64,000 nucleotides of DNA, from positions 132,540 to 196,539 of the forward strand of contig CAWCLG010000006.1 in assembly GCA_963796335.1 (NCBI GenBank), read 5' to 3'. How positions within the stretch are numbered: the first letter of the stretch is position 1; every line of letters begins with the position of its first letter. The translations under genes and the position numbers were made by a program. The DNA is from an uncultured Gemmatimonadales bacterium (GTDB taxonomy: Bacteria; Gemmatimonadota; Gemmatimonadetes; Gemmatimonadales; GWC2-71-9). The notes beneath the pieces were generated by a model. The model did not search any database. It saw nothing but the letters and a program-made list of their open reading frames with translations, and had not been told where the DNA came from. Positions 1 through 64,000 of this stretch are shown one piece after another.

Positions 1-65
1 ATGAGAGGGGTCCATCCGATGGTGTCGAGGACCGAGTCGTACGGGGTGAGATGGGGGTGGGTCAT
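1..65 (-). CDS. PLP-dependent cysteine synthase-like protein, first ~21 codons only (gene continues beyond window start)
   Basis: Minus-strand ATG at 65-63 overlaps the upstream stop (ATGA) and reads MTHPHLTPYDSVLDTIGWTPLI, a typical CysK/CysM-family N-terminus. Too short for certainty. Confidence 0.4.
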   Translation of the reverse strand, partial: MTHPHLTPYDSVLDTIGWTPL

Positions 66-472
66 GGATCGCTCCGCGACCGGGGGTGCCGGAAGTGCAC
101 CGGCTGGAGGAACGGGGCGGCGATCGGCCGTCCATTCCGGAGCGCCGGAGAAAAGCGCAGCTCCTTGGCGCCGCTCAACGCGGCGGAGTCGAGCGCCGGG
201 TAGCCGCTCGATTCGGCCAGCCGCGTCGAGTCGGGCACCAGGCCGCCCTGGGCATCCACGAAGAGCCGGAGGAGGACCCGGCCTTCGATGCGCTGCTCCA
301 GGAGCGCCGGCGGATAGATCATCGGCGTGACCGGGTTGATGGCGACCGGCGGCTGATCGGCGGTGCTCTCCGCGGCGGGCTGGTGGTCCCCCAGGGCGAC
401 GGTGCCGACGCTGCGGTCGCCGCAGGCTGCGAGCGCCAGGGAGAGCGTGGTGACGGACGCGAGACGGATCAT
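62..472 (-). CDS. TonB C-terminal domain lipoprotein
   Basis: MIRLASVTTLSLALAAC lipobox, followed by a TonB_C-like region (PPALLEQRIEGRVLLRLFVDAQG...SGYPALDSAAL...RFSPA). The ATG at 472 overlaps the mutS stop (ATGA). Confidence 0.6.
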   Translation of the reverse strand: MIRLASVTTLSLALAACGDRSVGTVALGDHQPAAESTADQPPVAINPVTPMIYPPALLEQRIEGRVLLRLFVDAQGGLVPDSTRLAESSGYPALDSAALSGAKELRFSPALRNGRPIAAPFLQPVHFRHPRSRSDP

Positions 473-3105
473 CTGCCCCCCTGTGCCCGCCGCTGGAGCT
501 CGGCGAGCCGGTTGAGCGCCTCCAGCGGCGTGAGCGAGTCGAGATCGAGGGCCTTGAGGTCGGTCATCACCGGATCCGGCGGCGCGTCGCCGAAGAGCGG
601 GAGCTGGCCCGCGTCGAGGCTCAGCGGCGGCGGGGGGCCCGGCACCATGCGATGCTCTCCCTCGAGGGTGCCGAGGATCTCCCGCGCGCGGCCCACCACG
701 GTGTCCGGGAGCCCGGCGAGCTGGGCGACATGGATGCCGTAGGACCGGTCGGTCCCGCCCGGCTCCAGCCGGTGGAGAAACACTACGGTGTCGCCGGTCT
801 CCCGCACCGCCACGTTGAGATTGCGCGCGTGCTGGAGCCGCTCGGGCAGCTGCATCAGCTCGTGGTAGTGGGTGGCGAACATCGTCTTGCATCCCACCCT
901 GTCGTGCAGGTGCTCGGTGACCGCCCAGGCGATGGCGACGCCGTCGTAGGTGGAGGTGCCGCGCCCGATCTCGTCCAGCAGCACCAGGCTCCTCGCCGTG
1001 GCATTGTGGAGGATCGCACTGGTCTCGCTCATCTCCACCATGAAGGTCGACTGGCCCCGCGCGAGGTTGTCGCTGGCGCCGACCCGGGTAAAGAGCCGGT
1101 CGGCCGCGCCGACCGAGGCCTCCGCCGCGGGGACGAACGCCCCCATCTGGGCCAGCACGACGCAGAGCCCGATCTGCCGCAGGATGGTCGACTTGCCGGC
1201 CATGTTGGGACCGGTCACCAGCAGCACCCGCTCCGCCTCGGTGAACCGGGCATCGTTGGGGATGAAGGCTTCCCGGGCCATCATCCGCTCGATCACCGGG
1301 TGCCGGCTCTCCCGCAGCGAGAGATCGAAGCCGCCGTGGACCTGGGGACGTACGTAGCGATTGCTCACCGCGCGCTCGGCCAGCGCGCCCCACACGTCGA
1401 GCCGGGCCAGCACCCGTGCGGTCTGTTGTATCCGGCCGATCGCCCGCCCCACCGCCGCCCGCAGCGCGCCGAACAGCTCGGCCTCGCGCGCCGCCATCCG
1501 CTCCTCGGCGCCGAGCACCCGGGACTCGTAGTCCTTGAGCTCCGGCGTCACGTAGCGCTCGGCGGAGGCGAGGGTCTGCCGCCGCTCGTAGTCGGGCGGG
1601 ACCTTCGCGGCGTGGGCGTTGGTGATCTCCAGATAGTAGCCGAAGACCTTGTTGAATCCGACCTTGAGCGACGGAATCCCGGTGCGCTCCCGCTCCCGCT
1701 GCTGGAGCGAGGCGATGTAGCGGCGGCCGCCGTCGCGGAGCGAGCGGAGCTCGTCCAGCTCGGCGTCGAACCCGTGGCGGATCACGCCGCCGTCGGCCAG
1801 GACGGGAGGTGGGCGGTCTTCCAGGGCAGCCGTCAGCTCGCCGGTCAGGTCGGCCAGGAGATCGAGCTCTTCGGCCGCCTCGGCCAGCAGCGCGGCGCGC
1901 CCGCCGTCCGGCAAGGCGTAGGCGGCGAGCGCGCTCAGCGCCTCCGCGACGTCGGGCAGCCGCTGGAACGAGTCACGCAGGGCGCCGAGCTCGCGCGGCA
2001 CCGCCCGGCCGGCGGCCGCGCGTCCGGCCAGCCGCTCGATGTCACGGACTCCGTCAAGGGCCTCCCGCAGCCGGGCGCGGCCGCGGGTGTCGCGCACCGC
2101 GACATCCACCGCATCGAGTCGAGCGCCGATCGCGTCGGGATCGCACAGCGGGGACAGCAGCCACTGGCGGAGCAACCGCCCTCCCATCGGCGTCACGGTC
2201 GCGTCGATGGTCTCCAGCAGCGTGGTGCCCCTGGCCCCGGCCTGGAGCGGCTCGACCAGCTCGAGATTTCTCCGGGTCATGTCGTCGAGCCAGAGGAAGC
2301 CCTCGCTGCGCCGCACGGTGGGCCGGGTGAGGTGGGGAAGCCCGGAGGGCTGGAGCTCGACCAGGTAGCGGAGCAGCGCCCCGCCCGCGCCGAGGGCGGA
2401 GGCATCCTCCGGACCGATGCCGAGCCCGTCGAGCGAGGCGAGCGCGAAGCGGCGGGCCAGCTCCTCGCGGGCGAGGTCGGGGTCGAATTCCCAGGGTTCC
2501 CGGTGGGTGACCAGCGGGGCGGCGGGGCAGCGGGGCAGCGGGGCGGCAGCGTCCGTCCCGATTACGATTTCGGCTGGGTGAAGACGGGACAAGGCCTCGT
2601 CCAATCCCTCCTCGTCCATCGTCTCTAGGACGAACTCGCCGGTACTCAGGTCGACTGCCGCAACCCCCGCTGCCCTGCCCCGCGGCCCCGCCGCCCCGCC
2701 GCCCCGCTGCACCGCAACGATCCAATTGTTACGCCCCCCTGGCAGCCATCCCTCCACCATCATCGCGCCGGGCGTAATGGTCTCCACCACCTCGCGGCGG
2801 ACCAGGCCCTTGGCGAGCCGGGGGTCTTCGACTTGCTCGCAGATGGCGACCCGGTGGCCCGCGGCGACGAGCTGGCGGAGGTAGTCGGCGGCGGCTTTGA
2901 CGGGCACGCCGGCGAGCGGGACGCCGTCGCCCCGCGAGGTCAGGGTGATCTCCAGCACCCGCGCGGCGAGCTCGGCGTCCTGGTAGAACATCTCGTAGAA
3001 GTCGCCGACTCTATAGAAAAGGATGGTATCGGGACGCTGCGATTTGACTTCCCGCCAGTGCTTCAGCATCGGCGGGGTCGAAGCGCTGGCGGTCTCGCGG
3101 CTCAC
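469..3105 (-). CDS. mutS: DNA mismatch repair protein MutS
   Basis: Mismatch-binding N-terminus TPPMLKHWREVK..ILFYRVGDFYEMF, Walker A GPNMAGKST, DEIGRGTSTYDG, and a full-length body. Start placed at GTG 3105 just upstream of the conserved TPxM motif; the longest-ORF ATG at 3360 would add ~85 non-conserved residues. Confidence 0.93.
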   Translation of the reverse strand: MSRETASASTPPMLKHWREVKSQRPDTILFYRVGDFYEMFYQDAELAARVLEITLTSRGDGVPLAGVPVKAAADYLRQLVAAGHRVAICEQVEDPRLAKGLVRREVVETITPGAMMVEGWLPGGRNNWIVAVQRGGGAAGPRGRAAGVAAVDLSTGEFVLETMDEEGLDEALSRLHPAEIVIGTDAAAPLPRCPAAPLVTHREPWEFDPDLAREELARRFALASLDGLGIGPEDASALGAGGALLRYLVELQPSGLPHLTRPTVRRSEGFLWLDDMTRRNLELVEPLQAGARGTTLLETIDATVTPMGGRLLRQWLLSPLCDPDAIGARLDAVDVAVRDTRGRARLREALDGVRDIERLAGRAAAGRAVPRELGALRDSFQRLPDVAEALSALAAYALPDGGRAALLAEAAEELDLLADLTGELTAALEDRPPPVLADGGVIRHGFDAELDELRSLRDGGRRYIASLQQRERERTGIPSLKVGFNKVFGYYLEITNAHAAKVPPDYERRQTLASAERYVTPELKDYESRVLGAEERMAAREAELFGALRAAVGRAIGRIQQTARVLARLDVWGALAERAVSNRYVRPQVHGGFDLSLRESRHPVIERMMAREAFIPNDARFTEAERVLLVTGPNMAGKSTILRQIGLCVVLAQMGAFVPAAEASVGAADRLFTRVGASDNLARGQSTFMVEMSETSAILHNATARSLVLLDEIGRGTSTYDGVAIAWAVTEHLHDRVGCKTMFATHYHELMQLPERLQHARNLNVAVRETGDTVVFLHRLEPGGTDRSYGIHVAQLAGLPDTVVGRAREILGTLEGEHRMVPGPPPPLSLDAGQLPLFGDAPPDPVMTDLKALDLDSLTPLEALNRLAELQRRAQGGR

Positions 3106-3205
3106 GGGCGCCAGGGAAAGATGCGGGGGGGCTGGCGGGACATACGCTGGAGAATATAACCCTTCAATCCAGACCGAACTCCACTCCACGCAACGTGAGG
3201 CGCCG

Positions 3206-3418
3206 ATGGCTGGACAGGGCTCGACGGGCAACGTGATCGCCGCGCTTGCCAGCTTCTTCATCCCGGGGTTGGGGCAGCTGATCCAGGGTCGGCTCATGAA
3301 GGCCCTGGTGATGTTCGTGCTCGCCGCCGTGCTCTGGTGGTTCCTGCTGGGATGGATCATCCATCTCTGGTCGATCCTGGACGCGGCGCTCTGGCGGTCG
3401 CGCGAAGCCTCGCTCTAA
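3206..3418 (+). CDS. small integral membrane protein (two predicted TM helices, FIPGLGQ motif)
   Basis: ATG at 3206 gives a 70 aa product, MAGQGSTGNVIAALASFFIPGLGQLIQGRLMKALVMFVLAAVLWWFLLGWIIHLW. It lies divergent from mutS. Confidence 0.5.
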   Translation: MAGQGSTGNVIAALASFFIPGLGQLIQGRLMKALVMFVLAAVLWWFLLGWIIHLWSILDAALWRSREASL

Positions 3419-3433
3419 CAATCGAGGAGATCC

Positions 3434-3850
3434 ATGGCTCAGCCGTTCCATTTCGCCTTCTTCGTGCGGGACCTCGACTCCACCCGGCGGTTCTACGGGG
3501 AGATCCTCGGGTGCCGCGAGGGGCGAAGCACCGACACCTGGGTCGATTTCGACTTCTTCGGCAACCAGATCTCGGCCCACACCACGGGGACCGTGACTCC
3601 GACCCAGAAGACCGGCAAGGTGGAGGATCTCCTGGTGCCGATGCCGCACTTCGGGGCGATCCTCGAATGGAACGCGTTCTCCGCGATCGCCGACCGGATC
3701 CGCGGAGCCGGGATGCCGTTCATCCTCGAGCCCCGGACCCGTTACGTCGGCCAGCCGGGCGAGCAGGCCACGATGTTCCTCCTCGACCCCAGCGGAAACG
3801 CGCTGGAGTTCAAGAGCTTCAAGCACCCGGAGCACGTGTTCACCGCATGA
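3434..3850 (+). CDS. VOC (glyoxalase/bleomycin-resistance/dioxygenase) family protein
   Basis: 138 aa. The N-terminus FHFAFFVRDLDSTRRFYGEILG and the C-terminal FLLDPSGNALEF are typical VOC beta-alpha-beta-beta-beta modules. Confidence 0.75.
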   Translation: MAQPFHFAFFVRDLDSTRRFYGEILGCREGRSTDTWVDFDFFGNQISAHTTGTVTPTQKTGKVEDLLVPMPHFGAILEWNAFSAIADRIRGAGMPFILEPRTRYVGQPGEQATMFLLDPSGNALEFKSFKHPEHVFTA

Positions 3851-5010
3851 GACGGGCGGCGGTCGCGGTCATCGGCGGGGGCGTGATGGGCGCCAGTGCG
3901 GCCTATCACCTGGCCACGCGCGGCTGGCGCGACGTGGTGATCCTCGACCGCAGCGTCGGGCCGGGCGAGGGCAGCACCGGCCGGGCCACCGGAGGCTACC
4001 GGGCCCAGTACGCCACCGCGGTGAACGTGCGGCTCTCGCTGCTGGCGCGGGAGAAGCTCTGCCGTTTCGAGGCGGACACCGGGGTGGATCCCGGCTATGT
4101 GACCGCGGGCTACCTCTGGCTCGCCGCCGACGGGACCGAGCTGGCGGAGCTGGAGCAGGGCCGCCAGGTGCAGCAGGCCGCGGGGCTGCACGAGGCCGTC
4201 GCGGTCGGTCCCGATGAGGTCGCCCGGATCAACCCGGCGCTCGCGCCGGACGGCATCGCGGGCGGGGTCTATTGTCCCACCGACGGATTCATCCGCCCGT
4301 TCCGGATCTTGGGGGGGTACTTGGCGGCGGCCGAACGGCTGGGCGTTCGAGTCGAATGGGGTGTGTCGGTCACCGGCCTGGCCCGCGGCCGGGACGGAAG
4401 GATCGCCGAGGTCCAGACGTCTCGCGGGCCGATCGCCGTAGAGGCGGTGGTCAACGCGGCCGGTGCCTGGGCTGGCGCGGTGGCGGAGTGGGCCGGGGCG
4501 GAGCTGCCGGTGGTTCCACTTCGACGCCAGGTAGCCGCGACCGCGCCGTGCGACCTGCTGCCCGAGACGATGCCGATGACGATCTTCGCCGGTGACGGCT
4601 TCCATCTCCGGGTGCGGGACGGGCGGGTGTTGCTGCTGTGGCCCACGCCGGGGATCCCGGGCCGGCCGTTCGACTACGCGGTAGATCCGGACTGGGTCAG
4701 GGAAGTCACCGCGAAAGCTCATCGGCGGGTGCCGGTGCTGCGCGGCGTCGCGATCGACCACTCGGCCTGCTGGGCCGGCCTCTACGAGATGTCGCCCGAC
4801 AAGCATGCGATCCTGGGCGCCGCCCCGGCGTGCGACAACCTCTATTTCATCAACGGCTCATCCGGGCACGGGGTGATGCACTCGCCGGCGCTGGGCCAGC
4901 TCCTCGCCGAGATCATGTCGGACGGCCGGGCGGCGACGCTCGATGTCACGGCGCTGCGGCCGACCCGGTTCGCTGAAGGCGAACCCAACCCAGTGTCGGG
5001 ACTGCTGTGA
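3847..5010 (+). CDS. FAD-dependent oxidoreductase (DAO / sarcosine-oxidase-beta-like)
   Basis: ATG 3847 overlaps the previous stop (ATGA). Rossmann motif VIGGGVMGASAAYHL at the N-terminus, and the C-terminal GSSGHGVMHSPALG is typical of the DAO family. Confidence 0.8.
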   Translation: MRRAAVAVIGGGVMGASAAYHLATRGWRDVVILDRSVGPGEGSTGRATGGYRAQYATAVNVRLSLLAREKLCRFEADTGVDPGYVTAGYLWLAADGTELAELEQGRQVQQAAGLHEAVAVGPDEVARINPALAPDGIAGGVYCPTDGFIRPFRILGGYLAAAERLGVRVEWGVSVTGLARGRDGRIAEVQTSRGPIAVEAVVNAAGAWAGAVAEWAGAELPVVPLRRQVAATAPCDLLPETMPMTIFAGDGFHLRVRDGRVLLLWPTPGIPGRPFDYAVDPDWVREVTAKAHRRVPVLRGVAIDHSACWAGLYEMSPDKHAILGAAPACDNLYFINGSSGHGVMHSPALGQLLAEIMSDGRAATLDVTALRPTRFAEGEPNPVSGLL

Positions 5011-5438
5011 GGCTGGCCGTTTTCCTCGGAGCGCTGGGTCTCGTCGCCGGATGCGGCGGAGGGATGCGGTCGAGCATGGTGCTGGAGCGCCGGACCCGGC
5101 CGCTCGGCATGGACGGCCCCGATGCCGTCGCGCTGCCGATGAACCAGCGCTACCGCTACGGCGTGGTGCTCGGCTCGGTGGTCACCTCCGGCGGCGATCG
5201 CGGATGCCATGGCGAGGTCTGGCTCCAGCCGGCCGGCGCGCCGGTGCGCGACGTCCGGACGATCGCTGCCGCACGGTTGCAGAACATGTTCCGCTTTCCG
5301 CAGCTGCTGCCGGGCAAGTACGAGCTAGGGGTGAGGTGCATGGGCTTCGAGCCGGTGCGGAAGAAGGTGGAGGTGCGTGTCGGGCAGATACTGCGGGCGG
5401 TGGTGACGATGGCGCGAAGGAGAGAAATGTCATCCTGA
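5007..5438 (+). CDS. lipoprotein with carboxypeptidase-regulatory-like domain
   Basis: GTG 5007 overlaps the previous stop (GTGA). Lipobox LGLVAGC, and LPGKYELGVRCMGFEPVRKKVEVRVGQ resembles the CarboxypepD_reg fold. Confidence 0.5.
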   Translation: MRLAVFLGALGLVAGCGGGMRSSMVLERRTRPLGMDGPDAVALPMNQRYRYGVVLGSVVTSGGDRGCHGEVWLQPAGAPVRDVRTIAAARLQNMFRFPQLLPGKYELGVRCMGFEPVRKKVEVRVGQILRAVVTMARRREMSS

Positions 5439-5471
5439 GCGAAGCGAAGGAGGCTTCGCTCAGGGTGACAC
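5429..5471. terminator. 17 bp-stem hairpin of the GTCAYCCYGAGCG family, between convergent genes (likely bidirectional terminator)
   Basis: GTCATCCTGAGCGAAGC-gaaggag-GCTTCGCTCAGGGTGAC, with one mismatch in the stem. It overlaps the stop of the 5007..5438 CDS. Confidence 0.55.
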
Positions 5472-5483
5472 TATTTCACGCTG

Positions 5484-6452
5484 TTACTGGACCGAATCTT
5501 GGGTCTCGGCCACGGTCGAATCCTCGACGACCGCCGAATCCGCGGTGGCGACTGGGGTATCCCTCCAGCGCTGGACTTCGGACTGGAACTCCTGGGACAG
5601 GGTCGCGAGATCCACCGTCGTGGTGTCGGCCTCGACGTGCGGCGTGACGCGCGCCAGGCTAGCGGCCGCCTTGCCGTAGGTGCTGTCGGCGGCCAGCGCG
5701 GCTTGGTACGCCTGCTTGGCGGCCACGAAATGGCCGGTCCGCTCGAGCGCGGTGCCGAGGTTGTTCTGGAACACCGGAGAGTTGCTCCGCAGCTCCACGA
5801 CACGGGCCAGGATCGGAAGCGCGGTGTCGCTCCGGTCCTGCTGGATGTGGATCAGGCCCAGGTTGTTCATCGCCCAGGAGTCGCGCTCGTCCAAGGCGAT
5901 GGCGCGCTGGTAGGCGTCGATCGCCTCGGGGATCTGCTTCAACTCATACCGCGCCCGGCCCAGCAGACGCAGCCCCTCGCCTGAGAGCGGCTCCAGCGCC
6001 ATCGCGCGCTCCACCCGTTCGAGCGCCTCGCGGGGCCGGCTGGTCTCCAGGAGCACCCGGGCGGAGTTGAGCATGCTCTTCCGATGCTGCGGGTCGAGCC
6101 GCAGCGCCTCGTCGAAGCCCGCCAGCGCCTGCTCCGGATCGCCCGCCTTCCAGGCCGACAGGCCGAGCATGTAGTGGCCCCAGGCGTTCTCGGGGTTGGC
6201 ACGGGTATAGACCCCGAACAGATCGACCGCCTCGTCGTAGTTCCGGCCGGTGTACGCGGCCTCGGCGTCGGCGTAGGAGACCGCGGTGACCGGTACGGTG
6301 GCGGCCGCCGAGCTCGTGTCGGTCGCCGCCACGGTGGCGGGCGAGCTGGTCACGGTGGTGGCGGTGACCGGGCGCTTGTCCTTGCCGCAGCCCGCCATGA
6401 AGGGGACGAGGGCCGCGGCGAAGACGGCGAGATGGGACGGACGGACTGGCAT
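5484..6452 (-). CDS. TPR-repeat lipoprotein
   Basis: Start taken at MPVRPSHLAVFAAALVPFMAGC (lipobox). Contains multiple TPR-like repeats (AWGHYMLGLSAWKAGDPEQALAGFDEALRLDP...). Confidence 0.75.
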   Translation of the reverse strand: MPVRPSHLAVFAAALVPFMAGCGKDKRPVTATTVTSSPATVAATDTSSAAATVPVTAVSYADAEAAYTGRNYDEAVDLFGVYTRANPENAWGHYMLGLSAWKAGDPEQALAGFDEALRLDPQHRKSMLNSARVLLETSRPREALERVERAMALEPLSGEGLRLLGRARYELKQIPEAIDAYQRAIALDERDSWAMNNLGLIHIQQDRSDTALPILARVVELRSNSPVFQNNLGTALERTGHFVAAKQAYQAALAADSTYGKAAASLARVTPHVEADTTTVDLATLSQEFQSEVQRWRDTPVATADSAVVEDSTVAETQDSVQ

Positions 6453-6684
6453 GAACTCCTCCTGGCTTGGCGTCGCGAGGACGCGGGATTTGGGTGATCG
6501 CAGCCAGGGGAAAGGCAAGCGGTCGGCCATTGGGACACAGGCCGGGTTAAAGATTAGAAGTCGTTGGGGAAGTGTGAGTTGCTGATTTCAAGCGGAGGTC
6601 ATGTCGCGGCGACGTGTACGCCGAGACACGTCGGTCGATAGGCGCTCGTGTCCGTCGGGACACCTCGTCACTTCCCTACCTCGC

Positions 6685-6716
6685 CTGCCCGACTGCCCGA
6701 CTGCCCGACTGCCAGC
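6685..6716. repeat. short octamer tandem repeat (CTGCCCGA x3 plus one degenerate copy)
   Basis: Read directly: ctgcccga ctgcccga ctgcccga ctgccagc, immediately downstream of the response-regulator stop. Confidence 0.8.
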
Positions 6717-6720
6717 CCGT

Positions 6721-8082
6721 CTACTTCTCCCTCTTAATCCCGTGCCTCCGCATGATCTTCAACAGGCTCGCATGGTCGGCCAAGCCGAGGGCCTGGGCCG
6801 TCCGGGTGACGTGCCACTCGTGCCGCTCGAGGGCGGCGACGATGATCTTCCGCTCCGCCTCGGTCTTCAGCTCCTGGAATCCCTGCCCTCCGGACGGTGG
6901 GGGGAGGGCCGCGCCCTGCGGTCGCAGCTCGGCGGGGACGTGCTCCGGCGCGATCACGTCGCCATCGGACGCGATGATCATCCGCTCGACGATGTTCCGC
7001 AGCTCCCGCACGTTGTTCCGGCGCCACTCGTACGCCATCAACAGATCCAACGCGTCGGCGGCGATCTTCTTCCGGCGGATCCCGAAGCGCGCGCAGATCC
7101 CGGTGAGGAATTGGTCCACCAGCTCCGGGACGTCCGAGAGCCGGTCGCGGAGCGGCGGCACCCGGACGATGTGGACCGCCAGCCGGAAGTAGAGATCCTC
7201 CCGGAATCGGCCTTCGCGGACCTCGGCCTCGAGGTCGCGGTTGGTGGCGGCGACGACCCGGGCTTCGATGGCGAGCGGCTTGGTCCCGCCCAGGCGGGTG
7301 ACCTGCCGCTCCTCCAGCACCCGGAGCAGCTTCGCCTGGGGGGCGAGCGGCAGCTCCCCCACCTCGTCGAGAAACAGGGTGCCGCGCTCCGCGGCCTCGA
7401 AGGCCCCCTTCCGGGTACTGACGGCGCCGGTGAAGGCCCCGCGATCGTGGCCGAACAGCTCGCTCTCCACCAGGCTCTCCGGCAGTGCGGCGCAGTTGAT
7501 CGCGACGAAGGGACCGGCGGGGTTCGGCCCGAAGCGGTGGAGGTCGCGGGCCACCAGTTCCTTGCCGGTGCCGCTCTCGCCGGTGATCAGCACCTGGCTC
7601 GGCACCGGCGCCACCCGGGCGATGGCTGCGCGCAGCTCGGACATCGCCGCGCTCCCGCCGAGGAGCGAGGTCTCCCGGCCCAGCTGGCGCCGGAGCGCCG
7701 CGACTTCGCCACGGAGCCGCCGGCGTTCCAGCGCGGTCTCGATCTCGTGGACCACCCGCTCCATCGGCTCCGCTTTGTCGATGAACCCGTACGCGCCGAG
7801 CCGCAGGGCCTGGACGCAGCGGTCGAAGCTGCCGGTGCCGGTATAGACGATGACCGGGATCTGGGAGCCTTTCCGCTCCAGCGCCCGCAGCACGTCGAAC
7901 CCGTCCATCCCCGGCATCTCCAGGTCGAGCACGACGCAGTCCACCGCCCCGGTGCCGAGCAGCTCCAGCGCCAGCTCGCCGCCACCGGCGGTGATCACCT
8001 CGTAGCCGCCGGTCCGCTTCAGGTCGTAGGCGTATTGCTCGGCCAGCGGCGCCACGTCATCCACCACCAGCACCAGCGTCAT
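6721..8082 (-). CDS. sigma54-dependent response regulator (NtrC family: REC + AAA+ + Fis-type HTH)
   Basis: Receiver domain (MTLVLVVDD...DLEMPGMDG), Walker A GESGTGKE, GAFTGA loop, and a C-terminal HTH. ATG 8082 overlaps the kinase stop (ATGA). Confidence 0.9.
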   Translation of the reverse strand: MTLVLVVDDVAPLAEQYAYDLKRTGGYEVITAGGGELALELLGTGAVDCVVLDLEMPGMDGFDVLRALERKGSQIPVIVYTGTGSFDRCVQALRLGAYGFIDKAEPMERVVHEIETALERRRLRGEVAALRRQLGRETSLLGGSAAMSELRAAIARVAPVPSQVLITGESGTGKELVARDLHRFGPNPAGPFVAINCAALPESLVESELFGHDRGAFTGAVSTRKGAFEAAERGTLFLDEVGELPLAPQAKLLRVLEERQVTRLGGTKPLAIEARVVAATNRDLEAEVREGRFREDLYFRLAVHIVRVPPLRDRLSDVPELVDQFLTGICARFGIRRKKIAADALDLLMAYEWRRNNVRELRNIVERMIIASDGDVIAPEHVPAELRPQGAALPPPSGGQGFQELKTEAERKIIVAALERHEWHVTRTAQALGLADHASLLKIMRRHGIKREK

Positions 8083-9764
8083 CGCGCGGCTCCTCCGGCA
8101 GGTCCCGCCGGTATCTCGACCGTCGCCCGGGTGCCGGCTCCCGGCTCGGTGTCGATCCGGAGGGCCCCGCCCAGGTCGAGGACCAGCCGGCGCACGATCG
8201 ACAGGCCCAGTCCGGTGCCGCCGGCCTTCGTGGTGTAGAAGTCGTCGAACGCGCGGTCCAGCTCGGCGCGGCTCATCCCGGGACCGCTGTCGGCCACGGT
8301 GATCCGGACGACGGCTGCGCCGCCGTCCTGGGCGGCCTGTTCGGTGGAGACGACCACCTCGCCCCCGCCCGCCTCCGTCACGACGTCCACCGCGTTGCCC
8401 ACCAGGTTCTCCACCACTCGCCGGAGCATCAGGCGGTCCGCCGCGGCCGGCGGCAGCCCGGTCGCGAGCCGGGTCTGCACCGCCGGGCTCGAAGCGCCGC
8501 GGGCGACGTCGGCCACGATCGCGTTCACGTCGCACGCCTCCGGCGCCGCGGCGGGCGAGAGCCTGGCATAGTTGCGGGCCAGGGTGTCGAGGTACCCCAC
8601 GCTGGAGGTGAGCGTCGCCCGGCGCTCCTCGAAGACGGCCGGGAGCGTCTCGGGCCGATCCCGGGCGACCTCCTCCAGGTGGCGCAGCACGTTCCGGATG
8701 GGTACCAGCCCGTTCTTGATGTCGTGGTTCACCTGGCGCGCCATGTCACCCATGGCCACGCGGCGCTCCGCCTCGCGAAGACGCGCGGCGCCGGTGCGGA
8801 GCCGCGAGGTCATCGCGCCGAGCAGCCGCGACAGCGAGCCGATCTCATCCCGCCGCTCGGTGGCGAAATCCACGTCCAGCCGGTCGAGGTCGATGGCCGC
8901 CGTCTTGTCCGCCAGCTCGGTGAGCGGCCGGCTGATTAGCCGGGAGAGCCAGGCGGCGAGCGCGAGCGCCAGCAGCGCGGTGACGGCGAGGGAGACGATG
9001 AACCAGGTGTTGAGCCCCCGCTGGAGCGCGGCGAGCGTGCCGGAGCTCCGGGCCACCACGAGCCGGGCGCTGTCGGCGCCCTGGGCCGGCGCGTCGAGGA
9101 AGGGCAGCGCCAGCGAGCCGATGACGCGGGTATCGGGCGGGCGTGTCCCGGCCGAGTCCGGCGTATCGAGCACCAGCGACAGCTCGGGGTCGGGATCCAG
9201 TCTCCGCAGGAACCGATCCTCCGCCGCGATACCACCGACCAGGTAGAACGGCCGCCCCGCCACCGAGAATCGCTCCGCCGCCGCCAGCGCCAGCAGCGGA
9301 GCCTCGGCGGTGCGCACCCGGACCAGCGCGGGGGACGCGCCGGCGGCCAGCAGGAAGCGCGGCAGCGTGGGCTGCACCTGGTCGTACTCGTTTCGGAAGT
9401 GGCCCGAGCTGAGGATCCGGCCGGCGCTGTCCTGGAGCTGCAGCAGGGCGAGACCGGAGAGCCGCATCGCCCCGCCGGCCCAGTCGAGCAGGTACGGCCG
9501 CGAGCGCTGCTCCCCCTGCACCGCGGCGAGCCGGAATCGGTTGTCGCCGGCCAGCTCTTCGGCCAGCGCGGCCAGCCGGTCCGCCACCCGCTCGCGCTCC
9601 TGCGCCAGCTCCGCCCCGAGGGCCCGCACCGCGGCGTCGCCCCGGCGCCGCGACTCCGCGTCCAGACGCCGCTCCAGCTCCCGCCGAACGCCGAGCGCCA
9701 GCACGGTCAGTGGCACCAGCACCCCGACCGCGGACACCAGGAAGAGCCGGGCGCGGAAGGTCAC
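8079..9764 (-). CDS. sensor histidine kinase (TM - periplasmic domain - HAMP - HisKA - HATPase)
   Basis: GTG 9764 overlaps the upstream stop (GTGA). H-box QVNHDIKNGLVPI, plus DSGPGM and GTGLGLSIV ATPase motifs. Confidence 0.88.
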   Translation of the reverse strand: MTFRARLFLVSAVGVLVPLTVLALGVRRELERRLDAESRRRGDAAVRALGAELAQERERVADRLAALAEELAGDNRFRLAAVQGEQRSRPYLLDWAGGAMRLSGLALLQLQDSAGRILSSGHFRNEYDQVQPTLPRFLLAAGASPALVRVRTAEAPLLALAAAERFSVAGRPFYLVGGIAAEDRFLRRLDPDPELSLVLDTPDSAGTRPPDTRVIGSLALPFLDAPAQGADSARLVVARSSGTLAALQRGLNTWFIVSLAVTALLALALAAWLSRLISRPLTELADKTAAIDLDRLDVDFATERRDEIGSLSRLLGAMTSRLRTGAARLREAERRVAMGDMARQVNHDIKNGLVPIRNVLRHLEEVARDRPETLPAVFEERRATLTSSVGYLDTLARNYARLSPAAAPEACDVNAIVADVARGASSPAVQTRLATGLPPAAADRLMLRRVVENLVGNAVDVVTEAGGGEVVVSTEQAAQDGGAAVVRITVADSGPGMSRAELDRAFDDFYTTKAGGTGLGLSIVRRLVLDLGGALRIDTEPGAGTRATVEIPAGPAGGAAR

Positions 9765-10972
9765 GGCGTGTCCGCGAGCCGGAGCGCTCCGTCTAAATCC
9801 ACCGCGAGGCGCGGCCCGCCCCGCCGGACGATCGCGCTGCCGCGGGTGTCGATGAGGGGATAGATCCTCGAGCCCCGGGCCCAGCGGGTGGTCTCCCGGC
9901 ACGGCACCAGCGGTGTCCGGGGCACCGCGACGACGAAGCCGCCCGCGCTGCCGGACCGAAGGCCCAGCGCCATCTGACGGCTGGTGATCCGTATCGCCCG
10001 CAGATTCGAGTCGTCCGAGATCGCGACCAGGCGCTCCGCCAGCGCCTTGGCGACCGCGTCGCCTTCGGCGTAGAGCACGGCGTTGCCGGCCAGCGGTCCC
10101 GCTTCGTACGCGGGCTCGAGGGCGGGACAGTCGCGAGGCGTATTCCACCAGGAGGCCGGCTCCGCCCCGCGAGCGTCGGCCTGCACGGCGTCGCGGGCGA
10201 GCGAAGCGCGAAACCCGGCGCTGTCGCCGAGAACCAACGGGCCGATCCGGTCGGATCGCGGCGGGATGATCAGCAGGTAGGTCTTGGTCCAGGGCAGGGG
10301 ATGCACGACGTACTCGCCCCGGGTGCGGGCGTACTCCGCGAGCTCCGGATCGCCGGTTCGGAGGACGTCCGCGCCCCCGTCCAGCGCGTCCCGCAGGTCG
10401 CCGCTCGCCGGCGCCCGGAACTGCAGCGTGGGGCCGAGGGCCGGCAGGGTGTCGGTGACCACGCTGAGCGACCCGTCGGCGAGAAAGGCGGGCACCGAGT
10501 CGCTGGCCCAGTCGAGCGTGACTATGAGGCGGCGGTCGTCCAGTGGCGCGACGCCGGAGACGCCCGCCTGCCGCAGGGTGGTCGCCGCATCCGCCCGCGA
10601 CCGCCATTCGGCGGCGATCGCACCGGCGGTGACGTGGCGGGAAGACGGCGCGAGTGCCAGCGTCCAGCTGTGCCGCGACTCATCCGGGGTCCATGACTCC
10701 GCGGCGGCAGGACGTGCCGCGCCGAGACAGTCGAACCGAATGAGCGGCTGCGGCTGCCGGCCCAGGACGACGGAGTCCTGGGGCCCTCTAGCCGCGACGA
10801 TCAGCTCGCGCGGATGGCCCGGGTCTCCGGTCGGAATGATGCACTGGTTGGGGTCGGGAGCCGCCGGCTCGGGAGGCCGCGCCGGAGCAGAGCCGCCGCC
10901 GCAGCCGGCAGCGAGAGGGAGGAAGGCCATGGAGCAGAGCCCTACGGCCGCCCTGATTGAGCGGGGGATCAT
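9761..10972 (-). CDS. periplasmic lipoprotein co-operonic with the kinase (possible solute-binding/sensor partner)
   Basis: Start at MIPRSIRAAVGLCSMAFLPLAAGC (lipobox). No recognised catalytic motifs. Translationally coupled to the kinase. Confidence 0.55.
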   Translation of the reverse strand: MIPRSIRAAVGLCSMAFLPLAAGCGGGSAPARPPEPAAPDPNQCIIPTGDPGHPRELIVAARGPQDSVVLGRQPQPLIRFDCLGAARPAAAESWTPDESRHSWTLALAPSSRHVTAGAIAAEWRSRADAATTLRQAGVSGVAPLDDRRLIVTLDWASDSVPAFLADGSLSVVTDTLPALGPTLQFRAPASGDLRDALDGGADVLRTGDPELAEYARTRGEYVVHPLPWTKTYLLIIPPRSDRIGPLVLGDSAGFRASLARDAVQADARGAEPASWWNTPRDCPALEPAYEAGPLAGNAVLYAEGDAVAKALAERLVAISDDSNLRAIRITSRQMALGLRSGSAGGFVVAVPRTPLVPCRETTRWARGSRIYPLIDTRGSAIVRRGGPRLAVDLDGALRLADTP

Positions 10973-10992
10973 ATACCCGAATCTTAGCGCTA

Positions 10993-11028
10993 CCCGCCCG
11001 CCTGCCCGTCTGCCCGTTTGCCCGCCTT
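10993..11028. repeat. degenerate octamer repeat (NNTGCCCG x4)
   Basis: cccgcccg cctgcccg tctgcccg tttgcccg, lying between the SPOR gene stop and the lipoprotein start. Confidence 0.7.
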
Positions 11029-11031
11029 CGA

Positions 11032-11964
11032 TCATTTCTCCGCGACGACGAAGGGGCTGCCGCCAACCCCGGCCTTGAGCTTCGCCACCGCCGCCTGGGC
11101 CTCCTGCCGGGTGGCGAACTCGCCGGCTCGCACCTTGTAGAAGCCACGCTCCCGGAGGATCACCGTCGAGAAGCCGAGCTTTTCCGCCTTGCTCGCGGCA
11201 TCGTCGGCCGCGCCGGGGGTGGCGACCGCGGCGATCTGGACGCGGAAGGCCACGCGGGCCGGCGGGCCGGCGGGCTGGCGGGCAGGGGACTTCGCAGAAT
11301 CGGGTGGCGGCTTGGGTGGCTGAGCGGCGGCGCGAGCCGAGTCCCCGGCGGCCGAGTCAGGCCTCGCCGCCTGGGCGCCCGCGGCCGAGTCCGCCGCCCC
11401 ACTGCCCGCCTGCCCGCCTGCCCGACATCGCTGATACATGAACGCGATCTGACGCTGAAGCTCCAGATCGACGTCGTTGCGCGTCGCGCCCTGGGCGAGC
11501 CAGCCGCAGGCTTTGACCGTGTCCTTCAGCTCGAAGTAGGTGCGGCCGCCCCAGTACGCGGCCTGAGCGACGAGTGGCGTGGCGGGGTAGTCCAGCCGCA
11601 GGCGCTCGAGGTTGCGGCCCGCCTGCTCGAAGCTCCGGGTGGCGTAGTCCATCTGGACCATGCGGAGCAGCGCGTCGTCGCTCCACGACGAGGCGGGATA
11701 CTCCACCACCACGCGCTGGAGGTGGCGGCGCATGTCGGCGGCGGTGTTGGCCACCATCGCGTGGGTGTAGAGGATCTCGGGATAGAGCGAATCGGTCGGC
11801 GGCGTCGCGGCCAGCAGGCGATCCACCGCGCTGCGCGCCGAGTCGCTCTGGCCCTCCTGGGCCGCGCGGACGGCCGCGACCAGTCTCGGATCGTTTTGCG
11901 CCGCCGCCGCCGTGGTCCAGCCGGCGAGGGCCAGTGCGAGGAGCCAGCTGGCGGGCCGGATCAC
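11032..11964 (-). CDS. SPOR-domain protein with TPR-like N-terminal region
   Basis: GTG 11964 overlaps the holA stop (GTGA). Has a signal peptide, and the C-terminal FRVQIAAVATPGAADDAASKAEKLGF...YKVRAGEFATRQEAQAAVAKLK is a SPOR fold signature. Confidence 0.75.
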   Translation of the reverse strand: MIRPASWLLALALAGWTTAAAAQNDPRLVAAVRAAQEGQSDSARSAVDRLLAATPPTDSLYPEILYTHAMVANTAADMRRHLQRVVVEYPASSWSDDALLRMVQMDYATRSFEQAGRNLERLRLDYPATPLVAQAAYWGGRTYFELKDTVKACGWLAQGATRNDVDLELQRQIAFMYQRCRAGGQAGSGAADSAAGAQAARPDSAAGDSARAAAQPPKPPPDSAKSPARQPAGPPARVAFRVQIAAVATPGAADDAASKAEKLGFSTVILRERGFYKVRAGEFATRQEAQAAVAKLKAGVGGSPFVVAEK

Positions 11965-13016
11965 GCGGCCGCCCGGTTCGAAGTCACCATGCGCAGCACC
12001 ATGTCGGTGAGGATGCCCCGTTCGTCGGAAACCGTGGTGTCCTTGAGCGCGCGGTCGGCCGCGAGGATGGACCGCAGCGCCGCGACCACTCGGGGCCCGG
12101 GCCAGGCCGGCGCCCAGCGCAGCCAACGGCCCTTCTCCTCGCCCCAACCGAGCAGCCCGAAGACCCGGGTCCGGCGAATGGTGTTGAAGACCGCTTCGTC
12201 GAGCGCGCGCCCCCGCAGGCGGCGGTCGTAGTAGGACCGGGCGATCCCGACTCCGATCATCGTCGTCCCCACCATCGTGACCAGCTTGACGCCGGAGTTG
12301 CCCGGCTGATCGAGCAGCGGGCCGAGGAGACGCAGGGCGGCGTCGACCCGATCCTCCATGACGGCGTCGCGCCAGTCGAACAGGGTCTCGCCGTGCCGCA
12401 CGCCGAGCAGCTCGCCGACCTGCTCGACGGTCAGCGGCTCGCCCGGGGCCAGGGCGGCGAGCTTGTCGAGCTCCGCCGCGAGGCAGGCGAGCTCGCCGCC
12501 CACCGCCTGCGCCAGGTGCCGCGCCGCCTCCGGCGCCAGCTCGACCCCCAAGCCCTTGGCGCGGCGGTCGAGCCACTTGAGCACCCGTTCGAGAGGCAGC
12601 GGGTCGCAGCGCACCGAGACCGCCGCCTTCGCGATCTCCTTGTCCTCGGTCTCCTCGCCCGCGCCCTGGATCAGCACCAGCACGGTCTCGGGCGCGGGCC
12701 GCTCGAGGTAGGAGACCAGCGCGGCGCGCAGCTTGGGCTTCCGCTTCATCGCCTCGACTTCGCGCAGCACCACCACCCGGCGGTCGGCCATCATCGGCAG
12801 CGTGGTGCAGAGCGCGAAGAGCATATCCGGGTCGAGTTGTCCGACGGCGGGCTGATCCAGGTTGAAGTCGCGGAGCGACGGGTCGAGCGCGCGGTCGAGG
12901 ATCGCCCGCAGCACCTCGTCCTTGAGCAGATCCTCCGGACCGTGGAGGTAGTAGGCCCGGGCGGGATCGGACTTGGGAAGCGTGCGGAGGACGGCGTCGA
13001 AGCTCTGGGCGGGCAT
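11961..13016 (-). CDS. holA: DNA polymerase III subunit delta
   Basis: 351 aa. The N-terminus (AYYLHGPEDLLKDEVLRAILDRAL) and overall length are typical of HolA. Confidence 0.8.
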   Translation of the reverse strand: MPAQSFDAVLRTLPKSDPARAYYLHGPEDLLKDEVLRAILDRALDPSLRDFNLDQPAVGQLDPDMLFALCTTLPMMADRRVVVLREVEAMKRKPKLRAALVSYLERPAPETVLVLIQGAGEETEDKEIAKAAVSVRCDPLPLERVLKWLDRRAKGLGVELAPEAARHLAQAVGGELACLAAELDKLAALAPGEPLTVEQVGELLGVRHGETLFDWRDAVMEDRVDAALRLLGPLLDQPGNSGVKLVTMVGTTMIGVGIARSYYDRRLRGRALDEAVFNTIRRTRVFGLLGWGEEKGRWLRWAPAWPGPRVVAALRSILAADRALKDTTVSDERGILTDMVLRMVTSNRAAA

Positions 13017-13025
13017 GAGAGAATT

Positions 13026-14888
13026 CTACGCCGGGCGGCGCCCCGGAGGAAACGCGGCGGGATGCTCGCCGGTGGCGCCGCCGGCCACGGCGCGCTCGTA
13101 CAGCGCCAGGATATGGGCCCGGCTCACCAGCCCCAGCAGGTGGCCGGTGGCCCGATCCACCACCGGAATGGACGGGACGCCCCGAACCCCCATCCGGCGG
13201 ATCGCGTCCAGCAGGCTGTCGCCCGGGGCCACCGACTCGGCGGCGATACACACCTGGGAGGCGACCAGGGCCGCCGTCGCATCGCTCCGCTCTCCGGCCA
13301 GCCGGCCCAGCTCGGCGAGGGGGATGATGCCGACCAGGCGGCGGTGCTCATCCACCACCGGCAGATCGGTATAGGCGCCGCGGCCGAGGTGCTCCAGGAG
13401 CTGGTGCAGGGGAGCGCTCTCGCCCACGACGTTCGGCGCCGGGTCGAAGGCGTCGGCGACTCGCAGGCCGGCGAGCACGTCCCGGTCGGCGCCGTGCTGG
13501 AGATGCTCGCCGCGGCGGCGAAGCCAGCCGCTGTAGAGCGAGTCGGGTTCCAGCCGGCGCGCCACCAGGTTCGCGATCACCGTGGTGAGCATCAGCGGGA
13601 GCACGATCTCGTAATCGTTGGTCATCTCGAAGACGAGCAGCATACCGGTGATCGGCGCGCTCGTGGCGGCGGCGACCACCGCCCCCATGCCCACCAGCGC
13701 GTAGGGCTCCGGCCGAAGCCCCAGGTCGGGGAAGAGGTTGGTCATCGCCACTCCGAACGCGCCTCCGGTGGCGGCGCCGACGTAGAGCGAAGGCGTGAAG
13801 ACGCCGCCCGAGCCCCCGAAGTTGAGGGTGATGGACGTGGCGACGATGCTGCCGACCGCGAGCAGGGCGAGCGAGTGCCACGACATCCGGCCGAAGACGT
13901 CGAGGTGAACGGCCAGATGCCCGTGGCCAACCAGCAGCCCCTTGGAGGCCAACACCAGCACCCCGACCACGAGGCCGCCCAGCACCGCCAGGGCCCAGCG
14001 GGGCCCTTCCAGCCGGCGGGCGAGCGCCTCGGTGCCGAAGAACACCCGCACGAAGAGTACGGCGACCAACCCGGCGACGACCCCGAGCACCGGGTAGAAG
14101 ACCAGCAGCTCGCGCTGGAGGACGAAGCCGTACTCCTCCGGGATGGGAAACGCGGGGTTGTTGCCGAGGAAGTAGTGCGACACCACGGCGGCGACCACGC
14201 TCGCCACCACGACCGAGGGGAAGGCCCCGACCGAGAGCGAGCCGAGGATCTCCTCCAGCGCGAAGAAGGCGCCGGCGAGCGGCGCGTTGAACGCCGCGGA
14301 GATGCCGGCGGCCGCGCCCGCGGCGACCATGACCTTGGTGCGGGCGGGGTCGAACCGGAACATGCGCCCGAGTACCGAGGCGAGCGCCGCGCCGAGCACG
14401 GCGACCGGGCCCTCGCTCCCCGCGGCCCCGCCGCTGCCGAGCGTGACCGCGCTGGCCGCGGTGCGGGCCAGCGTCGGTCGGATGGGCAGCCGGCCGCCCT
14501 CCCGCGCCACGGCGCGCTGCACGTCGGGCACGTTGAGGCCGTCGTGCCCCTGGCCGGGCCCCCGCATGATCAGATACGCCAGCGTCATCCCGAACGCGGT
14601 CAGCAGCGGACGGTAGGCCAGGATGCCCGACTGGGTCAGGAAGACGGCCGGGGTGAGGTACAGCAGCCAATAGGCGAGGTCGATCGCCCGGTAGAAGAGC
14701 ACGACCCCGAACCCGCCCGCCAGCCCGATGGCGACGGCGAACCCGAGGAGGATGCTGTTTTCGTTGAAATTGAAGCCGTTGAACCAGTCGGCGAACCGGT
14801 CCCACACACTCTCGGCTCTTCGGGCGGCGAAGCGGGCCGCGTCCCGCGCGGGGCGGGTGGGATCAGGAAGGGCGGGAAGCCGTCGCAC
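13026..14888 (-). CDS. ClC voltage-gated chloride channel with C-terminal CBS pair
   Basis: GSGGAAGSEGP selectivity motif, GGVFTPSL, about 10 TM helices, and two CBS-like repeats at the C-terminus. Confidence 0.88.
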   Translation of the reverse strand: MRRLPALPDPTRPARDAARFAARRAESVWDRFADWFNGFNFNENSILLGFAVAIGLAGGFGVVLFYRAIDLAYWLLYLTPAVFLTQSGILAYRPLLTAFGMTLAYLIMRGPGQGHDGLNVPDVQRAVAREGGRLPIRPTLARTAASAVTLGSGGAAGSEGPVAVLGAALASVLGRMFRFDPARTKVMVAAGAAAGISAAFNAPLAGAFFALEEILGSLSVGAFPSVVVASVVAAVVSHYFLGNNPAFPIPEEYGFVLQRELLVFYPVLGVVAGLVAVLFVRVFFGTEALARRLEGPRWALAVLGGLVVGVLVLASKGLLVGHGHLAVHLDVFGRMSWHSLALLAVGSIVATSITLNFGGSGGVFTPSLYVGAATGGAFGVAMTNLFPDLGLRPEPYALVGMGAVVAAATSAPITGMLLVFEMTNDYEIVLPLMLTTVIANLVARRLEPDSLYSGWLRRRGEHLQHGADRDVLAGLRVADAFDPAPNVVGESAPLHQLLEHLGRGAYTDLPVVDEHRRLVGIIPLAELGRLAGERSDATAALVASQVCIAAESVAPGDSLLDAIRRMGVRGVPSIPVVDRATGHLLGLVSRAHILALYERAVAGGATGEHPAAFPPGRRPA

Positions 14889-14921
14889 GGAGACAAGATA
14901 CCCGCGAAGTGGCCGCCGACG

Positions 14922-15458
14922 TCATCTCTGGAAACTGTTCACGTACAGCAGGCTCACCAGGGTCTTGCCGTCGATCACCTCGCCCCGCTCCACCATGGCG
15001 ACCACCTGGGACCAGCGCAGCGTGTGCAGCTCCATGAACTCGTCCGCCTCCCGGTGCTCGGCGCCGGGCTCCAGCCCCTCGGCGAGGAACAGGTGGATTC
15101 GCTCGTCCGTGAAGCCCGGCGTGGTGACGATGGTGATGAGCGGCTCCAGCCGGGCGGCGCGCATCCCGGTCTCTTCCTCCAGCTCCCGCGCGGCGCAGTG
15201 CTCCGGGCTCTCGCCCGGGTCGAGCCGTCCGGCCGGAACCTCCCAGATGAAGCCGTCCGCCGCGTGGCGGAACTGCCGGATGAGCACGACTCGGGGATCG
15301 GCCGCGCTCGGCGGGTCGAGGAAGGGAACCACGGCCGAGGCGCCGGGATGGCGAAGGATCTCGAGCTGGCCGACGGAGTCGTCGGGGAAGCGGACGGAGT
15401 CCAGGTCGAGGTTGATGATGCGGCCGGAGTAGAGACGGGTAGTCGAGACGAGAGCCAT
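14922..15458 (-). CDS. NUDIX hydrolase (ADP-ribose pyrophosphatase-like)
   Basis: Nudix box GRLDPGESPEHCAARELEEETG. Confidence 0.85.
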   Translation of the reverse strand: MALVSTTRLYSGRIINLDLDSVRFPDDSVGQLEILRHPGASAVVPFLDPPSAADPRVVLIRQFRHAADGFIWEVPAGRLDPGESPEHCAARELEEETGMRAARLEPLITIVTTPGFTDERIHLFLAEGLEPGAEHREADEFMELHTLRWSQVVAMVERGEVIDGKTLVSLLYVNSFQR

Positions 15459-15482
15459 GGGCGGGAAGGGGGTTAGGGCTGT

Positions 15483-16094
15483 TCAAGTCCGAAGATCAAA
15501 TATCGATTTCACCCACGCTATAGGCGCCTTCGCCCCTTCCGCGAACAGGTAGCGCAGCTCCAGGACCGGGTTGTCGGAGATGGGGCTGCTCTCGGTGGGG
15601 GAGGTGTAGGCCTCCAGCGCGTTGCGCCGGGCCTCGAGGCGGAGGCGGAACATGTGGAACGGGTCGCTCACCAGGAGCACGCGGCGCAGCCCGCGGTCGT
15701 GGAGCCAGGCGCCGACGGCGGTCATCGAGGCGGTGGTGTTGCGGCCGACCGGCTGGGCGACGACGGCCTCCTCCGGCAGGTTGCGCGCGACGAGGTAGCG
15801 GCGGCCGACGGTGGCCTCGCTGGTCGTGTCGCCCCGCCCTACGCCGCCGGTCACGACGACCAGCGGCGCGTAGCCATCGTGGTAGAGATTGAATGCGTGG
15901 TCCAGCCGGGCCCGCAGCACCGGCGAAGGCCGCCCGTTGTACTGCGCGGCGCCGAGGACGATGATGGCATCGACCTGGCGCCGCTGGTCATTCTGGCTGG
16001 TCACCAGCACGCAGGCCAGGGAGACGGTATAGCCGATCGCGCCCAGCAGCAGCACGATGCCCAGCGCCGAGCGCAGCGTGAGGCGGCGCGACAC
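15483..16094 (-). CDS. YdcF/DUF218 family protein
   Basis: N-terminal TM helix, then IIVLGAAQYNGRPSPVLRARLDHA...VVTGG...LVSDPFHM, typical of DUF218. Confidence 0.75.
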   Translation of the reverse strand: MSRRLTLRSALGIVLLLGAIGYTVSLACVLVTSQNDQRRQVDAIIVLGAAQYNGRPSPVLRARLDHAFNLYHDGYAPLVVVTGGVGRGDTTSEATVGRRYLVARNLPEEAVVAQPVGRNTTASMTAVGAWLHDRGLRRVLLVSDPFHMFRLRLEARRNALEAYTSPTESSPISDNPVLELRYLFAEGAKAPIAWVKSIFDLRT

Positions 16095-17479
16095 TAGAGC
16101 TCGAAGGTTTCGCCGTGCTGGGGTACCCGGACATCGCGCACCCCGGCCTCCCGGAGAATCCTGGCCATCGCCTCGAGCGGGCCCGGCTCGCCGTGGACCA
16201 CGAAGGCCCGGCGGATCGGACCGCCGAGCCGGCGGACCCAGGCGGCCAGCTCGCTCCGGTCCGCGTGGGCGGAGTACCCGCCGATGGTCTCGACCTCGGC
16301 CGCGACCTGGTACTCCTCGCCGTGGATCCGCACCGGGCTGGCGCCTTCCTGGAGCCGGCGGCCGAGGGTGTGCTCCGCCTGGTAGCCGACGATGAGCACC
16401 AGGTTCCGGTGGTCGGGCAGGCCATGGGCGAGGTGGTGCAGGATCCGGCCCGACTCCGCCATCCCGGAGGCCGCGATCACGACCGCCGGTCCGGTGGAGG
16501 AGTCGATCGCCTTGCTGTCCTCCACCTCGCGGACGTACCGCACCAGCGGGAAGTCGAACACCTTGCTCTCGGCGCCGATCAGCTTCTCCCGCTGGTCGAA
16601 CACCTCGGGGTGCATCCGGAATACGGTGGTGATGTCGACCGCGAGCGGGCTATCGACGTAGATCGGGATCTGGGGAATCTTCCCGGCGCGCCAGAGCTGG
16701 TGGAGGCTATAGACCAGCTCCTGGCACCGGCCCAGGGCGAACGACGGCACCAGCACCTTGCCGCCGCGCGCCGCCACCCGTCGCACCGCCTCGCCCAGCC
16801 TCGCCTCCGCCTCCGCGACCGACTCGTGGCTCCGGTCGGCGTAGGTCGCCTCGACGATGAGGGTGTCGATCGGGCCGGAGGGCGGCTCGGGGTCGCGGAT
16901 GATCTGGAGACCGCTCCGGCCGATGTCGCCCGAGAACACCAGCCGGTGGTTGCCGGCCTCGGTGATCCGGATATCGACGGTGGCCGAGCCGAGGATGTGG
17001 CCGGCATCGACGAATTCGAGGGCGAGGTGCTTCCGGAGGTGGGTGATCCGGTGGTAAGGGGTCCCCACCATCAGCTCCTGGGTCGCCACCGCGTCGGCCA
17101 TGGAGTACAGCGGCTCGCTCTGCTGCCCCGCCTTGCCCCGCCGCTGGAGGAACTCGAAGTCCTTCTCCTGGATGTGGGCCGAGTCGGGGAGCATCACCGA
17201 GCAGAGATCGCGGGTGGCGGGCGTGGCGTGGATGGGCCCGTGGAAACCGTGGCGCACCAGGAGCGGCAGCCGCCCCGAGTGGTCGATGTGGGCGTGGCTC
17301 AGGACGATCCCGTCCAACCGCCGGGGGTCGAAGGGGAGGCGCAGGTTGAGGTCGTGGGTCTCCGAGCGCTGGCCCTGGAACAGCCCGGCGTCGAGCAGGA
17401 ACCGCCCGCCGGCGGCCTCCAGCAGGTGCATCGAGCCGGTGACCTGCCCGGCCGCGCCGTAGAAGGACAGTCGGATCAC
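16094..17479 (-). CDS. MBL-fold beta-CASP ribonuclease-like hydrolase
   Basis: HxHxDH motif (LSHAHIDHSG), a beta-CASP region, and a C-terminal RNA-specificity-type domain (GGYSAHADRSEL). Confidence 0.85.
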   Translation of the reverse strand: MIRLSFYGAAGQVTGSMHLLEAAGGRFLLDAGLFQGQRSETHDLNLRLPFDPRRLDGIVLSHAHIDHSGRLPLLVRHGFHGPIHATPATRDLCSVMLPDSAHIQEKDFEFLQRRGKAGQQSEPLYSMADAVATQELMVGTPYHRITHLRKHLALEFVDAGHILGSATVDIRITEAGNHRLVFSGDIGRSGLQIIRDPEPPSGPIDTLIVEATYADRSHESVAEAEARLGEAVRRVAARGGKVLVPSFALGRCQELVYSLHQLWRAGKIPQIPIYVDSPLAVDITTVFRMHPEVFDQREKLIGAESKVFDFPLVRYVREVEDSKAIDSSTGPAVVIAASGMAESGRILHHLAHGLPDHRNLVLIVGYQAEHTLGRRLQEGASPVRIHGEEYQVAAEVETIGGYSAHADRSELAAWVRRLGGPIRRAFVVHGEPGPLEAMARILREAGVRDVRVPQHGETFEL

Positions 17480-17481
17480 GG

Positions 17482-18126
17482 CTACCTCGTCCCGAACAGG
17501 CGATCGCCCGCGTCGCCGAGGCCGGGGAGGATGTAGCCCTGCGCGTTGAGCTGCCGGTCGAGGGCGGCGGCATAGACCTGGACGTCGGGATGGTTCTCCA
17601 GCATCCGGGCCACGCCCTCGGGCGCGGCCACCAGGCAGAGGAACCGGACCTTCCGGGCGCCCGCCTCGCGCAGCGCCGAGACCGCGGCGACGCCCGAGCC
17701 GCCGGTGGCGAGCATCGGGTCGAGCACGAAGAAGTCGCGCTCCACCTCGGACGCGGGAATCTTGAAGTAGTAGTCCACCGGCTTCAGCGTGTCGTGGTCG
17801 CGGTAAAGGCCGATGTGGCCTACCCGGGCGGAGGGGATGAGCAGCGCGATCCCCTCCACCATCCCGAGGCCGGCGCGCAGGATGGGCACCAGGGTCAGCT
17901 TCTTGCCCGAGACCTGCCGGCCGGTGGTCCGTTCCAGCGGCGTCTCGATATCGACCGGCTCGGTCGGCAGGTCCTTGGTGACCTCGTACGCCATCAGCAT
18001 CGAGATCTCACTCACCAGCTGCTTGAAGTCGCGGGTGCTGGTGTCCCGGTCCCGGAGGATCGAGAGCTTGTGAGCGATCAGCGGATGAGTGAGGACGGTA
18101 AGATTGGGAAACGATGCCTGAGGCAT
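17482..18126 (-). CDS. upp: uracil phosphoribosyltransferase
   Basis: [18 protein letters not shown]..., PRPP-binding [11 protein letters not shown], and the C-terminal [16 protein letters not shown]. Confidence 0.92.
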
Positions 18127-18269
18127 AGATCCAATATGCGGGGGGAGATGCGTAGGCAGTAGGGGAGCCGCCGCGAATCAAACCGAACGACGGTGCCGTC
18201 GGGTCTCAGGGTGGGCTTGAACTGGGCCACACTCCAGGGAATGATGCAGGTAATTCACAAGGAGAGCGG

Positions 18270-19439
18270 ATGCGAGCGATGCGGATGTCCAAGGAAGTCG
18301 CGATGCTGGTCGGGCTGGCGGTCGGCGCGCCGCTGGTGACCCAATGTCAGGCGCAGGGGACCCGGGCCGGACCGGCACCGAGCTCGCCGCAGCCGAGGCC
18401 GATCGAGGACAAGGTGGCCGCGGAGACGGTGGCCAAGGGGCTGGAGCATCCTTGGGCGCTGGCGTTCCTGCCAGACGGCCGGATCCTGGTGACCGAGCGG
18501 CCCGGCCGGCTCCGCATCGTGGCCAAGGACGGCAAGCTGTCGGCGCCGCTCCGCGGCGTGCCGGCGGTCCAGGCCAAGGGTCAGGGCGGCCTGCTCGACG
18601 TGGCGATCGATCCCAAGTTCGAGGAGAACCGGCTGGTCTATCTCTCGTACGCGGAGCCGGGCGAGGGTGGCGCGGGGACGGCGGTGGCCAGGGGGCGGCT
18701 GGGCGAGGGCGCGCTGGAGGACGTGAAGGTGATCTACCGGCAGCAGCCCAAGGTCGACGGCAACGGCCACTTCGGCTCCCGCCTCGTCTTCACCCGCGAC
18801 GGCAAGCTCTTCATCACCCAGGGCGACCGGCAGGCATACCGGGAGCAGGCGCAGAACCTGGAGTCGGGGCTCGGCAAGCTGATCCGGATCAATCCCGACG
18901 GCTCGATCCCGGAGGACAATCCGTTCGTCGGGAAGCCCGGCGCGCGGCCGGAGATCTACTCCTACGGACACCGGAGCATGCAGGCGGCGGCGCTCCACCC
19001 GGAGACCGGGCAGCTCTGGACCGTGGAGCACGGCGCCCGCGGGGGCGATGAGCTGAACCATCCCGAGTCGGGGAAGAACTACGGCTGGCCGGTCATCACC
19101 TACGGCCGCGACTACTCCGGCGCGAGCATCGGCGAGGGGACGGAAAAGACGGCGATGGAGCAGCCGGTCTATTACTGGGATCCGGTGATCGCGCCGTCGG
19201 GCGCCGTGTGGTATACCGGGGACAAGTATCCCGGGTGGAAGGGCAGCCTCTTCGTCGGCTCGATGCAGCCGGGCGCGCTGGTCCGGCTCACCCTGGACAA
19301 CGGGCGAGTCGCCAGCGAGGAGCGCTACCTCGGCTCAGTGGGCCGGGTGCGCGACGTCCAGCAGGGGCCGGACGGCTTCCTCTACATCGTGACCGACGAA
19401 GACGACGGCCGGGTGCTGCGGGTGGTGCCGAAGGGCTAG
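18270..19439 (+). CDS. PQQ-dependent sugar dehydrogenase (soluble aldose dehydrogenase family)
   Basis: Signal peptide, [25 protein letters not shown], and GLLDVAIDP; beta-propeller dehydrogenase signature. Confidence 0.85.
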
Positions 19440-20617
19440 GGATCCAGGCCCCAGGGCTGATTGCCCGGCGTCTCGTTGCTCTCCGGCGTATTCGTGAGGT
19501 TCGTCACGCCGGAGCCGTCGGGATTGACGGCGAACACCTCGGTGTCCCCGTTCCGGTTGCTGGAGAAGGCGATCCTCTCGCCATCCGGCGACCAAGCCGG
19601 ATTGAGGTCCAAGGCGGCATTGGTCGTGATGTTGACCGGATTGGAGCCGTCGGCATCCATGAGGAAGATGTCGTAGTTCCCCACGCGATCGGTCTGGAAC
19701 GCGATCCGTGTGCCGTCCGGAGACCAGCTCCCGTTCCAGTCGACGTCCGGGTCGTCGGTGAGATTGGTCTGCCCGCTCCCGTCCGCGTTCATGATGTAGA
19801 TCTCGAGATTGGCGTCCCGGTCGCTGGTGAAGACGATCTGGCTGCCGTCCGGCGACCAGTTTGGTGAACTTTCGTCGGAGTCCGGGCTGTCGCTGATATT
19901 CACCGCCCCGGAGCCGTCCGCGTTCATCACGAAGATCTCGTCGTCCCCGTTGCGCCCACTCTCGAAGGCGATCCGTGAGCCGTCCGGCGACCAGGCCGGC
20001 TCACGGTCGCCGGCTGCGTTGTTGGTCAGGTTCACCGGGTCACTGCCGTCGGCATTCCTCAGGATGATCTCCCCAAACATGGACCCGCCGAGGAGCATCC
20101 CATGGAGCACTTGGGTGCCGTCGGGTGAGATCGCCGGCGCCGTGGCGGTACCGAACATGCCATCCACGTCGCCCACGCTCAGTCGCACCGGGTCCGAGCC
20201 GTCCTGGTTGCTCGACCAGACCTGGAAAAAGTCTTCCCGGTCGCTGTAGAACGCGATCCGTCCGATCAGCGCATCCCGGCAGGTCAGCTCGAATTCCACC
20301 GCCACGGTCTCTCCGGCCGTCACGCTCACCGACCGAGGGTTCTCCCCCTCCACCGCGCAGTTAGCACGAACGGCGGTCAGGCTCACCGTGCGGGTGCCCG
20401 AAGCGACCTCGGCCAGCGTCTCGGTCGCGTTGGCGGCGATCGCGGCCGACCCGGCTCCGTCAACCGCGACCGACAGCGCGTCGTCCAGATCCCCGCCCGT
20501 GGAAACCGTGGTCACCTCCACCGACCCGGTGCCGGGGTCCGACGGACCGTCACCCCCGCAGGCGCTGAGGGCCGCGAGCGGGAGACTGAGTGCGAACAGG
20601 CGGCGGATCGGTGACAC
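19436..20617 (-). CDS. PD40/TolB-like beta-propeller lipoprotein, paralogue 1
   Basis: Lipobox LSACGGD, an N-terminal Ig-like module, then repeated SPDGxxIAFxSxRxGxxEIFxMNADGS units. Confidence 0.8.
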
Positions 20618-20626
20618 ACGGCCTCC

Positions 20627-21790
20627 TTACGGTTGGGGACCCCAGGGCTGCGGGCCGGGTGCGTCCACCGGCGCGTCGTTGTTCGAGATGTTGAGCGGGT
20701 TGGACCCGTCGGGCTCGACCAGGAAGATCTCGTAGTCGCCCGTGCGGTCGCTCGCGTAGATGACTTGCTCCCCGTCGGGCGACCAGCTCGGCAGCTGCTC
20801 GACCGCGTCGGTGTTGCTGAGATTGACCGGATCCGAGCCGTCCGCGTTCATCGCGAAGATCTCGACGTCGCCGGTGCGGTTGGTCTCGAAGACGATCTGC
20901 GCTCCGTCGGGCGACCAGCTCGACCGCAGCTCGTTCCCCGGATCGTTGGTGAGATTGGTCTGCTCGCTCCCGTCCGCGTTCATCAGGTAGATCTCGACGT
21001 CGCCGTCCCGGGTGGTGCCGAAGGTGAGCTGGCTGCCGTCGGGGGACCAGGCCGGCACCGACTCGTCGCTCTCCGGCTGGTCGGTGAGGTTCTCGACGCC
21101 GGTGCCGTCGGGATTCATCACGAAGACTTCCTGGTCGCCGTTGCGGTCGCTGGTGAACGCGACCTGGGAGCCGTCGGGGGACCAGACCGCCGTGTGGTCA
21201 TCGGCCGGATTGTTGGTGAGGTTCACCACGCCGGAGCCGTCCGCGTTCATCCGGTAGACCTCGGCGTTCCCGTCCCGGTCGCTCCGGAACAGGATCTGGG
21301 TGCCGTCGGGAGAGACGGCGGGCCAGCGGTCGTCGGCGTCGTTGTTGGTGAGCCGGACGGCGCCGCTGCCGTCGCTGTTCATGGCGTAGATCTCCATGTT
21401 GCCGTCGCGGTCGCTGAAGAACGCGAGCTGGCCGATCAGCGCCTCGGTGCAGTCGATCTCGATCGAGACCGTCGCCGTCTCGCCGTCGGCCACGGTGACC
21501 GCCTTGGGGAGCCCGCCTTCCACCGCGCAGTTGGCCTGGACGCCCGAGAGCCCGATCAGGTGGTCGCCCTCCTCCACGTCGGCGAGGGTGACCGTGGCGC
21601 TGGCGCCGATCGGGTCGCCGATCGTGCCGTCCAGCACGACGGCATAGCCGTTGGCGTCGAGATCGTCGCCTCCGGTCGCGGTGGTGATCTCGATGGAGCC
21701 GGCGCCCGGACCGGACGGGCCGTCGTCGCCGCAGGAGACGGCGAGGAGCACGATGGCGCAGAGCGCTGCCAGACGACGATACCGTGACAT
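20627..21790 (-). CDS. PD40/TolB-like beta-propeller lipoprotein, paralogue 2
   Basis: Same architecture as paralogue 1 (lipobox AVSCGDD, PD40 repeats). 9 bp spacer to the neighbouring gene. Confidence 0.8.
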   Translation of the reverse strand: MSRYRRLAALCAIVLLAVSCGDDGPSGPGAGSIEITTATGGDDLDANGYAVVLDGTIGDPIGASATVTLADVEEGDHLIGLSGVQANCAVEGGLPKAVTVADGETATVSIEIDCTEALIGQLAFFSDRDGNMEIYAMNSDGSGAVRLTNNDADDRWPAVSPDGTQILFRSDRDGNAEVYRMNADGSGVVNLTNNPADDHTAVWSPDGSQVAFTSDRNGDQEVFVMNPDGTGVENLTDQPESDESVPAWSPDGSQLTFGTTRDGDVEIYLMNADGSEQTNLTNDPGNELRSSWSPDGAQIVFETNRTGDVEIFAMNADGSDPVNLSNTDAVEQLPSWSPDGEQVIYASDRTGDYEIFLVEPDGSNPLNISNNDAPVDAPGPQPWGPQP

Positions 21791-21799
21791 GACGATCTC

Positions 21800-22969
21800 C
21801 TATGGTCCCCAGGGCTCGGGCCCGGCGGCGTCAACCGCGGCGTTGTTCGAGATGTTGACGACCGACGTGCCGTCCGGATTCATGAGAAACATTTCGGTGT
21901 CCCCGGTGCGCTCGCTGGCGAAGGAGATCCGGCTGCCGTCCGGGGACCAGCTTGGAATGTCCTCGTAGGCGGGGTTGTTGGACAAGTTCACCGGATTGGA
22001 GCCGTCGGTGTTCATCGCGAAGATCTCGTAGTTGCCGGTGCGGTCGGTGGTGAAGGCGATGCGATCGCCGCCCGGCGACCAGCTCGACCAGGACTCGTTC
22101 CCGGCGGGCTCGTTCGTCAGGTTGACCTGGTTGCTCCCGTCGGCGTCCATCAGGTAGAGCTCGGCGTCCCCGTCGCGGTCGGTGCCGAAGAGCAGGCGCT
22201 GCCCGTCGGGCGACCACTTGGGATTGGCTTCGCTGGACTCCGGGCTGTTGGACAGATTGGTCGCGCCGGAGCCGTCCGCGTTCATCACGAAGATCTCGTA
22301 GTCGCCGTTCCGGTTGCTGGTGAAGGCGATCCGGGTTCCGTCGGGCGACCAGGCGGGATGCTGCTCGTCGGCCAGGCTGTTGGTCAGGTTCACCTGCCCC
22401 GAGCCGTCGGCGTTCATGGCGTAGAGCTCGACCTGGCCGTCGCGGTCGGTGCGGAAGGCGATCCGGGTCCCGTCGGGCGACACCACCGGGCCGCGGTCGT
22501 CCGCGGTGTTGTCCGTCAGCCGGACCACGCCGCTGCCGTCGCGGTTCATGGCGTAGATCTCCATGGTGCCGTCGCGGTTGGAGAAGAAGGCGATCTGGCC
22601 GATCAGGGCGTCCTCGCAGAGCACCACGAACTGGACCGAGGCGGTGTCCCCGGCGGCCACGGTCACGGCGCGGGGGTTGTCGCCCACCACGTCGCAGTTG
22701 GTCTGGAGCCCGGTGAGGCGGACCTCATGGTCGCCGGCCGCGAGCGCGCCCAGGGTCTCGGCCGCGTTCAGCCCGACCACCGCGGCGCTGGCGCCATCCA
22801 GCTCGATGGCATAGCCGTCGGCGTCCAGGTCGTCGCCGGTGGAGACGGTCGCCACCTCGATGCCGCCGGTCTCGTCGGCCGGGCCGGGGTCGGAGGGGCC
22901 GTCGCCGCCGCAGGCGGCGAGGGCGGCCAGCAGGAGGACGGCGGCGGAGCGTGGGCGGAACGGGGCCAT
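21800..22969 (-). CDS. PD40/TolB-like beta-propeller lipoprotein, paralogue 3
   Basis: Start taken at [23 protein letters not shown]. Same architecture as the other two paralogues. Confidence 0.78.
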
Positions 22970-23083
22970 GGGGTGACTCTCTGTATGGGACGCTCCCAGT
23001 CTGCGCCGCGCCCGTCTCCCCAATGCCCCCTGTCCGTCACCTGCCAGATGACGCCGGTGAGCGAGCCGTTACATTATGTCTCG

Positions 23084-23839
23084 ATGAACGACCAGCTCCT
23101 CGAGGCCCTCCGCCGTACCCGCCATCTCGCCGTGCTGACCGGCGCGGGCGTCAGCGCGGAAAGCGGCCTTCCGACTTTCCGCGACGCGATGACCGGGCTG
23201 TGGGCCAAGCATCGACCGGAGGACCTGGCGACGCCCGAGGCGTTCGAGCGCCAGCCCGGCGTGGTGTGGGACTGGTACCGGATGCGCCGGGAGGCGGCCA
23301 AGCTGGCGGAGCCCAACGCGGCGCATCACGCGCTGGTTCGGCTCGAGGCGCTGGTGCCCAAGTTCACCCTCATCACCCAGAACGTGGATGGACTGCACCG
23401 CCGCGCGGGCACCCGCAACATGATCGAGCTGCACGGCGACCTGACCCGGGTCCGCTGCTCGATCGAAGGCTCGGTGGCGGAGAGCTGGGTGGAGCCCAAG
23501 GCGGGAGGCAACCCGCCGTCCTGCCGGAACTGCGGCGCGTTCCTCCGGCCGGACGTGGTGTGGTTCGGGGAGAGCCTGCCGGACAAGGCGTTGCACCGGT
23601 CGTGGGGCGCGGTCTACGACTGCGACGTGTTCCTGGCGGTGGGGACCTCGAACCTGGTGGAGCCGGCGGCAAGCCTGCCCTGGCTGGCGGCGGCGCAGGG
23701 GGCGATCGTCGCGGTGGTCAATATCTCGATGGACGGGCAGCGATCGGGGTTCGGAATCCACCATCTCACGGGCGCGGCGGGCGAGGTGCTGCCGGCGCTG
23801 GTGGACGCGGCCTGGCCGGCTCCGGCGGAGGCTTCCTGA
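23084..23839 (+). CDS. cobB: NAD-dependent protein deacylase (Sir2/CobB family)
   Basis: GAGVSAESGLPTFRD, QNVDGLH, and a Cys-x2-Cys zinc module (CSIEG...CRNCG). The 251 aa length is typical of housekeeping CobB. Confidence 0.88.
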   Translation: MNDQLLEALRRTRHLAVLTGAGVSAESGLPTFRDAMTGLWAKHRPEDLATPEAFERQPGVVWDWYRMRREAAKLAEPNAAHHALVRLEALVPKFTLITQNVDGLHRRAGTRNMIELHGDLTRVRCSIEGSVAESWVEPKAGGNPPSCRNCGAFLRPDVVWFGESLPDKALHRSWGAVYDCDVFLAVGTSNLVEPAASLPWLAAAQGAIVAVVNISMDGQRSGFGIHHLTGAAGEVLPALVDAAWPAPAEAS

Positions 23840-23882
23840 GGGTTGGCCGAGGGTAGGCCTTTCCTTATATTCCCCGCCCCGA

Positions 23883-23955
<73 letters not shown>

Positions 23956-24081
23956 CTCCCCTATCTTCTCTCGCTAGCACGCCTTACTAGGTATACGGCC
24001 ACCCGGCTTTGGTGGCTGTCCTGCCGAAGTACCTGAAGAATGCCCGCAGGGTTCGAGCCCACCGCGTGGAGGGCGGACACA

Positions 24082-26303
24082 ATGATCGATCAATCGATGG
24101 TAACCTCGGGATTCGATGTCGAGTTCCTGATGACCGAGGAGTTCATCCGGTACTTCCTGCTCTGCTCGCTCGACACGGGCTCGATTCCATGGTCGACCGA
24201 AGTGAGCGGTACGAGCGGGACGCCGCCCGTGCCGTACCGAACCGTGACGATCATCCATCCGCCCCACGAGCTCGAGGATCGCCGCCTCTATCCGGTCTTC
24301 CCCGAATTCGAGGGTCACGAGCACGCGCATCTCGATCTCACGCCCGCGTATTCGACGCAGGCGCAGGAGCTGCAGGTCACGATCCTCGCCGATGACCCGC
24401 GCGGCGCCGATCTCTCCGTCCGCGCGTTCCCGGCCGTCATCGACACACTGGTCACGCCGCCGAAAGTGCTGGTCGAGAATGTCCCAATCGATCTCGCCAT
24501 GGGCTTCAACGTCGTCGGCACCCCGCTCGACGACGGTTTCCTGGGCGACATCGGGATCGAGCTCGAGCTCGTCGACGTCTCCGGCCCGCTGATCGATGCC
24601 ATCGAGCAGCTGCTGAGCGCGCCCAACCCCCCGCCGCTGCCGACGAGAGCGGATATCCTCGCCCAGCTCAAGCTCACCATCGACCGGCGCGTTCCCTTCG
24701 CTGTCTCGGGTGGCGGTGCCCTTCAGCGCATCGAGACGCGCACGTTCACGGGCGACCCTGCTCGTCCGTCGGCGATCGGCGTGTACATCGACCTCGTTCT
24801 TCAGAAGGGGCCCGCCCCGGACGACTTCCTGACGACCATGCGCGGCGACACCGCTGACGCGCAGAACTTCCTCGAGCCGGGGATGAAGATGGGCTTCGCG
24901 TTCCCTCCCGGGACGTTTGCACTGCTGAGCGACGATCTCAGGTTCAAGATGGCGAAGCCGAAGCCCAACGACCCCACCCAGTACTACTACCCGCTCATGG
25001 ACGGCGACGACCAGATCGGCATCATCAAGGACATCAGCGTGCGGCCGGAGGTCGCGCAGTCGCCCAACATGCCACCGGTGTTCACGAACACCCTCGTCAT
25101 CGACATCCATGGAGAGTACGAGGTCGACAATTGGTTCGACCCCGACTTCCACCTGCGGCTCACCCTCCGTCCCGAGACGGGGCCGCGCGGAGTGTTCGAC
25201 TTCGACATCGACTTCGACCTCAGTCTGAGCGCCGCGGCGACGCTGTCGGCGCTCTTCGTCGGACTCGCGGTCTCCGTCTTCCTGCCGCAGCTCGGCATTC
25301 CGTTGACCATCCTGACGGTCATCGCCATCAAGGCCGTCGAGCACTACGGCGCCGAAGCAGCCGGCTCCGCCGTCGCGTCGGAGGGAGGCCTGACATCCTT
25401 CCTCGACACCTTGCCACACAAGCTCGTGGTGGAGCAGCGGCGCTGGGATCCGCTCTACTTCACCGACCACCGGGTCGAGACGGGAGACGTCGACGTCCTC
25501 GTCAATGCCGACGGTTTCGCGATGGCCGCCAACGAGCTCTTTCTCGGGCGACGGACGCGGCCCCTCACGAGACATGGTGATCCGCAGCGAGACCCGTGCG
25601 GCCGACGGAACGGTCGACGGGCTGGTCTATCGGGCGTCCGGTCTCCAGCCCTACCTGGCCACGGACATCAAAGCGATCGCCGCCGCCGTCGATCGCATGC
25701 CCTACACGGAACTCCTGCCCCCCGTAGCCGACATCGAGTCGCACCGGGTCGGCCTGACGCTCCAGCAAGTGCACGACCGTATCGACGCGGGCGACCGCCA
25801 CGTCGCCGATCTGGACTACCTGCCGGCGAAAGTGGATGTCATCGCACACCAGGTCTTTCAGATCCTCGCGGTGTCGCGCACCGAGGCCGACGAGGCGCCG
25901 GGCATCGCGCGCCGCCTGCTGCGCGCCGAATACCGAAGCCAGCACGCCGCCACCCTGCGCCCTCAGGCGATCGCCGAGCTGCAGGCCGAGCTCGGACGCG
26001 CTCCGACCGAGGACGAGATCCGCGCGCGCATCGACAAGATCGTCGCCGATGCCACAGAGCCGGGAGTTCCGGGCCGGGCAGGAGTCGAGCGGGACCGACG
26101 CCTGACGTTCGACTTGGAGCCCAGTGAGTTCGCCGCGCTGCAGCGCAGCCGGCATCCTGACGCTGGGTCGCGATCAGCTCGAGATCCGGACCACGCCCGA
26201 CGGCACCGTGTACTACCGTGACTACGAGCGTCCGTTCGAGCCCAACACCCCGACCCACGACAACCTGATGTCGCTGCCCCGCTACAAGCACGTGGATGTC
26301 TGA
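24082..26303 (+). pseudogene. large hypothetical protein (~740 aa if repaired) with a central hydrophobic helical hairpin; reading frame broken twice
   Basis: GC3-rich coding signal passes from frame 1 (24082-~25548) to frame 2 (~25550-~26145) to frame 3 (to TGA 26303). The junctions read ...ANELFLG|DGRGPSRDMVIRSE... and ...EFAALQR|AGILTLGRDQLEIR.... No family recognised. Confidence 0.55.
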
Positions 26304-26450
26304 GCCGGCCGCACGGGAGGCTCAAAATTGAGTCGGCTTCAATTCTGGCGGCATGATAGCATCGGGCGTAGGATAGGGGGGACTGCCACGCCCACCCCAG
26401 GGGCGCGGGGTCGCCTGGACCTCATATTTGCCACCCAGCGACTGCGAGCC

Positions 26451-28131
26451 GTGACGAAGCACCGCCGCTCTACCCGCACCTTGGCGAGCATTGCCCTGGC
26501 AGTACTCGCGGTCGCGTGCCGCGACGAATCCCCGTTGGGGCCTCCGGTGGACGTGGAGATCGATCCCGACGCTCCTCGGATCGAGACGATGATGGTCCAG
26601 GACACCGACACGATCACCGTGCCGCTGATCGACCCCGGAGCCGCCGCCGACGCCGGCGTCCTGGTGCGCTGGAGCTCGAGCGCTCCAGAGGTCCTGGAGC
26701 TGAGGTCCATCTCTGCGCCGGGCTTGCCACTGCGGGACTCGCTGCTGGCCCAGATGCGGGTCCAGACGACCGCTCACGCGCGCGGGACCGCTATCATCAC
26801 CGCGACGGTGGAGCAGGAAGGCATCGAGCCGCTGGCCTACCACGACACGGTCACGGTCCTGGAGCGCTGGATCCATGTGACCGCCGGCGGTGGATACACC
26901 TGCGGAATAACCGTGGCCCGCGACGCGTACTGCTGGGGAGGAGTCAACGGCCGGATTCTGGGGCTGGGGAACGGTGCAGCCGAAGGAAGCGATCGCCCCG
27001 TCCCGGTGCTCGGCGGCCTCAAGTTCAAGTCGCTCGACGCGGGGGGCGACATCACCTGCGGGCTGACCGATCCCGAGGGGCTTCTGTACTGCTGGGGCAG
27101 CAACACGTGGGGCGAGCTCGGCGTGGGCAACTTTCAGCCCTTGCTCCTCCCCGTGGCGCCTATCGGCGGGCGCACCTACAAGCGGGTGACCACCAGGGGA
27201 AGTGTCACCTGCGCGATCGCTAACGCAGTCCTGTCCGACTTTGAATTTGGTGAGACCAATACCTTCTGCTGGGGTCATGCCTCCTGGGGCGCACTGGGAG
27301 TCGGGGACATCGAGACGTCGGCCGCGGTGTCCTGCCCCTCGAACGCCTTCGACGACATCTGCGTGCCCATCCAGACGACTGGTGTCCTCGCCGATGCTTT
27401 CAACTCAGGACTGGTGATGCACTCGGTCTCGGTCGGTGGGAAATTCGCCTGTGGTCTGCCGGAGACTAAAAGCCTGATTCTTCCGGGTGACGTCTATTGT
27501 TGGGGACTCAACAACGCCGGCCAGATCGGGGTCCCTCCGGAGGAGACTGAAGACTGCGCGGACATCCCTTCGCTCCCGTTCGCCTGCTTTCCGACTGCGC
27601 AGTACGTTCTGGCCCCCCGGTTCCAGGCGCTCAGCGCCGGCGGAGCCTTCACCTGTGGCGTAACGATTCAGGACAAGGCGGTGTACTGCTGGGGCCAGCG
27701 GTACGGTCCGACCCCAGTGCCGGTGAACGGGCCTCCGATGGACAGCATTTCGGTCGGCGGGCGGCCTGATGATAACTTGAATGAGTTCGTCGACCAGACC
27801 CATGTCGTGCGCTCTGACTGCCCTCGGTGAGGCCTGGTGTTGGGGAAACAATCTGGCCGGGCAGCTCGGGTCCGGAGAGCCGGAGGGCTACCAGGAGCCC
27901 ACCCCATTTCATGCCGATATGCGGAAGGTGGCTCAGGATACGTTGCAGTTCGTTGCGATCAGTGCCGGTGAGACCACCGCGGAGCTGAACAGTCCCCACA
28001 CCTGCGCGCTGTCTCGCGCCGGAGCGATCTATTGCTGGGGAAATAATGCTGGGGGAGAGCTCGGAGTGCCCATTACACCTGCTACATTTCACGTCGCGGT
28101 TCCCACCCGAATCTCGGAGCCTGCACCGTAG
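26451..28131 (+). pseudogene. RCC1-repeat beta-propeller lipoprotein with N-terminal Big_2-like domain; one frame break
   Basis: GTG 26451 gives the lipobox LAVLAVAC. Repeated YCWG.N..G.LG motifs. The frame shifts at ~27803 exactly inside a repeat (..DQTH|SCALTALGEAWCWGNNLAGQLG). Confidence 0.7.
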
Positions 28132-28499
28132 GGGCGCTCGCCGATCAGCCGCTGTGGAGTCCTGATGGGCGATCGATCCTGACCCCGAACCGCGAATCAG
28201 AATGGGCGCCACCGATCGCTGGATCACAAACGCATCGATTGTGCCAGAAGTGGCGGTCAACGAGGCGAGGCGCGCGAGCGCGATGGTCGGTGTGCGGAAC
28301 GTCCCGTCGATCCAGTGGCTCATCCGGACACGACGCACGAGCGCTCGGAAGTTGGTACGCACGCGGCGCGCCGGATGCTCGTCCTGACGAGTCGGATGCG
28401 CGCTATTTCAGCCCCGCGCTACTGGTTTCCCCGTATCCGACGCCCCCCGGCACTTTATTCCGGCTTCCCCCCGATCCGCACGACCACTATCCTCTCCCG

Positions 28500-29942
28500 A
28501 TGCGTTCCTTGGAAGCTCTGCTGTCATCGGTCAATCTGCTCGCATTCCTTGCGCTGCTACTCCCCTGGCACCTCAGACCGAAGTGGATGCGCTACGCTGC
28601 GCCCGCCGCGATCTACGCCGCCTCCGCCCAGCTCCTCGTGGAAGGCCCTCGCTGGCAGATGGTTCCGGCCTACGCGCTGAGCCTGGTGTTCCTTCTCATC
28701 TGGCTGGTGGAACAGTTCCGGCCCCACCCGTCGACCAGACGTCCCACACTTTCGCTGGCCGCGTTCCGCGCGGTCGCCATGCTCGGACTCGCCGCGCTCG
28801 CCGTGTCCTTCGCGCTTCCCCTGCTCATCCCGGTATTTCGTCTCCCGCCTCCGACCGGTCCCCACCCGGTGGGCACAGTCACGTTCCACTGGGTCGATTC
28901 CACCCGTCCGGAGGTCATCACCGACGAGCCGGAGGACCGCCGCGAGCTGATGGTCCAGGTCTGGTATCCCGCCAGGCTGGTTTCGGAGGTGGAGCCCGCT
29001 CCGTACGTGGTGCATCCGGAGAAGCTTGAGGCGCTGGCGCGAATCCTTGGCCTCCCCCCGTTCACCTTCAGCCACCTGAAGTACGTCACCACCGGCGCGA
29101 GATCCTCCGCGCCCGTCGCCGGCGGCAGGCCCTATCCGGTCCTGCTCTTCGCCCACGGGCGGGGCGGCTTCCGCCAGCACAACACCGCGCAGATCCAGGA
29201 CCTCGCCTCGCACGGCTACGTCGTCGCGGCCATAGAACAGCCGTACGTCGCGAGCGGGGTGGTATTCCCCGACGGCCGCATCGCGCCGCTCGACCCCCGG
29301 ATGGTCGACTCGGCGCATCCGGGCCGGGCTCCGTTGCTCGACCGGATTCTCACCTTCCTCGCGCGGGACGCGCGCTTCACGCTCGACCGGCTGGCGGCAT
29401 TGAATCGGACGCCCGGCGGCGTGCTGACCGGCCGGCTGGACCTCGATCGCACCGGCATGTTCGGCCTCTCGCTCGGCGGCGCGGTGACCGCCGAGGCGTG
29501 CAGCCTGGAGCCTCGCATCCGGGCCTGTCTGATGATGGATGTGTTCAAGCCGCGCGAGGTCCTCGCGGAGGGGCTGCGCCAGCCCTCCATGTGGATCAAC
29601 CGCGATGAGCCTAGCATGCGGCGGCAGGGATGGAACCCGCGGGATATCGAGGAGACCCAGCGCGAGACGCGCGAGCTGTACGACGAGCTCCCGGGCGACG
29701 GATACCTCCTGCAGGTCCCCGGCGCATCCCGTGCTGACTTCTCCGATCTGCCGCTCTTCTCCCCGCTGACCCGGCCGCTGGGACTCACCGGACCGATCCA
29801 GCCGCGCCGGGTCCGCCGGATCGTCGATGACGTCTCGCGCGCGTTTTTCGACCGGCACTTGAAGAGGGACTCGACACCTCTGCTCGACAACCCGAGGACG
29901 CGCTTCCCCGAAGTGCTGTTCCGGTCCCGGCGCTCATCCTGA
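28500..29942 (+). CDS. membrane-anchored alpha/beta hydrolase (platelet-activating-factor acetylhydrolase-like)
   Basis: Four N-terminal TM helices, then a hydrolase fold with the nucleophile elbow GLSLGG and the motif YPVLLFAHGRGG. Confidence 0.7.
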   Translation: MRSLEALLSSVNLLAFLALLLPWHLRPKWMRYAAPAAIYAASAQLLVEGPRWQMVPAYALSLVFLLIWLVEQFRPHPSTRRPTLSLAAFRAVAMLGLAALAVSFALPLLIPVFRLPPPTGPHPVGTVTFHWVDSTRPEVITDEPEDRRELMVQVWYPARLVSEVEPAPYVVHPEKLEALARILGLPPFTFSHLKYVTTGARSSAPVAGGRPYPVLLFAHGRGGFRQHNTAQIQDLASHGYVVAAIEQPYVASGVVFPDGRIAPLDPRMVDSAHPGRAPLLDRILTFLARDARFTLDRLAALNRTPGGVLTGRLDLDRTGMFGLSLGGAVTAEACSLEPRIRACLMMDVFKPREVLAEGLRQPSMWINRDEPSMRRQGWNPRDIEETQRETRELYDELPGDGYLLQVPGASRADFSDLPLFSPLTRPLGLTGPIQPRRVRRIVDDVSRAFFDRHLKRDSTPLLDNPRTRFPEVLFRSRRSS

Positions 29943-29949
29943 GAAAGTC

Positions 29950-29994
29950 TTTGTCACCCTTCACTCCTCGCAGGCTTCGGGATCAGGGTGACAA
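29950..29994. repeat. degenerate member of the GTCACCC...GGGTGAC hairpin family
   Basis: TTTGTCACCCT-(23 nt)-AGGGTGACAAA, just after the hydrolase stop. Confidence 0.5.
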
Positions 29995-30088
29995 ACGCGA
30001 AACCCTCCTCCCACCGGCAGCGTCTTACTAGAAAGCGGTCCCCACGCCGCGTCTCACCGCGGGCCCCCTCCGCGCCGGAACTCGACCG

Positions 30089-32488
30089 ATGCTGCTCTAC
30101 GACCTGCGCCACGCCGTCCGCCGGCTCGCTCGTGAGCCCGGGTTCACCCTCGCCGCCGTCCTGACGCTCGCGCTCGGCGTCGGCGCGAACGTCACCGTCT
30201 TCGCCGTGGTCGAGGCGGTGCTGCTCCGGCCGCTGCCCTACGCCGACGCCGACCGCCTCGTCACCCTGAACCACCGCGACGAGCGCACCGGCATCACCAA
30301 GCCGCACAACGCGCTGGGCGACGTGGTCGATTTCGCGGCGCTGCAGAAGTCCTTCGACGCCTTCGGCCCCTACGGGGCGGGGGAGGCGACGGTCTTCGGC
30401 CAGGGCGACCCGTTCCGGGTCTCGGCCCTGGTCGTCAGCTCGGGCGCCGCGCAGGCGCTCGGCATCCGGCCCGTGCTCGGCCGCAGCATCCAGCCGGAGG
30501 ACACCCGGCCGGACGCGGGCCCGGTGATGCTGCTCGGCTACGACCTCTGGCAGTCGCGTTTCGGCGGCGACTCCGCGGTCGTCGGCCGGAGCGTGACGAT
30601 CGACGACGAGCGGCGGATGGTGGTCGGCATCGCGCCGCCCCGCTTCCGCTTTCCGCCGAGCTCCAGCACCGATGTGGTCGCGGCGATGACGGTCCCGGTC
30701 GAGCCGCCGGAACAGCGGAAGTCCGGCTGGCTCATGGCCGTCGGACGGCTGGCCCCGGGCCGCACGCTGGCCGAGGCCACGACCGAGTTCACTACGCTGT
30801 CGCGCCAGTTCGAGCGGGAATACCCGCAGAGCAACCAGGCCACGGCCTACTTCCTGATGCCGCTGCGCGACGCGCTGGTAGGCAACACCAAGGGGGCGCT
30901 GGTGCTGCTACTGGCGGCTGTGGCCGCCGTGCTGCTCATCGCCTGCGTGAACGTGGCGAATTTGCTGCTGGCCCGGTCGCTGGCGCGGCGGCGCGAGATG
31001 GCGGTGCGCATGGCCCTCGGCGCCGGCCGGCGGCGGCTGGTGGCCCAGCTCCTCACCGAGAGCCTCGTGCTCGCGCTGGTCGCCGGGGCGCTGGGTGTGG
31101 CGATCACATATTGGGGCGCGAAAGGATTGGTCTCGCTGGTCCCCGACTCCATGGAGCTCCCGACCCAGGTGCAGCTCAATCTCCCGGTGCTCGGATTCAC
31201 CCTGCTGCTCTCGGTCGGCACCGCGCTGGGGTTCGGCGTGGTCGCCGGCCTCACGCTCAGGCTGGAGAACGCGCTCAACGCGCTGGTCGTCGCCGGGCGC
31301 GCGTCGGCCGGCGCGATGGCACGGCGCACGATGGGCGGGCTGGTGATCGCGGAGATCGCCTTCGCGGTCGTGCTGCTGATCGGCGCGGGGCTCATCCTCC
31401 GCACCTTCGCCGGGCTGCTCGCGGTGGATCCCGGGTTCAGCTTCGACCGGGTGATGACGATGGACCTGGCGCTGCCGGCCGACCGGTACGCGGAGGCCGA
31501 CGCGCGGCGCGGATTCTACGACCGCGCCTTCGCCGCGCTCCACGCGCTGCCCGAGGTGCGGGAGGTCGGCGCCGCCGTGGTCATGCCGCTCACCGGCAAC
31601 AACTGGACGGTGCCGTTCGAGCGAACCGACCAGCCGGTCACACCGGGCGAGCGCCCGCCCGACGTCGGCTGGCAGCTCGCCTCCGGCGGCTTCTTCCGCG
31701 CGCTCGACATTCCGCTGCTCGACGGGCGGCTGTTCGACGAGCGCGACACGCCCACGTCCCCCGACGTGGTGATCGTGAGCGAGGCGGTGCAGCGGCGCTT
31801 CTTCCCGGGAGAGAAGGCGGTCGGGAAGACCCTCAAGCTGGGCGAGGAGACGGCGGAGATCGTGGGCGTGGTCGGCAACATCCGGCGCGCCGGCCTGAAC
31901 GACGAGCCCCGGGCCGACATGTATTTCCCGTTCGAGAAACCGGCGATCGGCCAGATCACGCTCTTCATCGGCACGGCGGGCGATCCGTCGGCGCCGCTCG
32001 GCGCGGTGCAGGCGGCGCTCCGGGCGATCGAGCCCAACGTCGTGCTGGCCAGGACGCAGACGCTCGCCGAAGTGGCGAGCGAGTCGGTGCGGATCACCCG
32101 GCTGGTGCTCTGGCTGCTGGCGACCTTCGCCGTGACCGCGCTGGCGCTCGCAGCGGTCGGGATCTACGGCGTCATGTCCTACGCCGTGCGGCAGCGCTCA
32201 CGCGAGATCGGCACCCGGATTGCGCTGGGCGCCCAGCCCTGGGACATCCTCCGGCTGGTGCTGCGGCAGGGCGCGACCATCGCGGGCATCGGGACAGCGG
32301 CAGGGCTCGCTATCGGCTTGGTAGCCGCGCGGTCGTTGCGTTCGATTCTCTACGGGGTTTCGACGGCGGATCCGCTGATCCTGCTCGGCGCCGCGGCACT
32401 GCTGGCGGGGACGGCGATGGCGGCCTGCTTCCTCCCGGCGCGCCGCGCGGTCGCTGTCGACCCCGCGCGGACGCTTACCGAGGAGTGA
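30089..32488 (+). CDS. ADOP-type duplicated FtsX/MacB-like ABC permease
   Basis: N-terminus MLLYDLRHAVRRLAREPGFTLAAVLTLALGVGANV, two MacB_PCD/FtsX halves, 799 aa. Confidence 0.85.
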   Translation: MLLYDLRHAVRRLAREPGFTLAAVLTLALGVGANVTVFAVVEAVLLRPLPYADADRLVTLNHRDERTGITKPHNALGDVVDFAALQKSFDAFGPYGAGEATVFGQGDPFRVSALVVSSGAAQALGIRPVLGRSIQPEDTRPDAGPVMLLGYDLWQSRFGGDSAVVGRSVTIDDERRMVVGIAPPRFRFPPSSSTDVVAAMTVPVEPPEQRKSGWLMAVGRLAPGRTLAEATTEFTTLSRQFEREYPQSNQATAYFLMPLRDALVGNTKGALVLLLAAVAAVLLIACVNVANLLLARSLARRREMAVRMALGAGRRRLVAQLLTESLVLALVAGALGVAITYWGAKGLVSLVPDSMELPTQVQLNLPVLGFTLLLSVGTALGFGVVAGLTLRLENALNALVVAGRASAGAMARRTMGGLVIAEIAFAVVLLIGAGLILRTFAGLLAVDPGFSFDRVMTMDLALPADRYAEADARRGFYDRAFAALHALPEVREVGAAVVMPLTGNNWTVPFERTDQPVTPGERPPDVGWQLASGGFFRALDIPLLDGRLFDERDTPTSPDVVIVSEAVQRRFFPGEKAVGKTLKLGEETAEIVGVVGNIRRAGLNDEPRADMYFPFEKPAIGQITLFIGTAGDPSAPLGAVQAALRAIEPNVVLARTQTLAEVASESVRITRLVLWLLATFAVTALALAAVGIYGVMSYAVRQRSREIGTRIALGAQPWDILRLVLRQGATIAGIGTAAGLAIGLVAARSLRSILYGVSTADPLILLGAAALLAGTAMAACFLPARRAVAVDPARTLTEE

Positions 32489-33196
32489 TCAGCTGGTGCT
32501 CTTGCCCCCGCGATACAGCGCGGGGTAGTCGCGCTTCAGGTGCTCCAGCTTGGGCAGATCGTTATAGACGATGTACGGCTGGGTCGGGTGCCGCACCAGG
32601 TAGTCCTGGTGGTAGTCCTCCGCCGGGTGGAAGGCGTCCAGCGCCGCCACCTGGGTCACGACCGGACCGCGGTACAGCTTGGCCTTCGTGATCTTCGCGA
32701 TGTAGCGCTCGGTCGCCTGCTTCTGGGCGTCGCTCCGGTAGAACACCGCGGAGCGGTACTGGGTGCCGACGTCCGGACCTTGGCGGTCGAGCTGGGTGGG
32801 ATCGTGCGCGACCGTGAAGAAGATCTGGAGCAGCTGGTCGTAGGAGATCTCTGCCGGGTCATAGACCACCAGCACGGCCTCGGCGTGTCCGGTCCGCCCC
32901 GAGCTGACCTGCTCGTAGCTGGGCGACGGAGTCTTTCCTCCCGCGTATCCCGAGGTGGCGAACGAGACACCCTTGAGGTGCTCGAACACCGCCTCGACTC
33001 CCCAGAAGCAGCCTCCGGCGAAGATCGCCGTATCGGCCGCCGCCGTGGCCACGCCGACCGGCGCCGGCTCGGGCGCCATGGCGGCCGCGGGGGCGGCCGG
33101 CGGCGTGTCGAAACGAGGTAAAGCCAGTCGTGTCGCGGGGATAACCGCGGCGGCCACCAGGGTGGGGATGGCCCAACGAGCGAGTGCGCTTGTCAT
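32489..33196 (-). CDS. msrA: peptide-methionine (S)-S-oxide reductase with signal peptide
   Basis: GGCFWGVEAVFEHLKGV active-site motif, with an N-terminal export signal. Confidence 0.9.
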   Translation of the reverse strand: MTSALARWAIPTLVAAAVIPATRLALPRFDTPPAAPAAAMAPEPAPVGVATAAADTAIFAGGCFWGVEAVFEHLKGVSFATSGYAGGKTPSPSYEQVSSGRTGHAEAVLVVYDPAEISYDQLLQIFFTVAHDPTQLDRQGPDVGTQYRSAVFYRSDAQKQATERYIAKITKAKLYRGPVVTQVAALDAFHPAEDYHQDYLVRHPTQPYIVYNDLPKLEHLKRDYPALYRGGKSTS

Positions 33197-33247
33197 GGTG
33201 TCTCCGATCGGGTCACCCCAATAACGCCCCAGGGCCGCCGGCGGTTC

Positions 33248-34463
33248 TCAGAACGTGGTCAGAGCGCCCAACTCCTGCTCGATATTGGCGATCGGGCTGA
33301 AGGCAAAGGTCCCGGACGCCGCCGCCCCAGAGGATCCCGATCAGGGTCGCGTTGCTGCCCGACCGGAGGAAGACCGGCGAGCCGCTGTCGCCTCCCGCTA
33401 CCCCGGCTGCCACGATCGACTGGCAGAGCTGGGTGATGTTGGTCCCGGAGACGTTCACCGTGACGCAGGTATTCGTGATGGTGCCGCGGGTCCAGCCGGT
33501 GGTGCGGCCGATCTTGTTGGCCTGCTGTCCCACGACCGGATTCCCCTCCGCCACGATGGTGAAATTGCCCTGGATCGTGAGCGAGCCGTTGTTCGCACCG
33601 GTGGTCTTCGCGATCCGGCCCAGGGTCGACTGGGTGCCGCTGGCGTAGGCGGCGCGCGAGGCGTCGCTCCGGCGGCAGCGCCGTCCGGCGGGACAGCCAC
33701 CGCCCGTGGTGTAGTTGGGATCGGCCACCTCGGTCGCGATCTGGCCCGGAGCCACCGACTGGGTGGGCTGCCAGTAGGGCGTGTTCTGCACTCCGCCCTG
33801 GACGTTGGTGCAGTGCGAGTTGGTGATGAACGAGCGCTGCCCGCTGCGGGTGGCGTTGAAGCCGAGGGTGCAGAGGAAGCCGGGGAAGTTGATCTGCACT
33901 CCGCCCTTAACCGGGCGGATCCGGTCCTGCAGAGTCGCCATGTTGCGGAAGGGCTCGACCACTTCCACCGTGACGGCCTTGGCCGGAACGCCGAGCCGCT
34001 CCACGGCGGCCCGCACCTGGGCCGCGGAGGTGCCGCGCTCGACGCCGATCTTGACCCGGTTCCGTGACTCGTCGGCATCCACATAGACCGTGCCGCGCTG
34101 CGCCAGCACCTCGCTCGACGCCTGACCCTGCCAGCGCTCCAGCGATGCCCAATCGAAATCCGCCTGTCGCACGACCAGCGCCGAAGCGCTCATCCCCTCC
34201 GCGCTGAGCGCCGCGCCCAGCGCGCGCTCGGCACTGGCGCGCTGCCTGGTGTCCTTGAGGTAGATGGTGGGCCGGCCGTTCTCGTCATAGAAAAAGCCGC
34301 CGAACCCCGGTACCTGGCGGGCGGCGGCAACGGGATCGGCGAACTGGCGAAAGGTGGGCTCGGAGACGGACGGCGAGGTGGGCTGATTCTCGTCGGTACA
34401 GGCGCCGGCGAAGAGTGCGGCTCCGGCGATCAGGCCCGCGAGCGAGAGAGTGCGCTGGTGCAT
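33248..34463 (-). pseudogene. secreted S1 (alpha-lytic/chymotrypsin-fold) serine protease; frame break near the C-terminus
   Basis: Lipoprotein-type signal, pro-region, and catalytic GDSGSPVF. After ..LIGILWGGG the conserved tail SGTFAFSPIANIEQELGALTTF* lies in the next frame (break ~33314-33326) and ends at TGA 33250-33248. Confidence 0.7.
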
Positions 34464-34575
34464 GAGGACCTCGGACAACGGGGAAACACGAAATGCGGAA
34501 CGTGGCCCGACGCGATTTGGGCGCCGGGCCACGTTGACAATGTTGCGAGGGGGAACGGGGAGCGCCAGTGCGGCG

Positions 34576-35178
34576 TTACGAACCGCGGACGCAGCGCACC
34601 GATATCCGGTAGGTCACGTTCACCACCGACCGCCAGATGGTGTTGCGGTTGGCGGCCACGTCGCGGTGCCAGGCGGTCGCGGAGACTTCGTCCGGCTCGC
34701 CCGCGGTGGAGGCCCAGTAGGCCGCGTTCCGGCCCATGGCCCGGGAGCTGTCGGCGCGATGGGGATCGATCCAGCCGGAGTAGCGCACGTTGAACCCGGT
34801 GTCGCCGCCGAACTTGAGCCGGCGGCCGAGCGGGTCGCCGCGGCTGTCCTCCTTCTCGATGTCGGCGTCCGACATGCCGAGCCAGCGCTCCAGATCCTGC
34901 CAGTCCTCTTCGCTGGGAACACGCCATCCCGCCGGGCAGGCCTTCAGCGCGTCGGCCAGGCGGTAGAGCCGGCCGTGGTCGGCGCAGTTGGCCTCGTCGC
35001 CCTCATAGCAGCGGCTGTCGGCGGTCTTGAAGCGGAGGTTCTCGGCGAACCACTGCAGCTTGCCGAGCGTGACGAAGGCGTAGCGGTAGCCGTCGCGGGG
35101 ATCGGTGAACCGATCGGGAGGACGGCCGGCGACGCCGAGCAGTGCGACGGAAGCGACGACCGCGAGGAGGGCCTGCAT
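34576..35178 (-). CDS. FISUMP (Fibrobacter succinogenes major paralogous) domain protein
   Basis: Signal peptide MQALLAVVASVALLG. WFAENL, GRLY, CPAGWRVPSEEDWQDLERWLG and GFNVRYSGW match the TIGR02145-type domain. Confidence 0.75.
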   Translation of the reverse strand: MQALLAVVASVALLGVAGRPPDRFTDPRDGYRYAFVTLGKLQWFAENLRFKTADSRCYEGDEANCADHGRLYRLADALKACPAGWRVPSEEDWQDLERWLGMSDADIEKEDSRGDPLGRRLKFGGDTGFNVRYSGWIDPHRADSSRAMGRNAAYWASTAGEPDEVSATAWHRDVAANRNTIWRSVVNVTYRISVRCVRGS

Positions 35179-35244
35179 GAATCGCTCTACGCCCCGCCGG
35201 CGGAAGGGGTTTCGCCGCGCGCGGGGCGGAGCGAGGTTCATTCC

Positions 35245-36784
35245 GTGGAAGTCTTCGAGATCGTCATCGCCTTGCTGCTGATCGGCGCCGCGCTGGCCGC
35301 CGGCGCCCGTCGCATAGGCGCGCCCTATCCCGCGCTGCTCGCCCTCGCCGGCGTCGGGCTCGCGCTGATGCCGGGCACGCCGGCCGTGAGTCTCGATCCC
35401 GAGCTGGCGCTCGCGCTGTTCGTGGCGCCGGTGCTGCTCGACGCGGCATTCGACGCGTCGCCCCGCGACCTGCGGGAGCACTGGCGCGCCGGTCGCGAGT
35501 CTCGCGCTGGCCACCGTCGTCCTCACGGTCGCCGCGGTCGCGTTGACGGTCCGCTGGCTGGTGCCCGACATGCCGTGGGCCGCCGCGATCGCCCTCGGTG
35601 CGATCGTGGCGCCGCCCGACGCGGCGGCCGCCACCGCCGTGCTCCGCCAGCTGCGCCCCCCGCACCGCCTGATGGTGATCCTCGAAGGCGAAAGCCTGTT
35701 CAACGACGCCAGCGCGCTGCTGATCTACCGGCTCGCCGTCGGCGCGGCGGCCGCGGGCGCGCTCTCCGCCGGCGAGATCGTCCCGCTGCTGCTGCTGGTC
35801 ACCGCGGGCAGTATCGTCCTCGGCATTGTGCTCGCCCGGCTCACCGGATTGATCATCCCGCGCATCCAGGACGTCGCCACCTCGGTCATCGTGCAGTTCG
35901 TCGGGACCTTCGCGGTGTGGATCGGCGCGGAGGCGTTGCACCTCTCCGGCATCATCACGATGGTGGTCTATGCGATGTCCGTCGCGCGGCGGGCGGGCGA
36001 GAGCATCCCGGCCCGAATCCGGATCCCGTCGTACGCCGTGTGGGAGGTCGCGGTCTTCCTGCTCAACTCGCTGGCGTTCATCCTGGTCGGCCTCCAGCTC
36101 AAGCCGATCGTGGGCACGCTGGACCGCAGCGAGCTGGTGAACTACGCGGTCATCGCGATGGCGGTGTGCGCCGCCGTCATCCTGGCGCGCATCGCCTGGG
36201 CCGCGGGCGCGCACCTGCTCCGCGGCCCGCATACCTCCGAGGGGCGCCGCCACGCGGTCGTCGTGGCCTGGTGCGGGATGCGGGGGACCGTCACACTCGC
36301 CGCCGCGCTGGCCCTGCCCGCGCGCTTTCCTCATCGCGACCTGATTCTGTTCACCGCGTTCCTCGTGGTGCTCGGCACGCTGGTGGTGCAGGGCCTGACT
36401 CTGAAGCCGTTGTTGAGCCTGCTCCGGCTCGAGCCGGACGACGAAGTCGAGCGCGAAGTGCGGCTGGCGCGGCTGGAGACCCTTCGGGCCGGCGCCGCGG
36501 CGCTGGAGGGCGCGGACTCGACCGGCGAGGCGGCCGATCTGGTGCGGCAGAAGTACCGGGTCCGGCTGCGGCGGGCCGAAGCCAGGGTGGACAGCGGGGC
36601 CTCGGGACACGCGGGCCAGGAGGAGCGGGGTTACGCGGACGCCGCGCGGGCGGCGATGGCGGCGGAGCGCCGGCGGCTCTCGGCGCTCCGCAGCGAGGGG
36701 ACGATCGGAGACGACGCCTATCACCGGGTGGAGGAGGAGCTGGACCGGGCGGAGCTGAGCGCGGAAGCGATGGATCCGGAGTGA
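35245..36784 (+). pseudogene. Na+/H+ antiporter (CPA1/NhaP family); one frame break
   Basis: TM1-2 (VEVFEIVIALLLIGAA...FDASPRDLREHWR) are in frame 1. The rest (PVASLALATVVL...APPDAAAATAVL...ESLFNDASAL...) is in frame 2, with the break at ~35484-35492. Confidence 0.75.
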
Positions 36785-36900
36785 TCGAGGAAGCGGATTT
36801 GATGATGAATTGATGGTCCTTTGTACACTTCCCTAACGCGCAGGCGCGCGTATATTCTCGCGAAATCCCCCTAGCATAGCACAGTTCCAGCACGGGACTC

Positions 36901-37824
36901 ATGCCTCAGCAGCCAAGGCTGTTGGTCGGTTCCTCTCCGTCGATGGGCAGGGCGCTGGAACAGTGCGCCCGATTCGCACGGGGCCGGAATCCGGTCGTCC
37001 TCATCGGCGCCCCCGGCACCGGCAAGACGCTGCTCGCCGAGCACATCCACCTGCTCTCCGGGCGGACCGGGGAGTTCGTGAAGCTGTCGGCGTCGCACAT
37101 CCCGCCCAACCTGGAGCTGGCCCAACTCGGCGGGCACACGAGGGGTGCCTACACCGGGGCGGACCGCGATCAGCCCGGATTGCTGGAGACGTCCCATCGC
37201 GGAACGTTCTTTCTCGACGAGCTGGGCAACGCGTCGCCGATGGTGCAGGAGATCCTCCTCCAGGTGATCGAGGAGGGCACCATCCGACGGGTTCGGGAGA
37301 TCCGACCCCGGCCCCTCGACGTCCGCTTCGTCTTCGCCACCAATGCTCCGTTGCAGGCGCTGGTGGAGAAGGGCCAGTTCCGGCGGGATCTCTACGACCG
37401 TCTGGGTTTCTGCAAGATCGCGGTGCCGTCGCTGGCGGATCGGCGCGAGGACATCGAAGCCCTGCTGCGGTCGATGCTCCAACGCGAGGCCGAGGTCGCG
37501 GGGCTGGCCGAGCCGCCACGACTCGAATCCCGGCTGGTGGACTGCCTCATCGCGGCGCCCTGGAAGGGGAACGTCCGGGAGCTGGAGAACCTGTGCAAGT
37601 ACCTGGTCATTTTCGGGGATCTCGGTCGCCCGCTCGACATCGGGGACCTCCCCTACGACTTCGCCGCCTCGCTGGGCGCCATCCTGCGCCACCAGCACGA
37701 AACCCCCACGCTGGCCCACCGCGCTCGGGAAGCACTCGCCGCGACGGGCGGTGACAAGTCGGCCGCGGCGAGAATCCTCGGCATCAGCCGCACGCACATT
37801 TATCGGCTGCTCAAGCCGGCGTGA
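36901..37824 (+). CDS. receiver-less sigma54 enhancer-binding protein (AAA+ plus Fis-type HTH), bEBP-1
   Basis: Walker A GAPGTGKT, GAYTGA variant of the GAFTGA loop, Walker B FFLDELG, RELEN, and the C-terminal HTH AARILGISRTHIYRLL. No N-terminal sensory domain; 307 aa. Confidence 0.8.
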   Translation: MPQQPRLLVGSSPSMGRALEQCARFARGRNPVVLIGAPGTGKTLLAEHIHLLSGRTGEFVKLSASHIPPNLELAQLGGHTRGAYTGADRDQPGLLETSHRGTFFLDELGNASPMVQEILLQVIEEGTIRRVREIRPRPLDVRFVFATNAPLQALVEKGQFRRDLYDRLGFCKIAVPSLADRREDIEALLRSMLQREAEVAGLAEPPRLESRLVDCLIAAPWKGNVRELENLCKYLVIFGDLGRPLDIGDLPYDFAASLGAILRHQHETPTLAHRAREALAATGGDKSAAARILGISRTHIYRLLKPA

Positions 37825-37826
37825 TA

Positions 37827-37898
37827 GGCAGGCGGGCAGGCGGACAGGCGGGCGGGCGGTCAGGCGGACAGGCGGGCGGGCGGGCGGTCAGGCGGGCA
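37827..37898. repeat. degenerate octamer array (GNCNGGCG x ~9), complementary to the downstream CTGTCCGC array
   Basis: ggcaggcg ggcaggcg gacaggcg ggcgggcg gtcaggcg gacaggcg ggcgggcg ..., starting 3 nt after the bEBP-1 stop. Confidence 0.8.
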
Positions 37899-37912
37899 GA
37901 CGCGAGGCATAC

Positions 37913-37999
37913 GTGTCATCCCGAGCGCAGCGAGGGATCTTGCCGGGCGGAGTTCGAAGTCAGCCAGACAAGATCCCTCGCTGGCGCTCGGGATGACAC
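37913..37999. repeat. long hairpin (about 30 bp arms) of the GTCAYCCYGAGCG family
   Basis: GTGTCATCCCGAGCGCAGCGAGGGATCTTG...CAAGATCCCTCGCTGGCGCTCGGGATGACAC, with a one-base bulge. Confidence 0.8.
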
Positions 38000-38005
38000 T
38001 CGTTA

Positions 38006-38160
38006 CTGTCCGCCTGTCCGCCTGTCCGCCTGTCCGCCTGTCCGCCTGTCCGCCTGTCCGCCTGTCCGCCTGTCCGCCTGTCCGCCTGTCCGCCTGTCCG
38101 CCTGTCCGCCTGTCCGCCTGTCCGCCTGTCCGCCTGCCCGCCTGCCCGCCCGCCCGTCTG
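38006..38160. repeat. octamer tandem repeat: CTGTCCGC x16 perfect, then about 4 degenerate copies
   Basis: Counted unit by unit: 38006-38133 is 16 identical copies. 38134-38149 is two CTGCCCGC copies, followed by decayed copies. Confidence 0.95.
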
Positions 38161-38162
38161 CC

Positions 38163-38208
38163 GTAACCTGTCCGCCGTGACGTTACACCGACCGCTGTAA
38201 CATGTTAC
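38163..38208. promoter_or_regulatory. candidate upstream activator sequence: four GTAAC/GTTAC half-sites including the perfect palindrome GTAACATGTTAC
   Basis: GTAAC at 38163, GTTAC at 38182, GTAACATGTTAC at 38197-38208. Centred about 70-110 bp upstream of the -24/-12 candidate. Confidence 0.4.
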
Positions 38209-38274
38209 GCGGCCGCTCTCCGCGGTCCCTCGCCCAAACTCCATCCATTCATTCACTTGCCTCCAGCGACACAA

Positions 38275-38291
38275 CCGGCACGTCGTCTGCC
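38275..38291 (+). promoter_or_regulatory. candidate sigma54 (-24/-12) promoter for the gsp operon
   Basis: ccGGCACGtcgtCTGCc has GG-N10-GC spacing and matches 9 of 11 consensus positions of TGGCACG-N4-TTGC. The GC lies 36 nt upstream of the gspE ATG. Confidence 0.5.
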
Positions 38292-38325
38292 TTGCGAAGA
38301 GCCGACCTCACCAGCCGGTGCCTCC

Positions 38326-39816
38326 ATGACTGCTGCGCTCGCAACCAAGCTTCCGATCCCCGAGTCCTTCGCGGCGGAGTACCTCGAGTACTACCGCATG
38401 CTTCCCCTCGAGCTGGCGGACGATCGCATCCGGGTCGCCATCTCCGGCGACCCTAACGCGGAGGCGATCGACGACCTGCGCGACTCCTACGGGGTGTCCG
38501 TGGAGCTGGTGCAGGTGCCGGAGGAAGAGCTGCTCGACGCGATCAGGCGAACGTTCGCGGCGTCGGAGTCGGTGGTCGAGCTGGTGCGCGACCTCAGCGG
38601 CGACACCGCACTGGCAGGCCAGGGTGGCGACGACTCCCTCGCCGACGTGCGGGATCTCGCGAGCCAGCCTCCGGTGATCCGTTTCGTCAACCTGCTCATT
38701 CGCGAGGCCCACGACGCCGGCGCGAGCGACATCCACCTGGAGGCGACCAGAGACGGCCTCCGGATCCGGCTTCGGATCGACGGCGTGCTCACCGAGCTGC
38801 CCAGTCCGCCGAAAGGCCTTCAGGCCGCGGTCGTCTCGCGGATCAAGCTGCTGGCCGAGCTGGACATCTCGGAGCGGCGCCAGCCGCAGGACGGGCGGAT
38901 CCGGGTGCGGCTCGAGTCGCGCGAGCTCGATCTCCGGGTCTCCACCGTGCCGACGCTGCACGGGGAATCGGTGGTGCTTCGGCTCCTCGACCGCGGCGGC
39001 CGGCCGGTGTGCCTGGAGGAGCTCGGCCTGCCTCCGGAGATCCTGGGGTCGTTCGAGCGGCTGGCGCGCAAGCCGCACGGCATTCTGCTCTCCACCGGCC
39101 CGACCGGCTCCGGCAAGACGACGACGCTGTACGCGGCGCTGGGCCTCCGCCACCCGACCGAAGAGAAGGTCATCACGGTCGAGGACCCGGTGGAGTATCA
39201 CCTGCCCGATGTCACCCAGGTCCCGGTGCACCAGAAGGCCGGCGTGACCTTCGCCGCCGCTCTCCGAAGCATCCTGCGCCAGGACCCCGACGTGCTGATG
39301 GTCGGGGAGATGCGCGACCGGGAGACCGCCGGCATCGCGGTTCAGGCCGCCATGACCGGCCATCTGGTCTTCTCCACCCTGCACACCAACGACGCCGCCG
39401 GAGCCCTCACCCGCCTCGCCGATCTCGGCATCGAGCCCTACATGGTGGCGGCGACGCTCGAAGGCGTGCTGGCCCAGCGGCTGGTGCGCCGGACATGTCC
39501 CGACTGCCGGGAGACCTACCGTCCCGATCCCGGCGTGGTGGCGCTCCTGGCGCAGCGGCCGGTCGGCTCCATCCCGCTGGAACGGGGGAAGGGATGTGCG
39601 GCCTGCCGGCACACCGGTTTCCGGGGCCGCATCGGAATCTTCGAGCTGTTGATCATGACCGACGAGCTGCGGCGCGATCTGGCGACCGGGATGGACATCA
39701 CCTCGGTGCGGCGGCACGTGCGCGACGCGGGCGTGGCGAGTCTCCGGGACGACGCCTGGGCCAAGGTCCAGGCCGGGGTCACTACCGTGGAGGAGGTGCT
39801 TCGTGTGGTCGAATGA
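38326..39816 (+). CDS. gspE: type II secretion ATPase GspE
   Basis: T2SSE N-terminal domain, Walker A GPTGSGKTTT, Asp/His boxes, and the tetracysteine CPDC...CAAC motif. Confidence 0.9.
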   Translation: MTAALATKLPIPESFAAEYLEYYRMLPLELADDRIRVAISGDPNAEAIDDLRDSYGVSVELVQVPEEELLDAIRRTFAASESVVELVRDLSGDTALAGQGGDDSLADVRDLASQPPVIRFVNLLIREAHDAGASDIHLEATRDGLRIRLRIDGVLTELPSPPKGLQAAVVSRIKLLAELDISERRQPQDGRIRVRLESRELDLRVSTVPTLHGESVVLRLLDRGGRPVCLEELGLPPEILGSFERLARKPHGILLSTGPTGSGKTTTLYAALGLRHPTEEKVITVEDPVEYHLPDVTQVPVHQKAGVTFAAALRSILRQDPDVLMVGEMRDRETAGIAVQAAMTGHLVFSTLHTNDAAGALTRLADLGIEPYMVAATLEGVLAQRLVRRTCPDCRETYRPDPGVVALLAQRPVGSIPLERGKGCAACRHTGFRGRIGIFELLIMTDELRRDLATGMDITSVRRHVRDAGVASLRDDAWAKVQAGVTTVEEVLRVVE

Positions 39817-40255
39817 GGCGGGGCAGCGGGGCGGATTTACCTTGATCGAAATCCTGGTCGTCATCACGGTGATCGCGATCCTGGCCTCCCTGGTGACGCC
39901 CATGATCTTCCGGAACGTGGGCGACGCCAAGGTCTCGGCTGCACGCGCCCAGGTGGAGATCTTCGGGCTGGCGCTCGACGCCTACCGGCTCGACAACGAC
40001 TACTACCCCTCGACCGCGCAGGGACTCGACGCGCTGCGGACGCTCCCGGGCGGCCTGCCCGCCGCGCGCAACTGGCGCGGTCCCTACCTCAGGAAGGCGG
40101 TTCCGCTCGATCCATTCGGGCGACCCTACCTCTATAGGAGTCCGGGCGAGCGCAACCCGGGGTCCTACGATCTGCTGAGCCTGGGGCGGGATGGGACGCC
40201 GGGCGGCAGCGGTGAAGACGCCGACATCACGTCCTGGGGTGAGGACCGCAAGTGA
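39803..40255 (+). CDS. gspG: major pseudopilin GspG
   Basis: Prepilin leader MWSNEAGQRG|GFTLIEILVVITVIAILASL with Glu+5, and GspG-type body (WRGPYL...DPFGRPYLYRSPG...DLLSLGRDG). Confidence 0.9.
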   Translation: MWSNEAGQRGGFTLIEILVVITVIAILASLVTPMIFRNVGDAKVSAARAQVEIFGLALDAYRLDNDYYPSTAQGLDALRTLPGGLPAARNWRGPYLRKAVPLDPFGRPYLYRSPGERNPGSYDLLSLGRDGTPGGSGEDADITSWGEDRK

Positions 40256-41446
40256 CCGGCCTCTATCGGTATCGCGCCGCCCGGGCGGACGGCGGCCTGG
40301 TGCGCGGCGAAGTGGAGGCCGCGACCAGTGCCCAGGCCGGCTCGCTGCTGGAGGAGCGGGGACTGTTTCCGCTCGCCGTCCAGCCGGTCTCGCGAGCGGA
40401 CCCCGCTCGGCGGAGCGCGCCCCGAGCCGAGCTCGCCGTGGTGTTCCGGAGCCTGGCCATGCTGACAGGGGCCGGCGTGCCTCTCGAGCGGGCGCTGAGC
40501 AGCAGCGAGTCGTTGGCCAAGGGTCCGCTGCGGTCCTGCCTCGCCGCCGGCCGCGTCGAGCTGCGAGCCGGGAAGAGTCTGGCTGACGCCCTCGACGGCG
40601 CGGGCGGAGTGATTCCGCGTGTCGCGCTCGGCGTGCTGCGGGCCGGTGAGCGCGCCGGACGGCTGGTGCCGGCACTGGAGCAGGTCGCCGTTCAGCTCGA
40701 GCGGGAAGCGGATCTGGCCGGCACCATCCGGCAGTCGATGGCCTATCCCGCGCTGCTGGCGACGACGGGAGTTGGCGTCGATGCTGGTCATCGGCGGTGT
40801 CGTGGTCCCCCGCTTCGCCGCGCTGCTCGCCGATCTGGGCCAGGATCTGCCTCCCGCCACCCGGCTGCTGCTCGCCGTCTCCGCCTTCGTCGGCCGCTAC
40901 TGGAGCGCGATCCTCGCCGCGGTCTGCCTGGTCCTATGGCTGGTGCTGACCTGGGCGCGGACGCCGGCGGGCCGGCTGAGTCTGCACGAATGGCTCCTCC
41001 GCTTGCCCGTGCTCGGTCCGATGCGCCACGGCCTCGCCACCGCGCGAGCCACCAGCGCGCTGGGCGGCGCGCTCGCGGCCGGGATGCCCATGCTGCCGGC
41101 GCTCGACGTCTCCGCCGGCGCCACCGGGGACGACGCGGTGACGCTGCGGCTGGCCGCGGCGCGGGAGCGGGTGACGAGAGGCGAGAGCCTGAGCCACGCC
41201 CTGAGTCGCGAGCGCGCCCTGACTCCCGCCGGACTCCAGTTGATCGAAGTCGGAGAGCAGAGCGCGCAGCTCGCCCTGATGGCGGGCCGTGCCTCGGACC
41301 TGTCGGGCCGGGACGCTGAGCGCCGGCTGCGGGCCCTCGCGAGCCTGTTGGAGCCGGCGCTGGTGGTCGCGCTCGGCGGGATGGTGGCCTTCACGGCCCT
41401 GGCGCTGCTCCAGGCGCTCTACGGCATCCGCCCAGGTGGCATGTGA
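40252..41446 (+). pseudogene. gspF: inner-membrane platform protein GspF; one frame break
   Basis: The first GspF repeat is in frame 1 up to ..MAYPALLATTGV. The continuation ASMLVIGGVVVPRFAALLADLGQDLPPAT... and the second repeat are in frame 2 (break ~40770-40782). GTG 40252 overlaps the gspG stop. Confidence 0.8.
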
Positions 41447-41715
41447 GCGGCACGACGCTGGTCGAGCTGATGGTGTCGCTGGCCATCCTGGGACTGCTGG
41501 CCGGATTGGCCGCGGCCTCGCTGGCGGGTGCGCCGGGGAGACCGCGGGGCGGGGAGGTCGCATTGGAAGCGGCGAGAGCCTCCGCCATCCGCTCGGCCCG
41601 GCGGGTCGCCTTCGTGGCGCCGGACGGCGGGAGGTTCCTGCTGCTGCCCGACGGCAGGGTCATCGGTCCCGGAATCGACCCGCTCACCGGCGAGGTGACG
41701 CATGTCCGGCAGTAG
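41443..41715 (+). CDS. minor pseudopilin (short, GspH position)
   Basis: GTG 41443 overlaps the gspF stop. Prepilin motif SG|TTLVELMVSLAILGLLAG with Glu+5. Confidence 0.65.
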   Translation: MSGTTLVELMVSLAILGLLAGLAAASLAGAPGRPRGGEVALEAARASAIRSARRVAFVAPDGGRFLLLPDGRVIGPGIDPLTGEVTHVRQ

Positions 41716-42052
41716 ACGCGGGGTCGCGCTGCTGGAGGCGATTCTGGCCGTCGCCATCCTCGCTGCCGCGGGCGCCGCCGCCGCGGAGCTCGCCGCGGCG
41801 GGACTTCGGGCCGAGGTCGAGTCCGGCGTCCGGGAGCGACAGCTGGCCGAGGCGAACAGGCTGCTCGCCGCGATGACCTTGCTGGGAAAGGCGGACTTGG
41901 ACCGGCGGCTGGGATGGCATCGGACCGGAAGGCTGGTCGTCGGGGTGCAGCGGCCGGCGAAGGGCCTGTATCGCATCGCGATCGCGTCCGCCGACATGCC
42001 AGAGCTGGAGACCCTGGTGACGGTGGTGCACAAGCCGGAGCCGATCCGATGA
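41702..42052 (+). CDS. minor pseudopilin (GspI position)
   Basis: RRG|VALLEAILAVAILAAAG prepilin-type N-terminus with Glu+5; 116 aa. Confidence 0.65.
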   Translation: MSGSRRGVALLEAILAVAILAAAGAAAAELAAAGLRAEVESGVRERQLAEANRLLAAMTLLGKADLDRRLGWHRTGRLVVGVQRPAKGLYRIAIASADMPELETLVTVVHKPEPIR

Positions 42053-42585
42053 GACCGCGGGTTCCCCGTGGCTTCACCCTGGTTGAAGTGTTGGTGGCGC
42101 TCGCCATCACCGCGCTGGTGACGCTGCTGGCCCATCAGCTCTTCGCCACGGTGGTCGACTCCGGCCACCGCGCCGTCGTGACCCGGCGGGCCCTCGATCG
42201 CGAGGCCAACGCGCGCCGTCTGCTCGGCGCGGCGTTTCTCTCCCTCGATGTCGGCAGCGACTCCACCGGCGGGTTCGTCGGGCGGCCGGACCGCGCGAGC
42301 TTCACCGCCTGGCTTCCGACGCCCGAGGGCTGGTCCGAGCTCCGGAAGGTCACCGTGGGATTCGAGGCCTCGGCGTGGGTGGCCCGGTGGGACGGCGAGC
42401 GAGTCCTGCTTGCGGACAGCGTCGAGGCGGTCGGGCTGGACTACCTGCTGGAGCCGGGCGTGCAGGCCGCCTGGGTGCAGGAGTGGATCTCGGCGGTCAG
42501 CGCCCCGCTGGCGGTTCGTGCCCGGGTGCGGCGGGCCGGCGGGCGGACCGACACGACGCTGTACCTGATCAAGGCCCGCGGATGA
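42049..42585 (+). CDS. minor pseudopilin (GspJ position)
   Basis: ATG 42049 overlaps the upstream stop (ATGA). PRG|FTLVEVLVALAITALV prepilin motif. Confidence 0.65.
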   Translation: MRPRVPRGFTLVEVLVALAITALVTLLAHQLFATVVDSGHRAVVTRRALDREANARRLLGAAFLSLDVGSDSTGGFVGRPDRASFTAWLPTPEGWSELRKVTVGFEASAWVARWDGERVLLADSVEAVGLDYLLEPGVQAAWVQEWISAVSAPLAVRARVRRAGGRTDTTLYLIKARG

Positions 42586-43430
42586 GACGGGGCGCCGCGC
42601 TGCTCACGGTCCTCTGGCTGGTGGTCGCATTGGCGGGAGCCGCCGGCGCGGCGCTCGCCGCCGTTCGCCTGGGAGCGAGCACCAGCCGGAACCGGGTGCT
42701 CCTCACCCGCGCCGACTGGGCGCGCGAAGCCTGCGCCGAGATCCTGCTGGGGCGGTACGCGGAGCAGAGGAAGGTGGGCGCCGTCTCCCGAACGGATCTC
42801 GGACGCGGTACCTGGTGCCGCCTCGAGATCGAAGACGCCGGCAACCGGCTCAATCTGGCGCATGCCACTCCGGAGATGATCAGGCTGCTGCTCCGCGACG
42901 ACAGCCTGTCCGATGCGCTGCTCGACTGGACCGATCTGGACGACGAGCCGCGGCCGTCGGGCGCCGAGGCGGAGTGGTATCGGAGCCGCTCGCGCCGGCC
43001 GCCCGGCAATCGGCCGCTGGCGGCGACGGCGGAGCTGGGCTACGTGCGCGGGTTCGACAGCTCGCGGGTGCGCGCGCTCGAGCGGCTGGTGACCACGCGC
43101 GGAGGGCCGACAGTCGACATCAACGTGGCGCCGCCCGAGGTGCTGGCGGTGCTGCCGGGCATGTCGCGGGAAGCCCTCGCCGACATCCTGGTCCAGCGAA
43201 GGCGCCGGATCGCATCGGCCGACGAGCTGCTCGCGCGGCTGGGACGCTCCGGCCGCGAGGGGCTCGTCGCCCGATATCAGGAGTTCACCGCGGTCGCGGG
43301 CTTCGGCGCCACTCGCTACGTGGTCCTGGCTGAGGGGGGCGTCGAGGGGACGCCGGTCACCAGCCGCGGCTGGCTCACGTTGGTTCCCGCCGACGGCCGG
43401 CTCGCGGTAGTCAGGCGCGAAGTCGAATGA
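42582..43430 (+). CDS. gspK: minor pseudopilin GspK
   Basis: ATGA overlap with the upstream stop. N-terminus MRRGAALLTVLWLVVAL lacks Glu+5, as is typical for GspK. NLNxA and helix-hairpin-helix-like region (INVAPPEVLAVLPGMS). Confidence 0.75.
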   Translation: MRRGAALLTVLWLVVALAGAAGAALAAVRLGASTSRNRVLLTRADWAREACAEILLGRYAEQRKVGAVSRTDLGRGTWCRLEIEDAGNRLNLAHATPEMIRLLLRDDSLSDALLDWTDLDDEPRPSGAEAEWYRSRSRRPPGNRPLAATAELGYVRGFDSSRVRALERLVTTRGGPTVDINVAPPEVLAVLPGMSREALADILVQRRRRIASADELLARLGRSGREGLVARYQEFTAVAGFGATRYVVLAEGGVEGTPVTSRGWLTLVPADGRLAVVRREVE

Positions 43431-44420
43431 GTCCGACGCTGCGGTTGACCGTGGGCGGCGGGCTCGCCCGGGCGGAGCTGCTGGGGCGGAAGGGCTGCCT
43501 CTGGGAAGCGGCGACGCCGTGCGAGACCCCGGCGGAGCTGCGCGAGGCCATCGGACACCTGGCCGGGGAGCCCGGCCTGCCGCGGCGGGGCGGACGCATG
43601 CGGGTGGTCGTGACGATGGGATCGCCCGTGGTTCAGGTGCGCTCGCTGCGAGGCCTTCCGCCGGTGCGGTCCTGCCGAGCTTCGAGCCCTGGTCGCGGCG
43701 CAGGCGGGCCGCTACTTCAGGCGCAACGGCAAACCGCTGGTGACCGATGCCGCCTGGCTCGGCAAAGGCGCCCGGCGCGAAGGTCACGCCACGGCCGTCG
43801 CGGTCGAGGAGCCGTGGATCGACGCCGTCCTCGACGGCGCGGCGGAAGCCGGACTCGAAGTCGGCGCCATCCATCCCGCGCTCGAGTCTGCGGGAAGCTC
43901 ACTGTCGCTGATCAGCGAGTCGGAGCGGGTGCGCCGGGATCGGCGGGGACGGCTGCTCGACCGGCGGCTGGCCGTGGCGGCTGCCGCCGTGTGGATCCTC
44001 TGCATCGGTGGCCTCTCGGCGCGGTTCGAACAACGGAGGAACACGGTCGAGGCGGAGATCGAGAAGCTGGCGGCCCCCTCGCAGGCCGTGGCCCGGGCTC
44101 GGCGGTCGCTGCACGATGCGTCCGCGACCGTCGCCGCGTTGGAGGAGGCGAGCCTCCAGCGCGGCGCGCTGCTGGATCGGATCGGGCGCATCGCGGCCGC
44201 GCTGCCCGACTCGGCCTACCTCGCGTCACTCACGGTGGACCTGGGGGGCAGCGGGTCGATGACGGGTGAGGCCCGCCATTCGTCCCAGGCGCTCGCTCGG
44301 CTGGAAGCGGAGGGCGCTGTCCTCGCACCCCGTCCCCTGGGTCCGGTCACCAGCGAGTCGGACGGCGGCCGGGTGTGGGAGCACTTCTCTATCGGCTTCG
44401 GCGCGGAGCCGGCGCGGTGA
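43427..44420 (+). pseudogene. GspL-like assembly protein (cytoplasmic PilM/GspL-like half, TM helix, PilN-like half); one frame break
   Basis: Frame 3 reads ..VVQVRSLRGLPPV. The continuation PAELRALVAAQAGRYFRRNGKPLVTDAAW... is in the next frame (break ~43660-43676). There is a single TM helix (LAVAAAAVWILCIGGL). Confidence 0.65.
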
Positions 44421-44983
44421 CGTCGCGCGACCGGCGTGCCGTCGTCTGGGGACTCGCGGTCGTGGCGCTCGCGGTGGTCTCGCTCCGGGTCGTGCCCTGG
44501 CTCGCCGGCCAGATCGAACGGAATCGTGAAGAGGCGATCTCCGACGTCGGCCGGCTGGCGAGAATGCGGGAGGAGATTGCCGGCGCGAAGGCGCTGGAGG
44601 ATTCCGCGGTCGCGGTGCGCGCCCGGATGGAGCTGCTCGCCGGAAGACTGCTCGTCGGGGACCGCGAGGCGGAGGCTCAGGCCGACCTGCGGTCGCGGGT
44701 CGAGGCCGCGATCTCCCGGAATCGGGTCCGGCTCCTGCGCATGGAGAGTCTGCCCGACTCGGCGGCCGCCGGATCGCTTCGAAGGGCCTCGGTCGGCGTC
44801 TCGATTCAGAGTGACAACAGCGGACTGCTGCGCTTCCTGGCGGCGCTGGCCGGCGATTCGGCGGCGGTCGTCGCCCGGCAGGCCAGCGTCATCGCGGCGA
44901 GCCCGCGGGCCGCGGCCGGACCGGAAGTCCTCGACGCCGAGGTGGTGGTGGGCGGCTGGTTCGCCGGGGGGAACGCGCCGTGA
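44417..44983 (+). CDS. GspM/PilO-like bitopic assembly protein
   Basis: GTG 44417 overlaps the upstream stop (GTGA). One N-terminal TM helix followed by a coiled-coil and ferredoxin-like periplasmic part. Confidence 0.55.
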   Translation: MTSRDRRAVVWGLAVVALAVVSLRVVPWLAGQIERNREEAISDVGRLARMREEIAGAKALEDSAVAVRARMELLAGRLLVGDREAEAQADLRSRVEAAISRNRVRLLRMESLPDSAAAGSLRRASVGVSIQSDNSGLLRFLAALAGDSAAVVARQASVIAASPRAAAGPEVLDAEVVVGGWFAGGNAP

Positions 44984-45441
44984 GGGCCGTCCTGCTGGTC
45001 GCGATCGCGGCGCCGCTGGCTGTGTCGGCCGTACTCCTGGCGGCACCCGTGATTCCCGATCCGGTGCTGCCGCCGCGTCGCGCCCTGCCTGCTCCTTCGA
45101 GACTTCCGGCCGAACCGACCGCCACGTCGCTGGAGCGCGGGCTCGCCCGGCCGCTGTTCCGTCGGACCCGCAAGCCGGCTCGACTCGCGTTCGATCCCGA
45201 CCGGGCGGCTGGGGAGGTCGCGATGGAGCCTTCGGCCCCGCGGCCCCAGCTCTCGCTGTCGGGAATCGTCTGGAGTCCCCGGCCGATCGCCGTGCTGGAG
45301 GGGCTGCCCAATATCACGGGCTCGACCGTGATGCGGACCGGGGATCGCACCGCGGGCGTGTGGGTGAAGCGGATCGGACGGGAGAGCGTCACGCTGGAAG
45401 GGTTCGACACCACCTGGGTGCTGAAGCTGAGGAATCCATGA
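44980..45441 (+). CDS. T2SS-associated bitopic protein (GspC/GspN/PilP position)
   Basis: GTGA overlap with the upstream stop. N-terminal TM helix, Pro-rich linker, and a small C-terminal beta domain (GVWVKRIGRESVTLEGFDTTWVLKL). Confidence 0.5.
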   Translation: MRAVLLVAIAAPLAVSAVLLAAPVIPDPVLPPRRALPAPSRLPAEPTATSLERGLARPLFRRTRKPARLAFDPDRAAGEVAMEPSAPRPQLSLSGIVWSPRPIAVLEGLPNITGSTVMRTGDRTAGVWVKRIGRESVTLEGFDTTWVLKLRNP

Positions 45442-46889
45442 ACCAGTACGGGAAGCTCGCGCTCGCGACCTGGCTGCTGGCCGGTCTGGCCCAGACCCCG
45501 GCGCGGGCCCAGGCGCCGGTGACGACCAATGGGGACAGCGTCCGGGTCCGATTCCTCGATACCGACCTCCGGGCGGTGATCCAGGCCGTCGGGAGTCACC
45601 TGCCCAAGCCGGTGATCGCGGGCGGGGTGCCCGAGGTCAAGGTCTCGCTGGAGACGCCGGAGCCGGTCAACCGCGAGACGCTCGCGACCCTGCTGGCGGG
45701 GCTGGTGAGGACCCACGGCCTCGAGTTCACCGAGGACTCCAGCTTCTTCCGCATCGGTCCCCCGAGTCCCGCCGCTGCTCCGGCGGCCGCGCAGCCGGCG
45801 GGCGGCGCCCAGGCGGCGAACGTGCGGCTCTTCGTGATCCGGCTCCGCCACGCACGCGCGTCGGACGTGGCCGCGACGGTGAACCTGCTGTTCGGCCGGG
45901 GAGGGGAGTTCACCGGGGCGACGGGGCTCTCGGGCGGTACGCTGGGGGACGAGCTGGCCCGGCCGGACATGCTGCCAGGCGGAGCGGTGCCGCAGCCGCC
46001 CGACTCGGGGAAGCCGCCCGGCGCCAACCTCACCGGCCCGGTCGCGATCGTGCCCGACCAGCTCACCAACTCGCTCCTGGTCCGCGCGGCCGAGGCCGAC
46101 TTCGCGGTGCTGCGCGAGGCGGTGACCCAGCTCGACATCCGTCCGCTCCAGGTGCTGATCGAGGTGCTGATCGTCGAGGCGAGGCACGACCGCCGGTTCT
46201 CCCTCGGCGCCGACCTGCTGGTGCCGCCGCAGGACATCGGCGACGGCACGATCGGGGGAACGATCACCGGCGGCGGGCTGGGCGACCTGGTGATCCGGCT
46301 GATGAACCTGGGCAAGGGCGACATTGACGCGGTGCTGCGGACGGCGCAATCGAAGGGCGACGTGGAGATCGTCTCGCGGCCGGTGCTGCTGGCGTCGAAC
46401 AACACCGAGGCCCGGTTCCTAGTGGGCTCGCAGCGGCCGTTCATCTCGGTGAGCCGCTCCCTCCCGACCGACAGTCCCTCGCGGGACCAGGTGGTGCAGT
46501 ATCTCGACGTGGGGACCAAGCTCAGGGTGCTGCCGACGATCAACCAGGACGGCTACGTCTCGCTGGTGGTGCAGCAGGAGATCAATGCCGCGACGGGAGA
46601 GACCCAGTTCGACGCGCCGGTGATCTCCACCCGGGAGGCATCGACCCAGGTGCTGGTGCGCGACGGACAGACGATCGTGATCGGCGGCTTGCGCGACCTG
46701 CAGCGGGACCGGAGCCAGTCGGGGGTGCCGGTGCTGTCGGGCATTCCGATCGTCGGCGGGCTGTTCGGGACCACCCGGCGGAGCAGCACGGCGACTGAGC
46801 TCTATCTGTTTCTGACGCCGCGGATCCTTCGCACCGACGAGGACGCCGCGAATGTGACCTCACCCCGGCTTCCGGATATCAAGCAATGA
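45438..46889 (+). CDS. gspD: secretin GspD
   Basis: ATGA overlap with the upstream stop. Signal peptide, N0/N1-like domains, and a secretin core (VLIEVLIVEA...VPVLSGIPIVGGLFG...ELYLFLTPRIL). Confidence 0.88.
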   Translation: MNQYGKLALATWLLAGLAQTPARAQAPVTTNGDSVRVRFLDTDLRAVIQAVGSHLPKPVIAGGVPEVKVSLETPEPVNRETLATLLAGLVRTHGLEFTEDSSFFRIGPPSPAAAPAAAQPAGGAQAANVRLFVIRLRHARASDVAATVNLLFGRGGEFTGATGLSGGTLGDELARPDMLPGGAVPQPPDSGKPPGANLTGPVAIVPDQLTNSLLVRAAEADFAVLREAVTQLDIRPLQVLIEVLIVEARHDRRFSLGADLLVPPQDIGDGTIGGTITGGGLGDLVIRLMNLGKGDIDAVLRTAQSKGDVEIVSRPVLLASNNTEARFLVGSQRPFISVSRSLPTDSPSRDQVVQYLDVGTKLRVLPTINQDGYVSLVVQQEINAATGETQFDAPVISTREASTQVLVRDGQTIVIGGLRDLQRDRSQSGVPVLSGIPIVGGLFGTTRRSSTATELYLFLTPRILRTDEDAANVTSPRLPDIKQ

Positions 46890-47845
46890 GCGCCGTCACC
46901 GAGGTACGCGCCACGGAAGTGATCGCGATTCCCCTGCTCATCGGATGCTCTCCCTCGATGCAGCTGGCCCGCAGCCGGGTGGAGCGGTTCGCCCGCAGCC
47001 GCCTTCCGATCCTGCTGGTGGGGCCGACCGGCACCGGGAAGGATCTGGTCGCCCGGCACCTGCACTGGGCCAGCGGCAGGGCGGGTGCGATGGTGGACGT
47101 GAACTGCGGCGCCCTCCCGCGCGACATGGTCGAGAGCCTGCTGTTTGGCCACCGGCGGGGAGCTTTCACCGGGGCCATCGAGAGCACCTTGGGGATGATC
47201 GCTCGGGCGGACCGGGGCACGCTTTTCCTGGACGAGTTGTCGAGCCTCCCGGTCGAAGGCCAGGCCAAGCTGCTGCGCGTGTTGGAGACGGGTGAGGTCT
47301 TGCCGCTGGGCGCGTCGACCAAGCAGGTGATCGACTTCCGGCTGGTCGCCGCCGCGCACGAGGACATCGCGGATCGCGTGGGCTCGGGGCTGTTCCGCCG
47401 GGATCTCTTTCACCGGGTGGCAGCGCTGCGGATCGACCTGCCGCCACTGGCCTCACGGCGAGAGGACATTGCCCTGCTCGCCCAGCACTTCGCATCGGCC
47501 CACGGGCGGATGATCGGGGAGGAGGGCATGGTGGTGCTGCGACAGGCGCACTGGCCCGGAAACGTACGCGAGCTGCGGGCGGTGGTGGATCGGGCGGTGC
47601 TGCTCTCCGACGCGCCCGTCCTCGACGCGCAGGTCCTGCTCGACGGCAGGGACCTCGGCCTCGCCGACGCGCTGCAGCGGGAGCCCGCGCGCGAGCTGCT
47701 GGAGCTGTGCCGGGTGCACGGGGGCCGCGCCGACACCATCGCCCAGGCACTGGGCGTCAGCCGGGCGACGCTATTCCGCCGACTCCGTGCGCTGGGGATC
47801 TCGCTGATGAGTCTCAGGGTCTCACGGAGTCTTGAGACTCGGTAA
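46886..47845 (+). CDS. receiver-less sigma54 enhancer-binding protein (AAA+ plus HTH), bEBP-2
   Basis: ATG 46886 overlaps the gspD stop (ATGA). Walker A GPTGTGKD, GAFTGA, LFLDEL, NVRELR, and the HTH IAQALGVSRATLFRRL; 319 aa with no sensory domain. Confidence 0.82.
   Translation: MSAVTEVRATEVIAIPLLIGCSPSMQLARSRVERFARSRLPILLVGPTGTGKDLVARHLHWASGRAGAMVDVNCGALPRDMVESLLFGHRRGAFTGAIESTLGMIARADRGTLFLDELSSLPVEGQAKLLRVLETGEVLPLGASTKQVIDFRLVAAAHEDIADRVGSGLFRRDLFHRVAALRIDLPPLASRREDIALLAQHFASAHGRMIGEEGMVVLRQAHWPGNVRELRAVVDRAVLLSDAPVLDAQVLLDGRDLGLADALQREPARELLELCRVHGGRADTIAQALGVSRATLFRRLRALGISLMSLRVSRSLETR
47809..47840. repeat. R1: 32 bp triple-GTCTCA element (copy 1), inside the 3' end of bEBP-2
   Basis: gagtctcagggtctcacggagtcttgagactc. 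27 of 32 positions are identical to R2, with identical 8 and 10 nt spacing of the three GTCT motifs. Confidence 0.85.
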
Positions 47846-47997
47846 GACCGTGGAGTTGCCGCGTTCAAGGATGGAGCCGTGGCAAACATCCGGGTGGAAA
47901 CCCATGCGCCTCGTGGCCTGCACGGTAACGTGCAGATCAAGAGGAAGGGTGGGGAGATCGTTAACAAGCATATCGATCCCTGAGCGTGGAGCCAGTT

Positions 47998-48363
47998 ATG
48001 CCTGAGTATACGATCAGCTTCGAGGTGAAAGAGGCTAACACCATCGAGCTGCCCAACCAACGGTACGCCGCGGGGCGATACCGCGTTGAGGCAGATGAGA
48101 AGGGTGGCGTGGATGTCTTCGGCAACCGAGAAGGCCTGCTTTATCTTGCCGAGGTCTTGGTGCGATGCGCACTAGGTGATCACAAGGCCGGATTCCACGT
48201 CCACATTCCCAGGAAGGGAGTGGTAAGCCTGGTGTATCTGGAGAACCCGAACTCACCGTCTACTCAGCCTCAACTGGTGTGGATGGCTAGCCTATCACAG
48301 AAGGCTTCGCTTGGGCGACCCAGGGGCGCTGCCTTCGGAACCGTGAGAGGGCGGCACTGGTGA
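47998..48363 (+). CDS. small cytoplasmic protein resembling polymorphic-toxin immunity proteins (Imm32-like by recollection, unverified)
   Basis: GGAG lies 6 nt before ATG 47998. The motif FGNREGLLYLAEVLVRCALGDHKAGFHVH fits this call. Sits in a low-GC context. Confidence 0.45.
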   Translation: MPEYTISFEVKEANTIELPNQRYAAGRYRVEADEKGGVDVFGNREGLLYLAEVLVRCALGDHKAGFHVHIPRKGVVSLVYLENPNSPSTQPQLVWMASLSQKASLGRPRGAAFGTVRGRHW

Positions 48364-48890
48364 GGAACGATCTGCGACAGCCAGAGCTTTCCTTGCGCCA
48401 AGGAGCTCTGCACCGCGTGAAGTACAAAAGTAGACTCTTCCGATTGCCAACAAGGGAGCCCGGCTAGCCGTGGCTGGGCTTTCTCACGCCCCGTTTGGTG
48501 TCCCCTGTGTGCGGAACAATCAGGGGCTGGAGTTGAGCCGACAGAAGGATGTGAGCGACCGATACGGAGAGACGCTGATCGCCCTTCTTGATCGCGAGTC
48601 GGTCTCCCTCTACGAGGGAACAAGCTTCACAGGAGAGGAGTCCCTGATCCACGCGAACGCGCTCTTCGCTTGGCTGACCAGCCCTCGATCTGGGAGCCTG
48701 CCGGACCTGCTGAACGTCACATCAGGGCAGCAGCAACCGGTTCAGGTGACCAAGAGTACAAGCGCAGCAAGGCCCCTTAAGTGAGGTGCTCGGTGGAGGG
48801 ACCGGCGAGACCAAGTCCCCCGTTCGACGTCGCGCGTGGAGGAGAGTGGTATTGACTTCTGGCTCCTGGTTCGACCCCTGAGGCGAAGGC

Positions 48891-49391
48891 ATGGGCAATG
48901 AGCCTGGACGGCCCATGGCAGACCGCTCGCCGCAGTCATTCGGCGGGCTCATTCGGGCCATTGGGATACTCGAAATCGTTGGCGGGGTTGCGGGGTGCGC
49001 CGCGGTCGCTTGGTTCTACGTGGGTGGCCATCAAGAGGCCATGCCAGGCGGCGATGTACAACTTGCGCTTCTGCCCTTTGGAACACTTACAACCGTCGGC
49101 TTCGCACTCCTGCGCGCACGCCAAGCGGGGCTTTGGGGTTCCCTTGTGCTGCAGCTCTCTCAAGCCCTGGCCTGGACGGCGGGAGAGACGATGTGGAGGT
49201 TCTCGGCTGGACCATTTCTATCTCTTACGCTTCTCAATGACACAACCTCGATCTTCGCTGGGTGGGACACGAGCTTCGGTTTTGGGCGCGTTCCCGAAAA
49301 CGCTCCTGGATCTGTTTCGTTGAATCTGATCCCGGTCTTTATTGCGTTAGCGCTGTGGCGACACCTGAGACGAGGCTTGCCGTCCTCGTAG
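48891..49391 (+). CDS. hypothetical four-TM membrane protein (possible orphan immunity protein)
   Basis: 166 aa ORF with four hydrophobic helices (LIRAIGILEIVGGVAGCAAVAWFYV, LALLPFGTLTTVGFALL, LWGSLVLQLSQALAW, LNLIPVFIALALW). Start uncertain (48891 or 48915). Confidence 0.4.
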   Translation: MGNEPGRPMADRSPQSFGGLIRAIGILEIVGGVAGCAAVAWFYVGGHQEAMPGGDVQLALLPFGTLTTVGFALLRARQAGLWGSLVLQLSQALAWTAGETMWRFSAGPFLSLTLLNDTTSIFAGWDTSFGFGRVPENAPGSVSLNLIPVFIALALWRHLRRGLPSS

Positions 49392-50007
49392 GCAAGACAC
49401 GTGTCACAGTGTAAGTAACTGAGTAGTCATAGGCCGGCCGACTATTTGGTGCGGTTATGAGGCCGAGATTGTAGGATAAACTTCTCCCCAAGAGACCGCC
49501 TCAAGGCTCGCATTCGCGGCACAATGCGATTTCTGGGGGCGAGCTTCTTCCGGAACGGCCATGTTTATTCGATGTGTTGTCTCGGAACGGGATAGTCGTT
49601 CTAACCAGCCTATGGGCATCTTCACGGCGCTCATAGGCTGGGGCGCGAAGGCAGGCTCGCACCCCATGAACTCGAATGGTTCCACAACACCGAACAGTGG
49701 TTCAACGAGCGATTGGAACGCCCGGATCAACTATCATGGTCGGGGCGGCCAGATGCACTGCCCCTCGCAATTACATGGCTAAGAATGTCGGCTGGCTAAC
49801 CTTCGATGTCGCTGAGGTCCGTAGGGCGTTGGCGGATGCCAAGATGCTCTCGTGGGGAGAGGTTATCCCGACATTCGGATCTAGGTCGCTGAGTTCGGGT
49901 GTGGATCGTTCCAATGGCCGTATGCCTTCGGAGTCGCCTTCATACCAGAGCATTGTATGGACGTGAGAACGTGGTCTTTCTGGATGTGGGGCGCAATAGC
50001 ACTGGTC

Positions 50008-50112
50008 TTTACTTCATCGTCTTGTGAGCAGTGAGCCGCCAGGGATCAATAGCCGTAGGCAGCTCGCCTCGGATGTCTTTGCGTTTCATCCTCGTCCCCC
50101 AATTCAGGGATC
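50008..50112. repeat. X1: about 100 bp direct repeat, copy upstream of the HExxH gene
   Basis: Aligns by eye with 50872-50967 at roughly three quarters identity (cttgtga.cagtg...taggc.gctcgc.tcggat...ttcatc.tcgtccc...ttcag.g.tctc). Confidence 0.6.
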
Positions 50113-50168
50113 TCCTTCTCGAATGAGCACGCGAGCCCTTAGAGCCGCCGCCTGCAAGAGGCCATAGA

Positions 50169-50807
50169 GTGGTTGTCAACCTATCCAAGGTGTCGTATTC
50201 GGTCGTGTCTTGGGTTCGGGTACCGCTGCGATGGGCACTGCTGAATACCCTATTCCTCTTGTCGTCCAAGACGGTGATTGGGGGCATCGAAGTCATCGAT
50301 GTGGCCGAAGTGGATGTCGATCAAACTCTGCGTCGGCTTCGCGAAGCGCTAGACGTCATAAGGCGGACCGACGTCCGTCGTTATGAGCGCATGAGACGAG
50401 ACCTGCGGCGCATTGTCCTCATGAAGGCGGGTGTGCCTCAATTTGCATCCGAGGTAGGCGCATGCCTCATCAGGAGTGCTTATGTACGGGAGAAATCTGC
50501 CGAGGCAGTAGCCACAACGTTGGTACACGAGGCTGTGCACGCCCGTATTCATCGCCGTGGCGTAGGATATGGGCCTGGCCTGCGCATTCGCGTGGAGGAA
50601 GTCTGTGTCAAGCAGCAGATCGACTTCGCAAGGGCCCTGGGGAACCCTGAGATACTCAGTCATCTGACACAGGTGCTGAAGGCGCCGCTATGGGTGCTAG
50701 CACTGCAACACGAGGACACCATCGCAGCCCTGCGGAGTTTAGGAGTGCCGGAATGGATGCTTCGCCTGTATGACAAAGTCGCCTTCGCCATGCGACGCCA
50801 TACCTAG
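50169..50807 (+). CDS. hypothetical HExxH-motif protein (putative zinc metallopeptidase fold)
   Basis: 212 aa ORF (GTG start) with TLVHEAVHARIHRRG. No signal peptide and no recognised family. Low GC. Confidence 0.45.
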   Translation: MVVNLSKVSYSVVSWVRVPLRWALLNTLFLLSSKTVIGGIEVIDVAEVDVDQTLRRLREALDVIRRTDVRRYERMRRDLRRIVLMKAGVPQFASEVGACLIRSAYVREKSAEAVATTLVHEAVHARIHRRGVGYGPGLRIRVEEVCVKQQIDFARALGNPEILSHLTQVLKAPLWVLALQHEDTIAALRSLGVPEWMLRLYDKVAFAMRRHT

Positions 50808-50871
50808 GCAGCGCTGACGGCCTTGGCGTCCTCACACAGGAGGGCCCCGGCGCGCAACATGCCCGTTCGTA

Positions 50872-50967
50872 GTTGCTTCGTATCTTGTGAACAGTGGCAG
50901 GATCCGCAGTCCTAGGCGGCTCGCTCGGATCCCTTTCTCTTCATCTTCGTCCCTGCTTCAGAGTCTC
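50872..50967. repeat. X2: about 100 bp direct repeat, copy downstream of the HExxH gene, abutting R2
   Basis: See X1. Its 3' end runs into the triple-GTCTCA element. Confidence 0.6.
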
Positions 50968-50992
50968 AAAGTCTCACGTAGTCTCAAGACTC
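50961..50992. promoter_or_regulatory. R2: 32 bp triple-GTCTCA element (copy 2), candidate UAS for the rhs promoter
   Basis: gagtctcaaagtctcacgtagtctcaagactc ends in the palindrome AGTCTcaAGACT. Centred about 97 bp upstream of the -24 GG. Confidence 0.45.
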
Positions 50993-51071
50993 CATGAGAC
51001 GGTCGCACGATCCGGTCATCCTCCCCGCCTCCAAAAACTGTTGAAACCAATGACTTAGGTGCCCAGCCCTG

Positions 51072-51088
51072 GCGGCATGGTCACTGCT
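51072..51088 (+). promoter_or_regulatory. candidate sigma54 (-24/-12) promoter for rhs
   Basis: gcGGCATGgtcaCTGCt has GG-N10-GC spacing and the same CGGCAYG-N4-CTGC form as the gspE candidate. The GC lies 35 nt upstream of the GTG 51122 start proposed here. Confidence 0.45.
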
Positions 51089-51121
51089 CTCCCCTTCAGC
51101 ATCCCCGCTCCGGAGAGCCAT

Positions 51122-54100
51122 GTGTTCCGCACCGCCCACCGCTGCGCTGCCGCGCGGCTTCTGTTCGTCGCCCTCGCCACGCTCCTGCTCACGTCCGGTC
51201 CCGCTGCTGCGCAGTTCAGCACTCAGGCCCTAGGCGGCCTCGAGATTACTCCGGACTCGTCCACAATGATCGTGGCCCCGAATACGAACGGTCACCAGAT
51301 CGAGTTCCTCGCGCGCAATGAGCTGCTGACCACAGGAACCTGGTCATTCAGCTGCGTCGCGACGGGCAACGTGAGCTGTGTCTCCTTCCCCTCCGGGGCT
51401 ACCTACCCTTCGGGTGGAGGCGGTGAGCTGCTCGTCACCTTCAACGCGACGGCTGGTGGCACCGGCCGCATCACGTTGACGGCCTCCCCGGGAGGAGAAA
51501 CCGGCTCGGTCATCGTCGACATCGCCGAGCCGGGTGCGCCGGCCGTCACGCTGCAGAACCACAACCGGGACAACGTCGACCGTTCGATGTGCCTGACCGC
51601 GGGGGCCGGTGACGGTGCCGCGTGGAGCTGTGGCGACCTGGTGATCACTCACGCGATGCCGACCTACACCACGATGAACAAGGGACGGAACCTCACGCTG
51701 ATCCACAATTCGGCGACGACGCATCCGATGCCGCCGATCGCCGCGGTCATCAATCAGACCGGGCGCACGATCATGCAGGGCATCAGGGCGCAGGTATGGG
51801 TGGGCGCCACGCCGGTCCTACTTCGCTCAGTGGTGTATGACCCGTGGTCCACCGGGGTCGGCAGCTCCAGGCAAGTGGTGGTCGACTTCAATGCGGACAC
51901 GTTCTCGACCGGCGCCTATCCCATGGAGTTTCGAGTCGAGAACGTGTACCCAACGCTGCCGCCCTTTATCACGACGGTGAAGGACACCTTGCTGATCGTC
52001 AATCGAACCCGCAGCGAACTGGGGGCGGGTTTCGGAATCGCCGGCGTGGAGCAACTCTTCCTCAATCAGCCGGTGGGCACCGCACTGGGCCATCTGATGT
52101 GGGTCGGCGGGGACGGGTCGGCCAAGCTCTACCGGAAACTCAACGCCACGACATGGGTCGGGCCACTGGGCGGGTTCCAGGATACCATCTCGTTTGCATC
52201 CTCGAAGTACACCCGCACCATGAAGGGTGGTACCAAGGTCGAGTTCGATGCTACCGGCCGCCACACCGCGACCATCAACCGTGCTGGACAGACCACCACC
52301 TTCACCTGGACATCGACCCCGTCGGGTCCGCGCCTGACCGGCATAGCCGTGCCGCCGACGACGCAGGGCGGATCGTACACACTGGTCTATGAGACCACAG
52401 GCAGCCGCCTGCTCGATCTGATCCGCGACCCCGCGAACCGCACCCTGAACCTCACGATGGCGGATGGTCGCCCTACGATACTGATCGATCCTGACAATCT
52501 TCAAACCGAGTTCGGGTGGGACGTCACCAACCGGCGGATCACCTCACGCAAGAATCGGAAGGGTTGGACTACTCGCTACGAGTACTCCAAGGGCCTCGCC
52601 TGGGGCAGCAGAGTGACGAAGGTGACTGCCCCGATCGGCCGTACCGTCGATACAGAAACGGCTGCCACCGTGTTCGAGCCCTGGAACGACAAGGGGCTGG
52701 GTATTGCACCAACCAACCAGGATGCCGTCGTCGTTGCTCAGGTGGAGACTCGCATCCTCGGCCCGCGAGCGGGCGTCAACGACAATGCGGATTTCCTGGT
52801 CAACAAATGGGGTGCGCCCACCAGGGCAGAGAATGCGATCGGGGCGGTGACCACGTACGCCCGTTCCAGCGCCTCATTCCCGGCCTTGATCACGAGGATC
52901 ACCCATCCGAACGGCAGGATCACCGATCAGACCTACAACAACCGGGGCAACCTCACCAAGGTCAGGGACGATGTGAACCCGATCACGGGTGATCCCCAGA
53001 CTCGGGTGACGGTGTACGAATATCCTAGCTCCGGTCTCAACCGCGACTACCCCACCGCCGTCTGGGACTCACTCGCCTCGCCGACCAGGACCGAGTACGT
53101 CTACAACTCCATGGGCTTGCCCGACACCGTGCGCTCACCCGGCGGGCACCGCACCGGGTTCACCTACAAGACCAGCGGCGCGCTGAAGGGGCTGATGATC
53201 CGCAGCACGGAGGTCAGCGTCGAAACCTGGGAGGAAACCGCCACGGCGCAGGATACCGACTTCCAGTGGCGGAACCACGAGCGGCGCTTCGACTACGATG
53301 CCAAGGGCAACCTGCAGGCCGACACGTCAGCCGTCGGTGCCGTGACGTCGTTCAGTCGCGACGCCATGGGGCGGGTGACCAACGTTTACGACCCGCTCAA
53401 GACCAGGATCGAGCGGGTCTACGACCCGATGGATCGCGTGACCCAGACGAAGCACTATACCACGACGACGGCACATCCGATCGTCACCAACCCCCTGGCG
53501 GGCTGTATCGCCAATCAGGCGGTCTGCTCCGACAATACGGTGGCATGGGATCCACTGCCGAACCCGGTGAACACGACCTACAATCATGGAGCCATGAATC
53601 TCGAGTCGGTTCTGGATCCCCGATCGGTGCCCCGCACCTACGTGTACGACACGCGGGGACTCGTGATCGAGGAGAAGGACGATTACAACAAGTCCCGCCT
53701 GGCCTTCTATAACGAGGCCGGTCTGATCACGTCCTCCCGGTCCCGCACCAACCGTGAGGTCCGCTTCTACTACGACGCCGCAGGCCGGCGGACCGCCATG
53801 GCCTATGGCGCGGTGCCGAGTCCGGTGCCGGGTTCGGGGGCAAGCGTTCCGGGCGACAGCATCCGGTACACGTACGACAACATGGACAATCTGCTGACTG
53901 TCACGAACCGAGAGGGAACTATAACTCGCACGTACATGCGAAACGGGCTGGTCAAGCAGAAGACCATGAATTTTGTCGGCACGATTCCAAATGACGTCGT
54001 CACCTATGTGTACGATCGTGACGGCGTACTTCGGACTGCGACCCGCGGCTCGGACGTCGTGACATACAACTATCAGGCGGCGACCAGGAACCTCAGCACC

Positions 54101-55774
54101 ATGGTTGTCCAGCTAGGTGCCCCGGCCAGCATCACTCGGACCTTTACGTTCGACTGGGACTCGCTCGGCCGGACCCGCCGGATCACTTATCCCACCAACG
54201 CGTCCCACCCTCTGACCGTGGACTACCGGTACGACAGGGCGGGAATTCTCCGGCGCCTGGTGTCCAAGCAGACCGGTGCCGCCAGTACCATTCTGAACTT
54301 CACCTATCGCAACGTCGCGGTAGATCCCATCGGACGCATCATCCGCGACAGCCTGACCTGCTCGCCGAGCTCGGCTCCCGGTCCGTGCGAGGGCACGACC
54401 CCGATCCGGGTGGCGAACTCATACAGCCGGATGGGAGCCCTGCTGAGACAGGAGTATCGGCGCGGAGGGAGCCGGCAGGTCGATTCGATGAGCTATGACG
54501 CGTCGGGAAACATGAAGTTTCGGGTCCAGGAGGATCTTGGGCACATCCACACGTTCACGCTGGATGCCGGCGCGCACAACCGGCTGGCCAGCTTCGTACG
54601 CTCGGAGCTCGGCAATACCTCCCGTGCAATCACGTACAACCTTGATGGCGCTCGTCTGCGCGAAGTACGGGACCCTTGGAACGAAAACGTCCCCGAGGAG
54701 CGATACTACCACTATGATGGCCTCGGGCGCATGAGCGGCACGGGTGAATACCTCTTGGTCGGTAGCTCGTGGCAGTTCTCGGATCGGGAGACCGCATGCC
54801 AGTACGATGGCGACGGGCAAATGATCGGGCCGTGTGATAACGGGTCCCATTTCCTGCTGTTTGACGGGGACAATACGACTGGCACCACTGATGCCAATTC
54901 GCATGGCTGGCGGTTCTTCCACGCCCCAGGAATCGATTCACCGCTGCTGGGATACCTCCGCGGACCCAGCAACCGCCTCTACCTGTGGGTGACCGACGGC
55001 AGGGGCCGAGAGTTTGCTGTGGCGGACACGCTAGGGCGGCGGAATTCGTCGGAGGACGGGATTAGCCAGCTAGGTGACTGGCGATATGCTGGTGGCACAA
55101 AGGCCTCGAACAGCTTTGATGCTGACCGCTTCGGTTCGCCTCAGGCGCCGAAGCTGTCGTTCTTCCGGAACCGAGCGTATGATCAGGAGACCGGGCGGTG
55201 GACCCAGGAAGACCCGATAGGATTGGCTGGTGGGGTCAATCTCTATCAGTTCAATGGGAACGATCCAGCCTCTTATACCGATCCTTTCGGGCTATGTGTT
55301 CCTTGGTGCACGGCGTTGATCGGTGCAGCGGTCGGTGGGGGTGGCGCAGCAATCGCAACGCTGGCCTACAACGCGATGAACGACCGTCCGTTGGGCGAGA
55401 ACGTGGGACGCAATGCTCTCGTCGGCGGGGCTGCCGGTGGAGCCATCGGGCTCGGAGTTGGACTCTTCAGCGGAGCGGGAGCCGCTGTGGCGACTGGTGC
55501 GGCTCCGGTGGTAGGCAAGGGTACTGAACGTCTGATAGGCATGCTCGAGCAAGCCGGTCCCTCGATGGATGCAAGAATCAGGGCGGTTAGTGAGTATCTA
55601 CCGGCCGGCCAGAAAGCGGTGATGACCGCTCTTGAAGGTGGCTCCCGAATGCTGTCGGGGGGAGCAGGCTCCCGAGCTACTCAGGTAATCCTTAACGGCG
55701 ATGGAAGTACAATCGTGAAGAAGTTCAATACGGCAAAGGAAGCCTTTGAGGTGGTTAAGGAGATTAGGCCGTGA
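51122..55774 (+). CDS. Rhs/YD-repeat polymorphic toxin with Sec-type signal peptide and unrecognised C-terminal domain
   Basis: Many YD repeats (YxYDxxGxL) and a core ending in DPIGLAGGVNLYQFNGNDPASYTDPFGL. Start set at GTG 51122 (SD GGAGAG 5 nt upstream), giving the signal peptide FRTAHRCAAARLLFVALATLLLTSGPAAA|Q. The longest ORF starts at 51059. Confidence 0.88.
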   Translation: MFRTAHRCAAARLLFVALATLLLTSGPAAAQFSTQALGGLEITPDSSTMIVAPNTNGHQIEFLARNELLTTGTWSFSCVATGNVSCVSFPSGATYPSGGGGELLVTFNATAGGTGRITLTASPGGETGSVIVDIAEPGAPAVTLQNHNRDNVDRSMCLTAGAGDGAAWSCGDLVITHAMPTYTTMNKGRNLTLIHNSATTHPMPPIAAVINQTGRTIMQGIRAQVWVGATPVLLRSVVYDPWSTGVGSSRQVVVDFNADTFSTGAYPMEFRVENVYPTLPPFITTVKDTLLIVNRTRSELGAGFGIAGVEQLFLNQPVGTALGHLMWVGGDGSAKLYRKLNATTWVGPLGGFQDTISFASSKYTRTMKGGTKVEFDATGRHTATINRAGQTTTFTWTSTPSGPRLTGIAVPPTTQGGSYTLVYETTGSRLLDLIRDPANRTLNLTMADGRPTILIDPDNLQTEFGWDVTNRRITSRKNRKGWTTRYEYSKGLAWGSRVTKVTAPIGRTVDTETAATVFEPWNDKGLGIAPTNQDAVVVAQVETRILGPRAGVNDNADFLVNKWGAPTRAENAIGAVTTYARSSASFPALITRITHPNGRITDQTYNNRGNLTKVRDDVNPITGDPQTRVTVYEYPSSGLNRDYPTAVWDSLASPTRTEYVYNSMGLPDTVRSPGGHRTGFTYKTSGALKGLMIRSTEVSVETWEETATAQDTDFQWRNHERRFDYDAKGNLQADTSAVGAVTSFSRDAMGRVTNVYDPLKTRIERVYDPMDRVTQTKHYTTTTAHPIVTNPLAGCIANQAVCSDNTVAWDPLPNPVNTTYNHGAMNLESVLDPRSVPRTYVYDTRGLVIEEKDDYNKSRLAFYNEAGLITSSRSRTNREVRFYYDAAGRRTAMAYGAVPSPVPGSGASVPGDSIRYTYDNMDNLLTVTNREGTITRTYMRNGLVKQKTMNFVGTIPNDVVTYVYDRDGVLRTATRGSDVVTYNYQAATRNLSTMVVQLGAPASITRTFTFDWDSLGRTRRITYPTNASHPLTVDYRYDRAGILRRLVSKQTGAASTILNFTYRNVAVDPIGRIIRDSLTCSPSSAPGPCEGTTPIRVANSYSRMGALLRQEYRRGGSRQVDSMSYDASGNMKFRVQEDLGHIHTFTLDAGAHNRLASFVRSELGNTSRAITYNLDGARLREVRDPWNENVPEERYYHYDGLGRMSGTGEYLLVGSSWQFSDRETACQYDGDGQMIGPCDNGSHFLLFDGDNTTGTTDANSHGWRFFHAPGIDSPLLGYLRGPSNRLYLWVTDGRGREFAVADTLGRRNSSEDGISQLGDWRYAGGTKASNSFDADRFGSPQAPKLSFFRNRAYDQETGRWTQEDPIGLAGGVNLYQFNGNDPASYTDPFGLCVPWCTALIGAAVGGGGAAIATLAYNAMNDRPLGENVGRNALVGGAAGGAIGLGVGLFSGAGAAVATGAAPVVGKGTERLIGMLEQAGPSMDARIRAVSEYLPAGQKAVMTALEGGSRMLSGGAGSRATQVILNGDGSTIVKKFNTAKEAFEVVKEIRP

Positions 55775-56127
55775 CCAAGCATGCAGGGCACTCGCACGAG
55801 CGTGCCAGAGCCATCTGGAGATTCGCGGAGTCGGAAGAGGATGGCGAGACGTGGCTTCGTAATCCAGCCTTGTTACAAGGCTACGTTGATTACGAATCTC
55901 GTAGTGATGATGGTAATAGAATCTGGCGAAGAATTATGGTGGTGACCAAAGGCTGGCTGGAAAGCCAAGTTCAAAGCGTGCGCAAGGGAACTACTTCCCC
56001 TCTTTGGATTGCACTGCCGGCCTTGGTTGTCCTACCGGACGCGACTGGAGAAGAACTAAAAGCTGCGGTAGACGCGGTAATCGGACAGGGCGGCCTGGAC
56101 CCCTACTCGACGGCCCTATCCACTTAA
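55771..56127 (+). CDS. candidate cognate immunity protein
   Basis: GTG 55771 overlaps the rhs stop (GTGA), with AAGGAG 7 nt upstream. 118 aa. This is the lowest-GC stretch of the locus. Call is based on position only. Confidence 0.5.
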   Translation: MTKHAGHSHERARAIWRFAESEEDGETWLRNPALLQGYVDYESRSDDGNRIWRRIMVVTKGWLESQVQSVRKGTTSPLWIALPALVVLPDATGEELKAAVDAVIGQGGLDPYSTALST

Positions 56128-56241
56128 AGCAGTCGCTGAAGACCTTTGGCTAGCATCACATGGGCAGAAGCAGGGTTGAAGTCCCAGGTCCGCAACCCTC
56201 TCTGCCCTGGAGCCTCCGGCCCCCCGCGGTATTTTACTCGC

Positions 56242-59157
56242 ATGACCGCCACATCCGGATTCGACGCGCCCCCGCTCCCGGCGGGGGTAGCGCCGACTCC
56301 AACCCCCGCCCAGCTCCGTGCCATCGAGGCCCCCAACGGCCCAGTCCTCGTCGTCGCAGGCCCCGGCGCCGGTAAGACCTTCTGCCTGATCGGGCGGATC
56401 GCCTATCTCATCCAGGTCCTGAAGGTCGAGCCCCAGCGGATCTGCGCCCTCACCTTCACCAACAAGGCCGCCGACGAGATCGCCGCCCGGCTCCGCCGCG
56501 AGATTGGCCCGTCCGCCGACGAAGTCCACCGCGGCACGCTCCACGCCCTCTGCCTCTCGCTGCTCCGCGAGCACGCCACCCTGATGAAGCTGCGCCGCGG
56601 CTTCGGCCTCGCCGACGAGGACTACCAGAAGCGGGTCCTCCGCCGGCTCGGCGTCCGCCCCGAGCGCCAGCCGCAGCTCCTCCGGCTCTTCGGCCGGCAC
56701 CAGCTGGAGCACTACCCGCTGACCGACGGCGACCGGGAACACTTCGAGCACTACCGCGCGGCGCTCCGCCTGCGCCACCTGCTCGACTACAACGACCTCA
56801 TCGCGCTGTCCGGCGAGCTGCTGCGCACCCACGCCGACGCCGCGGCCCAGATCCGCGGCCGGTGGGACGCGCTGCTGGTGGACGAGTTCCAGGACCTGAG
56901 CCTGGCGCAGTACGAGGTGATCACCGGAATCTGCGCCACCCACCGGCACTGCTTCGCGGTCGGCGACGACGAGCAGTCCATCTACTCCTGGGCCGGCGCC
57001 GACCCCCGGATCCTCGAGCGCTTCCGCGACGACTTCGCGGTCAGCGAAGTCGTGCTCGACAAGAACCGGCGCTGCTCCCGGCAGATCTTCGAGGCCGCGC
57101 GCAAAGTCATCGCGCGGAATCCGCGGCTGTTCGACAAGCAGATCGAGGCCGACAAGGAGTCGGAGCACTGCGTCGCCGCCTACGCCTTCCCCGACGAAGC
57201 GCGGGAGGCGGTCTGGCTGCTGGAGGACCTCTGGCGCGACCGGGAGATCTCCGGCCTCGAGTGGGGAGAGTACGCGCTGCTCTACCGGGCGCACGTCATC
57301 GGGCAGTACCTGGAGACCCGGTGCATCGAGGCCGGGATCCCCTGCCGGCTGGCCCAGGGCCAGTCGGTGCGGGACGACGAGCTGATCGGCTTCGTGGTCG
57401 CCTCGCTCCGGGTGATCCACCGCCCCGACGATCCGGTGGCGATCGAGGGCTTCGCCGACCAGGTACTCCCCAAGGCGCTCATCGAGCAGGTGCGGGCCTG
57501 CTACCGCGATCTCGACCTCGTCGCCGCGATGCGCACCTTCGGCCGGGCCAACAAGGGCGACGTCGATGCCCGGAAGGCCTGGCGGTTCGTCTTCCACGTC
57601 GAAAACCTCTCCGCCCTCGGCCGCACCCACAGTACGCTGCCGGCCCTGGTGGAAGAGCTGCTCTCCCAGAAGATCGGGAAGTATCGCAATCCGCTGGAGG
57701 AGCGGGCGGCCGAGCTGACCGATCCGGCCGTCTTTCCCGGAGCCGAGGGACTGGCGCGCCGTATCGGCGAGACGATGGCGATCCGGGGCGCCATCTGGGT
57801 GGAGCCCGACCGCGGCCTCGACATCCCCATCATCCGGCTGCTCCAGGTCGCGCTCGGCGCCGACGTCCGGCGGTTCTACCCGGGCGACACGCCGTTCCCC
57901 GGCGACCTGGTGCTGCCGGCCGGCGCGTACCGTCCGCTGGCCATCTTCAAGGCGCTGCAGCTCCACCATTGCCGCGACATGGTCGATCCGCTCCAGAACT
58001 ACGTGGCCTTCGACCTGGAGACCACGGACAAGGACATCGTCGACTGCGACGCGGTGGAGATCGCCGCGGCCAGGGTCCGGGGCGGCGTGATCGTGGCCAA
58101 GTTCGAGCGGCTGGTACAGCCCACCCGCCAGATCAGCCCCGCGGCGAGCAAGGTCCACGGATGGTACGCCGAGGACCTGTGCGACCAGCCGGCGTTCGAG
58201 CAGGTGTGGCCCGAGTTCCGCGAGTTCGTGGGCGACGACATCCTGGTCGCGCACAACGGGCAGCACTTCGACATGCCGGTGCTGCGACGGCTCGCCGCCG
58301 GTCTGCCAGGGGTGGAAGACCTGGTGTTCTACGACACCCTGCCGCTCGCCCGCTCGCTCCAGGACGAGAGCGCGAAGCTGGAGCACCTGGCGCAGCGCTT
58401 CGGCATCGATGCCGGCCGATCGCATCACGCCTCCGACGATGCGGCGACGCTAGCGGGCGTCATGCGCCACCTCGGCGCCCTGCGGCTGGCCCGCGCGCGG
58501 CGCGCGGCGCTGGTGCAGCTGCTCGGCTGGCTCGGCCTCGCCCTCGCGCTCGATGACAGCGCCGAGCCGACCGCGGAGGAGCAGGCGCTCCGGGAGCTCT
58601 CGCTGCCGGCCACGGTGGGCCGCTACGGCGACTGCCTCCAGGTCTATGCCGAGGAGCGGGAAGCCGGCGCTCCGAGCGTCGAGGACCTGGTCGACCGGCT
58701 CGGCGGCCCCAAGGTGATCGAACGGATCAGGATGCAGAGGCCGGCCGCGGAGCGGTATCCCAACTCGGTCGCCCGGCTCAACGCGCTGGTCGCCGGATGC
58801 GGCGCCGCGACGCTGGACGAGAGCATCGATCTGCTGCTCGGCAAGATCGCGCTCTCACGGAGCGACGGCTCGGAGACCGACGAGCACCGGATCAACTTGT
58901 TGACCCTGCACTCGACCAAAGGACTGGAGTTCTCCAGGGTGTATATCGTGGGCGCGGAGGACTCGTCGCTGCCCGGGATCCCGGCCTTGGAAGACAATCG
59001 GGAGCAGGAGATCCAGGAGGCGCGGCGGTTGCTCTACGTGGGGATGACTCGCGCGAAAGATCGGCTGGTGCTGACGCGGGTGATGAGTCGTAGTGGTCGG
59101 CCGACCGGTGGGGAGCTGCTGTTGAGGGAGGCGGGGTTGGGGAGTGTCGAGCCGTGA
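56242..59157 (+). CDS. UvrD/PcrA-type SF1 helicase with an embedded DEDDh (DnaQ-like) 3'-5' exonuclease domain
   Basis: Helicase motifs AGPGAGKT, DEFQD and TLHSTKGLEF..YVGMTRAK. Between them lies FDLETTD...VAHNGQHFDMPVL...HHASDDA (Exo I/II/III, DEDDh type). Confidence 0.85.
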   Translation: MTATSGFDAPPLPAGVAPTPTPAQLRAIEAPNGPVLVVAGPGAGKTFCLIGRIAYLIQVLKVEPQRICALTFTNKAADEIAARLRREIGPSADEVHRGTLHALCLSLLREHATLMKLRRGFGLADEDYQKRVLRRLGVRPERQPQLLRLFGRHQLEHYPLTDGDREHFEHYRAALRLRHLLDYNDLIALSGELLRTHADAAAQIRGRWDALLVDEFQDLSLAQYEVITGICATHRHCFAVGDDEQSIYSWAGADPRILERFRDDFAVSEVVLDKNRRCSRQIFEAARKVIARNPRLFDKQIEADKESEHCVAAYAFPDEAREAVWLLEDLWRDREISGLEWGEYALLYRAHVIGQYLETRCIEAGIPCRLAQGQSVRDDELIGFVVASLRVIHRPDDPVAIEGFADQVLPKALIEQVRACYRDLDLVAAMRTFGRANKGDVDARKAWRFVFHVENLSALGRTHSTLPALVEELLSQKIGKYRNPLEERAAELTDPAVFPGAEGLARRIGETMAIRGAIWVEPDRGLDIPIIRLLQVALGADVRRFYPGDTPFPGDLVLPAGAYRPLAIFKALQLHHCRDMVDPLQNYVAFDLETTDKDIVDCDAVEIAAARVRGGVIVAKFERLVQPTRQISPAASKVHGWYAEDLCDQPAFEQVWPEFREFVGDDILVAHNGQHFDMPVLRRLAAGLPGVEDLVFYDTLPLARSLQDESAKLEHLAQRFGIDAGRSHHASDDAATLAGVMRHLGALRLARARRAALVQLLGWLGLALALDDSAEPTAEEQALRELSLPATVGRYGDCLQVYAEEREAGAPSVEDLVDRLGGPKVIERIRMQRPAAERYPNSVARLNALVAGCGAATLDESIDLLLGKIALSRSDGSETDEHRINLLTLHSTKGLEFSRVYIVGAEDSSLPGIPALEDNREQEIQEARRLLYVGMTRAKDRLVLTRVMSRSGRPTGGELLLREAGLGSVEP

Positions 59158-59182
59158 TCGTTGATTCTGCGATAGGGTTATG

Positions 59183-59302
59183 CAAACAGCGAACCACGGA
59201 GCCACGGAGGACACGGAGTCCGCACGGAGAAAAACAAAAAGTTCTGTTGTTGTTCTCCGTGTCGATCTCCGTGTCCTCCGTGGCTCCGTGGTTCGCAGTT
59301 TG
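59183..59302. repeat. P1: 120 bp near-perfect palindromic element (CGAACCACGGAGCCACGGAGGACACGGAG arms)
   Basis: caaacagcgaaccacggagccacggaggacacggag...ctccgtgtcctccgtggctccgtggttcgcagtttg, lying between convergent genes. Confidence 0.9.
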
Positions 59303-59324
59303 ACAGCCCGCATGCGAAGCAATC

Positions 59325-60533
59325 TCAGGATTTGCCCCGCTCCGGCGGTATGGGTATCTCCCCCGTGATATCCGCCGCCGCCACCGTAAGCGCCTCCACC
59401 GACTCCGGTTCGGCCCCCGCACCGATCGACCGCGTCAGCGGCAGCGTCGCCAGCACGAGCACCCCCGCCAGCCAGAACGGCACACCCACCCCGGAATGGT
59501 CGATCAGCAGCCCCGCCGCGATCGGGAAGGCCACCCGCGACACGCCGCCGAAGGTGTGCTGCACCCCCATGTAGAGTCCGCGCTGGCGTCCCGGCACCGC
59601 CCGCGACAATAGGCCGGTGATGCAGGGAAAGAGAAACGCGGTCCCCAGCGGCATCAGCGTGAACCCCACGGCGATCCAGACGCTGCTCTGCCCGATGCCC
59701 GTCACCATCAGCCCGGCCGCCAGGACCACGATGCCGATCCGCGCCAGCCGCGCCTCGCCCAGCCGATCGACCGCATGCCCCAGCACCAGCGCCCGGATGA
59801 TGACACCCATGCCGCCGAGGTACATCACGAAGTAACCGACCGTGCTCTCGGTGATGCCGAGCCGGTCGGCCAGCAGGAGTGGGGCGATCTGGATCGTTCC
59901 ATAGAAGGCGCCGATGCCGACGGCGTAGATCCAGATGAGTCGCGAGGCGGGTTGGTACCATTGGCGCACTACGGTCCCGATCGCGGCACGGACCGCCTGC
60001 GATGGGGGGCCGCCCAGGCTCGAGAGCCGGCGCGACTCGCGGAGGAACCGCCAGGCGAACAGCGCTACCAGGAGCGCCAGGCCCGCGGCGCCGAACCCGA
60101 CGAATTCCAGTCCGCCGAGCCCCACCAGCAGCGAGCCGAACGCCGGACCTGCGACGGCGCCGAGGCTGGTGATCGCGGAGAGCCAGCCCAGGCTCTTGGT
60201 GCGGCCCTCGGGCGGCGAGACGTCGGCGACGTAGGCCTGCACCACACCGATCGTGCCTCCGCCCACGCCCTGGATCAGCCGCGCCAGCAGGAGCAACGGC
60301 ACCGAGCGGGCATAGGCGAACAACACATACGCGCCGGCGGTGATCAGCAGGCCGGCGAGAATCGCGGGCCGCCGCCCGTAGCCGTCGGACATCCGGCCCC
60401 ACAGCGGCGCCACCGCGAGCTGGGCGATGGAAAAAGCGGAGATCAGGACGCCGACGACCGCGGCGTCGGCGCCGAAATCGGTCGCGTAGTAGGGCAGGAG
60501 GGGCACGATCATCGTGAGCCCCACCATGTCCAC
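59325..60533 (-). CDS. MFS transporter (start codon uncertain)
   Basis: 12-TM MFS pattern (GRMSDGYGRRP loop). The GTG 60533 start truncates TM1. The in-frame upstream codons up to the pepP TAG stop encode the missing half of TM1. Confidence 0.75.
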   Translation of the reverse strand: MDMVGLTMIVPLLPYYATDFGADAAVVGVLISAFSIAQLAVAPLWGRMSDGYGRRPAILAGLLITAGAYVLFAYARSVPLLLLARLIQGVGGGTIGVVQAYVADVSPPEGRTKSLGWLSAITSLGAVAGPAFGSLLVGLGGLEFVGFGAAGLALLVALFAWRFLRESRRLSSLGGPPSQAVRAAIGTVVRQWYQPASRLIWIYAVGIGAFYGTIQIAPLLLADRLGITESTVGYFVMYLGGMGVIIRALVLGHAVDRLGEARLARIGIVVLAAGLMVTGIGQSSVWIAVGFTLMPLGTAFLFPCITGLLSRAVPGRQRGLYMGVQHTFGGVSRVAFPIAAGLLIDHSGVGVPFWLAGVLVLATLPLTRSIGAGAEPESVEALTVAAADITGEIPIPPERGKS

Positions 60534-60569
60534 GAACGCGGTGACGAAAAGGACTAGCAGTCCGGTCAG

Positions 60570-62036
60570 CTATCGGCTCGCTGCGTTCTGCGACCGTCGC
60601 GCCATCTCGGCCTCGACCTCGACGATCTCCCGGGGCGTCCGGGAGAGCCATTCGACCCCCCGGTCGGTGATCAGGTAGTCGTCTTCGATCCGGATCCCCG
60701 TGCCGTGGTAGCGCTCGACCGCGGAACGAACCTTGGTGATCATGGCCCGGTTCTTCGGGGTATCGGGGAGGATCTCGAGCAGCTTCCGATTGACGTAGAT
60801 GCCCGGCTCGATGGTATAGACGTCGCCCGGCTGGAAGGTGCCGGTGGCGCGCCAGGGGTGCGGGATGTCGTGCACCTCGAGCCCGATGCCGTGGCCGAGT
60901 CCGTGCGCCATATAAAGGAAGGACTGCGTACAGGCGACCGGATTGGTCCTGCACTGCTCGGCCCAGGGCGGATCGAACGTCGCATCGACGCCCTCGGTAA
61001 GGCCGAGCTTGGCGACCCCGCGTGCCACGACTTCGCGGGCCGCGTCGCGCCAGGCCTCGAAGGGCGCGCCTGGCTTCGACGCCTTCTCCGCGGCCGCCTG
61101 CGCGTCGCGCACGATCTGATAGACCGCCCGCTGCTCCGGGCTGAACTTCCCGTTCGCCGGCAGCGTGCGGGTGACGTCCGCCGCGTAGCCGCCGTAGGCC
61201 GCGCCGACGTCCATCACGACCACTTCGCCCTTCCCGATCCGGCGGCTGTTGGCGTTGTAGTGGTATTGGGTCGAGTTGGGACCGGAGCCGATGATGGCGA
61301 CGAACGCCGAGCCGTCGCCGCCGTTCCGCCGGAACGCCGACTGGAACATCGCCTCCACTTCGTACTCCCACATGCCGGGCTGGAGCGACCGCATGACCTC
61401 GCGCAGCGCCTCGCCCGTGATGTCGATCGCCCGGCGGAGCATGGCGACCTCCGCCGCGCTCTTCCGGGTGCGAAGGCTGTCGAGAATCGGGTGTCCGTCG
61501 CGCACCGTGATGTCCGGGTGCCCGTCGGCGAAGAGCCGCATGAAGTGGCGGCCTCGGATGAGCGAGTCGGTGTCCGCGGCGTCGGCGGTGGCGAAGTCGT
61601 TCAGGGTGTAGAACGGCAGGCCGGTGTCGGCGAGGGAGTCGAGCTGGGCCGGCAGCGCGCCGATCGACCGCGCCGGGATCCCCACGCGCCGGGCGATCTC
61701 CGCGGAATCGGGCGGGAAGCCGTCGTACAGCGCGCGCCGGGGGTCGCGTGCTTCGGTGTACAAGGTTGCCCGGGTGTCCCCGGGCCGGACCACCATCACC
61801 AAGGCGGCGTCAGGCTCCAGGAAGCCGGTCAGGTAACGGAACGCCGGGAGCTGAACGAAGCGCTCCGAGGTGACCGGGTTGCGCCCGCCGAAGGCGACGA
61901 CGATGCCGCTGTCGATCCGGGCGGCGAGGGAGTCGCGCCGGGTGCCGTATTCCGCCGTCGGGATCGATTGGGCGGCCAGCGCGGCGGGGAAAAGCGTGAA
62001 AAGTGAAAGGTGAAAGGTGAAAAGGAGAAGACGCAT
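60570..62036 (-). CDS. pepP: Xaa-Pro aminopeptidase (M24B, PepP family) with signal peptide
   Basis: Signal MRLLLFTFHLSLFTLFPAALAAQ, an AMP_N-like domain, and metal ligands in HGLGHGIGLEVHD and GIRIEDD. Confidence 0.85.
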   Translation of the reverse strand: MRLLLFTFHLSLFTLFPAALAAQSIPTAEYGTRRDSLAARIDSGIVVAFGGRNPVTSERFVQLPAFRYLTGFLEPDAALVMVVRPGDTRATLYTEARDPRRALYDGFPPDSAEIARRVGIPARSIGALPAQLDSLADTGLPFYTLNDFATADAADTDSLIRGRHFMRLFADGHPDITVRDGHPILDSLRTRKSAAEVAMLRRAIDITGEALREVMRSLQPGMWEYEVEAMFQSAFRRNGGDGSAFVAIIGSGPNSTQYHYNANSRRIGKGEVVVMDVGAAYGGYAADVTRTLPANGKFSPEQRAVYQIVRDAQAAAEKASKPGAPFEAWRDAAREVVARGVAKLGLTEGVDATFDPPWAEQCRTNPVACTQSFLYMAHGLGHGIGLEVHDIPHPWRATGTFQPGDVYTIEPGIYVNRKLLEILPDTPKNRAMITKVRSAVERYHGTGIRIEDDYLITDRGVEWLSRTPREIVEVEAEMARRSQNAASR

Positions 62037-62108
62037 GCGGAGACCTCGATGGAGGGGAGATTCCTGGTGCCTCGACTACGGGGTCGAAGTCCCGCGGGTT
62101 ACAGCCAT

Positions 62109-62173
62109 GTCACCCTGAGCGCAGCGAAGGGGCCAACGGCCGGCTCCGGCTCCTTCGCTTCGCTCAGGATGAC
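62109..62173. terminator. hairpin of the GTCAYCCYGAGCG family downstream of the NmrA-like gene
   Basis: GTCACCCTGAGCGCAGCGAAGG...CCTTCGCTTCGCTCAGGATGAC. Confidence 0.5.
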
Positions 62174-62180
62174 ACCGACA

Positions 62181-63140
62181 CTACGCCGGTGTTTCGATCG
62201 GAATCTTCTCCCCGTTCTGCTTGAGCCACTGGTCGAAGGTCTGCAACTCGGGGTTGAGCGAGCGGGTAAACTCCACGCTCCGCGACTTGGTGAAGTAGTC
62301 GTTGAAGTCCCGCTTGAACTGGAACATGTTGCCCATGTCGTCCGCGCCCGGAAAGCCGAAGCCGCGATAGACCTCCGGCGGCACGTCCTGATAGACCACC
62401 GTCTCCCCGATCGCCTTCGACATCTTCGCCGCCATCTCGGCGCCGGTGAGCTGCTCCCCGGAGATGCCCACGGTCTTGCCGATGAATTCCTTCCCCCGCT
62501 TGAAGATCGCGAGCGCGCACTTGCCGATGTCCTCCGACGCGATGGCGGGGAGCTTCTTGTCGCCCATCGGCATCACCAGCGCGAGCTTCCCGTCCGCGCC
62601 GCGCTTGGGGCCGGCGCCGAAGTAGATGAAGTTCTCCCAGTAGAACACGGTCTGGAGGAACGTGGTGGGCACTCCAGCTTTGGTGAACAGCGCGTCGGCC
62701 TCGCCCTTGGCGTCGAAGTGGGGAACTTTGTACTTGCCGCCGAGCGTGGGCATGCGGTCATCGCTGAGCGGGACGTGCTTGCGGGTATCGTCGAGGGTGG
62801 ACCAGATGACGTGCTCGAGCCCCGCCTGTTTCGCGGCCTCCGCCATGGCCCCCGCCTCGGCGTACTCCTTCTCCGCCGAGAAGTGGTCCCAGAAGAAGGT
62901 CACGCAGAAGGCGCCGTGGGCGCCCTCGAACGCCCGGCGCAGGGTCCCGGCGTCATCGACGTCCGCCGCCACCACTTCGACGCCCGCCGCGGCCAGCGCT
63001 TTGGCCTTGTCTGAGTTCACGTTGCGGGTCAGTGCCCGAGCCTTGAAGGGACCGTTCCTGTCCGCCAATATCGCCCGCACCAACCCCCCGCCCTGAGCGC
63101 CGGTCGCGCCCAGGACGGCGATGGTCTGCTTGTCGCTCAT
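62181..63140 (-). CDS. NmrA-family NAD(P)-binding protein
   Basis: IAVLGATGAQGGGLVRAIL Rossmann motif, with NmrA-like length and C-terminus. Confidence 0.82.
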   Translation of the reverse strand: MSDKQTIAVLGATGAQGGGLVRAILADRNGPFKARALTRNVNSDKAKALAAAGVEVVAADVDDAGTLRRAFEGAHGAFCVTFFWDHFSAEKEYAEAGAMAEAAKQAGLEHVIWSTLDDTRKHVPLSDDRMPTLGGKYKVPHFDAKGEADALFTKAGVPTTFLQTVFYWENFIYFGAGPKRGADGKLALVMPMGDKKLPAIASEDIGKCALAIFKRGKEFIGKTVGISGEQLTGAEMAAKMSKAIGETVVYQDVPPEVYRGFGFPGADDMGNMFQFKRDFNDYFTKSRSVEFTRSLNPELQTFDQWLKQNGEKIPIETPA

Positions 63141-63259
63141 GATGCTCCTCCTGAAATCGAGTCTCCTTCAATAGTAGTACGGGGACAGGATGACGGCAGG
63201 TAGTTGACAAAAGCAAGTATCTGGCGTGAATTGTCATGGTGAATTTGAGCCGTCTGTCT

Positions 63260-63375
63260 AACTGCGAACCACGGAGCCACGGAGGATACGGAGGTTCGCA
63301 CGGAGAAAAACAAAAAAGTTGTTGTTGTTTCTCCGCGCCGTCTCCGTGTCCTCCGTGGCTCCGTGGTTCGCAGTT
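63260..63375. repeat. P2: second copy of the about 120 bp palindromic element, here in a divergent promoter region
   Basis: aactgcgaaccacggagccacggaggatacggag...ctccgtgtcctccgtggctccgtggttcgcagtt. Same internal orientation as P1. Confidence 0.9.
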
Positions 63376-63398
63376 GGATACCCTGCCAAGGAGACCCC

Positions 63399-64000
63399 AT
63401 GTCCTCCACCGCCGCCGTTCGCCGATTCTCCCGGTTCTACACCCGCCAGCTCGGCCTGCTCGACGAAGGCCTCCTCGACAGCCCATTCTCCCTCAGCGAG
63501 GCCCGGATCCTCTTCGAGCTGGCCCACCATCCCGGCACCACCGCCACCGATCTGCGGGAGACGCTGACCTTGGACGCCGGGTATCTGAGCCGCATACTCC
63601 GGGGCCTGCGCAGGCAGGGGCTGATTGCGGCCCGGGCCCCGGCCGAGGATCGGCGGCAGCGGCAGCTGTCGCTCACCGAGCGGGGGAAGCGGGCATTCGA
63701 GCAGCTCGACGCGCGGTCGGGGGAGCAGGTCGGGGCCATGCTGGCACGACTTAGCGGCGCCGAGCGTAGTGGATTGATCGAGGCGATGGGCGAGATCGAG
63801 TCGCTCATGGGGAAGGCCGCCGAAAACCAGGCGGAGGCCCGTGAGCAGGTCCTCCTGCGCGACCCGATGCCCGGCGAGCTGGGTTGGGTCGTGATGCGGC
63901 ACGGGGCGATCTATTCGGCGGAGTACGGCTGGGACGCCGAGTTCGAGGGGCTGGTGGCGGCGATCGTCGGCAGGTTCGTGAAGGACCTCGACCCCCGGGT
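63399..64000 (+). CDS. MarR-family HTH fused to GNAT acetyltransferase (partial, runs off window end)
   Basis: AAGGAG lies 5 nt before ATG 63399. MarR wHTH (LSEARILFELAHHPGTTATDLRETLTLDAGYLSRILRGL), then the start of a GNAT fold (GELGWVVMRHGAIYSAEYGWD). Confidence 0.75.
   Translation, partial: MSSTAAVRRFSRFYTRQLGLLDEGLLDSPFSLSEARILFELAHHPGTTATDLRETLTLDAGYLSRILRGLRRQGLIAARAPAEDRRQRQLSLTERGKRAFEQLDARSGEQVGAMLARLSGAERSGLIEAMGEIESLMGKAAENQAEAREQVLLRDPMPGELGWVVMRHGAIYSAEYGWDAEFEGLVAAIVGRFVKDLDPR

Follow-up and report, generated by a model that had tools for sequence, protein, structure and literature searches.

Two copies of a GTCTCA hexamer cluster as probable docking sites of a sigma-54 activator, one serving an Rhs toxin gene and one stranded beside the activator gene

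We have characterized two copies, R1 and R2, of a GTCTCA hexamer cluster in a 64-kb window (the whole stretch of DNA analyzed) that carries a type II secretion-like (gsp) operon, the activator gene bEBP-2 and an rhs toxin gene. The cluster is probably a docking site (enhancer) at which a sigma-54 activator serves the Rhs toxin gene, with R2 at work and R1 stranded about 3 kb away behind a decaying block of immunity genes. It is hypothesized that the receiver-less bEBP-2, encoded directly upstream, assembles on the cluster, contacts sigma-54 RNA polymerase bound some 90 bp downstream and hydrolyzes ATP to open the promoter. The Rhs toxin, which would belong to the adjacent type II secretion-like cluster, would thereby be turned on. 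We infer the link between bEBP-2 and R from their adjacency and co-conservation.

The features of the locus are listed in Table 1. The gsp operon, whose first gene likely starts at the ATG at 38326, is preceded by a sigma-54-like site (38276-38291, CGGCACGtcgtCTGCC) and has an activator gene at each end. bEBP-2 consists of an AAA+ domain (intact, with Walker A GPTGTGKD and a GAFTGA loop), a lid and a C-terminal HTH, and a sensor domain is absent. Its orthologues share the HTH sequence SRATLFRRL, and bEBP-1, which is about 40% identical to bEBP-2, has a different one (SRTHIYRLL). Relatives of bEBP-2 in the PDB include NtrC-family proteins, ZraR, FleQ and PspF, with the last of which it shares the AAA+ domain.

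Table 1. Coordinates of features at the R1-R2 locus (window positions)
Feature	Position	Strand	Description
bEBP-1	36901..37824	+	First receiver-less sigma-54 activator; heads gsp cluster; same-position ORF of relatives has Sigma54_activat and HTH_8
gsp (type II secretion-like) operon, gspE to secretin gspD	38326..46889	+	Secretin Pfam matches; gene order shared with relatives
bEBP-2	46886..47845	+	319-aa sigma-54 activator; Pfam Sigma54_activat E=2.9e-54; AAA_lid_14
R1	47809..47853 (32-bp core 47809-47840)	.	GAGTCTCAGGGTCTCACGGAGTCTTGAGACTC; putative enhancer (UAS) copy beside bEBP-2
Imm32-family immunity gene, frameshifted	47998..48287	+	Pfam Imm32 E=1.5e-5, below curated cut-off
o104	48470..48784	+	Homologue of L035 ORF 2745-3083; frameshifted at ~48649
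o166	48891..49391	+	Hydrophobic 166-aa ORF
o212	50169..50807	+	Conserved 212-aa protein with HExxH motif
R2	50961..51002 (32-bp core 50961-50992)	.	GAGTCTCAAAGTCTCACGTAGTCTCAAGACTC; putative enhancer (UAS) copy upstream of rhs
Predicted sigma-54 promoter of rhs	51073..51088	+	CGGCATGgtcaCTGCT; GG 51074-75, GC 51086-87
rhs toxin gene	51122..55774	+	Pfam RHS_repeat; Rhs_assc_core TIGR03696
118-aa ORF	55771..56127	+	Overlaps rhs stop codon; end of low-GC tract; GC 0.549

As the initial annotation had described, R1 and R2 agree at 27 of 32 positions and have the same internal spacing, and R1 lies inside the last 12 codons of bEBP-2, a 319-aa ORF with the tail MSLRVSRSLETR before its stop codon. 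The pattern GTCTCA-N2-GTCTCA-N4-GTCTYRAGACTC, with up to 3 mismatches allowed, matched the 64-kb window at R1 and R2 only and was absent from 100 shuffles, and five of the eight GTCTCA hexamers in the window fall within one copy or the other. The 32-bp unit first delimited holds as a core and is too short as an extent. Similarity continues for about 10 more bases (R1 ...CGGTAAGACCGT, R2 ...CCATGAGACGGT), so that the unit is a quasi-palindrome of about 43-45 bp. Each R comprises the left half and centre of a ~45-bp quasi-palindrome, GTCTCA-N2-GTCTCA-N4-GTCTYRAGAC-N4-TGAGAC(-N2-TGAGAC), and its GTCTCA/TGAGAC half-sites are two direct ones, a central GTCT-YR-AGAC palindrome and one or two inverted ones. 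In a repeat search of the window the two copies also paired in inverted orientation (30 nt, 87% complementary). An independent Logan unitig (L039; run ERR11592904) that is 100% identical to window positions 47267-52011 spans R1, the block, R2 and the 5' end of rhs, and the structure is therefore not an assembly artefact.

We consider it very unlikely that R is an RNA hairpin instead of protein-binding DNA, with R1 terminating or stabilizing the gsp-bEBP-2 transcript and R2 forming a 5' structure near rhs. R1 does fold at -22.2 kcal/mol (z=-3.0), as does the cluster of the related locus L030 at -34.5 kcal/mol (z=-4.8), where a U run like that of an intrinsic terminator follows, but for R2 and the L033 cluster folding is no stronger than in shuffled sequences (z about -1), and there is neither a U-tract after R1 or R2 nor a hit there in a terminator search. 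R2 would also be absent from the rhs mRNA, since it lies upstream of the predicted transcription start. No Rfam match was obtained, and the hexamers are conserved across loci while their arrangement and pairing partners vary, as in a protein-binding site.

The search of relatives for further copies recovered the GTCTCA cluster in eight independent related loci, probably from Gemmatimonadota, where it is positionally linked to sigma-54 promoters and lies at the 3' end of a bEBP-2 orthologue or upstream of an Rhs gene. In six lineages it is directly beside, or within, the 3' end of the orthologue: at that end in L005 and L027, for instance, and between bEBP-2 and rhs in L026, L030 and L033. In L014 and L017 it is upstream of Rhs-like ORFs (E=2.5e-23 and E=4e-5, respectively). 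The contigs L014, L017 and L001 are short and show no bEBP-2 orthologue, and the activators nearby are only about 40% identical. Nearly all hexamers of these loci sit in one cluster (five of six in the 13 kb of L030). Among 98 bEBP-2 homologues, the tails after the HTH are enriched 4-fold in VS and 18-fold in S[HQ], both of which GTCTCA encodes, in different frames, so it is the DNA that is under constraint.

The palindromic form of R recalls REP elements, but it is extremely improbable that R is a dispersed REP- or MITE-like short repeat of this genome that brackets the block by chance. There are just two copies in 64 kb, each relative locus has one cluster, always at the bEBP-2/rhs junction and at a fixed distance to the sigma-54 promoter, and a scan of 185,579 species genomes with 20 specified bases required returned a single match, which agrees at six further, non-required bases too. 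The proposal that one copy was duplicated finds no support: R1 matches the copies in L027 and L017 at 29 of 32 positions, the former in an equivalent place, and R2 matches that of L017 at 28. Copies in other organisms being no less similar, the likeness of R1 and R2 is explained by binding-site constraint, and a recent duplication is unnecessary.

Downstream of the cluster, a sigma-54 -24/-12 promoter, a ribosome-binding site and the rhs start follow in that order. In all eight rhs loci, 81-92 bp separate the cluster centre from the -24 GG (92 bp for R2), against a background of 0.25 such sites per kb-strand, and this comparative geometry backs the initial suggestion that R is the binding site of a regulator, perhaps bEBP-2. 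The predicted rhs promoter has 3 mismatches to TGGCACG-N4-TTGCW. Sites at that level are no commoner in the window than expected (62 against 82), so the support for it comes from its position, which is conserved with GGCACG-N4-yTGC sites of seven other rhs loci. L001, the sole non-rhs instance, has a near-consensus site (TGGCACGcacgATGCA) 136 bp downstream of the cluster. Between loci, the regulatory sequences that follow the cluster show significant similarity (z 3-8; R2 against L030, z 6.4). Alignment with relatives places the probable start of rhs translation at GTG 51122, downstream of a GGAGAG ribosome-binding site (51112-51117). The product carries a signal peptide along with RHS repeats and the Rhs-associated core, and its C-terminal tip is hydrophobic and rich in glycine. 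The 118-aa ORF that follows has no family match in Pfam or NCBIfam and is presumed, by position only, to be the cognate immunity gene.

The proposed arrangement resembles the PspF/pspA UAS, and also HrpR/HrpS, in that bEBP-2 is a sensor-less activator of an AAA+ domain and C-terminal HTH only and would bind repeated or dyad sites about 80-130 bp upstream of a -24/-12 promoter next to its own gene. It differs in that the target is a toxin gene and the enhancer often shares sequence with the final codons of the activator gene itself, and no PspA-like negative regulator was identified. To our knowledge, the GTCTCA half-site and five-site arrangement match no known activator. VasH of Vibrio and Sfa-type proteins are sigma-54 activators that are encoded within type VI secretion clusters and turn on the effector or toxin genes of those clusters. 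By analogy, bEBP-2 may activate the toxin gene of the secretion-system cluster in which it lies, although here the machine is type II secretion-like, there are two activators, one per end of the gsp operon, and the target is an Rhs protein bearing a signal peptide. As in the NtrC enhancers at glnAp2, multiple dyad activator sites would provide an assembly platform for an AAA+ ring that reaches sigma-54 polymerase via looping. The sequence differs from that of the NtrC sites, the activator lacks a phosphorylation (receiver) domain, and action from 3.2 kb, by R1, is here just a possibility.

R1 itself is most likely an orphaned enhancer, in its ancestral place beside bEBP-2 and without a sigma-54 promoter downstream. 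Neither within 200 bp of R1 nor in the block was a GG-N10-GC site found with a score of 9 or more out of 12, and the downstream flank of R1 has no significant similarity to canonical regulatory regions. Both results speak against a still-working R1, which we regard as unlikely. Such an enhancer could drive the rhs promoter from 3.2 kb by looping, together with R2, or an unrecognized promoter of the immunity block, placing toxin and immunity genes under one activator. NtrC-type enhancers are able to act from kilobase distances, R1 is kept as well as functional copies elsewhere, every block ORF shares the strand of bEBP-2 and rhs, and positions 47919-47934, ~87 bp from the centre of R1, read TGCACG-N6-TGCA. 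This string, however, is wrongly spaced and has no GG, which is essential, and two frameshifted block genes argue against selection for expression. One would not expect a long-dead site to be as nearly perfect as R1, unless the event was recent or R1 still has a role, and the preservation of R1 may just reflect recent rearrangement.

The block between the copies is most likely, judging from its ORFs, a lineage-specific set of orphan polymorphic-toxin accessory genes, of which at least two are decaying. The Imm32-family gene has 21 homologues, most with PF15566, and intact family members are ~96-100 aa. It is frameshifted near 48219-48228, such that the 121-aa ORF that runs to 48363 finishes with a tail read in the wrong frame and, in tblastn, the homologues' C-termini fall in another frame at 48219-48287 (82% identical). 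For o104, tblastn of its L035 homologue gave two HSPs in differing frames (48569-48649 and 48649-48771, E=3.6e-16). That homologue is directly 3' of an Rhs C-terminal toxin ORF, which is the position of an immunity gene. o166 has no significant Pfam or NCBIfam match and is possibly a membrane immunity protein. o212 has ten homologues at 54-65% identity and a weak mod_HExxH match below the cut-off, and its homologue in L035 (8001-8618) is directly upstream of an orphan rhs-like fragment (ORF 8696-9493). No rhs remnant was found in the block.

The locus is comparable to the orphan-tip/immunity Rhs and polyimmunity loci of Zhang et al. 2012 (PMC3482391) in its same-strand small ORFs near a polymorphic toxin gene, including Imm32, in a homologue of a gene that elsewhere trails an Rhs tip, in lower GC and in strain-variable content. 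In contrast to the classical loci, where such genes are downstream, the orphans here lie upstream of a full-length rhs, between activator gene and enhancer; orphan toxin tips are absent, two genes are frameshifted and an enhancer copy stands on each side of the array. The lower GC between the copies relative to the gsp genes was correctly noted at the outset (0.585 against 0.722 for the gsp/bEBP stretch), but the tract is not bounded by R2: rhs (0.625) and the 118-aa ORF belong to it as well, and it reaches 56127. Since the GC of rhs is below that of the gsp genes in every relative examined, low GC by itself is no sign that the 3.1 kb is foreign.

In five relatives the gsp operon is followed by bEBP-2 (55-73% identical) and then, after a gap of 50-190 bp, directly by Rhs. 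The initial idea that rhs was originally adjacent to bEBP-2 is borne out by these lineages, and the 3.1-kb block, absent from them, is lineage-specific. Judged by gene order, the ancestral layout was gspD, bEBP-2, the UAS (often over the last bEBP-2 codons), a sigma-54 promoter, rhs and an immunity gene. No evidence was found that recombination between R copies made the block or can remove it.

Homology breakpoints match the UAS edges on both sides, which random deletion would not predict. These edges, together with one copy at the 'empty' site of relatives and two around extra DNA here, would also suit attL/attR-like junction repeats, formed when a single ancestral R took up a cassette, through site-specific integration or homology-facilitated capture, and was duplicated in the process. 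The crossover site would be the palindromic core with its central YR dinucleotide, which is TG in R1 and CA in R2, reverse complements of each other, and polyimmunity loci have been reported beside Xer-type recombinases (PMC3482391). Such an integration is quite unlikely, however, as Pfam and NCBIfam searches found no integrase, transposase or other recombinase within or beside the block, which has no similarity to plasmids or phages and contains two frameshifted genes. Repeats from one event should be near-identical, but R1 and R2 are only 84% identical, no closer than copies from other genera, and two separated copies were seen on no other contig. Distant orthologous enhancers keep the same extent as R, so constraint explains the sharp edges.

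Under the enhancer reading, R2, the predicted promoter and rhs would form an intact unit in this genome. In the most likely history, a second UAS-promoter-rhs-immunity unit would have been acquired or exchanged, and the resident promoter and rhs later lost, with R1 and the old immunity genes staying behind. The loss of a resident rhs is conjecture, as the sequence after R1 showed no trace of a lost rhs or of a lost promoter. Rhs is nearer to that of the distant L033 (46% identity, against 37% to L027), whereas bEBP-2 is nearer to that of L027 (73%, against 55% to L033), which points to an exchange of the rhs module.

On its sequence and position, the R2 element upstream of rhs has the anatomy of an enhancer (upstream activating sequence, UAS) for a sigma-54 promoter, which makes it ordinary in kind, a member of a well-known class. 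A cluster of GTCTCA/TGAGAC hexamers occurs at every junction between rhs and bEBP-2, the gene for a receiver-less sigma-54 activator, and holds nearly all such hexamers of the locus (5/6 in 13 kb of the related contig L030 and 5/6 in 17 kb of L033, a more distant relative), in an arrangement that differs from locus to locus. Promoters were defined as GG-N10-GC with at least 9 of 12 matches to TGGCACG-N4-TTGCW, and distances were taken from the centre of the cluster. In all eight independent rhs loci, a sigma-54 site lies 81-92 bp from that centre (R2, 92 bp; L027, the relative with the closest bEBP-2, 91; L026, 88; L030, 81; L033, 85; L005, 92; L014, 89; L017, 87), on a background of 0.25 such GG-N10-GC sites per kb-strand. 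At R2, the 92 bp run to the GG at 51074-75, with the GC at 51086-87, so that the cluster falls within the ~70-150 bp expected upstream of a -24 GG/-12 GC pair with exact 10-nt spacing. A conserved 'catcccc..GGAG' leader and then a GTG start follow 3' of the promoter, and the GTG at 51122 is likely the true start of rhs. The regions downstream of the cluster are significantly alike among loci (z of 3-8; 6.4 for R2 against L030). A sigma-54 consensus scan by itself gave no enrichment in the window, and the promoter call therefore depends on the conserved position. A scan of 47600-51300 for sigma-70 promoters and terminators gave nothing over background.

Positions and properties of features at the bEBP-2/rhs junction
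Feature	Position	Strand	Properties
secretin gene	upstream of bEBP-2
bEBP-2	46886-47845	+	319 aa; Sigma54_activat E=2.9e-54, Walker A, GAFTGA loop, AAA lid
R1	47809-47840		GAGTCTCAGGGTCTCACGGAGTCTTGAGACTC
Imm32-family ORF	47998-48363	+	Pfam E=1.5e-5 (below cut-off); 21 homologues, most with PF15566
o104	48470-48784	+	L035 homologue directly follows a 482-aa Rhs C-terminal ORF
o212	50169-50807	+	212 aa, HExxH motif; ten homologues at 54-65% identity
R2	50961-50992		GAGTCTCAAAGTCTCACGTAGTCTCAAGACTC
sigma-54 promoter of rhs (predicted)	51073-88		CGGCATGgtcaCTGCT; conserved position
rhs ribosome-binding site	51112-17		GGAGAG
rhs	51059/51122-55774		RHS_repeat E=6.6e-22 (Pfam); Rhs_assc_core TIGR03696 E=2.1e-14 (NCBIfam)
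118-aa ORF			overlaps rhs stop codon
UvrD-exonuclease fusion gene	downstream of bEBP-2

On re-reading the sequences, the coordinates, internal spacing and 27/32 identity of R1 and R2 reported in the initial annotation were reproduced, as was the placement of R1 in the last 12 codons of the bEBP-2 ORF (protein tail MSLRVSRSLETR, then stop). With up to three mismatches allowed, R1 and R2 are the sole matches to the pattern in 64 kb, with none in 100 shuffles, and 5 of the 8 GTCTCA hexamers of the window fall within one or the other. Because their likeness runs ~10 bases beyond the 32-mer (R1, CGGTAAGACCGT; R2, CCATGAGACGGT) and a repeat search also returned the pair as an inverted repeat (30 nt, 87% complementary), the unit is best taken as a quasi-palindrome of ~45 bp. 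The complete palindrome, GTCTCA-N2-GTCTCA-N4-GTCTYRAGAC-N4-TGAGAC-N2-TGAGAC, is found in several high-GC metagenome contigs (L008/L017/L021 and L014) and as a variant in L005, so R1 and R2 each amount to the left half plus the middle of a larger, symmetric site whose right arm is partly degenerate in both, with one TGAGAC kept in R2 and TAAGAC in R1. Three to five hexamers lie within 28-63 bp at every locus, in keeping with the repeated or dyad half-sites of an enhancer, on which several activator dimers could sit. That one copy arose by recent duplication was not borne out: R1 and R2 agree at 27 of 32 positions, against 29 for R1 and its positional orthologue in L027 (tail VSLRVSQSLETR, then stop), 29 for R1 and the L017 copy, and 28 for R2 and the L017 copy. 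As R1 and R2 are no closer to each other than to copies in other organisms, their likeness is explained by binding-site constraint and is by itself no sign of recent duplication. The window sequence from 47267 to 52011 recurs at 100% identity in an independent Logan unitig, L039; the arrangement of R1, the 3.1-kb block and R2 is thus not an artefact of a single assembly.

We infer that the adjoining bEBP-2 is the protein that binds the cluster, from its adjacency in six lineages, the conservation of its helix-turn-helix (HTH) and an enrichment of tail peptides. The cluster adjoins bEBP-2 orthologues in L005, L026, L027, L030 and L033, as expected of an enhancer conserved together with its promoter and activator. 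bEBP-2 has a weak C-terminal HTH and no sensor domain; its closest named homologues are in Gemmatimonadales metagenome-assembled genomes (MAGs), which makes Gemmatimonadota the probable source of the window, and related solved structures are those of NtrC-family proteins, ZraR, FleQ and PspF. The recognition region SRATLFRRL is invariant among bEBP-2 orthologues, and bEBP-1, the activator at the other end of the gsp operon, instead has SRTHIYRLL. In the tails that follow the HTH in 98 homologues, VS is enriched 4-fold and S[HQ] 18-fold, and these signatures are present in 43 of the 98. Both are GTCTCA translated in different frames (...RVSRSLETR in the window, ...SHQSHESH in other lineages), and the keeping of the same DNA while the frame differs argues for selection on the DNA. 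Many C-termini among the homologues P0001-P0120 read SLRVSRSLETR, ISKSHEVS..LETS or SHQSHESH, again GTCTCA repeats in different frames, so that it is common for an activator ORF to extend through its own enhancer. For annotation, this means that the last ~12 codons of many such activator genes are simply enhancer read through. The predicted circuit, a sensor-less sigma-54 activator, its DNA site and a target Rhs toxin gene of a type II secretion-like cluster, is testable and lies in a little-studied phylum.

In five lineages with bEBP-2 proteins 55-73% identical, the gene order is the same: bEBP-1, gspE-G-F...gspD, bEBP-2, Rhs, small ORFs, with Rhs (1,540-1,750 aa) starting 50-190 bp after bEBP-2. 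The 3.1-kb block is therefore lineage-specific. The initial annotation had offered two readings, a regulator-binding site and an rhs originally beside bEBP-2; the 8/8 linkage to sigma-54 promoters and the synteny in five relatives, respectively, indicate that both were essentially right. In the contig encoding P0006 (JGI 3300056388), 650 bp with a 110-aa reverse ORF separate bEBP-2 from the next large ORF; the bEBP-2 tail, SLGSLRVSRGLETR, places the enhancer inside the bEBP-2 ORF, and here too the enhancer may have been parted from rhs.

The block itself is best described, from its gene content, as partly decayed orphan accessory genes of a polymorphic toxin locus, a concept already set out for such loci (PMC3482391). 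Its small ORFs, including Imm32, lie in tandem on the + strand next to rhs, as in a polyimmunity array, and two of them are broken. Imm32 homologues run to ~98 aa, and the counterpart of their final 22 residues is encoded in the window at 48219-48287 (82% identity) but in a different frame, which shows the window copy to be frameshifted (near 48219-48228; gene 47998-48287). The o104 ORF is split over two frames at about 48649, both frameshifts are identical in L039, and o166 and o212 appear intact. No rhs remnants were found in the block by tblastn with five Rhs proteins and the L035 fragments, and no known RNA family was matched there in Rfam. Related genes occur at two further loci. L035 1-9500 (Ga0613193_131994) is a degenerate locus in which a bEBP-2 fragment (516-1169) lies beside a 482-aa Rhs C-terminal ORF, with an o104 homologue downstream of the latter, an IS110 transposase, many small ORFs, and an o212 homologue closely followed by an orphan rhs fragment; this stretch has no GTCTCA cluster. 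In L041 (2-4362), another gspE-G-F operon is immediately preceded by two 118-aa ORFs and an Imm32 homologue (74% identical across the first 77 residues), and Imm32 genes thus recur beside these T2SS-like clusters.

Were R1 and R2 an att-like duplication flanking a mobile insertion, which we regard as improbable, near-identical repeats and a recombinase would be expected. The repeats share 27 of 32 positions and other copies up to 29, and Pfam and NCBIfam searches returned no recombinase domain in the ORFs between 47846 and 50960; the genes on either side are bEBP-2 and rhs. The block likewise lacks plasmid or phage similarity and flanking repeats besides R, and a mobile-element origin was rejected. 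L026, L027, L030 and L033 each carry only one cluster between bEBP-2 and rhs, which has the appearance of an empty site; an enhancer would be present in single copy in relatives too, and this result does not discriminate.

The Rhs of the window shares 46% identity with the L033 Rhs and 37% with the L027 Rhs, and the order is reversed for bEBP-2 (L027, 73%; L033, 55%), so the present rhs unit has probably been exchanged. In the simplest account, a second enhancer-promoter-rhs-immunity unit would have been acquired downstream of a resident one, and the resident promoter and rhs would then have been lost, with R1 and the former immunity genes left over; no scar of such a loss was found. Toxin-locus turnover would here be caught in progress, with an orphaned enhancer and immunity genes in decay next to an intact toxin unit. 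On both sides, homology breaks off at the edges of R, which lends some weight to a less likely reading, that exchange takes place at R itself. Recombination in or at the edge of the ~45-bp site would explain the breakpoints, the Rhs that is nearer to the distant relative, and the immunity genes stranded between enhancers. We consider it unlikely that the enhancer palindrome doubles as a boundary for swapping whole toxin modules (enhancer, sigma-54 promoter, rhs and immunity gene) between genomes. If it did, a transcription-factor site would, in Gemmatimonadota, also be a portable 'handle' for exchange of the Rhs toxins of a dedicated type II secretion-like machine.

R1 is the exception to the promoter geometry. 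The 200 bp that follow it hold no qualifying -24/-12 site, no sigma-54 site was found within the block, and local alignments of its downstream flank to the eight canonical regulatory regions were not significant (best z 2.9, including part of the UAS). A still-active R1, as a long-range enhancer or a decoy, is a less likely reading. Three candidate remnants were set aside as unproven or without a match: a decayed promoter (TGCACG-N6-TGCA at 47919-47934) has no GG and a spacing off by one; a decayed 5' UTR, 'atccctgagcgtGGAGCC' before the ATG at 47998, lies in the flank whose alignments were not significant; and a bEBP-2 3'-end remnant upstream of R2, proposed because R2 read in frame (SLKVSRSLKTP, then stop) resembles the R1 tail, returned nothing in BLASTP of the upstream translation against the bEBP-2 C-terminus, with no DNA likeness left of GAGTCTCA. 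One Logan unitig (L002, ERR11593888; equal to window 46257-47842) breaks off precisely at R1's right edge, 3 nt short of the bEBP-2 stop codon, and another from the same sample (L040) begins at 49633 with 7 mismatches; strains may differ in the DNA just past R1, or coverage may simply be low. A role of R as an RNA hairpin or terminator would fit R1 (z=-3.0) and L030 (z=-4.8, then a U-tract). It fits neither R2 nor L033 (z about -1), and across loci the hexamer sequence is kept and the pairing is not, which leaves this reading very improbable.

That R is a dispersed repeat is hardly credible, being contradicted by the one cluster per locus in relatives and by the presence of just two copies in the 64-kb window. 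Among 185,579 genomes, one per species and evidently without the source genome, GTCTCA-N2-GTCTCA-N4-GTCT-N2-AGAC had a single match, L001 (contig VGWI01000024.1, a MAG labelled Lentisphaerae), which also agrees at six flanking or central bases outside the pattern (GAGTCTCAccGTCTCAacctGTCTTGAGACTC). The stretch with this left-half-plus-centre motif (L001 4117-4283) has an OmpA-like gene on one side and a DEAD-box helicase gene on the other, and the 10 kb covered hold neither rhs nor bEBP-2 homologues; in this non-rhs case a near-consensus sigma-54 promoter (TGGCACGcacgATGCA, 11/12) stands 136 bp downstream of the motif. A metagenome scan matched 21 contigs. L005 has a secretin gene followed by a 322-aa bEBP-2 homologue with the motif inside its 3' end, and the motif precedes a Rhs-like ORF by ~115 bp in L014 (tblastn E=2.5e-23) and a truncated ORF matching the Rhs N-terminus by ~100 bp in L017/L021 (E=4e-5). 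Viral contigs L003 and L004 and metagenome contigs L011, L015, L018, L020 and L024 carry tandem 9-mers or are AT-rich, with other spacing, and were treated as unrelated or chance. Lower-GC metagenome contigs with GTCTCA arrays of other spacing (L009 4282-4380, L016 264-378, L022 1152-1192, L025 2889-2929), one of them symmetric (GTCTCA-N3-GTCTCA-N3-GTCTATAGAC-N3-GAGAC-N3-GAGAC), may hold related operators in other phyla.

The lower GC noted initially between the repeats is real (0.585, against 0.722 for the gsp and bEBP genes), but the tract does not end at R2 and continues through rhs (0.625) and the 118-aa ORF (0.549) to 56127. The rhs product has the repeats, associated core, variable C-terminal tip and small downstream ORF of a Rhs toxin. 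Its tip (55300-55774), past the DPIGL...PFGL core end, had no family match and is glycine-rich and hydrophobic (AVGGGGAAIATL...GGAAGGAIGLGVGLFSGAGAAVATGAA), a composition that suggests a membrane-inserting or pore-forming toxin. The module (window 36901-56127) is conserved in at least five related lineages (L026, L030, L033 and the P0003 contig among them) in the order bEBP-1, full type II secretion-like operon (gspE-secretin), bEBP-2, signal-peptide Rhs toxin, small ORFs. Given so close a link between a T2SS-like machine, an Rhs protein and two dedicated sigma-54 activators, the module may be a route of Rhs export that has yet to be described. No description of the GTCTCA motif or of the bEBP-gsp-bEBP-rhs module was found in the literature searched, where these and the activator subfamily appear undescribed. 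The gap between bEBP-1 and gspE (37828-38291) holds a long inverted structure of tandem 8-mers, (GGCGGACA/GGCGGGCA)n at 37828-37900 and (CCTGTCCG)n at about 38010-38140, on either side of a central hairpin (37905-38005), with GTAAC/GTTAC palindromes on its 3' side (38165-38210) and a sigma-54-like CGGCACGtcgtCTGCC at 38276-38291, just 5' of the probable gspE start (ATG 38326); it may comprise a putative bEBP-1 enhancer and the gsp promoter.

What the first reader, a model, noticed from the sequence alone, without database searches (positions are those of the whole stretch)
50961..51125. rhs has its own -24/-12 candidate, an IHF-like AT-rich spacer and a better downstream start codon
- gcGGCATGgtcaCTGCt (51072-51088) has the GG-N10-GC spacing and shares the CGGCAYG-N4-CTGC form of the gspE candidate.
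- The GC is 35 nt from GTG 51122, compared with 36 nt at gspE.
- GTG 51122 is preceded by GGAGAG and yields a canonical signal peptide. The longest-ORF start (51059) would place the promoter inside the gene.
- The triple-GTCTCA element lies about 97 bp upstream.
- An AT-rich stretch (ccaaaaactgttgaaaccaatgactta, containing AACCAAtgacTTA, one mismatch from WATCAAnnnnTTR) lies in between.

Two promoters of the same atypical form at the same geometry are hard to explain by chance. By a rough composition-based estimate, I would expect about one such match by chance across both strands of the window.
Basis: partly seen in the sequence, partly recalled or inferred. Interest (0 to 1): 0.65.

Follow-up and report, generated by a model that had tools for sequence, protein, structure and literature searches.

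The report
Sigma-54 enhancer-dependent promoter of rhs toxin gene
The short motif in front of this Rhs toxin gene is very probably a real sigma-54 promoter with its own upstream enhancer. The same layout recurs in front of every related rhs gene found, so it is a well-supported but conventional regulatory element in an unusual secretion-toxin island.

Summary
- CGGCATGgtcaCTGCT lies at 51073-51088, with the GC 35 nt before GTG 51122.
- GGAGAG lies at 51112-51117.
- AGTCTCA occurs three times at 50962-50986.
- The A/T-rich spacer holds AACCAATGACTTA.

**The single site is not statistically special.**
- The window has 28 equally good consensus matches, against about 33 expected.

**Comparison with other loci settles it.**
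- Seven independent rhs homologue loci each carry a GG-N10-GC site, 35-36 nt before the start codon in six and 53 nt in one.
- In a blind alignment of eight rhs upstream regions, GG.A.G.....TGC are the only invariant columns.
- A matrix trained only on non-window sites ranks 51074 first and the gspE site (38277) second among about 128,000 window positions.
- Homologue N-termini, in-frame stops and a conserved Shine-Dalgarno support GTG 51122 as the start.

**The GTCTCA element is a candidate enhancer.**
- It is a 43-nt palindromic element, duplicated at the 3' end of the adjacent activator gene, which carries GAFTGA and lacks a sensor domain.
- In a sister strain, that second copy sits exactly 70 nt before another sigma-54-type rhs promoter.

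**The IHF site is plausible but unproven.**

**Verdict:** This is a new member of a known kind.

The parts
46886..47845 (+). Gene for a sigma-54 activator (bEBP-2, 319 aa). It has an AAA+ sigma-54 interaction domain with GAFTGA and a C-terminal HTH, and no N-terminal sensory domain. Its start overlaps the gspD stop.
   Evidence: Pfam Sigma54_activat 2.9e-54 plus AAA_lid_14 and a weak HTH_8. The GAFTGA motif is encoded from 47159. Best solved-structure relatives are the NtrC-family, FleQ, ZraR and PspF AAA+ domains. No NCBIfam equivalog passes its cut-off.
47809..47851 (+). Copy A of the 43-nt GTCTCA palindromic element. It overlaps the last 12 codons and the stop of bEBP-2. In this genome it is an orphaned enhancer with no sigma-54-like site downstream.
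   Evidence: Direct repeat D4, 79% identical to 50961-51003. In sister strain L024 the same copy lies exactly 70 nt upstream of CGGTACGatcgCTGCT, which is 35 nt before the GTG of another rhs. Homology between the window and L024 ends exactly at 47851.
50961..51003 (+). Copy B of the 43-nt element, the candidate upstream activating sequence of rhs. It consists of GAGTCTCA followed by a 30-bp imperfect palindrome, GTCTCACGTAGTCT-ca-AGACTCCATGAGAC (50971-51000). Its centre is about 113 bp upstream of the inferred transcription start.
   Evidence: D4, I1. The gap to the GG of the -24 box is 70 nt, identical to the copy A cassette in L024. Analogous repeats occupy the same position in L016, L017, L018, L021 and L022 and in L023 (read from the sequence).
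51031..51057 (+). A/T-rich spacer (67% A+T in a 69% G+C genome) with the IHF-like 13-mer AACCAATGACTTA at 51045-51057. It is a possible DNA-bending site.
   Evidence: WATCAANNNNTTR with at most 1 mismatch occurs 5 times in the window against 3.0 expected, and one of the five is here. A CAA-N4-TT core recurs at -29 or -30 from GG in the window rhs, L024 rhsA and L016 promoters, with a weaker match at the window gspE promoter. Protein binding is untested.
51073..51088 (+). Sigma-54 type promoter core CGGCATGgtcaCTGCT, with the -24 GG at 51074-75 and the -12 GC at 51086-87. The inferred transcription start is about 51098-51099.
   Evidence: 9 of 12 matches to TGGCACG-N4-TTGCW. Rank 1 of about 128,000 window positions (17.4 bits) with a matrix trained only on sites from other loci. 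Its positions are the only invariant columns in the alignment of eight rhs upstream regions.
51112..51117 (+). Shine-Dalgarno GGAGAG, 4 nt before GTG 51122.
   Evidence: GGAG lies 6-8 nt before the start in L016, L017, L021, L023 and L024 rhsA.
51122..55774 (+). The rhs coding sequence from the revised GTG start (1550 aa). It has a 30-residue Sec-type signal peptide (51122-51211, MFRTAHRCAAARLLFVALATLLLTSGPAAA|Q), a rare N-terminal domain of about 430 aa, a YD/RHS repeat shell, the Rhs-associated core, and a short C-terminal tip.
   Evidence: Translation. RHS_repeat 6.6e-22. YD_repeat_2x and Rhs_assc_core both pass their cut-offs. Homologue N-termini align to this start. The hydrophobic core is at residues 13-23.
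55771..56127 (+). 118-aa ORF overlapping the rhs stop, a presumed cognate immunity gene.
   Evidence: Position only. No family match. This is an inference.
38276..38291 (+). Sister sigma-54 type promoter CGGCACGtcgtCTGCC, 36 nt before the gspE ATG at 38326, which is the first gene of the T2SS operon.
   Evidence: Rank 2 in the cross-validated scan at 15.0 bits. The gspE genes of L018 and L022 carry TGGCACactccCTGCC and TGGCACactctCTGCC.
38163..38212 (+). GTAAC/GTTAC palindromes, including the perfect GTAACATGTTAC at 38197-38208. They are the candidate enhancer for the gspE promoter, 65-115 bp upstream of its -24 box.
   Evidence: Read. Conserved in sister strains L025 and L026 while the adjacent 8-mer array varies. 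Binding is untested.
36901..37824 (+). bEBP-1, a second sigma-54 activator without a sensor domain (307 aa, GAYTGA variant, HTH_8). It lies immediately upstream of the gspE control region.
   Evidence: Pfam Sigma54_activat 3.8e-44 and HTH_8 2.3e-07. The GAYTGA motif is encoded from 37144.

Best explanation
The rhs gene is transcribed from its own sigma-54 (RpoN) dependent promoter.

**Proposed mechanism**
- **Promoter binding:** sigma-54 holoenzyme binds the -24 GG (51074-75) and the -12 GC (51086-87) as a closed complex.
- **Activator binding:** an AAA+ activator binds the repeated, palindromic 43-nt GTCTCA element (50961-51003), about 113 bp upstream of the start site. The activator is most probably bEBP-2 (46886-47845), which carries GAFTGA, lacks a sensor domain and is encoded at the end of the neighbouring T2SS operon.
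- **DNA looping:** looping across the 70-nt A/T-rich spacer brings the activator to the polymerase. An IHF-like bend may assist this.
- **Open complex and start site:** ATP hydrolysis then opens the promoter. Transcription starts at about 51098-51099.
- **Translation and export:** the 23-24 nt leader carries GGAGAG. Translation starts at GTG 51122 and gives a Sec signal peptide.

The T2SS operon (gspE, 38326) has a promoter of the same form with its own palindromic enhancer. The secretion machine and the Rhs toxin are therefore both wired to sigma-54.

**Shown versus inferred**
- Shown by sequence and comparison: the conserved promoter core, the geometry, the start codon, the duplicated enhancer-like element and the activator's motifs.
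- Inferred: sigma-54 dependence, which activator binds which element, the transcription start, and the role of IHF.
For: 1. **Conserved position.** Seven rhs-homologue upstream regions from other contigs, fetched by protein homology only, each have a GG-N10-GC site matching 9-10 of 12 consensus positions. In six the GC lies 35-36 nt before the start codon:
   - L016 AGGCATGaggaGTGCT, 36 nt.
   - L017 AGGTACGctccCTGCA, 36 nt.
   - L021 CGGCATGggacCTGCC, 35 nt.
   - L022 TGGCACGcagaCTGCC, 35 nt.
   - L023 CGGCACGgcgcCTGCC, 35 nt.
   - L024 rhsA CGGTACGatcgCTGCT, 35 nt.
   - L018 TGGCACGtcagATGCC lies at 53 nt.
   - The chance rate of such sites is about 2.6e-4 per position, or about 0.008 per locus for a 30-nt zone.
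   - Only 2 of 33 control genes in the window have one anywhere within -120 to +60.
2. **Blind alignment.** In the MAFFT alignment of the eight upstream regions (48% mean column identity), the only invariant columns are G51074, G51075, A51077, G51079, T51085, G51086 and C51087.
3. **Cross-validation.** A matrix from 8 non-window sites ranks 51074 first (17.4 bits) and 38277 second (15.0 bits). The next hit scores 13.3 bits.
4. **Activators.**
   - Activator genes with intact GAFTGA or GAYTGA lie next to both promoters.
   - In L016, L023 and L024 an activator gene directly precedes the rhs promoter.
5. **Enhancer-like repeats.**
   - Each locus has its own repeated or palindromic motif at -160 to -78 from GG: GTCTCA, TTCTCA, GCGACC, TGCGAA, GAAAT, GTGACAAGTTC and GTGATCAGTTCGA.
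   - The 43-nt element occurs twice in the window.
   - In L024 each copy sits exactly 70 nt before a sigma-54-type rhs promoter, although the two spacers are only about 45% alike (my own ungapped count on the sequences).
6. **No alternative promoter.** No sigma-70-like promoter was found in 47700-51400.
7. **Start codon.**
   - Homologue signal peptides align to GTG 51122.
   - In-frame stops lie just upstream in L016, L017 and L018.
   - A Shine-Dalgarno is conserved in six of the eight rhs regions.
Against: - There is no experimental evidence of any kind.
- No rpoN gene lies in the window (no RpoN-box match), and the rest of the genome could not be read.
- The site deviates from the textbook consensus, with C instead of T at -26 and CTGC instead of TTGC at -12.
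- Within the window alone, equally good consensus matches occur at the chance rate.
- The sites used to train the matrix were picked by eye in the short zone before each start codon.
- Copy A of the enhancer-like element has no promoter behind it in this genome. It coincides with a recombination breakpoint, so the element could have a second role or a different one.
- Which of the three activators in the window binds the element is unknown.
- The IHF-like core is poor or absent in most of the other promoters.
- Read-through from upstream genes is not excluded as an additional source of rhs mRNA.
Confidence: 0.85

Rival explanations
1. Chance resemblance. The GG-N10-GC match is fortuitous, and rhs is transcribed by read-through or from an unrecognised promoter of another sigma factor.
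For: Sites of equal consensus quality occur 28 times in the window against 33 +/- 5.5 expected. The relaxed pattern occurs at the chance rate.
Against: Eight of eight independent rhs upstream regions carry such a site, seven of them at 35-36 nt from the start. These positions are the only invariant alignment columns. The site ranks first in a scan with a matrix that excludes window sequences. No sigma-70-like promoter was found.
Confidence: 0.03
2. The conserved block is functional but is not a sigma-54 promoter. It could be an operator for another DNA-binding protein, or part of a conserved mRNA leader made from a promoter further upstream.
For: Conservation extends beyond the core. GCATCCC(C) in the leader and TTAG 15 nt before GG recur in several loci. 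L024 rhsA has a GGGGAGGGG-cat-CCCCGCCCC hairpin in the leader.
Against: The invariant positions are exactly the sigma-54 determinants: GG, A, G, then TGC, at the canonical 10-nt spacing. GAFTGA activator genes are adjacent. Enhancer-like palindromes sit at canonical distances. No Rfam family matches here.
Confidence: 0.06
3. The 43-nt GTCTCA element is primarily a recombination or cassette-boundary sequence rather than an activator-binding enhancer. The two copies mark the ends of a swapped 3.1-kb segment.
For: The two direct copies flank the strain-variable, low-G+C segment 47852-50960. Homology to sister strain L024 breaks exactly at the end of copy A, at 47851. The circular contig L026 is linearised at 47809/47810.
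Against: In L024 both copies lie exactly 70 nt before a sigma-54-type promoter despite dissimilar spacers. Most of the other loci carry unrelated repeats at the same place. The dyad symmetry and helical-turn spacing (8-10 bp) are typical of binding sites for dimeric HTH proteins. The two roles are not mutually exclusive.
Confidence: 0.12
4. The rhs ORF starts at GTG 51059 or ATG 51077, so the motif is coding sequence.
For: Both codons are in frame, with no stop before 51122. 51059 gives the longest ORF.
Against: Neither codon has a Shine-Dalgarno. The homologues begin with the signal peptide at the position of 51122. The corresponding upstream stretch is closed by stops in L016, L017 and L018. 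The ATG inside GGCATG is out of frame in L016. An extra 15 or 21 residues would precede the signal peptide.
Confidence: 0.05

Closest known systems
PspF and the pspA promoter of Escherichia coli (sigma-54, an activator without a regulatory domain, UAS plus IHF site)
   Same: The activator consists only of an AAA+ domain with GAFTGA and a C-terminal HTH (319 aa here; PspF is hit at 8.9e-47). A dyad enhancer lies roughly 80-130 bp upstream of a -24/-12 promoter, with a candidate bend site between them. The PspF system layout is my own established knowledge.
   Different: The protein scores below the PspF equivalog cut-off (204.7 against 443.55 bits), so it is not a PspF orthologue. No pspA-like antagonist is seen. 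The target is a toxin gene and a secretion operon, not a membrane-stress operon.
RpoN/Sfa2 control of the Pseudomonas aeruginosa H2-T6SS and its vgrG/toxin islands (PMC8855297), and by analogy VasH in Vibrio cholerae
   Same: A sigma-54 activator encoded inside a secretion-system cluster coordinates the machine and its cognate antibacterial toxins (abstract).
   Different: Sfa2 has an N-terminal GAF domain, whereas the activators here have none. The machine here is a T2SS (GspD/E/F/G/K), not a T6SS. The Rhs protein has a Sec signal peptide instead of a PAAR or VgrG link. There are two activators with two different enhancers.
NifA-dependent nifH promoters (CTGG-N8-TTGCA class with an intervening IHF site)
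   Same: GG-N10-GC core with deviations from TGGCAC/TTGC, for example GGTACG...CTGCA in L017 and GGTACG...CTGCT in L024. A UAS lies more than 100 bp upstream, with an IHF-type bend between. The nifH details are my own established knowledge.
   Different: The activator, enhancer sequence and biological function are all unrelated.
Sec/T2SS-class RHS polymorphic toxins (Zhang et al. 2012, PMC3482391)
   Same: Signal peptide, RHS repeats, a variable C-terminal tip and a downstream small ORF. An Imm32-like orphan gene is nearby.
   Different: That survey lists no signature neighbourhood genes for this export class. Here a complete T2SS cluster is linked to the rhs gene in at least five loci: the window, L018, L022, L023 and L024/L025.

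Membership tests
Sigma-54 (-24/-12) promoter | GG and GC dinucleotides separated by exactly 10 nt | tested here: met
   GG 51074-75 and GC 51086-87. The same holds in all seven other rhs upstream regions and in three gspE regions.
Sigma-54 (-24/-12) promoter | Match to the extended consensus TGGCACG-N4-TTGCW | tested here: met
   9 of 12 positions, deviating at -26 (C), -21 (T) and -15 (C). By itself this quality occurs at the chance rate in the window (28 against 33).
Sigma-54 (-24/-12) promoter | Conservation of the core in orthologous or paralogous upstream regions | tested here: met
   These are the only invariant columns of the 8-sequence alignment. The site ranks first in the cross-validated matrix scan.
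Sigma-54 (-24/-12) promoter | A cognate activator (bEBP) with an intact GAFTGA loop is available | tested here: met
   bEBP-2 has GAFTGA and bEBP-1 has GAYTGA. A third GAFTGA protein is encoded on the minus strand near 7440.
Sigma-54 (-24/-12) promoter | Upstream activating sequence about 80-150 bp upstream, bound by the activator | tested here: inconclusive
   A 43-nt dyad element is centred about 113 bp upstream, with conserved 70-nt spacing. Analogous repeats are found in the other loci. Protein binding cannot be tested here.
Sigma-54 (-24/-12) promoter | The genome encodes RpoN | not testable with these tools
   The window has no RpoN-box match. The rest of the genome is not available.
Sigma-54 (-24/-12) promoter | Transcription start about 12 nt downstream of the GC, and dependence on rpoN | not testable with these tools
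   This needs 5'-RACE or dRNA-seq and mutants.
IHF binding site | Match to WATCAANNNNTTR with an A/T-rich 5' flank | tested here: inconclusive
   12 of 13 at 51045-51057, with AAAAA upstream. The window has 5 such matches against 3.0 expected.
IHF binding site | Conservation of the site between enhancer and promoter in related loci | tested here: inconclusive
   The best IHF-like 13-mer starts at -29 or -30 from GG in 5 of 11 promoters. A CAA-N4-TT core is seen in three of them, with a weaker match at the window gspE promoter. All sites outside the window have 3 mismatches.
IHF binding site | The organism encodes IHF subunits | not testable with these tools
   The organism was not identified, and cluster look-ups returned no names.
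Rhs / YD-repeat polymorphic toxin | RHS/YD repeats and the Rhs-associated core ending in the DPxGL-type motif | tested here: met
   RHS_repeat 6.6e-22. YD_repeat_2x scores 61.3 bits (cut-off 15.8) and Rhs_assc_core 51.6 bits (cut-off 32.5). The sequence reads ...DPIGLAGG...DPFGL.
Sec signal peptide | Basic n-region, hydrophobic h-region and an AxA-type cleavage site directly after the initiator | tested here: met
   MFRTAHRCAAAR / LLFVALATLLL / TSGPAAA|Q. The 11-residue hydropathy peak is 2.97 at residues 13-23. Signal peptides are present in homologues P0001-P0005, P0007 and L018. No dedicated predictor was available.

The most novel reading that the evidence does not exclude
**Proposed system**
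- The promoter is one module of an undescribed toxin-delivery system. A dedicated T2SS exports Sec-dependent Rhs toxins that share a rare N-terminal domain of about 430 aa.
- Both the machine and the toxins are hard-wired to sigma-54 through activators that have no sensor domain.
- Each rhs cassette carries a fixed-geometry control unit: enhancer, 70 nt, -24/-12 core, 35 nt, start codon.

**Variation between lineages**
- The enhancer sequence differs between lineages, as do the HTH sequences of the three adjacent activators that could be read.
- This would insulate the cassettes from one another.

**Possible mobility**
- The whole 19.5-kb island (window 36772-56230) also exists as a circle or a tandem repeat in another sample.
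- It may therefore be mobile.
Probability: 0.3. Interest if true: 0.7.

Novelty: new member of a known kind. Interest (0 to 1): 0.45.

Why it matters
- **Annotation.** The result corrects the rhs start codon to GTG 51122 rather than 51059, which shows the protein to be a Sec substrate.
- **Regulation.** It places an Rhs toxin and a neighbouring type II secretion operon under sigma-54 and activators encoded in the island. This coupling of machine and toxin has so far been documented for type VI systems (PMC8855297).
- **Testable material.**
  - The comparative set gives a clean, fixed-geometry promoter family: enhancer, 70 nt, -24/-12 core, 35 nt, start.
  - The enhancers differ between loci, which makes the set suitable for testing how activator and enhancer specificities change together.
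  - It also allows a test of whether a T2SS exports Rhs toxins.
- **Limits.** As a promoter prediction it is conventional. The wider system is the more interesting part, and it is only inferred.

Tried and rejected
- **Exact look-up of bEBP-2.** It returned only a 1.6-kb contig that ends at the gene.
- **Metagenome-contig scan with the Rhs N-domain alignment.** It gave only two loci. L019 was too weak to use.
- **P0003.** No DNA was available. P0007 was not fetched.
I rejected it as evidence because the pattern was derived from the two sites it counts. The relaxed pattern and the consensus-match census are at chance.
- **A sigma-54 site behind copy A in the window.** The only GG-N10-GC there is TGGAAAcccatgCGCc, 44 nt after the element, which is weak. 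No high-scoring matrix hit lies there.
- **Other scans.**
  - The sigma-70 and terminator scan of 47700-51400 found no promoter-like site.
  - Rfam found only tRNA-Phe.
- **NCBIfam.** It placed neither activator in a named equivalog.
- **Organism identity.** It could not be established, because the cluster look-up returned no names.
- **Leader hairpin.** I considered the CTCTCC (51088-93) / GGAGAG (51112-17) inverted repeat as a hairpin masking the Shine-Dalgarno. I set it aside because the inferred start site lies downstream of CTCTCC.


Full report
**1. What is in the sequence**

- gcGGCATGgtcaCTGCt lies at 51072-51088. GG is at 51074-75 and GC at 51086-87, exactly 10 nt apart.
- GGAGAG lies at 51112-51117, and GTG at 51122 is in frame with the long ORF.
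- Earlier in-frame starts are GTG 51059 and ATG 51077, the latter inside the GGCATG box. An in-frame stop lies at 51056.
- Translation from 51122 reads MFRTAHRCAAARLLFVALATLLLTSGPAAA|QF. This is a basic n-region, an 11-residue hydrophobic core with a hydropathy peak of 2.97, and an AxA site.
- AGTCTCA occurs at 50962, 50970 and 50980, and an inverted GTCTCA at 50995-51000.
- The spacer 51031-51057 is 67% A+T and contains AACCAATGACTTA.
- The gspE site CGGCACGtcgtCTGCC is at 38276-38291, with its GC 36 nt before ATG 38326.

**2. Chance**

It was derived from those two sites, so this says little.
- The relaxed form GGCAY-N6-TGC occurs at the chance rate, 6 against 6.3.
- I counted sites with GG and GC in place and at least 9 of 12 matches to TGGCACG-N4-TTGCW. 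There are 28 in the window against 33 +/- 5.5 in Markov simulations.

On window evidence alone the site is unremarkable. The question had to be settled by comparison with other loci.

**3. Context**

- **T2SS operon.** It runs from gspE (38326) through gspG, gspF and gspK to the secretin gspD (44436-46889).
- **Activator genes.** The operon is preceded by a 307-aa sigma-54 activator (bEBP-1, 36901-37824, GAYTGA). It is followed, with overlapping stop and start codons, by a 319-aa activator (bEBP-2, 46886-47845, GAFTGA, WPGNVREL). Both consist of an AAA+ domain and an HTH, with no sensory domain. Neither reaches any NCBIfam equivalog cut-off. Their nearest solved relatives are the NtrC-family, FleQ, ZraR and PspF AAA+ domains.
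- **Low-G+C stretch.** After bEBP-2 the G+C content drops to 54-64% until about 56140. This stretch holds an Imm32-like ORF, further small ORFs, the rhs gene and a 118-aa ORF overlapping its stop. The rhs gene has RHS/YD repeats and the Rhs-associated core.

**4. The GTCTCA element is a duplicated 43-nt palindromic unit**

The repeat finder reports a 43-nt direct repeat, 79% identical.
- Copy A, 47809-47851: GAGTCTCAGGGTCTCACGGAGTCTTGAGACTCGGTAAGACCGT.
- Copy B, 50961-51003: GAGTCTCAAAGTCTCACGTAGTCTCAAGACTCCATGAGACGGT.

Each contains a 30-bp imperfect dyad with the half-site GTCTCAYGNAGTCT. That half-site occurs 4 times against 1.35 expected. Copy A overlaps the last codons and the stop of bEBP-2. 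Copy B ends 70 nt before the GG of the rhs site.

**5. Comparative evidence for the promoter**

*How the loci were found.* The N-terminal 430 aa of the Rhs protein belong to a rare family. Two protein searches found 8 proteins in the 5.8-billion-sequence database, and a metagenome scan found one further usable locus. I fetched the DNA around them, and around two proteins found through the cluster look-up.

*Sites upstream of rhs homologues.* Every rhs homologue with upstream DNA carries a GG-N10-GC site just before its start codon.

| Locus | Site | GC to start (nt) |
|---|---|---|
| window | CGGCATGgtcaCTGCT | 35 |
| L021 | CGGCATGggacCTGCC | 35 |
| L023 | CGGCACGgcgcCTGCC | 35 |
| L022 | TGGCACGcagaCTGCC | 35 |
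| L024 rhsA | CGGTACGatcgCTGCT | 35 |
| L016 | AGGCATGaggaGTGCT | 36 |
| L017 | AGGTACGctccCTGCA | 36 |
| L018 | TGGCACGtcagATGCC | 53 |

*Sites upstream of gspE.* In L018 and L022 the rhs gene is divergent from gspE. On the other strand, the gspE genes carry TGGCACactccCTGCC, 38 nt from the start by my count, and TGGCACactctCTGCC. These parallel the window's gspE site.

*How unlikely this is by chance.*
- The proteins are 39-67% identical, so unconstrained intergenic DNA should have been randomised.
- The eight upstream regions align at only 48% mean column identity. The only invariant columns are window positions 51074, 51075, 51077, 51079, 51085, 51086 and 51087, that is GG.A.G.....TGC.
- At a background rate of 2.6e-4 per position, a site in a 30-nt zone before a given start codon has a probability of about 0.008. 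Eight of eight is far beyond chance.
- Among 33 other genes in the window, only 2 have such a site anywhere in a 180-nt zone.

*Cross-validation.* A log-odds matrix built from the eight sites outside the window, scanned over both strands of the window, ranks 51074 first (17.4 bits) and 38277 second (15.0 bits). The next hit scores 13.3 bits.

**6. Comparative evidence for the enhancer**

*Repeats at a common position.* Aligned on the GG, each locus has its own repeated or dyad motif between about -160 and -78.
- Window: GTCTCA at -111, -103, -93 and, inverted, -79.
- L021: the related TTCTCA, seven direct copies at 8-10 bp steps plus two inverted.
- L016: GCGACC at -101, -92 (inverted) and -78.
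- L017: TGCGAA at -111 (inverted), -101 and -79.
- L023: GAAAT twice direct and once inverted, just after the activator's stop codon. This was read and was not picked up by the hexamer count.
- L018 and L022: long palindromes (GTGACAAGTTC...GAACTTGTCAC and GTGATCAGTTCGA...) shared by the divergent gspE and rhs promoters.

*Activator genes next to the rhs promoter.* In L016, L023 and L024 an activator gene directly precedes the rhs promoter. The HTH sequences of the three activators that could be read differ, as do their enhancers. That is consistent with co-variation, but three cases are too few to show it.

*The sister strain L024/L025.* This is the strongest single observation. The strain is 95-97% identical to the window over the aligned stretches.
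- Copy A is followed, after exactly 70 nt, by CGGTACGatcgCTGCT. The GTG of a different rhs gene (rhsA) lies 35 nt further on.
- Copy B has the same 70 and 35 nt geometry in front of the orthologue of the window's rhs.
- The two spacers are only about 45% identical by my own ungapped count.
- Homology between the window and L024 ends exactly at 47851 and resumes at 50771.

In the window genome, rhsA has therefore been replaced by a 2.9-kb variable segment, and copy A is left without a promoter.

**7. Start codon**

- Homologue N-termini are signal peptides that align to GTG 51122. P0001 has the same 30-residue length before the conserved Q.
- In L016, L017 and L018 an in-frame stop lies 12-51 nt upstream of the start, so no longer ORF exists there.
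- GGAG lies 6-8 nt before the start in six of the eight rhs regions.
- The ATG inside GGCATG is out of frame in L016.
- GTG 51059 and ATG 51077 have no Shine-Dalgarno.

**8. IHF**

- WATCAANNNNTTR with at most one mismatch occurs 5 times in the window against 3.0 expected. One of the five lies in the 70-nt spacer.
- In 5 of 11 promoters the best IHF-like 13-mer starts at -29 or -30 from GG. A CAA-N4-TT core is present in three of them (window rhs, L024 rhsA, L016), with a weaker match at the window gspE promoter. All sites outside the window have 3 mismatches.

A bend site is plausible but unproven. I could not check whether the organism has IHF.

**9. Mechanism**

*Known chemistry.* By the established behaviour of sigma-54 promoters, the holoenzyme binds GG at -24 and GC at -12 as a closed complex. 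It needs ATP hydrolysis by an enhancer-bound AAA+ activator, which contacts sigma-54 through its GAFTGA loop after the DNA loops.

*Applied here.*
- The inferred start site is about 51098-51099 and the leader is 23-24 nt.
- The activator is most likely bEBP-2, on the basis of adjacency in four loci and of the enhancer overlapping its own 3' end.
- Because the activators have no sensory domain, control must come from their own expression or from an unidentified antagonist, as with PspF and PspA.

All of this is inference. No sigma-70-like promoter was found nearby, and read-through is not excluded.

**10. Comparison with known systems**

- Architecturally this is a textbook enhancer-dependent promoter of the PspF/pspA or NifA/nifH type.
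- Functionally, the closest analogue is RpoN/Sfa2 control of the P. aeruginosa H2-T6SS and its toxin islands (PMC8855297). There the activator has a GAF domain and the machine is a T6SS.
- Rhs toxins with signal peptides are a recognised Sec/T2SS export class with no signature neighbouring genes (PMC3482391). Here a full T2SS cluster is linked to rhs in at least five loci.
- Sigma-54 as a controller of the cell exterior and of secretion is a known theme (PMC3162934).

**11. Verdict**

As a feature it is a new member of a known kind.

The wider picture goes beyond the finding and is only inferred:
- rhs cassettes linked to a T2SS and wired to sigma-54;
- enhancers that differ between lineages;
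- an island that appears as a perfect 19.4-kb circular contig in another sample.

Noticed in passing
window 36772-56230; L026 (= L020) whole contig: The whole island (bEBP-1, T2SS operon, bEBP-2, variable segment, rhs and the immunity-like ORF; 19.46 kb) appears in metagenome ERZ25039511 as a 19,387-bp contig. That contig is an exact circular permutation of the island: window 47810-56230 is joined to 36772-47808, with one base missing at the ends and no chromosomal flank. The junction joins 56229/30 to 36772/3 with only microhomology. It is either a free circle or a collapsed tandem duplication. No integrase was recognised among the ORFs I scanned. In sister strain L025 the island is integrated at the same chromosomal site.
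   Followed up: partly
window 47852-50770 vs L024 10525-15240: This segment varies between strains. The window and L026 carry an Imm32-like ORF (47998-48363), a 166-aa ORF (48891-49391) and a 212-aa ORF with a weak HExxH-type hit (50169-50807). The sister strain carries another complete rhs gene and a small ORF instead. The left breakpoint is exactly the end of the 43-nt enhancer-like element.
   Followed up: partly
window 37827-37899 and 38006-38150: Two tandem arrays of an 8-mer lie in inverted orientation: GGCAGGCG-type, about 7 copies, and CTGTCCGC, 18 copies at 99% match. They flank a long hairpin-forming palindrome (GTCATCCCGAGCGCAGCGAGGGATCTT...AAGATCCCTCGCTGGCGCTCGGGATGAC, about 37915-37998). 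All of this sits between bEBP-1 and the gspE enhancer. Copy number varies between strains: 16 perfect copies in the window, about 10 in L026, and degenerate in L025. The gspE promoter and the GTAAC palindromes stay constant.
   Followed up: partly
L018 3187-3512; L022 396-695: In two distant loci the rhs homologue and gspE are divergently transcribed from one intergenic region. It has a sigma-54-type site on each strand and shared long palindromes between them, forming a bidirectional enhancer arrangement.
   Followed up: partly
L021 770-860: The enhancer-like array is expanded to nine copies of (G)ATTCTCA, seven direct at 8-10 bp steps and two inverted. The motif is one base different from the window's GTCTCA. 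No activator gene lies on that contig; the upstream neighbour is a GIY-YIG/DUF2461 gene on the other strand.
   Followed up: no
window 51122-52400 (Rhs residues 1-430): The N-terminal domain of the Rhs protein has no Pfam or NCBIfam match and only 8 relatives in the 5.8-billion-protein collection. It has an invariant NHNRDNxDRSxCLT...AAWxCGDL block. Where context is visible, all relatives are next to T2SS or activator genes. It may be a T2SS-targeting or anchoring domain.
   Followed up: no
window 51088-51121 and the equivalent leaders in L017, L023, L024: The short leader contains a recurring GCATCCC(C) motif. A TTAG lies exactly 15 nt before the GG in the window, L017 and L024 rhsA. L024 rhsA has a GGGGAGGGG-cat-CCCCGCCCC hairpin. 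The function is unknown.
   Followed up: no
window about 6721-8535 (-): A third GAFTGA-containing ORF (604 aa in the mechanical ORF list), with the motif encoded near 7440 on the minus strand. That makes three sigma-54 activators in 64 kb. It was not analysed further.
   Followed up: no
window 28231-28246 (-): The third-best hit of the cross-validated matrix is TGGCACAATCGATGCG at 13.3 bits. It lies near the start of the gene at 28239 but points away from it, with no minus-strand gene downstream. It is probably a chance hit.
   Followed up: no
window 36901-37824; L023 6038-7021: bEBP-1 and the L023 activator carry GAYTGA instead of GAFTGA, in front of promoters whose -12 element is CTGC rather than TTGC.
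   Followed up: no

What the first reader, a model, noticed from the sequence alone, without database searches (positions are those of the whole stretch)
51122..56127. Sec-signal Rhs toxin without T6SS hallmarks; glycine-zipper-rich, histidine-free C-terminal domain plus a coupled small ORF
The Rhs core ends at the canonical DPxGL (..DPASYTDPFGL, about 55280-55294). The remaining ~159 residues comprise two parts:
- A Gly/Ala-rich hydrophobic part with repeated GxxxG-type motifs (LIGAAVGGGGAAIATLAY...LVGGAAGGAIGLGVGLFSGAGAAVATGAA).
- An ~85-aa soluble tail with no His and no nuclease- or deaminase-like motif that I recognise.

GC drops at the core/tip boundary and stays low through the overlapping (GTGA) 118-aa ORF, which is the classic signature of a swapped toxin/immunity tip. 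The hydrophobic part could be a membrane-inserting (pore or ionophore) toxin or a PT-TG-like pre-toxin module. There is no PAAR, VgrG, Hcp or DUF4150 nearby. Instead there is a cleavable signal peptide and a T2SS-like operon.
Basis: partly seen in the sequence, partly recalled or inferred. Interest (0 to 1): 0.7.

Follow-up and report, generated by a model that had tools for sequence, protein, structure and literature searches.

The report
Sec-exported Rhs toxin, new tip family
A soil-type Gemmatimonadales bacterium carries a signal-peptide Rhs toxin whose tip joins a reusable glycine-rich membrane hairpin to a small, unclassified toxin domain with its own immunity gene; it is a real but fairly ordinary new member of the polymorphic-toxin world.

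Summary
51122-55774 encodes a 1550-aa Rhs protein with a Sec-type signal peptide, RHS repeats and a canonical DPIGL-(18)-DPFGL end. A 159-aa His-free tip follows, then a GTGA-overlapping 118-aa ORF. No T6SS gene was found in the window, and a T2SS-like operon lies upstream.

The tip is two separable modules:
- The Cys-x-Pro-Trp-Cys plus glycine-zipper hairpin (55295-55501) recurs in other Rhs proteins in front of at least six unrelated C-terminal domains, each followed by a different downstream gene.
- The last ~88 aa (55502-55771) form a distinct family. About 40 representatives exist, always at the extreme C-terminus of Rhs proteins. They sit behind different linkers and are always followed by a homologue of the 118-aa ORF (six distinct loci).

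Neither the tail nor the small ORF matches Pfam, NCBIfam or PDB sequences. Both give confident AlphaFold models with no Foldseek relative. The tail is basic. The small protein is acidic, soluble and lacks a signal peptide.

Best reading: the hairpin is a pre-toxin membrane-entry helper, the tail is a cytoplasm-acting toxin of unknown chemistry, and the ORF is its immunity protein. A pure pore-former is less likely.

It is a new member of a known kind. One side lead: sigma-54-type promoters and adjacent activators link rhs and the T2SS-like operon.

The parts
51073..51088 (+). Sigma-54-type -24/-12 promoter-like element (CGGCATGGTCACTGCT), ending 34 nt before the rhs ATG.
   Evidence: The same motif class sits at the same distance upstream of the Rhs genes of L001 and L011. 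The stricter motif occurs at 0.041 per kb per strand.
51122..55774 (+). rhs gene: 1550 aa plus the stop codon.
   Evidence: RHS_repeat 5e-22, YD_repeat_2x 6e-17 and Rhs_assc_core 1e-13. GGAG Shine-Dalgarno at 51113-51116.
51122..51211 (+). Predicted Sec signal peptide: 30 aa, with cleavage after AAA.
   Evidence: Read directly from the sequence. The hydrophobic core LLFVALATLLL has an 11-residue Kyte-Doolittle average of 2.97. The full-length relatives P0015, P0019, P0022 and P0028 also start with signal-like peptides. SignalP was not run.
55211..55294 (+). Rhs-associated core end, DPIGL-(18)-DPFGL, which is the aspartyl autoprotease and cleavage motif.
   Evidence: TIGR03696 matches residues 1345-1391. 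The motif definition follows PMC9637101.
55295..55501 (+). Pre-toxin hairpin module: CVPWC followed by two Gly/Ala-rich helices joined by the loop YNAMNDRPLGENVGRN.
   Evidence: Conserved at 57-77% identity in P0003, P0004, P0005 and P0015, in front of different tails. KD19 peaks at 1.55, and there are 7 GxxxG motifs.
55502..55771 (+). C-terminal toxin-candidate domain of about 88-90 aa (APVVG...EIRP), fold alpha2-beta5.
   Evidence: Exhaustive profile search: 53 representatives at E<=1e-3 and 33 at E<=1e-10, about 40 of them true family members and those always at the extreme C-terminus. AlphaFold pLDDT 87 and pTM 0.79. No Pfam, PDB-sequence or Foldseek relative.
55771..56127 (+). Cognate immunity-candidate gene: 118 aa, GTGA overlap with rhs, AAGGAG Shine-Dalgarno at 55759-55764.
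   Evidence: Homologues at 40-71% identity directly follow the tail in L002, L003, L011, L012-15 and L016/17. The family has 40 clusters. AlphaFold pLDDT 89.5. It is acidic and has no TM segment.
46886..47845 (+). Sigma-54 activator (AAA+ plus HTH, no receiver domain) between the secretin and the rhs island. It is a candidate regulator of rhs.
   Evidence: Sigma54_activat 3e-54. Homologues lie next to Rhs or hairpin loci in L001, L011, L012, L020 and L021.
38276..46889 (+). T2SS-like operon (GspE, GspF, pseudopilin, GspK, secretin) with its own -24/-12-like element at 38276-38291. It is a possible but unproven export route.
   Evidence: gspF appears frameshifted near 40770-40785.
47900..56130 (.). 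Low-GC island (about 59-62% GC against about 70% for the genome) that holds the rhs cassette.

Best explanation
This is a T6SS-independent, Sec-exported Rhs polymorphic toxin of a Gemmatimonadales bacterium.

Inferred from family knowledge: the Rhs shell encloses the C-terminal 159 aa and cuts them free at DPFGL.

Shown by comparison: that cargo has two independent modules.
1. A Cys-x-Pro-Trp-Cys plus glycine-zipper helical hairpin. It is reused in front of many unrelated toxin domains.
2. An unclassified, basic alpha2-beta5 domain of about 88 aa. It is inherited together with the downstream acidic, soluble protein of about 105-120 aa.

Inferred mechanism:
- The marginally hydrophobic hairpin inserts into the target cell's inner membrane and helps carry the small tail across. 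In this it resembles the glycine-zipper N-terminus of Tde1 or the TMDs of prePAAR effectors.
- The tail is the growth-inhibiting activity and acts in the cytoplasm.
- The small ORF is its cytoplasmic immunity protein.

The tail's chemistry is unknown. My low-confidence guess is a phosphate-containing substrate, RNA or a nucleotide. This rests on three things: its size, its basic charge against an acidic immunity protein, and an invariant Arg plus GGxG loop.

How the 165-kDa protein crosses the producer's outer membrane is not known. The adjacent T2SS-like operon, which also carries a sigma-54-type promoter, is the leading candidate.
For: Rhs identity and the cleavage motif.

Modularity:
- P0003, P0004 and P0005 share only the hairpin. 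P0001 and P0002 share only the tail.
- The tail lies behind at least three linker types. These are the CxPWC hairpin, a CPNCRNELSSRY linker with one helix, and CPTC- or CVPINVC-type linkers.
- The hairpin lies in front of at least six other tails.

Immunity tracks the tail:
- BLAST E-values are 1e-27 to 1e-46 among the ORFs that follow tails.
- ORFs that follow hairpins with other tails show no similarity to the window's. They are a 96-aa helical protein, 284-288-aa LRR proteins, 127-aa and 184-aa proteins, and a multi-TM 135-aa protein.

Tail family:
- 33 representatives at E<=1e-10, always at the extreme C-terminus. The long members are RHS_repeat proteins.
- The model is a compact globular domain with pLDDT 87.
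- Median pI is 9.7 for the tail and 5.0 for the immunity protein. The immunity protein has no TM segment or signal peptide.

Other support:
- The immunity gene is translationally coupled, with AAGGAG and a GTGA overlap. The same 4-nt overlap occurs in L016 and L017.
- GC3 falls in steps towards the tail and immunity gene.
- A Sec-type N-terminus is present here and in the four full-length relatives, and none has PAAR.
- Precedent for glycine-zipper-mediated translocation: Tde1 (PMC10240207).
Against: - No toxicity, binding or membrane assay exists for any member.
- The tail has no recognisable catalytic motif and no structural relative, so calling it a toxin rests on position and on the linked gene only.
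- The window's tail has Thr where 96% of the aligned members have Arg. L016/17 share this, so this sub-lineage could be attenuated.
- Every tail is preceded by some hydrophobic Gly/Ala-rich segment. The tail may therefore need a membrane anchor to act, which blurs the line between helper and toxin.
- A hydrophobic hairpin in a Sec substrate could act as a stop-transfer signal in the producer. Its low hydrophobicity (KD19 <= 1.55) may prevent this, but that is untested.
- The export route is unknown, and gspF looks frameshifted in this window.
Confidence: 0.6

Rival explanations
1. The whole 159-aa tip is a membrane-depolarising, pore- or ionophore-type toxin. The glycine-zipper helices form the channel and the tail regulates or anchors it. 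The soluble ORF keeps it inactive, as ExiAB does for EsxX.
For: - The tip has two Gly/Ala-rich helices with 7 GxxxG motifs.
- There is no His and no catalytic motif, and the tail has no enzyme-like relative.
- Every tail family member is preceded by a hydrophobic segment.
- Precedents: the Rhs toxin Tse5 carries a pore-forming CT (PMC9637101), and a soluble immunity pair neutralises the glycine-zipper toxin EsxX (PMC12744356).
- L022 shows that a hairpin-type start can lead into a long hydrophobic CT with a multi-TM downstream protein.
Against: - The immunity family co-varies with the tail and not with the hairpin.
- In EsxX the soluble immunity protein binds the zipper itself.
- The hairpin is exchangeable for unrelated linkers and also precedes at least six other tails with unrelated downstream genes.
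- Immunity to known pore-formers such as Tse5 and the CDI ionophores is membrane-embedded. This one has a maximum KD19 of 1.14.
- The Tox-WTIP motif is absent (motif from PMC3482391).
Confidence: 0.2
2. The cassette is a decaying or inactive copy. The tail has lost activity, and the locus is a horizontally acquired remnant with no current role.
For: - The window's tail has Thr at a position that is Arg in 96% of the aligned members.
- The locus lies in a low-GC island with poorly coding small ORFs upstream.
- gspF nearby looks frameshifted.
Against: - The 4.65-kb rhs ORF is intact, with a signal peptide, a Shine-Dalgarno and a promoter-like element.
- The same Thr occurs in L016/17 with an intact coupled immunity gene, so it is a lineage variant rather than a one-off lesion.
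- All six invariant tail residues (G19, R25, G53, G54, G56, G68) are present in the window's copy.
Confidence: 0.1
3. It is a T6SS cargo after all, loaded through an adaptor encoded elsewhere in the genome.
For: Most characterised Gram-negative Rhs toxins are T6SS effectors. Only 64 kb of the genome is visible.
Against: - It has a Sec-type signal peptide and no PAAR, prePAAR or VgrG-binding N-terminus.
- The four full-length relatives have signal peptides, and Ig-like or discoidin domains in two of them.
- No T6SS gene appears in the window or in the fetched flanks of related loci.
Confidence: 0.05

Closest known systems
Signal-peptide ('T2SS-class') RHS polymorphic toxins of Zhang et al. 2012 (PMC3482391). 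The best-studied Sec-dependent example is WapA/WapI of Bacillus subtilis (from my own knowledge).
   Same: An N-terminal Sec signal, RHS repeats, a DPxGL end, a variable C-terminal toxin and a small cytoplasmic immunity gene directly downstream.
   Different: The host is a diderm, Gemmatimonadales, so a second membrane must be crossed by an unknown route. The toxin and immunity domains belong to none of the catalogued Tox, Ntox or Imm families.
Tse5/Tsi5 of Pseudomonas aeruginosa, an Rhs protein with a pore-forming C-terminal toxin (PMC9637101).
   Same: An Rhs shell, the DPxGL-(18)-DPxGL motif, a CT of about 150 aa with predicted hydrophobic helices, and no enzymatic motif.
   Different: Tse5 is PAAR-like and VgrG-dependent, and its immunity protein Tsi5 is an integral membrane protein with two TM segments. 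Here there is a Sec signal, a soluble acidic immunity protein, and a globular tail that carries the immunity specificity.
The glycine-zipper N-terminal region of the Agrobacterium T6SS DNase Tde1 (PMC10240207).
   Same: Repeated GxxxG helices placed in front of a separate toxin domain. They are proposed to permeabilise the target's inner membrane so that the toxin reaches the cytoplasm. The immunity protein acts on the toxin domain and not on the zipper.
   Different: No sequence relationship was tested or is evident. Tde1's zipper also binds its adaptor Tap1. Here the module sits inside an Rhs cargo, starts with a conserved Cys pair, and occurs in Sec-dependent proteins.
EsxX with ExiAB and ExiCD of Staphylococcus aureus (PMC12744356).
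   Same: A glycine-zipper-bearing C-terminal toxin region together with a soluble cytoplasmic protective protein.
   Different: ExiB binds the zipper itself, and a second, membrane-bound immunity pair exists. Here the soluble protein follows the non-zipper tail, and no membrane protein is linked to it.
Pre-toxin domains PT-TG, PT-HINT and PT-VENN, and the pore-former Tox-WTIP (PMC3482391).
   Same: The position between the delivery module and the toxin, and reuse with many toxins (the PT domains). Two membrane-spanning helices at RHS C-termini (Tox-WTIP).
   Different: No Pfam match to any of them at E<=1. The RxxR and Wx[ST]IP motifs are absent.

Membership tests
Rhs/YD-repeat polymorphic toxin | RHS/YD repeats that form the shell. 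| tested here: met
   PF05593 at 5e-22 in 5 stretches, and TIGR01643 at 6e-17.
Rhs/YD-repeat polymorphic toxin | An Rhs-associated core that ends in DPxGL-(18)-DPxGL. | tested here: met
   TIGR03696 at 1e-13. DPIGL starts at 55211 and DPFGL at 55280.
Rhs/YD-repeat polymorphic toxin | A variable C-terminal domain with a linked downstream immunity gene that is exchanged as a unit. | tested here: met
   The tail plus small ORF are conserved as a pair in six loci, behind different cores and linkers. GC3 falls in steps. Toxicity and protection themselves are not testable here.
T6SS-delivered Rhs effector | An N-terminal PAAR, prePAAR or VgrG-interacting domain. | tested here: not met
   No PAAR or DUF4150 hit at E<=1. 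The N-terminus is a signal peptide.
T6SS-delivered Rhs effector | Neighbouring vgrG, hcp, eagR or tss genes. | tested here: not met
   None among the 40 ORFs scanned in the window. The rest of the genome is not visible.
Signal-peptide ('T2SS-class') polymorphic toxin | An N-terminal Sec signal peptide. | tested here: met
   An n/h/c layout with AAA|Q, shared by P0015, P0019, P0022 and P0028. This is a rule-based reading; no SignalP was run.
Signal-peptide ('T2SS-class') polymorphic toxin | Actual export through a T2SS secretin. | not testable with these tools
   Only association is available. T2SS genes, sigma-54 activators or both lie next to Rhs or hairpin loci in the window, L001 and L021. 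gspF looks frameshifted here.
Pore-forming Rhs/CDI toxins (Tse5, Tox-WTIP, CDI ionophores) | A membrane-embedded cognate immunity protein. | tested here: not met
   The 118-aa protein has a maximum KD19 of 1.14 and pI 5.6, and folds as a globular alpha/beta model.
Pore-forming Rhs/CDI toxins (Tse5, Tox-WTIP, CDI ionophores) | A toxin domain made of membrane-spanning helices, and the family motifs (for example Wx[ST]IP). | tested here: inconclusive
   Two marginally hydrophobic helices are present, but they make up only 70 of 159 aa. There is no Tox-WTIP hit or motif.
PT-TG pre-toxin domain | A match to the PT-TG profile. | tested here: not met
   No Pfam family at E<=1 for the tip.
Glycine-zipper translocation modules (Tde1-like) | Consecutive GxxxG helices upstream of a separate toxin domain, with immunity directed at the toxin domain. 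| tested here: met
   7 GxxxG motifs. Immunity tracks the tail. This is a functional resemblance; homology was not tested.
Glycine-zipper translocation modules (Tde1-like) | Zipper-dependent membrane permeabilisation and cytoplasmic entry. | not testable with these tools
   This needs ONPG or PI uptake assays and delivery assays.
BECR / small metal-independent RNase toxins | A recognisable BECR, barnase or colicin-like fold, or a profile match. | tested here: not met
   Best Foldseek PDB hit E=0.27 with no RNase among the top 50 hits, and best BFVD hit E=0.024. No Pfam or PDB-sequence hit for 25 members.

The most novel reading that the evidence does not exclude
Gemmatimonadales, and perhaps Acidobacteriota and Chloroflexota, may run a T6SS-independent Rhs delivery pathway with three parts:
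- Sec-exported Rhs cocoons are expressed from sigma-54 promoters under dedicated activators.
- They leave the cell through the adjacent, similarly promoted T2SS-like machine.
- Their cargo enters target cells with a conserved Cys-pair plus glycine-zipper hairpin that serves as a universal self-translocation device for many toxin domains.

The ~88-aa tail would then be a toxin with a new fold and a new activity.
Probability: 0.2. Interest if true: 0.75.

Novelty: new member of a known kind. Interest (0 to 1): 0.4.

Why it matters
- The locus adds an unclassified toxin/immunity pair to the Rhs repertoire: about 40 toxin representatives and 40 immunity clusters, almost all from metagenomes.
- It shows that a glycine-zipper hairpin carrying a conserved Cys pair is a reusable module between the Rhs cleavage site and many different toxins. 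That makes the hairpin a concrete candidate for the poorly understood step in which Rhs cargo crosses the target's inner membrane.
- It gives a testable lead on how Sec-dependent Rhs proteins are regulated and exported in diderm phyla that have not been studied for bacterial antagonism. The lead is sigma-54 control plus a neighbouring T2SS-like operon.

Tried and rejected
Searches that found nothing:
- Pfam and NCBIfam on the tip and the small ORF.
- Pfam on all 25 tail members at E<=1; only scattered single hits appeared.
- PDB sequence search with single sequences and with the profile; nothing below E=0.07.
- Foldseek of the tail model against PDB and BFVD, and of the immunity model against PDB; no hit at E<=0.001 and TM-scores mostly below 0.5. 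7zhm_C from the Salmonella Rhs1 TreTu/TriTu complex appeared at rank 42 (E=1.3, TMq 0.53). I treat that as noise.

Searches that failed or were too narrow:
- A profile search of the big protein database with the hairpin alone returned nothing, probably because low-complexity Gly/Ala candidates swamped it.
- The diverse tail alignment was too variable for locus finding.
- The genome and metagenome scans found few loci, so distribution figures are lower bounds.
- The secretin scan found only one close relative, on a short contig.

Ideas rejected:
- PT-TG membership: no hit.
- Tox-WTIP: the motif is absent.
- An EsxX-type mechanism in which soluble immunity sequesters the zipper: here immunity follows the tail.
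- GTG 51059 as the rhs start: the promoter-like element lies inside that extension, and ATG 51122 has a Shine-Dalgarno.
- P0029, P0040 and P0044-P0057 as family members: they are multi-stretch, low-complexity matches inside long repeat proteins.
Full report
**What is there**

The long ORF at 51059/51122-55774 (+) translates to an Rhs protein.
- Family hits are Pfam RHS_repeat at 5e-22, TIGR01643 at 6e-17 and TIGR03696 Rhs_assc_core at 1e-13, the last on residues 1345-1391.
- DPIGL starts at 55211 and DPFGL at 55280. This is the DPxGL-(18)-DPxGL aspartyl-protease motif that marks the end of Rhs cores (motif as described in PMC9637101).
- ATG 51122 is the likely start. A GGAG sits 5 nt upstream, and the longer GTG form would contain a promoter-like element.
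- The N-terminus MFRTAHRCAAARLLFVALATLLLTSGPAAA|Q has the classic layout of a Sec signal peptide. This was read by rule; SignalP was not available.
- The 159 aa after DPFGL contain no His. Their first 70 aa are half Gly+Ala, with 7 GxxxG motifs (p=0.035 against shuffles). They form two segments whose 19-residue Kyte-Doolittle average (KD19) peaks at only 1.55.
- A 118-aa ORF at 55771-56127 overlaps the rhs stop by GTGA and has an AAGGAG Shine-Dalgarno 6 nt upstream.

**Context**

- The genome has about 70% GC, while 48.0-56.1 kb is an island of about 60% GC.
- Third-position GC (GC3) falls in steps: 0.79-0.82 in the core, 0.72 from about 54480, 0.61-0.64 in the hairpin, 0.57 in the tail and 0.55 in the small ORF. 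Neighbouring genes are at 0.88-0.93.
- Upstream lies a T2SS-like operon (GspE, GspF, pseudopilin, GspK, secretin) bracketed by two sigma-54 activators. Downstream is a UvrD-type helicase.
- None of the 40 larger ORFs scanned in the window is a T6SS component.
- MutS is 72-78% identical to those of Gemmatimonadales MAGs. All close relatives of the tip come from Gemmatimonadota MAGs.

**The tip is modular**

A first database search split the tip cleanly. P0003, P0004 and P0005 share only the segment LCxPWCTA...GLGxGL (57-77% identity) and then continue into unrelated C-terminal domains. P0001 and P0002 share only the last ~90 aa, at 61-63% identity.

An exhaustive profile search with the tail found 53 representatives at E<=1e-3 and 33 at E<=1e-10.
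- True members carry the domain at the extreme C-terminus.
- The long members (742-1843 aa) are RHS_repeat proteins.
- About a dozen weak multi-stretch hits are low-complexity noise.

Between DPxGL and the tail, members carry different linkers:
- the CxPWC two-helix hairpin (window, P0015, P0006, P0021, P0030);
- a CPNCRNELSSRY...LTPxDR linker with one hydrophobic helix (L002, P0013, P0041);
- CPTC- or CVPINVC-type hairpins (P0022, L016, L011, P0042).

Conversely, the CxPWC hairpin precedes at least six other tails in genome and metagenome contigs. A recognisable CxPWCTAL(I/A)GAA start also follows the Rhs core in a Thermoflexales MAG and a Terriglobales MAG.

**The small ORF follows the tail**

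Homologues of the 118-aa ORF (40-71% identity) lie immediately downstream of the tail in L002, L003, L011, L012-15 and L016/17. With the window, that makes six distinct loci.
- BLAST E-values among them are 1e-23 to 1e-46.
- The ORFs that follow hairpins with other tails show no similarity to the window's. They are a 96-aa helical protein, 284-288-aa LRR proteins, 127-aa and 184-aa proteins, and a multi-TM 135-aa protein.
- The immunity-like family has 40 clusters of 95-123 aa, all unnamed and without a Pfam domain.
- It is strongly conserved, with invariant W16, F18, D24, G25, W28, T59, W62 and L96.

**What the two proteins look like**

- Tail: AlphaFold gives pLDDT 87 and pTM 0.79, with two helices followed by five strands.
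- Immunity protein: pLDDT 89.5, a mixed alpha/beta fold.
- Neither has a Foldseek match at E<=0.001 in PDB, nor does the tail in BFVD. Neither matches Pfam, NCBIfam or PDB sequences.
- The tail is basic (median pI 9.7). Its invariant residues are G19, R25, G53, G54, G56 and G68, and one further position is Arg in 96% of the aligned members. The window and L016/17 carry Thr there.
- The immunity protein is acidic (median pI 5.0) and has no TM segment or signal peptide.

**Interpretation**

The specificity-determining unit is the tail plus the small ORF. The hairpin is a shared accessory. A soluble cytoplasmic immunity protein for a Sec-exported toxin makes sense if the toxin domain acts in the cytoplasm of sibling cells.

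The hairpin's position, its reuse and its marginal hydrophobicity fit a membrane-entry helper. The Tde1 glycine zipper, whose immunity protein likewise does not neutralise the zipper, is a functional precedent (PMC10240207).

The pore-former alternative is weakened on three counts:
- Known pore-former immunity proteins are membrane proteins: Tsi5 and the CDI ionophore CdiI proteins.
- The soluble EsxX immunity protein binds the zipper itself.
- Here immunity does not follow the zipper.

The alternative is not excluded, because every tail is preceded by some hydrophobic segment and the tail has no recognisable active site. I put the helper-plus-cytoplasmic-toxin reading at 0.6 and the pore reading at 0.2.

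The tail's chemistry is a guess. A phosphate-containing substrate is suggested by its size, its charge complementarity with the immunity protein, and the Arg and GGxG features.

**Secretion and regulation (a side lead)**

All four full-length relatives start with signal-like peptides, and none has PAAR. Two carry Ig-like or discoidin domains. Zhang et al. 2012 already list many RHS toxins under a signal-peptide class, so this feature is not new in itself.

What is suggestive is the neighbourhood.
- A strict -24/-12 motif, GGC[AG][CT]G-N4-[CT]TGC, occurs only three times in the window. One copy ends 34 nt before the rhs ATG, one ends 36 nt before the GspE ATG at 38327, and the third is at 59019.
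- The only hit in L001, and one of three in L011, lie at the same distance upstream of their Rhs genes. The background rate is 0.041 per kb per strand.
- GTCTCA/TGAGAC repeats lie 70-110 nt upstream of the rhs element in the window, and similar repeats lie upstream of the L001 element.
- Activators of the same AAA+-HTH type lie next to Rhs or hairpin loci in L001, L011, L012, L020 and L021. A secretin (57-59% identity) lies next to L001's Rhs island, and a GspE (58% identity) next to L021's.

This may be shared ancestry rather than function, and gspF in the window looks frameshifted near 40770-40785. Export through the T2SS-like machine therefore remains a hypothesis.

**Verdict**

This is a new toxin/immunity family on a known kind of system, a Sec-class Rhs polymorphic toxin. 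It carries a reusable glycine-zipper pre-toxin module and shows a possible sigma-54/T2SS link that deserves a bench test.

Noticed in passing
window 51073-51088 (+) and 38276-38291 (+); L001 about 6870-6857 (-); L011 4314-4327 (+): Sigma-54-type -24/-12 elements end 34-36 nt before the rhs ATG and the GspE ATG (38327). The same motif sits at a similar position upstream of the Rhs genes in two other Gemmatimonadota loci, about 34 nt before the inferred ATG in L011 and roughly 30-35 nt before the start in L001. The strict motif occurs only three times in the 64-kb window.
   Followed up: partly
window 50963-51000; L001 about 6990-6930 (- strand): Three GTCTCA copies and an inverted TGAGAC lie 70-110 nt upstream of the rhs -24/-12 element. 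Similar GTCTCA...TGAGAC...GAGAC repeats lie upstream of the L001 element. They could be an activator binding site.
   Followed up: no
window 37826-37900 and 38003-38140: A long tandem array of the octamer GTCCGCCT (about 17 copies) faces an inverted array (AGGCGGAC/AGGCGGGC). The two arrays flank a palindromic core of about 100 nt, in the gap between the first sigma-54 activator and GspE.
   Followed up: no
window 40252-41446 (+): gspF seems split by a +1 frameshift near 40770-40785. The first T2SSF domain is in one frame and the second in another, and the GC3 signal switches frame at the same place. This is either a pseudogene or an assembly indel, and it bears on whether the T2SS works.
   Followed up: partly
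window 47986-48363 (+), 48891-49391 (+), 50169-50807 (+): The low-GC island upstream of rhs holds three ORFs of note. One has a weak Imm32 match (1.5e-5, below the Pfam cutoff) and may be an orphan immunity gene. One is a 166-aa multi-TM ORF. One is a 212-aa ORF with an HEAVH (HExxH-like) motif and no family hit.
   Followed up: no
window 55295-55309; P0003-P0042: A Cys directly after DPxGL, with a second Cys within 1-9 residues, is present in 17 of 22 relatives whatever the linker type (CVPWC, CPWC, CPEC, CPTC, CPNC). In a periplasm-folded Rhs this could be a disulfide or a metal site at the new N-terminus of the released cargo.
   Followed up: partly
window about 55679-55681 (tail residue 60): The window's tail reads SRATQ where 96% of the aligned members read xRARQ. 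The same Thr occurs in the closest relative (L016/L017, GCA_030157185.1), so it is a sub-lineage trait.
   Followed up: partly
window 44436-45455 (+): The listed secretin ORF is 817 aa, but homologues align only from about residue 341. The first kilobase or so of the ORF probably belongs to other, unrecognised T2SS genes, or is non-coding read-through in this high-GC DNA.
   Followed up: no
L012 8866-16071; L021 4765-8238: Related contigs carry arrays of orphan Rhs-CT fragments and small immunity-type ORFs (DUF6984, DUF7674) next to integrases and a sigma-54 activator. This is typical of orphan toxin/immunity arrays.
   Followed up: no
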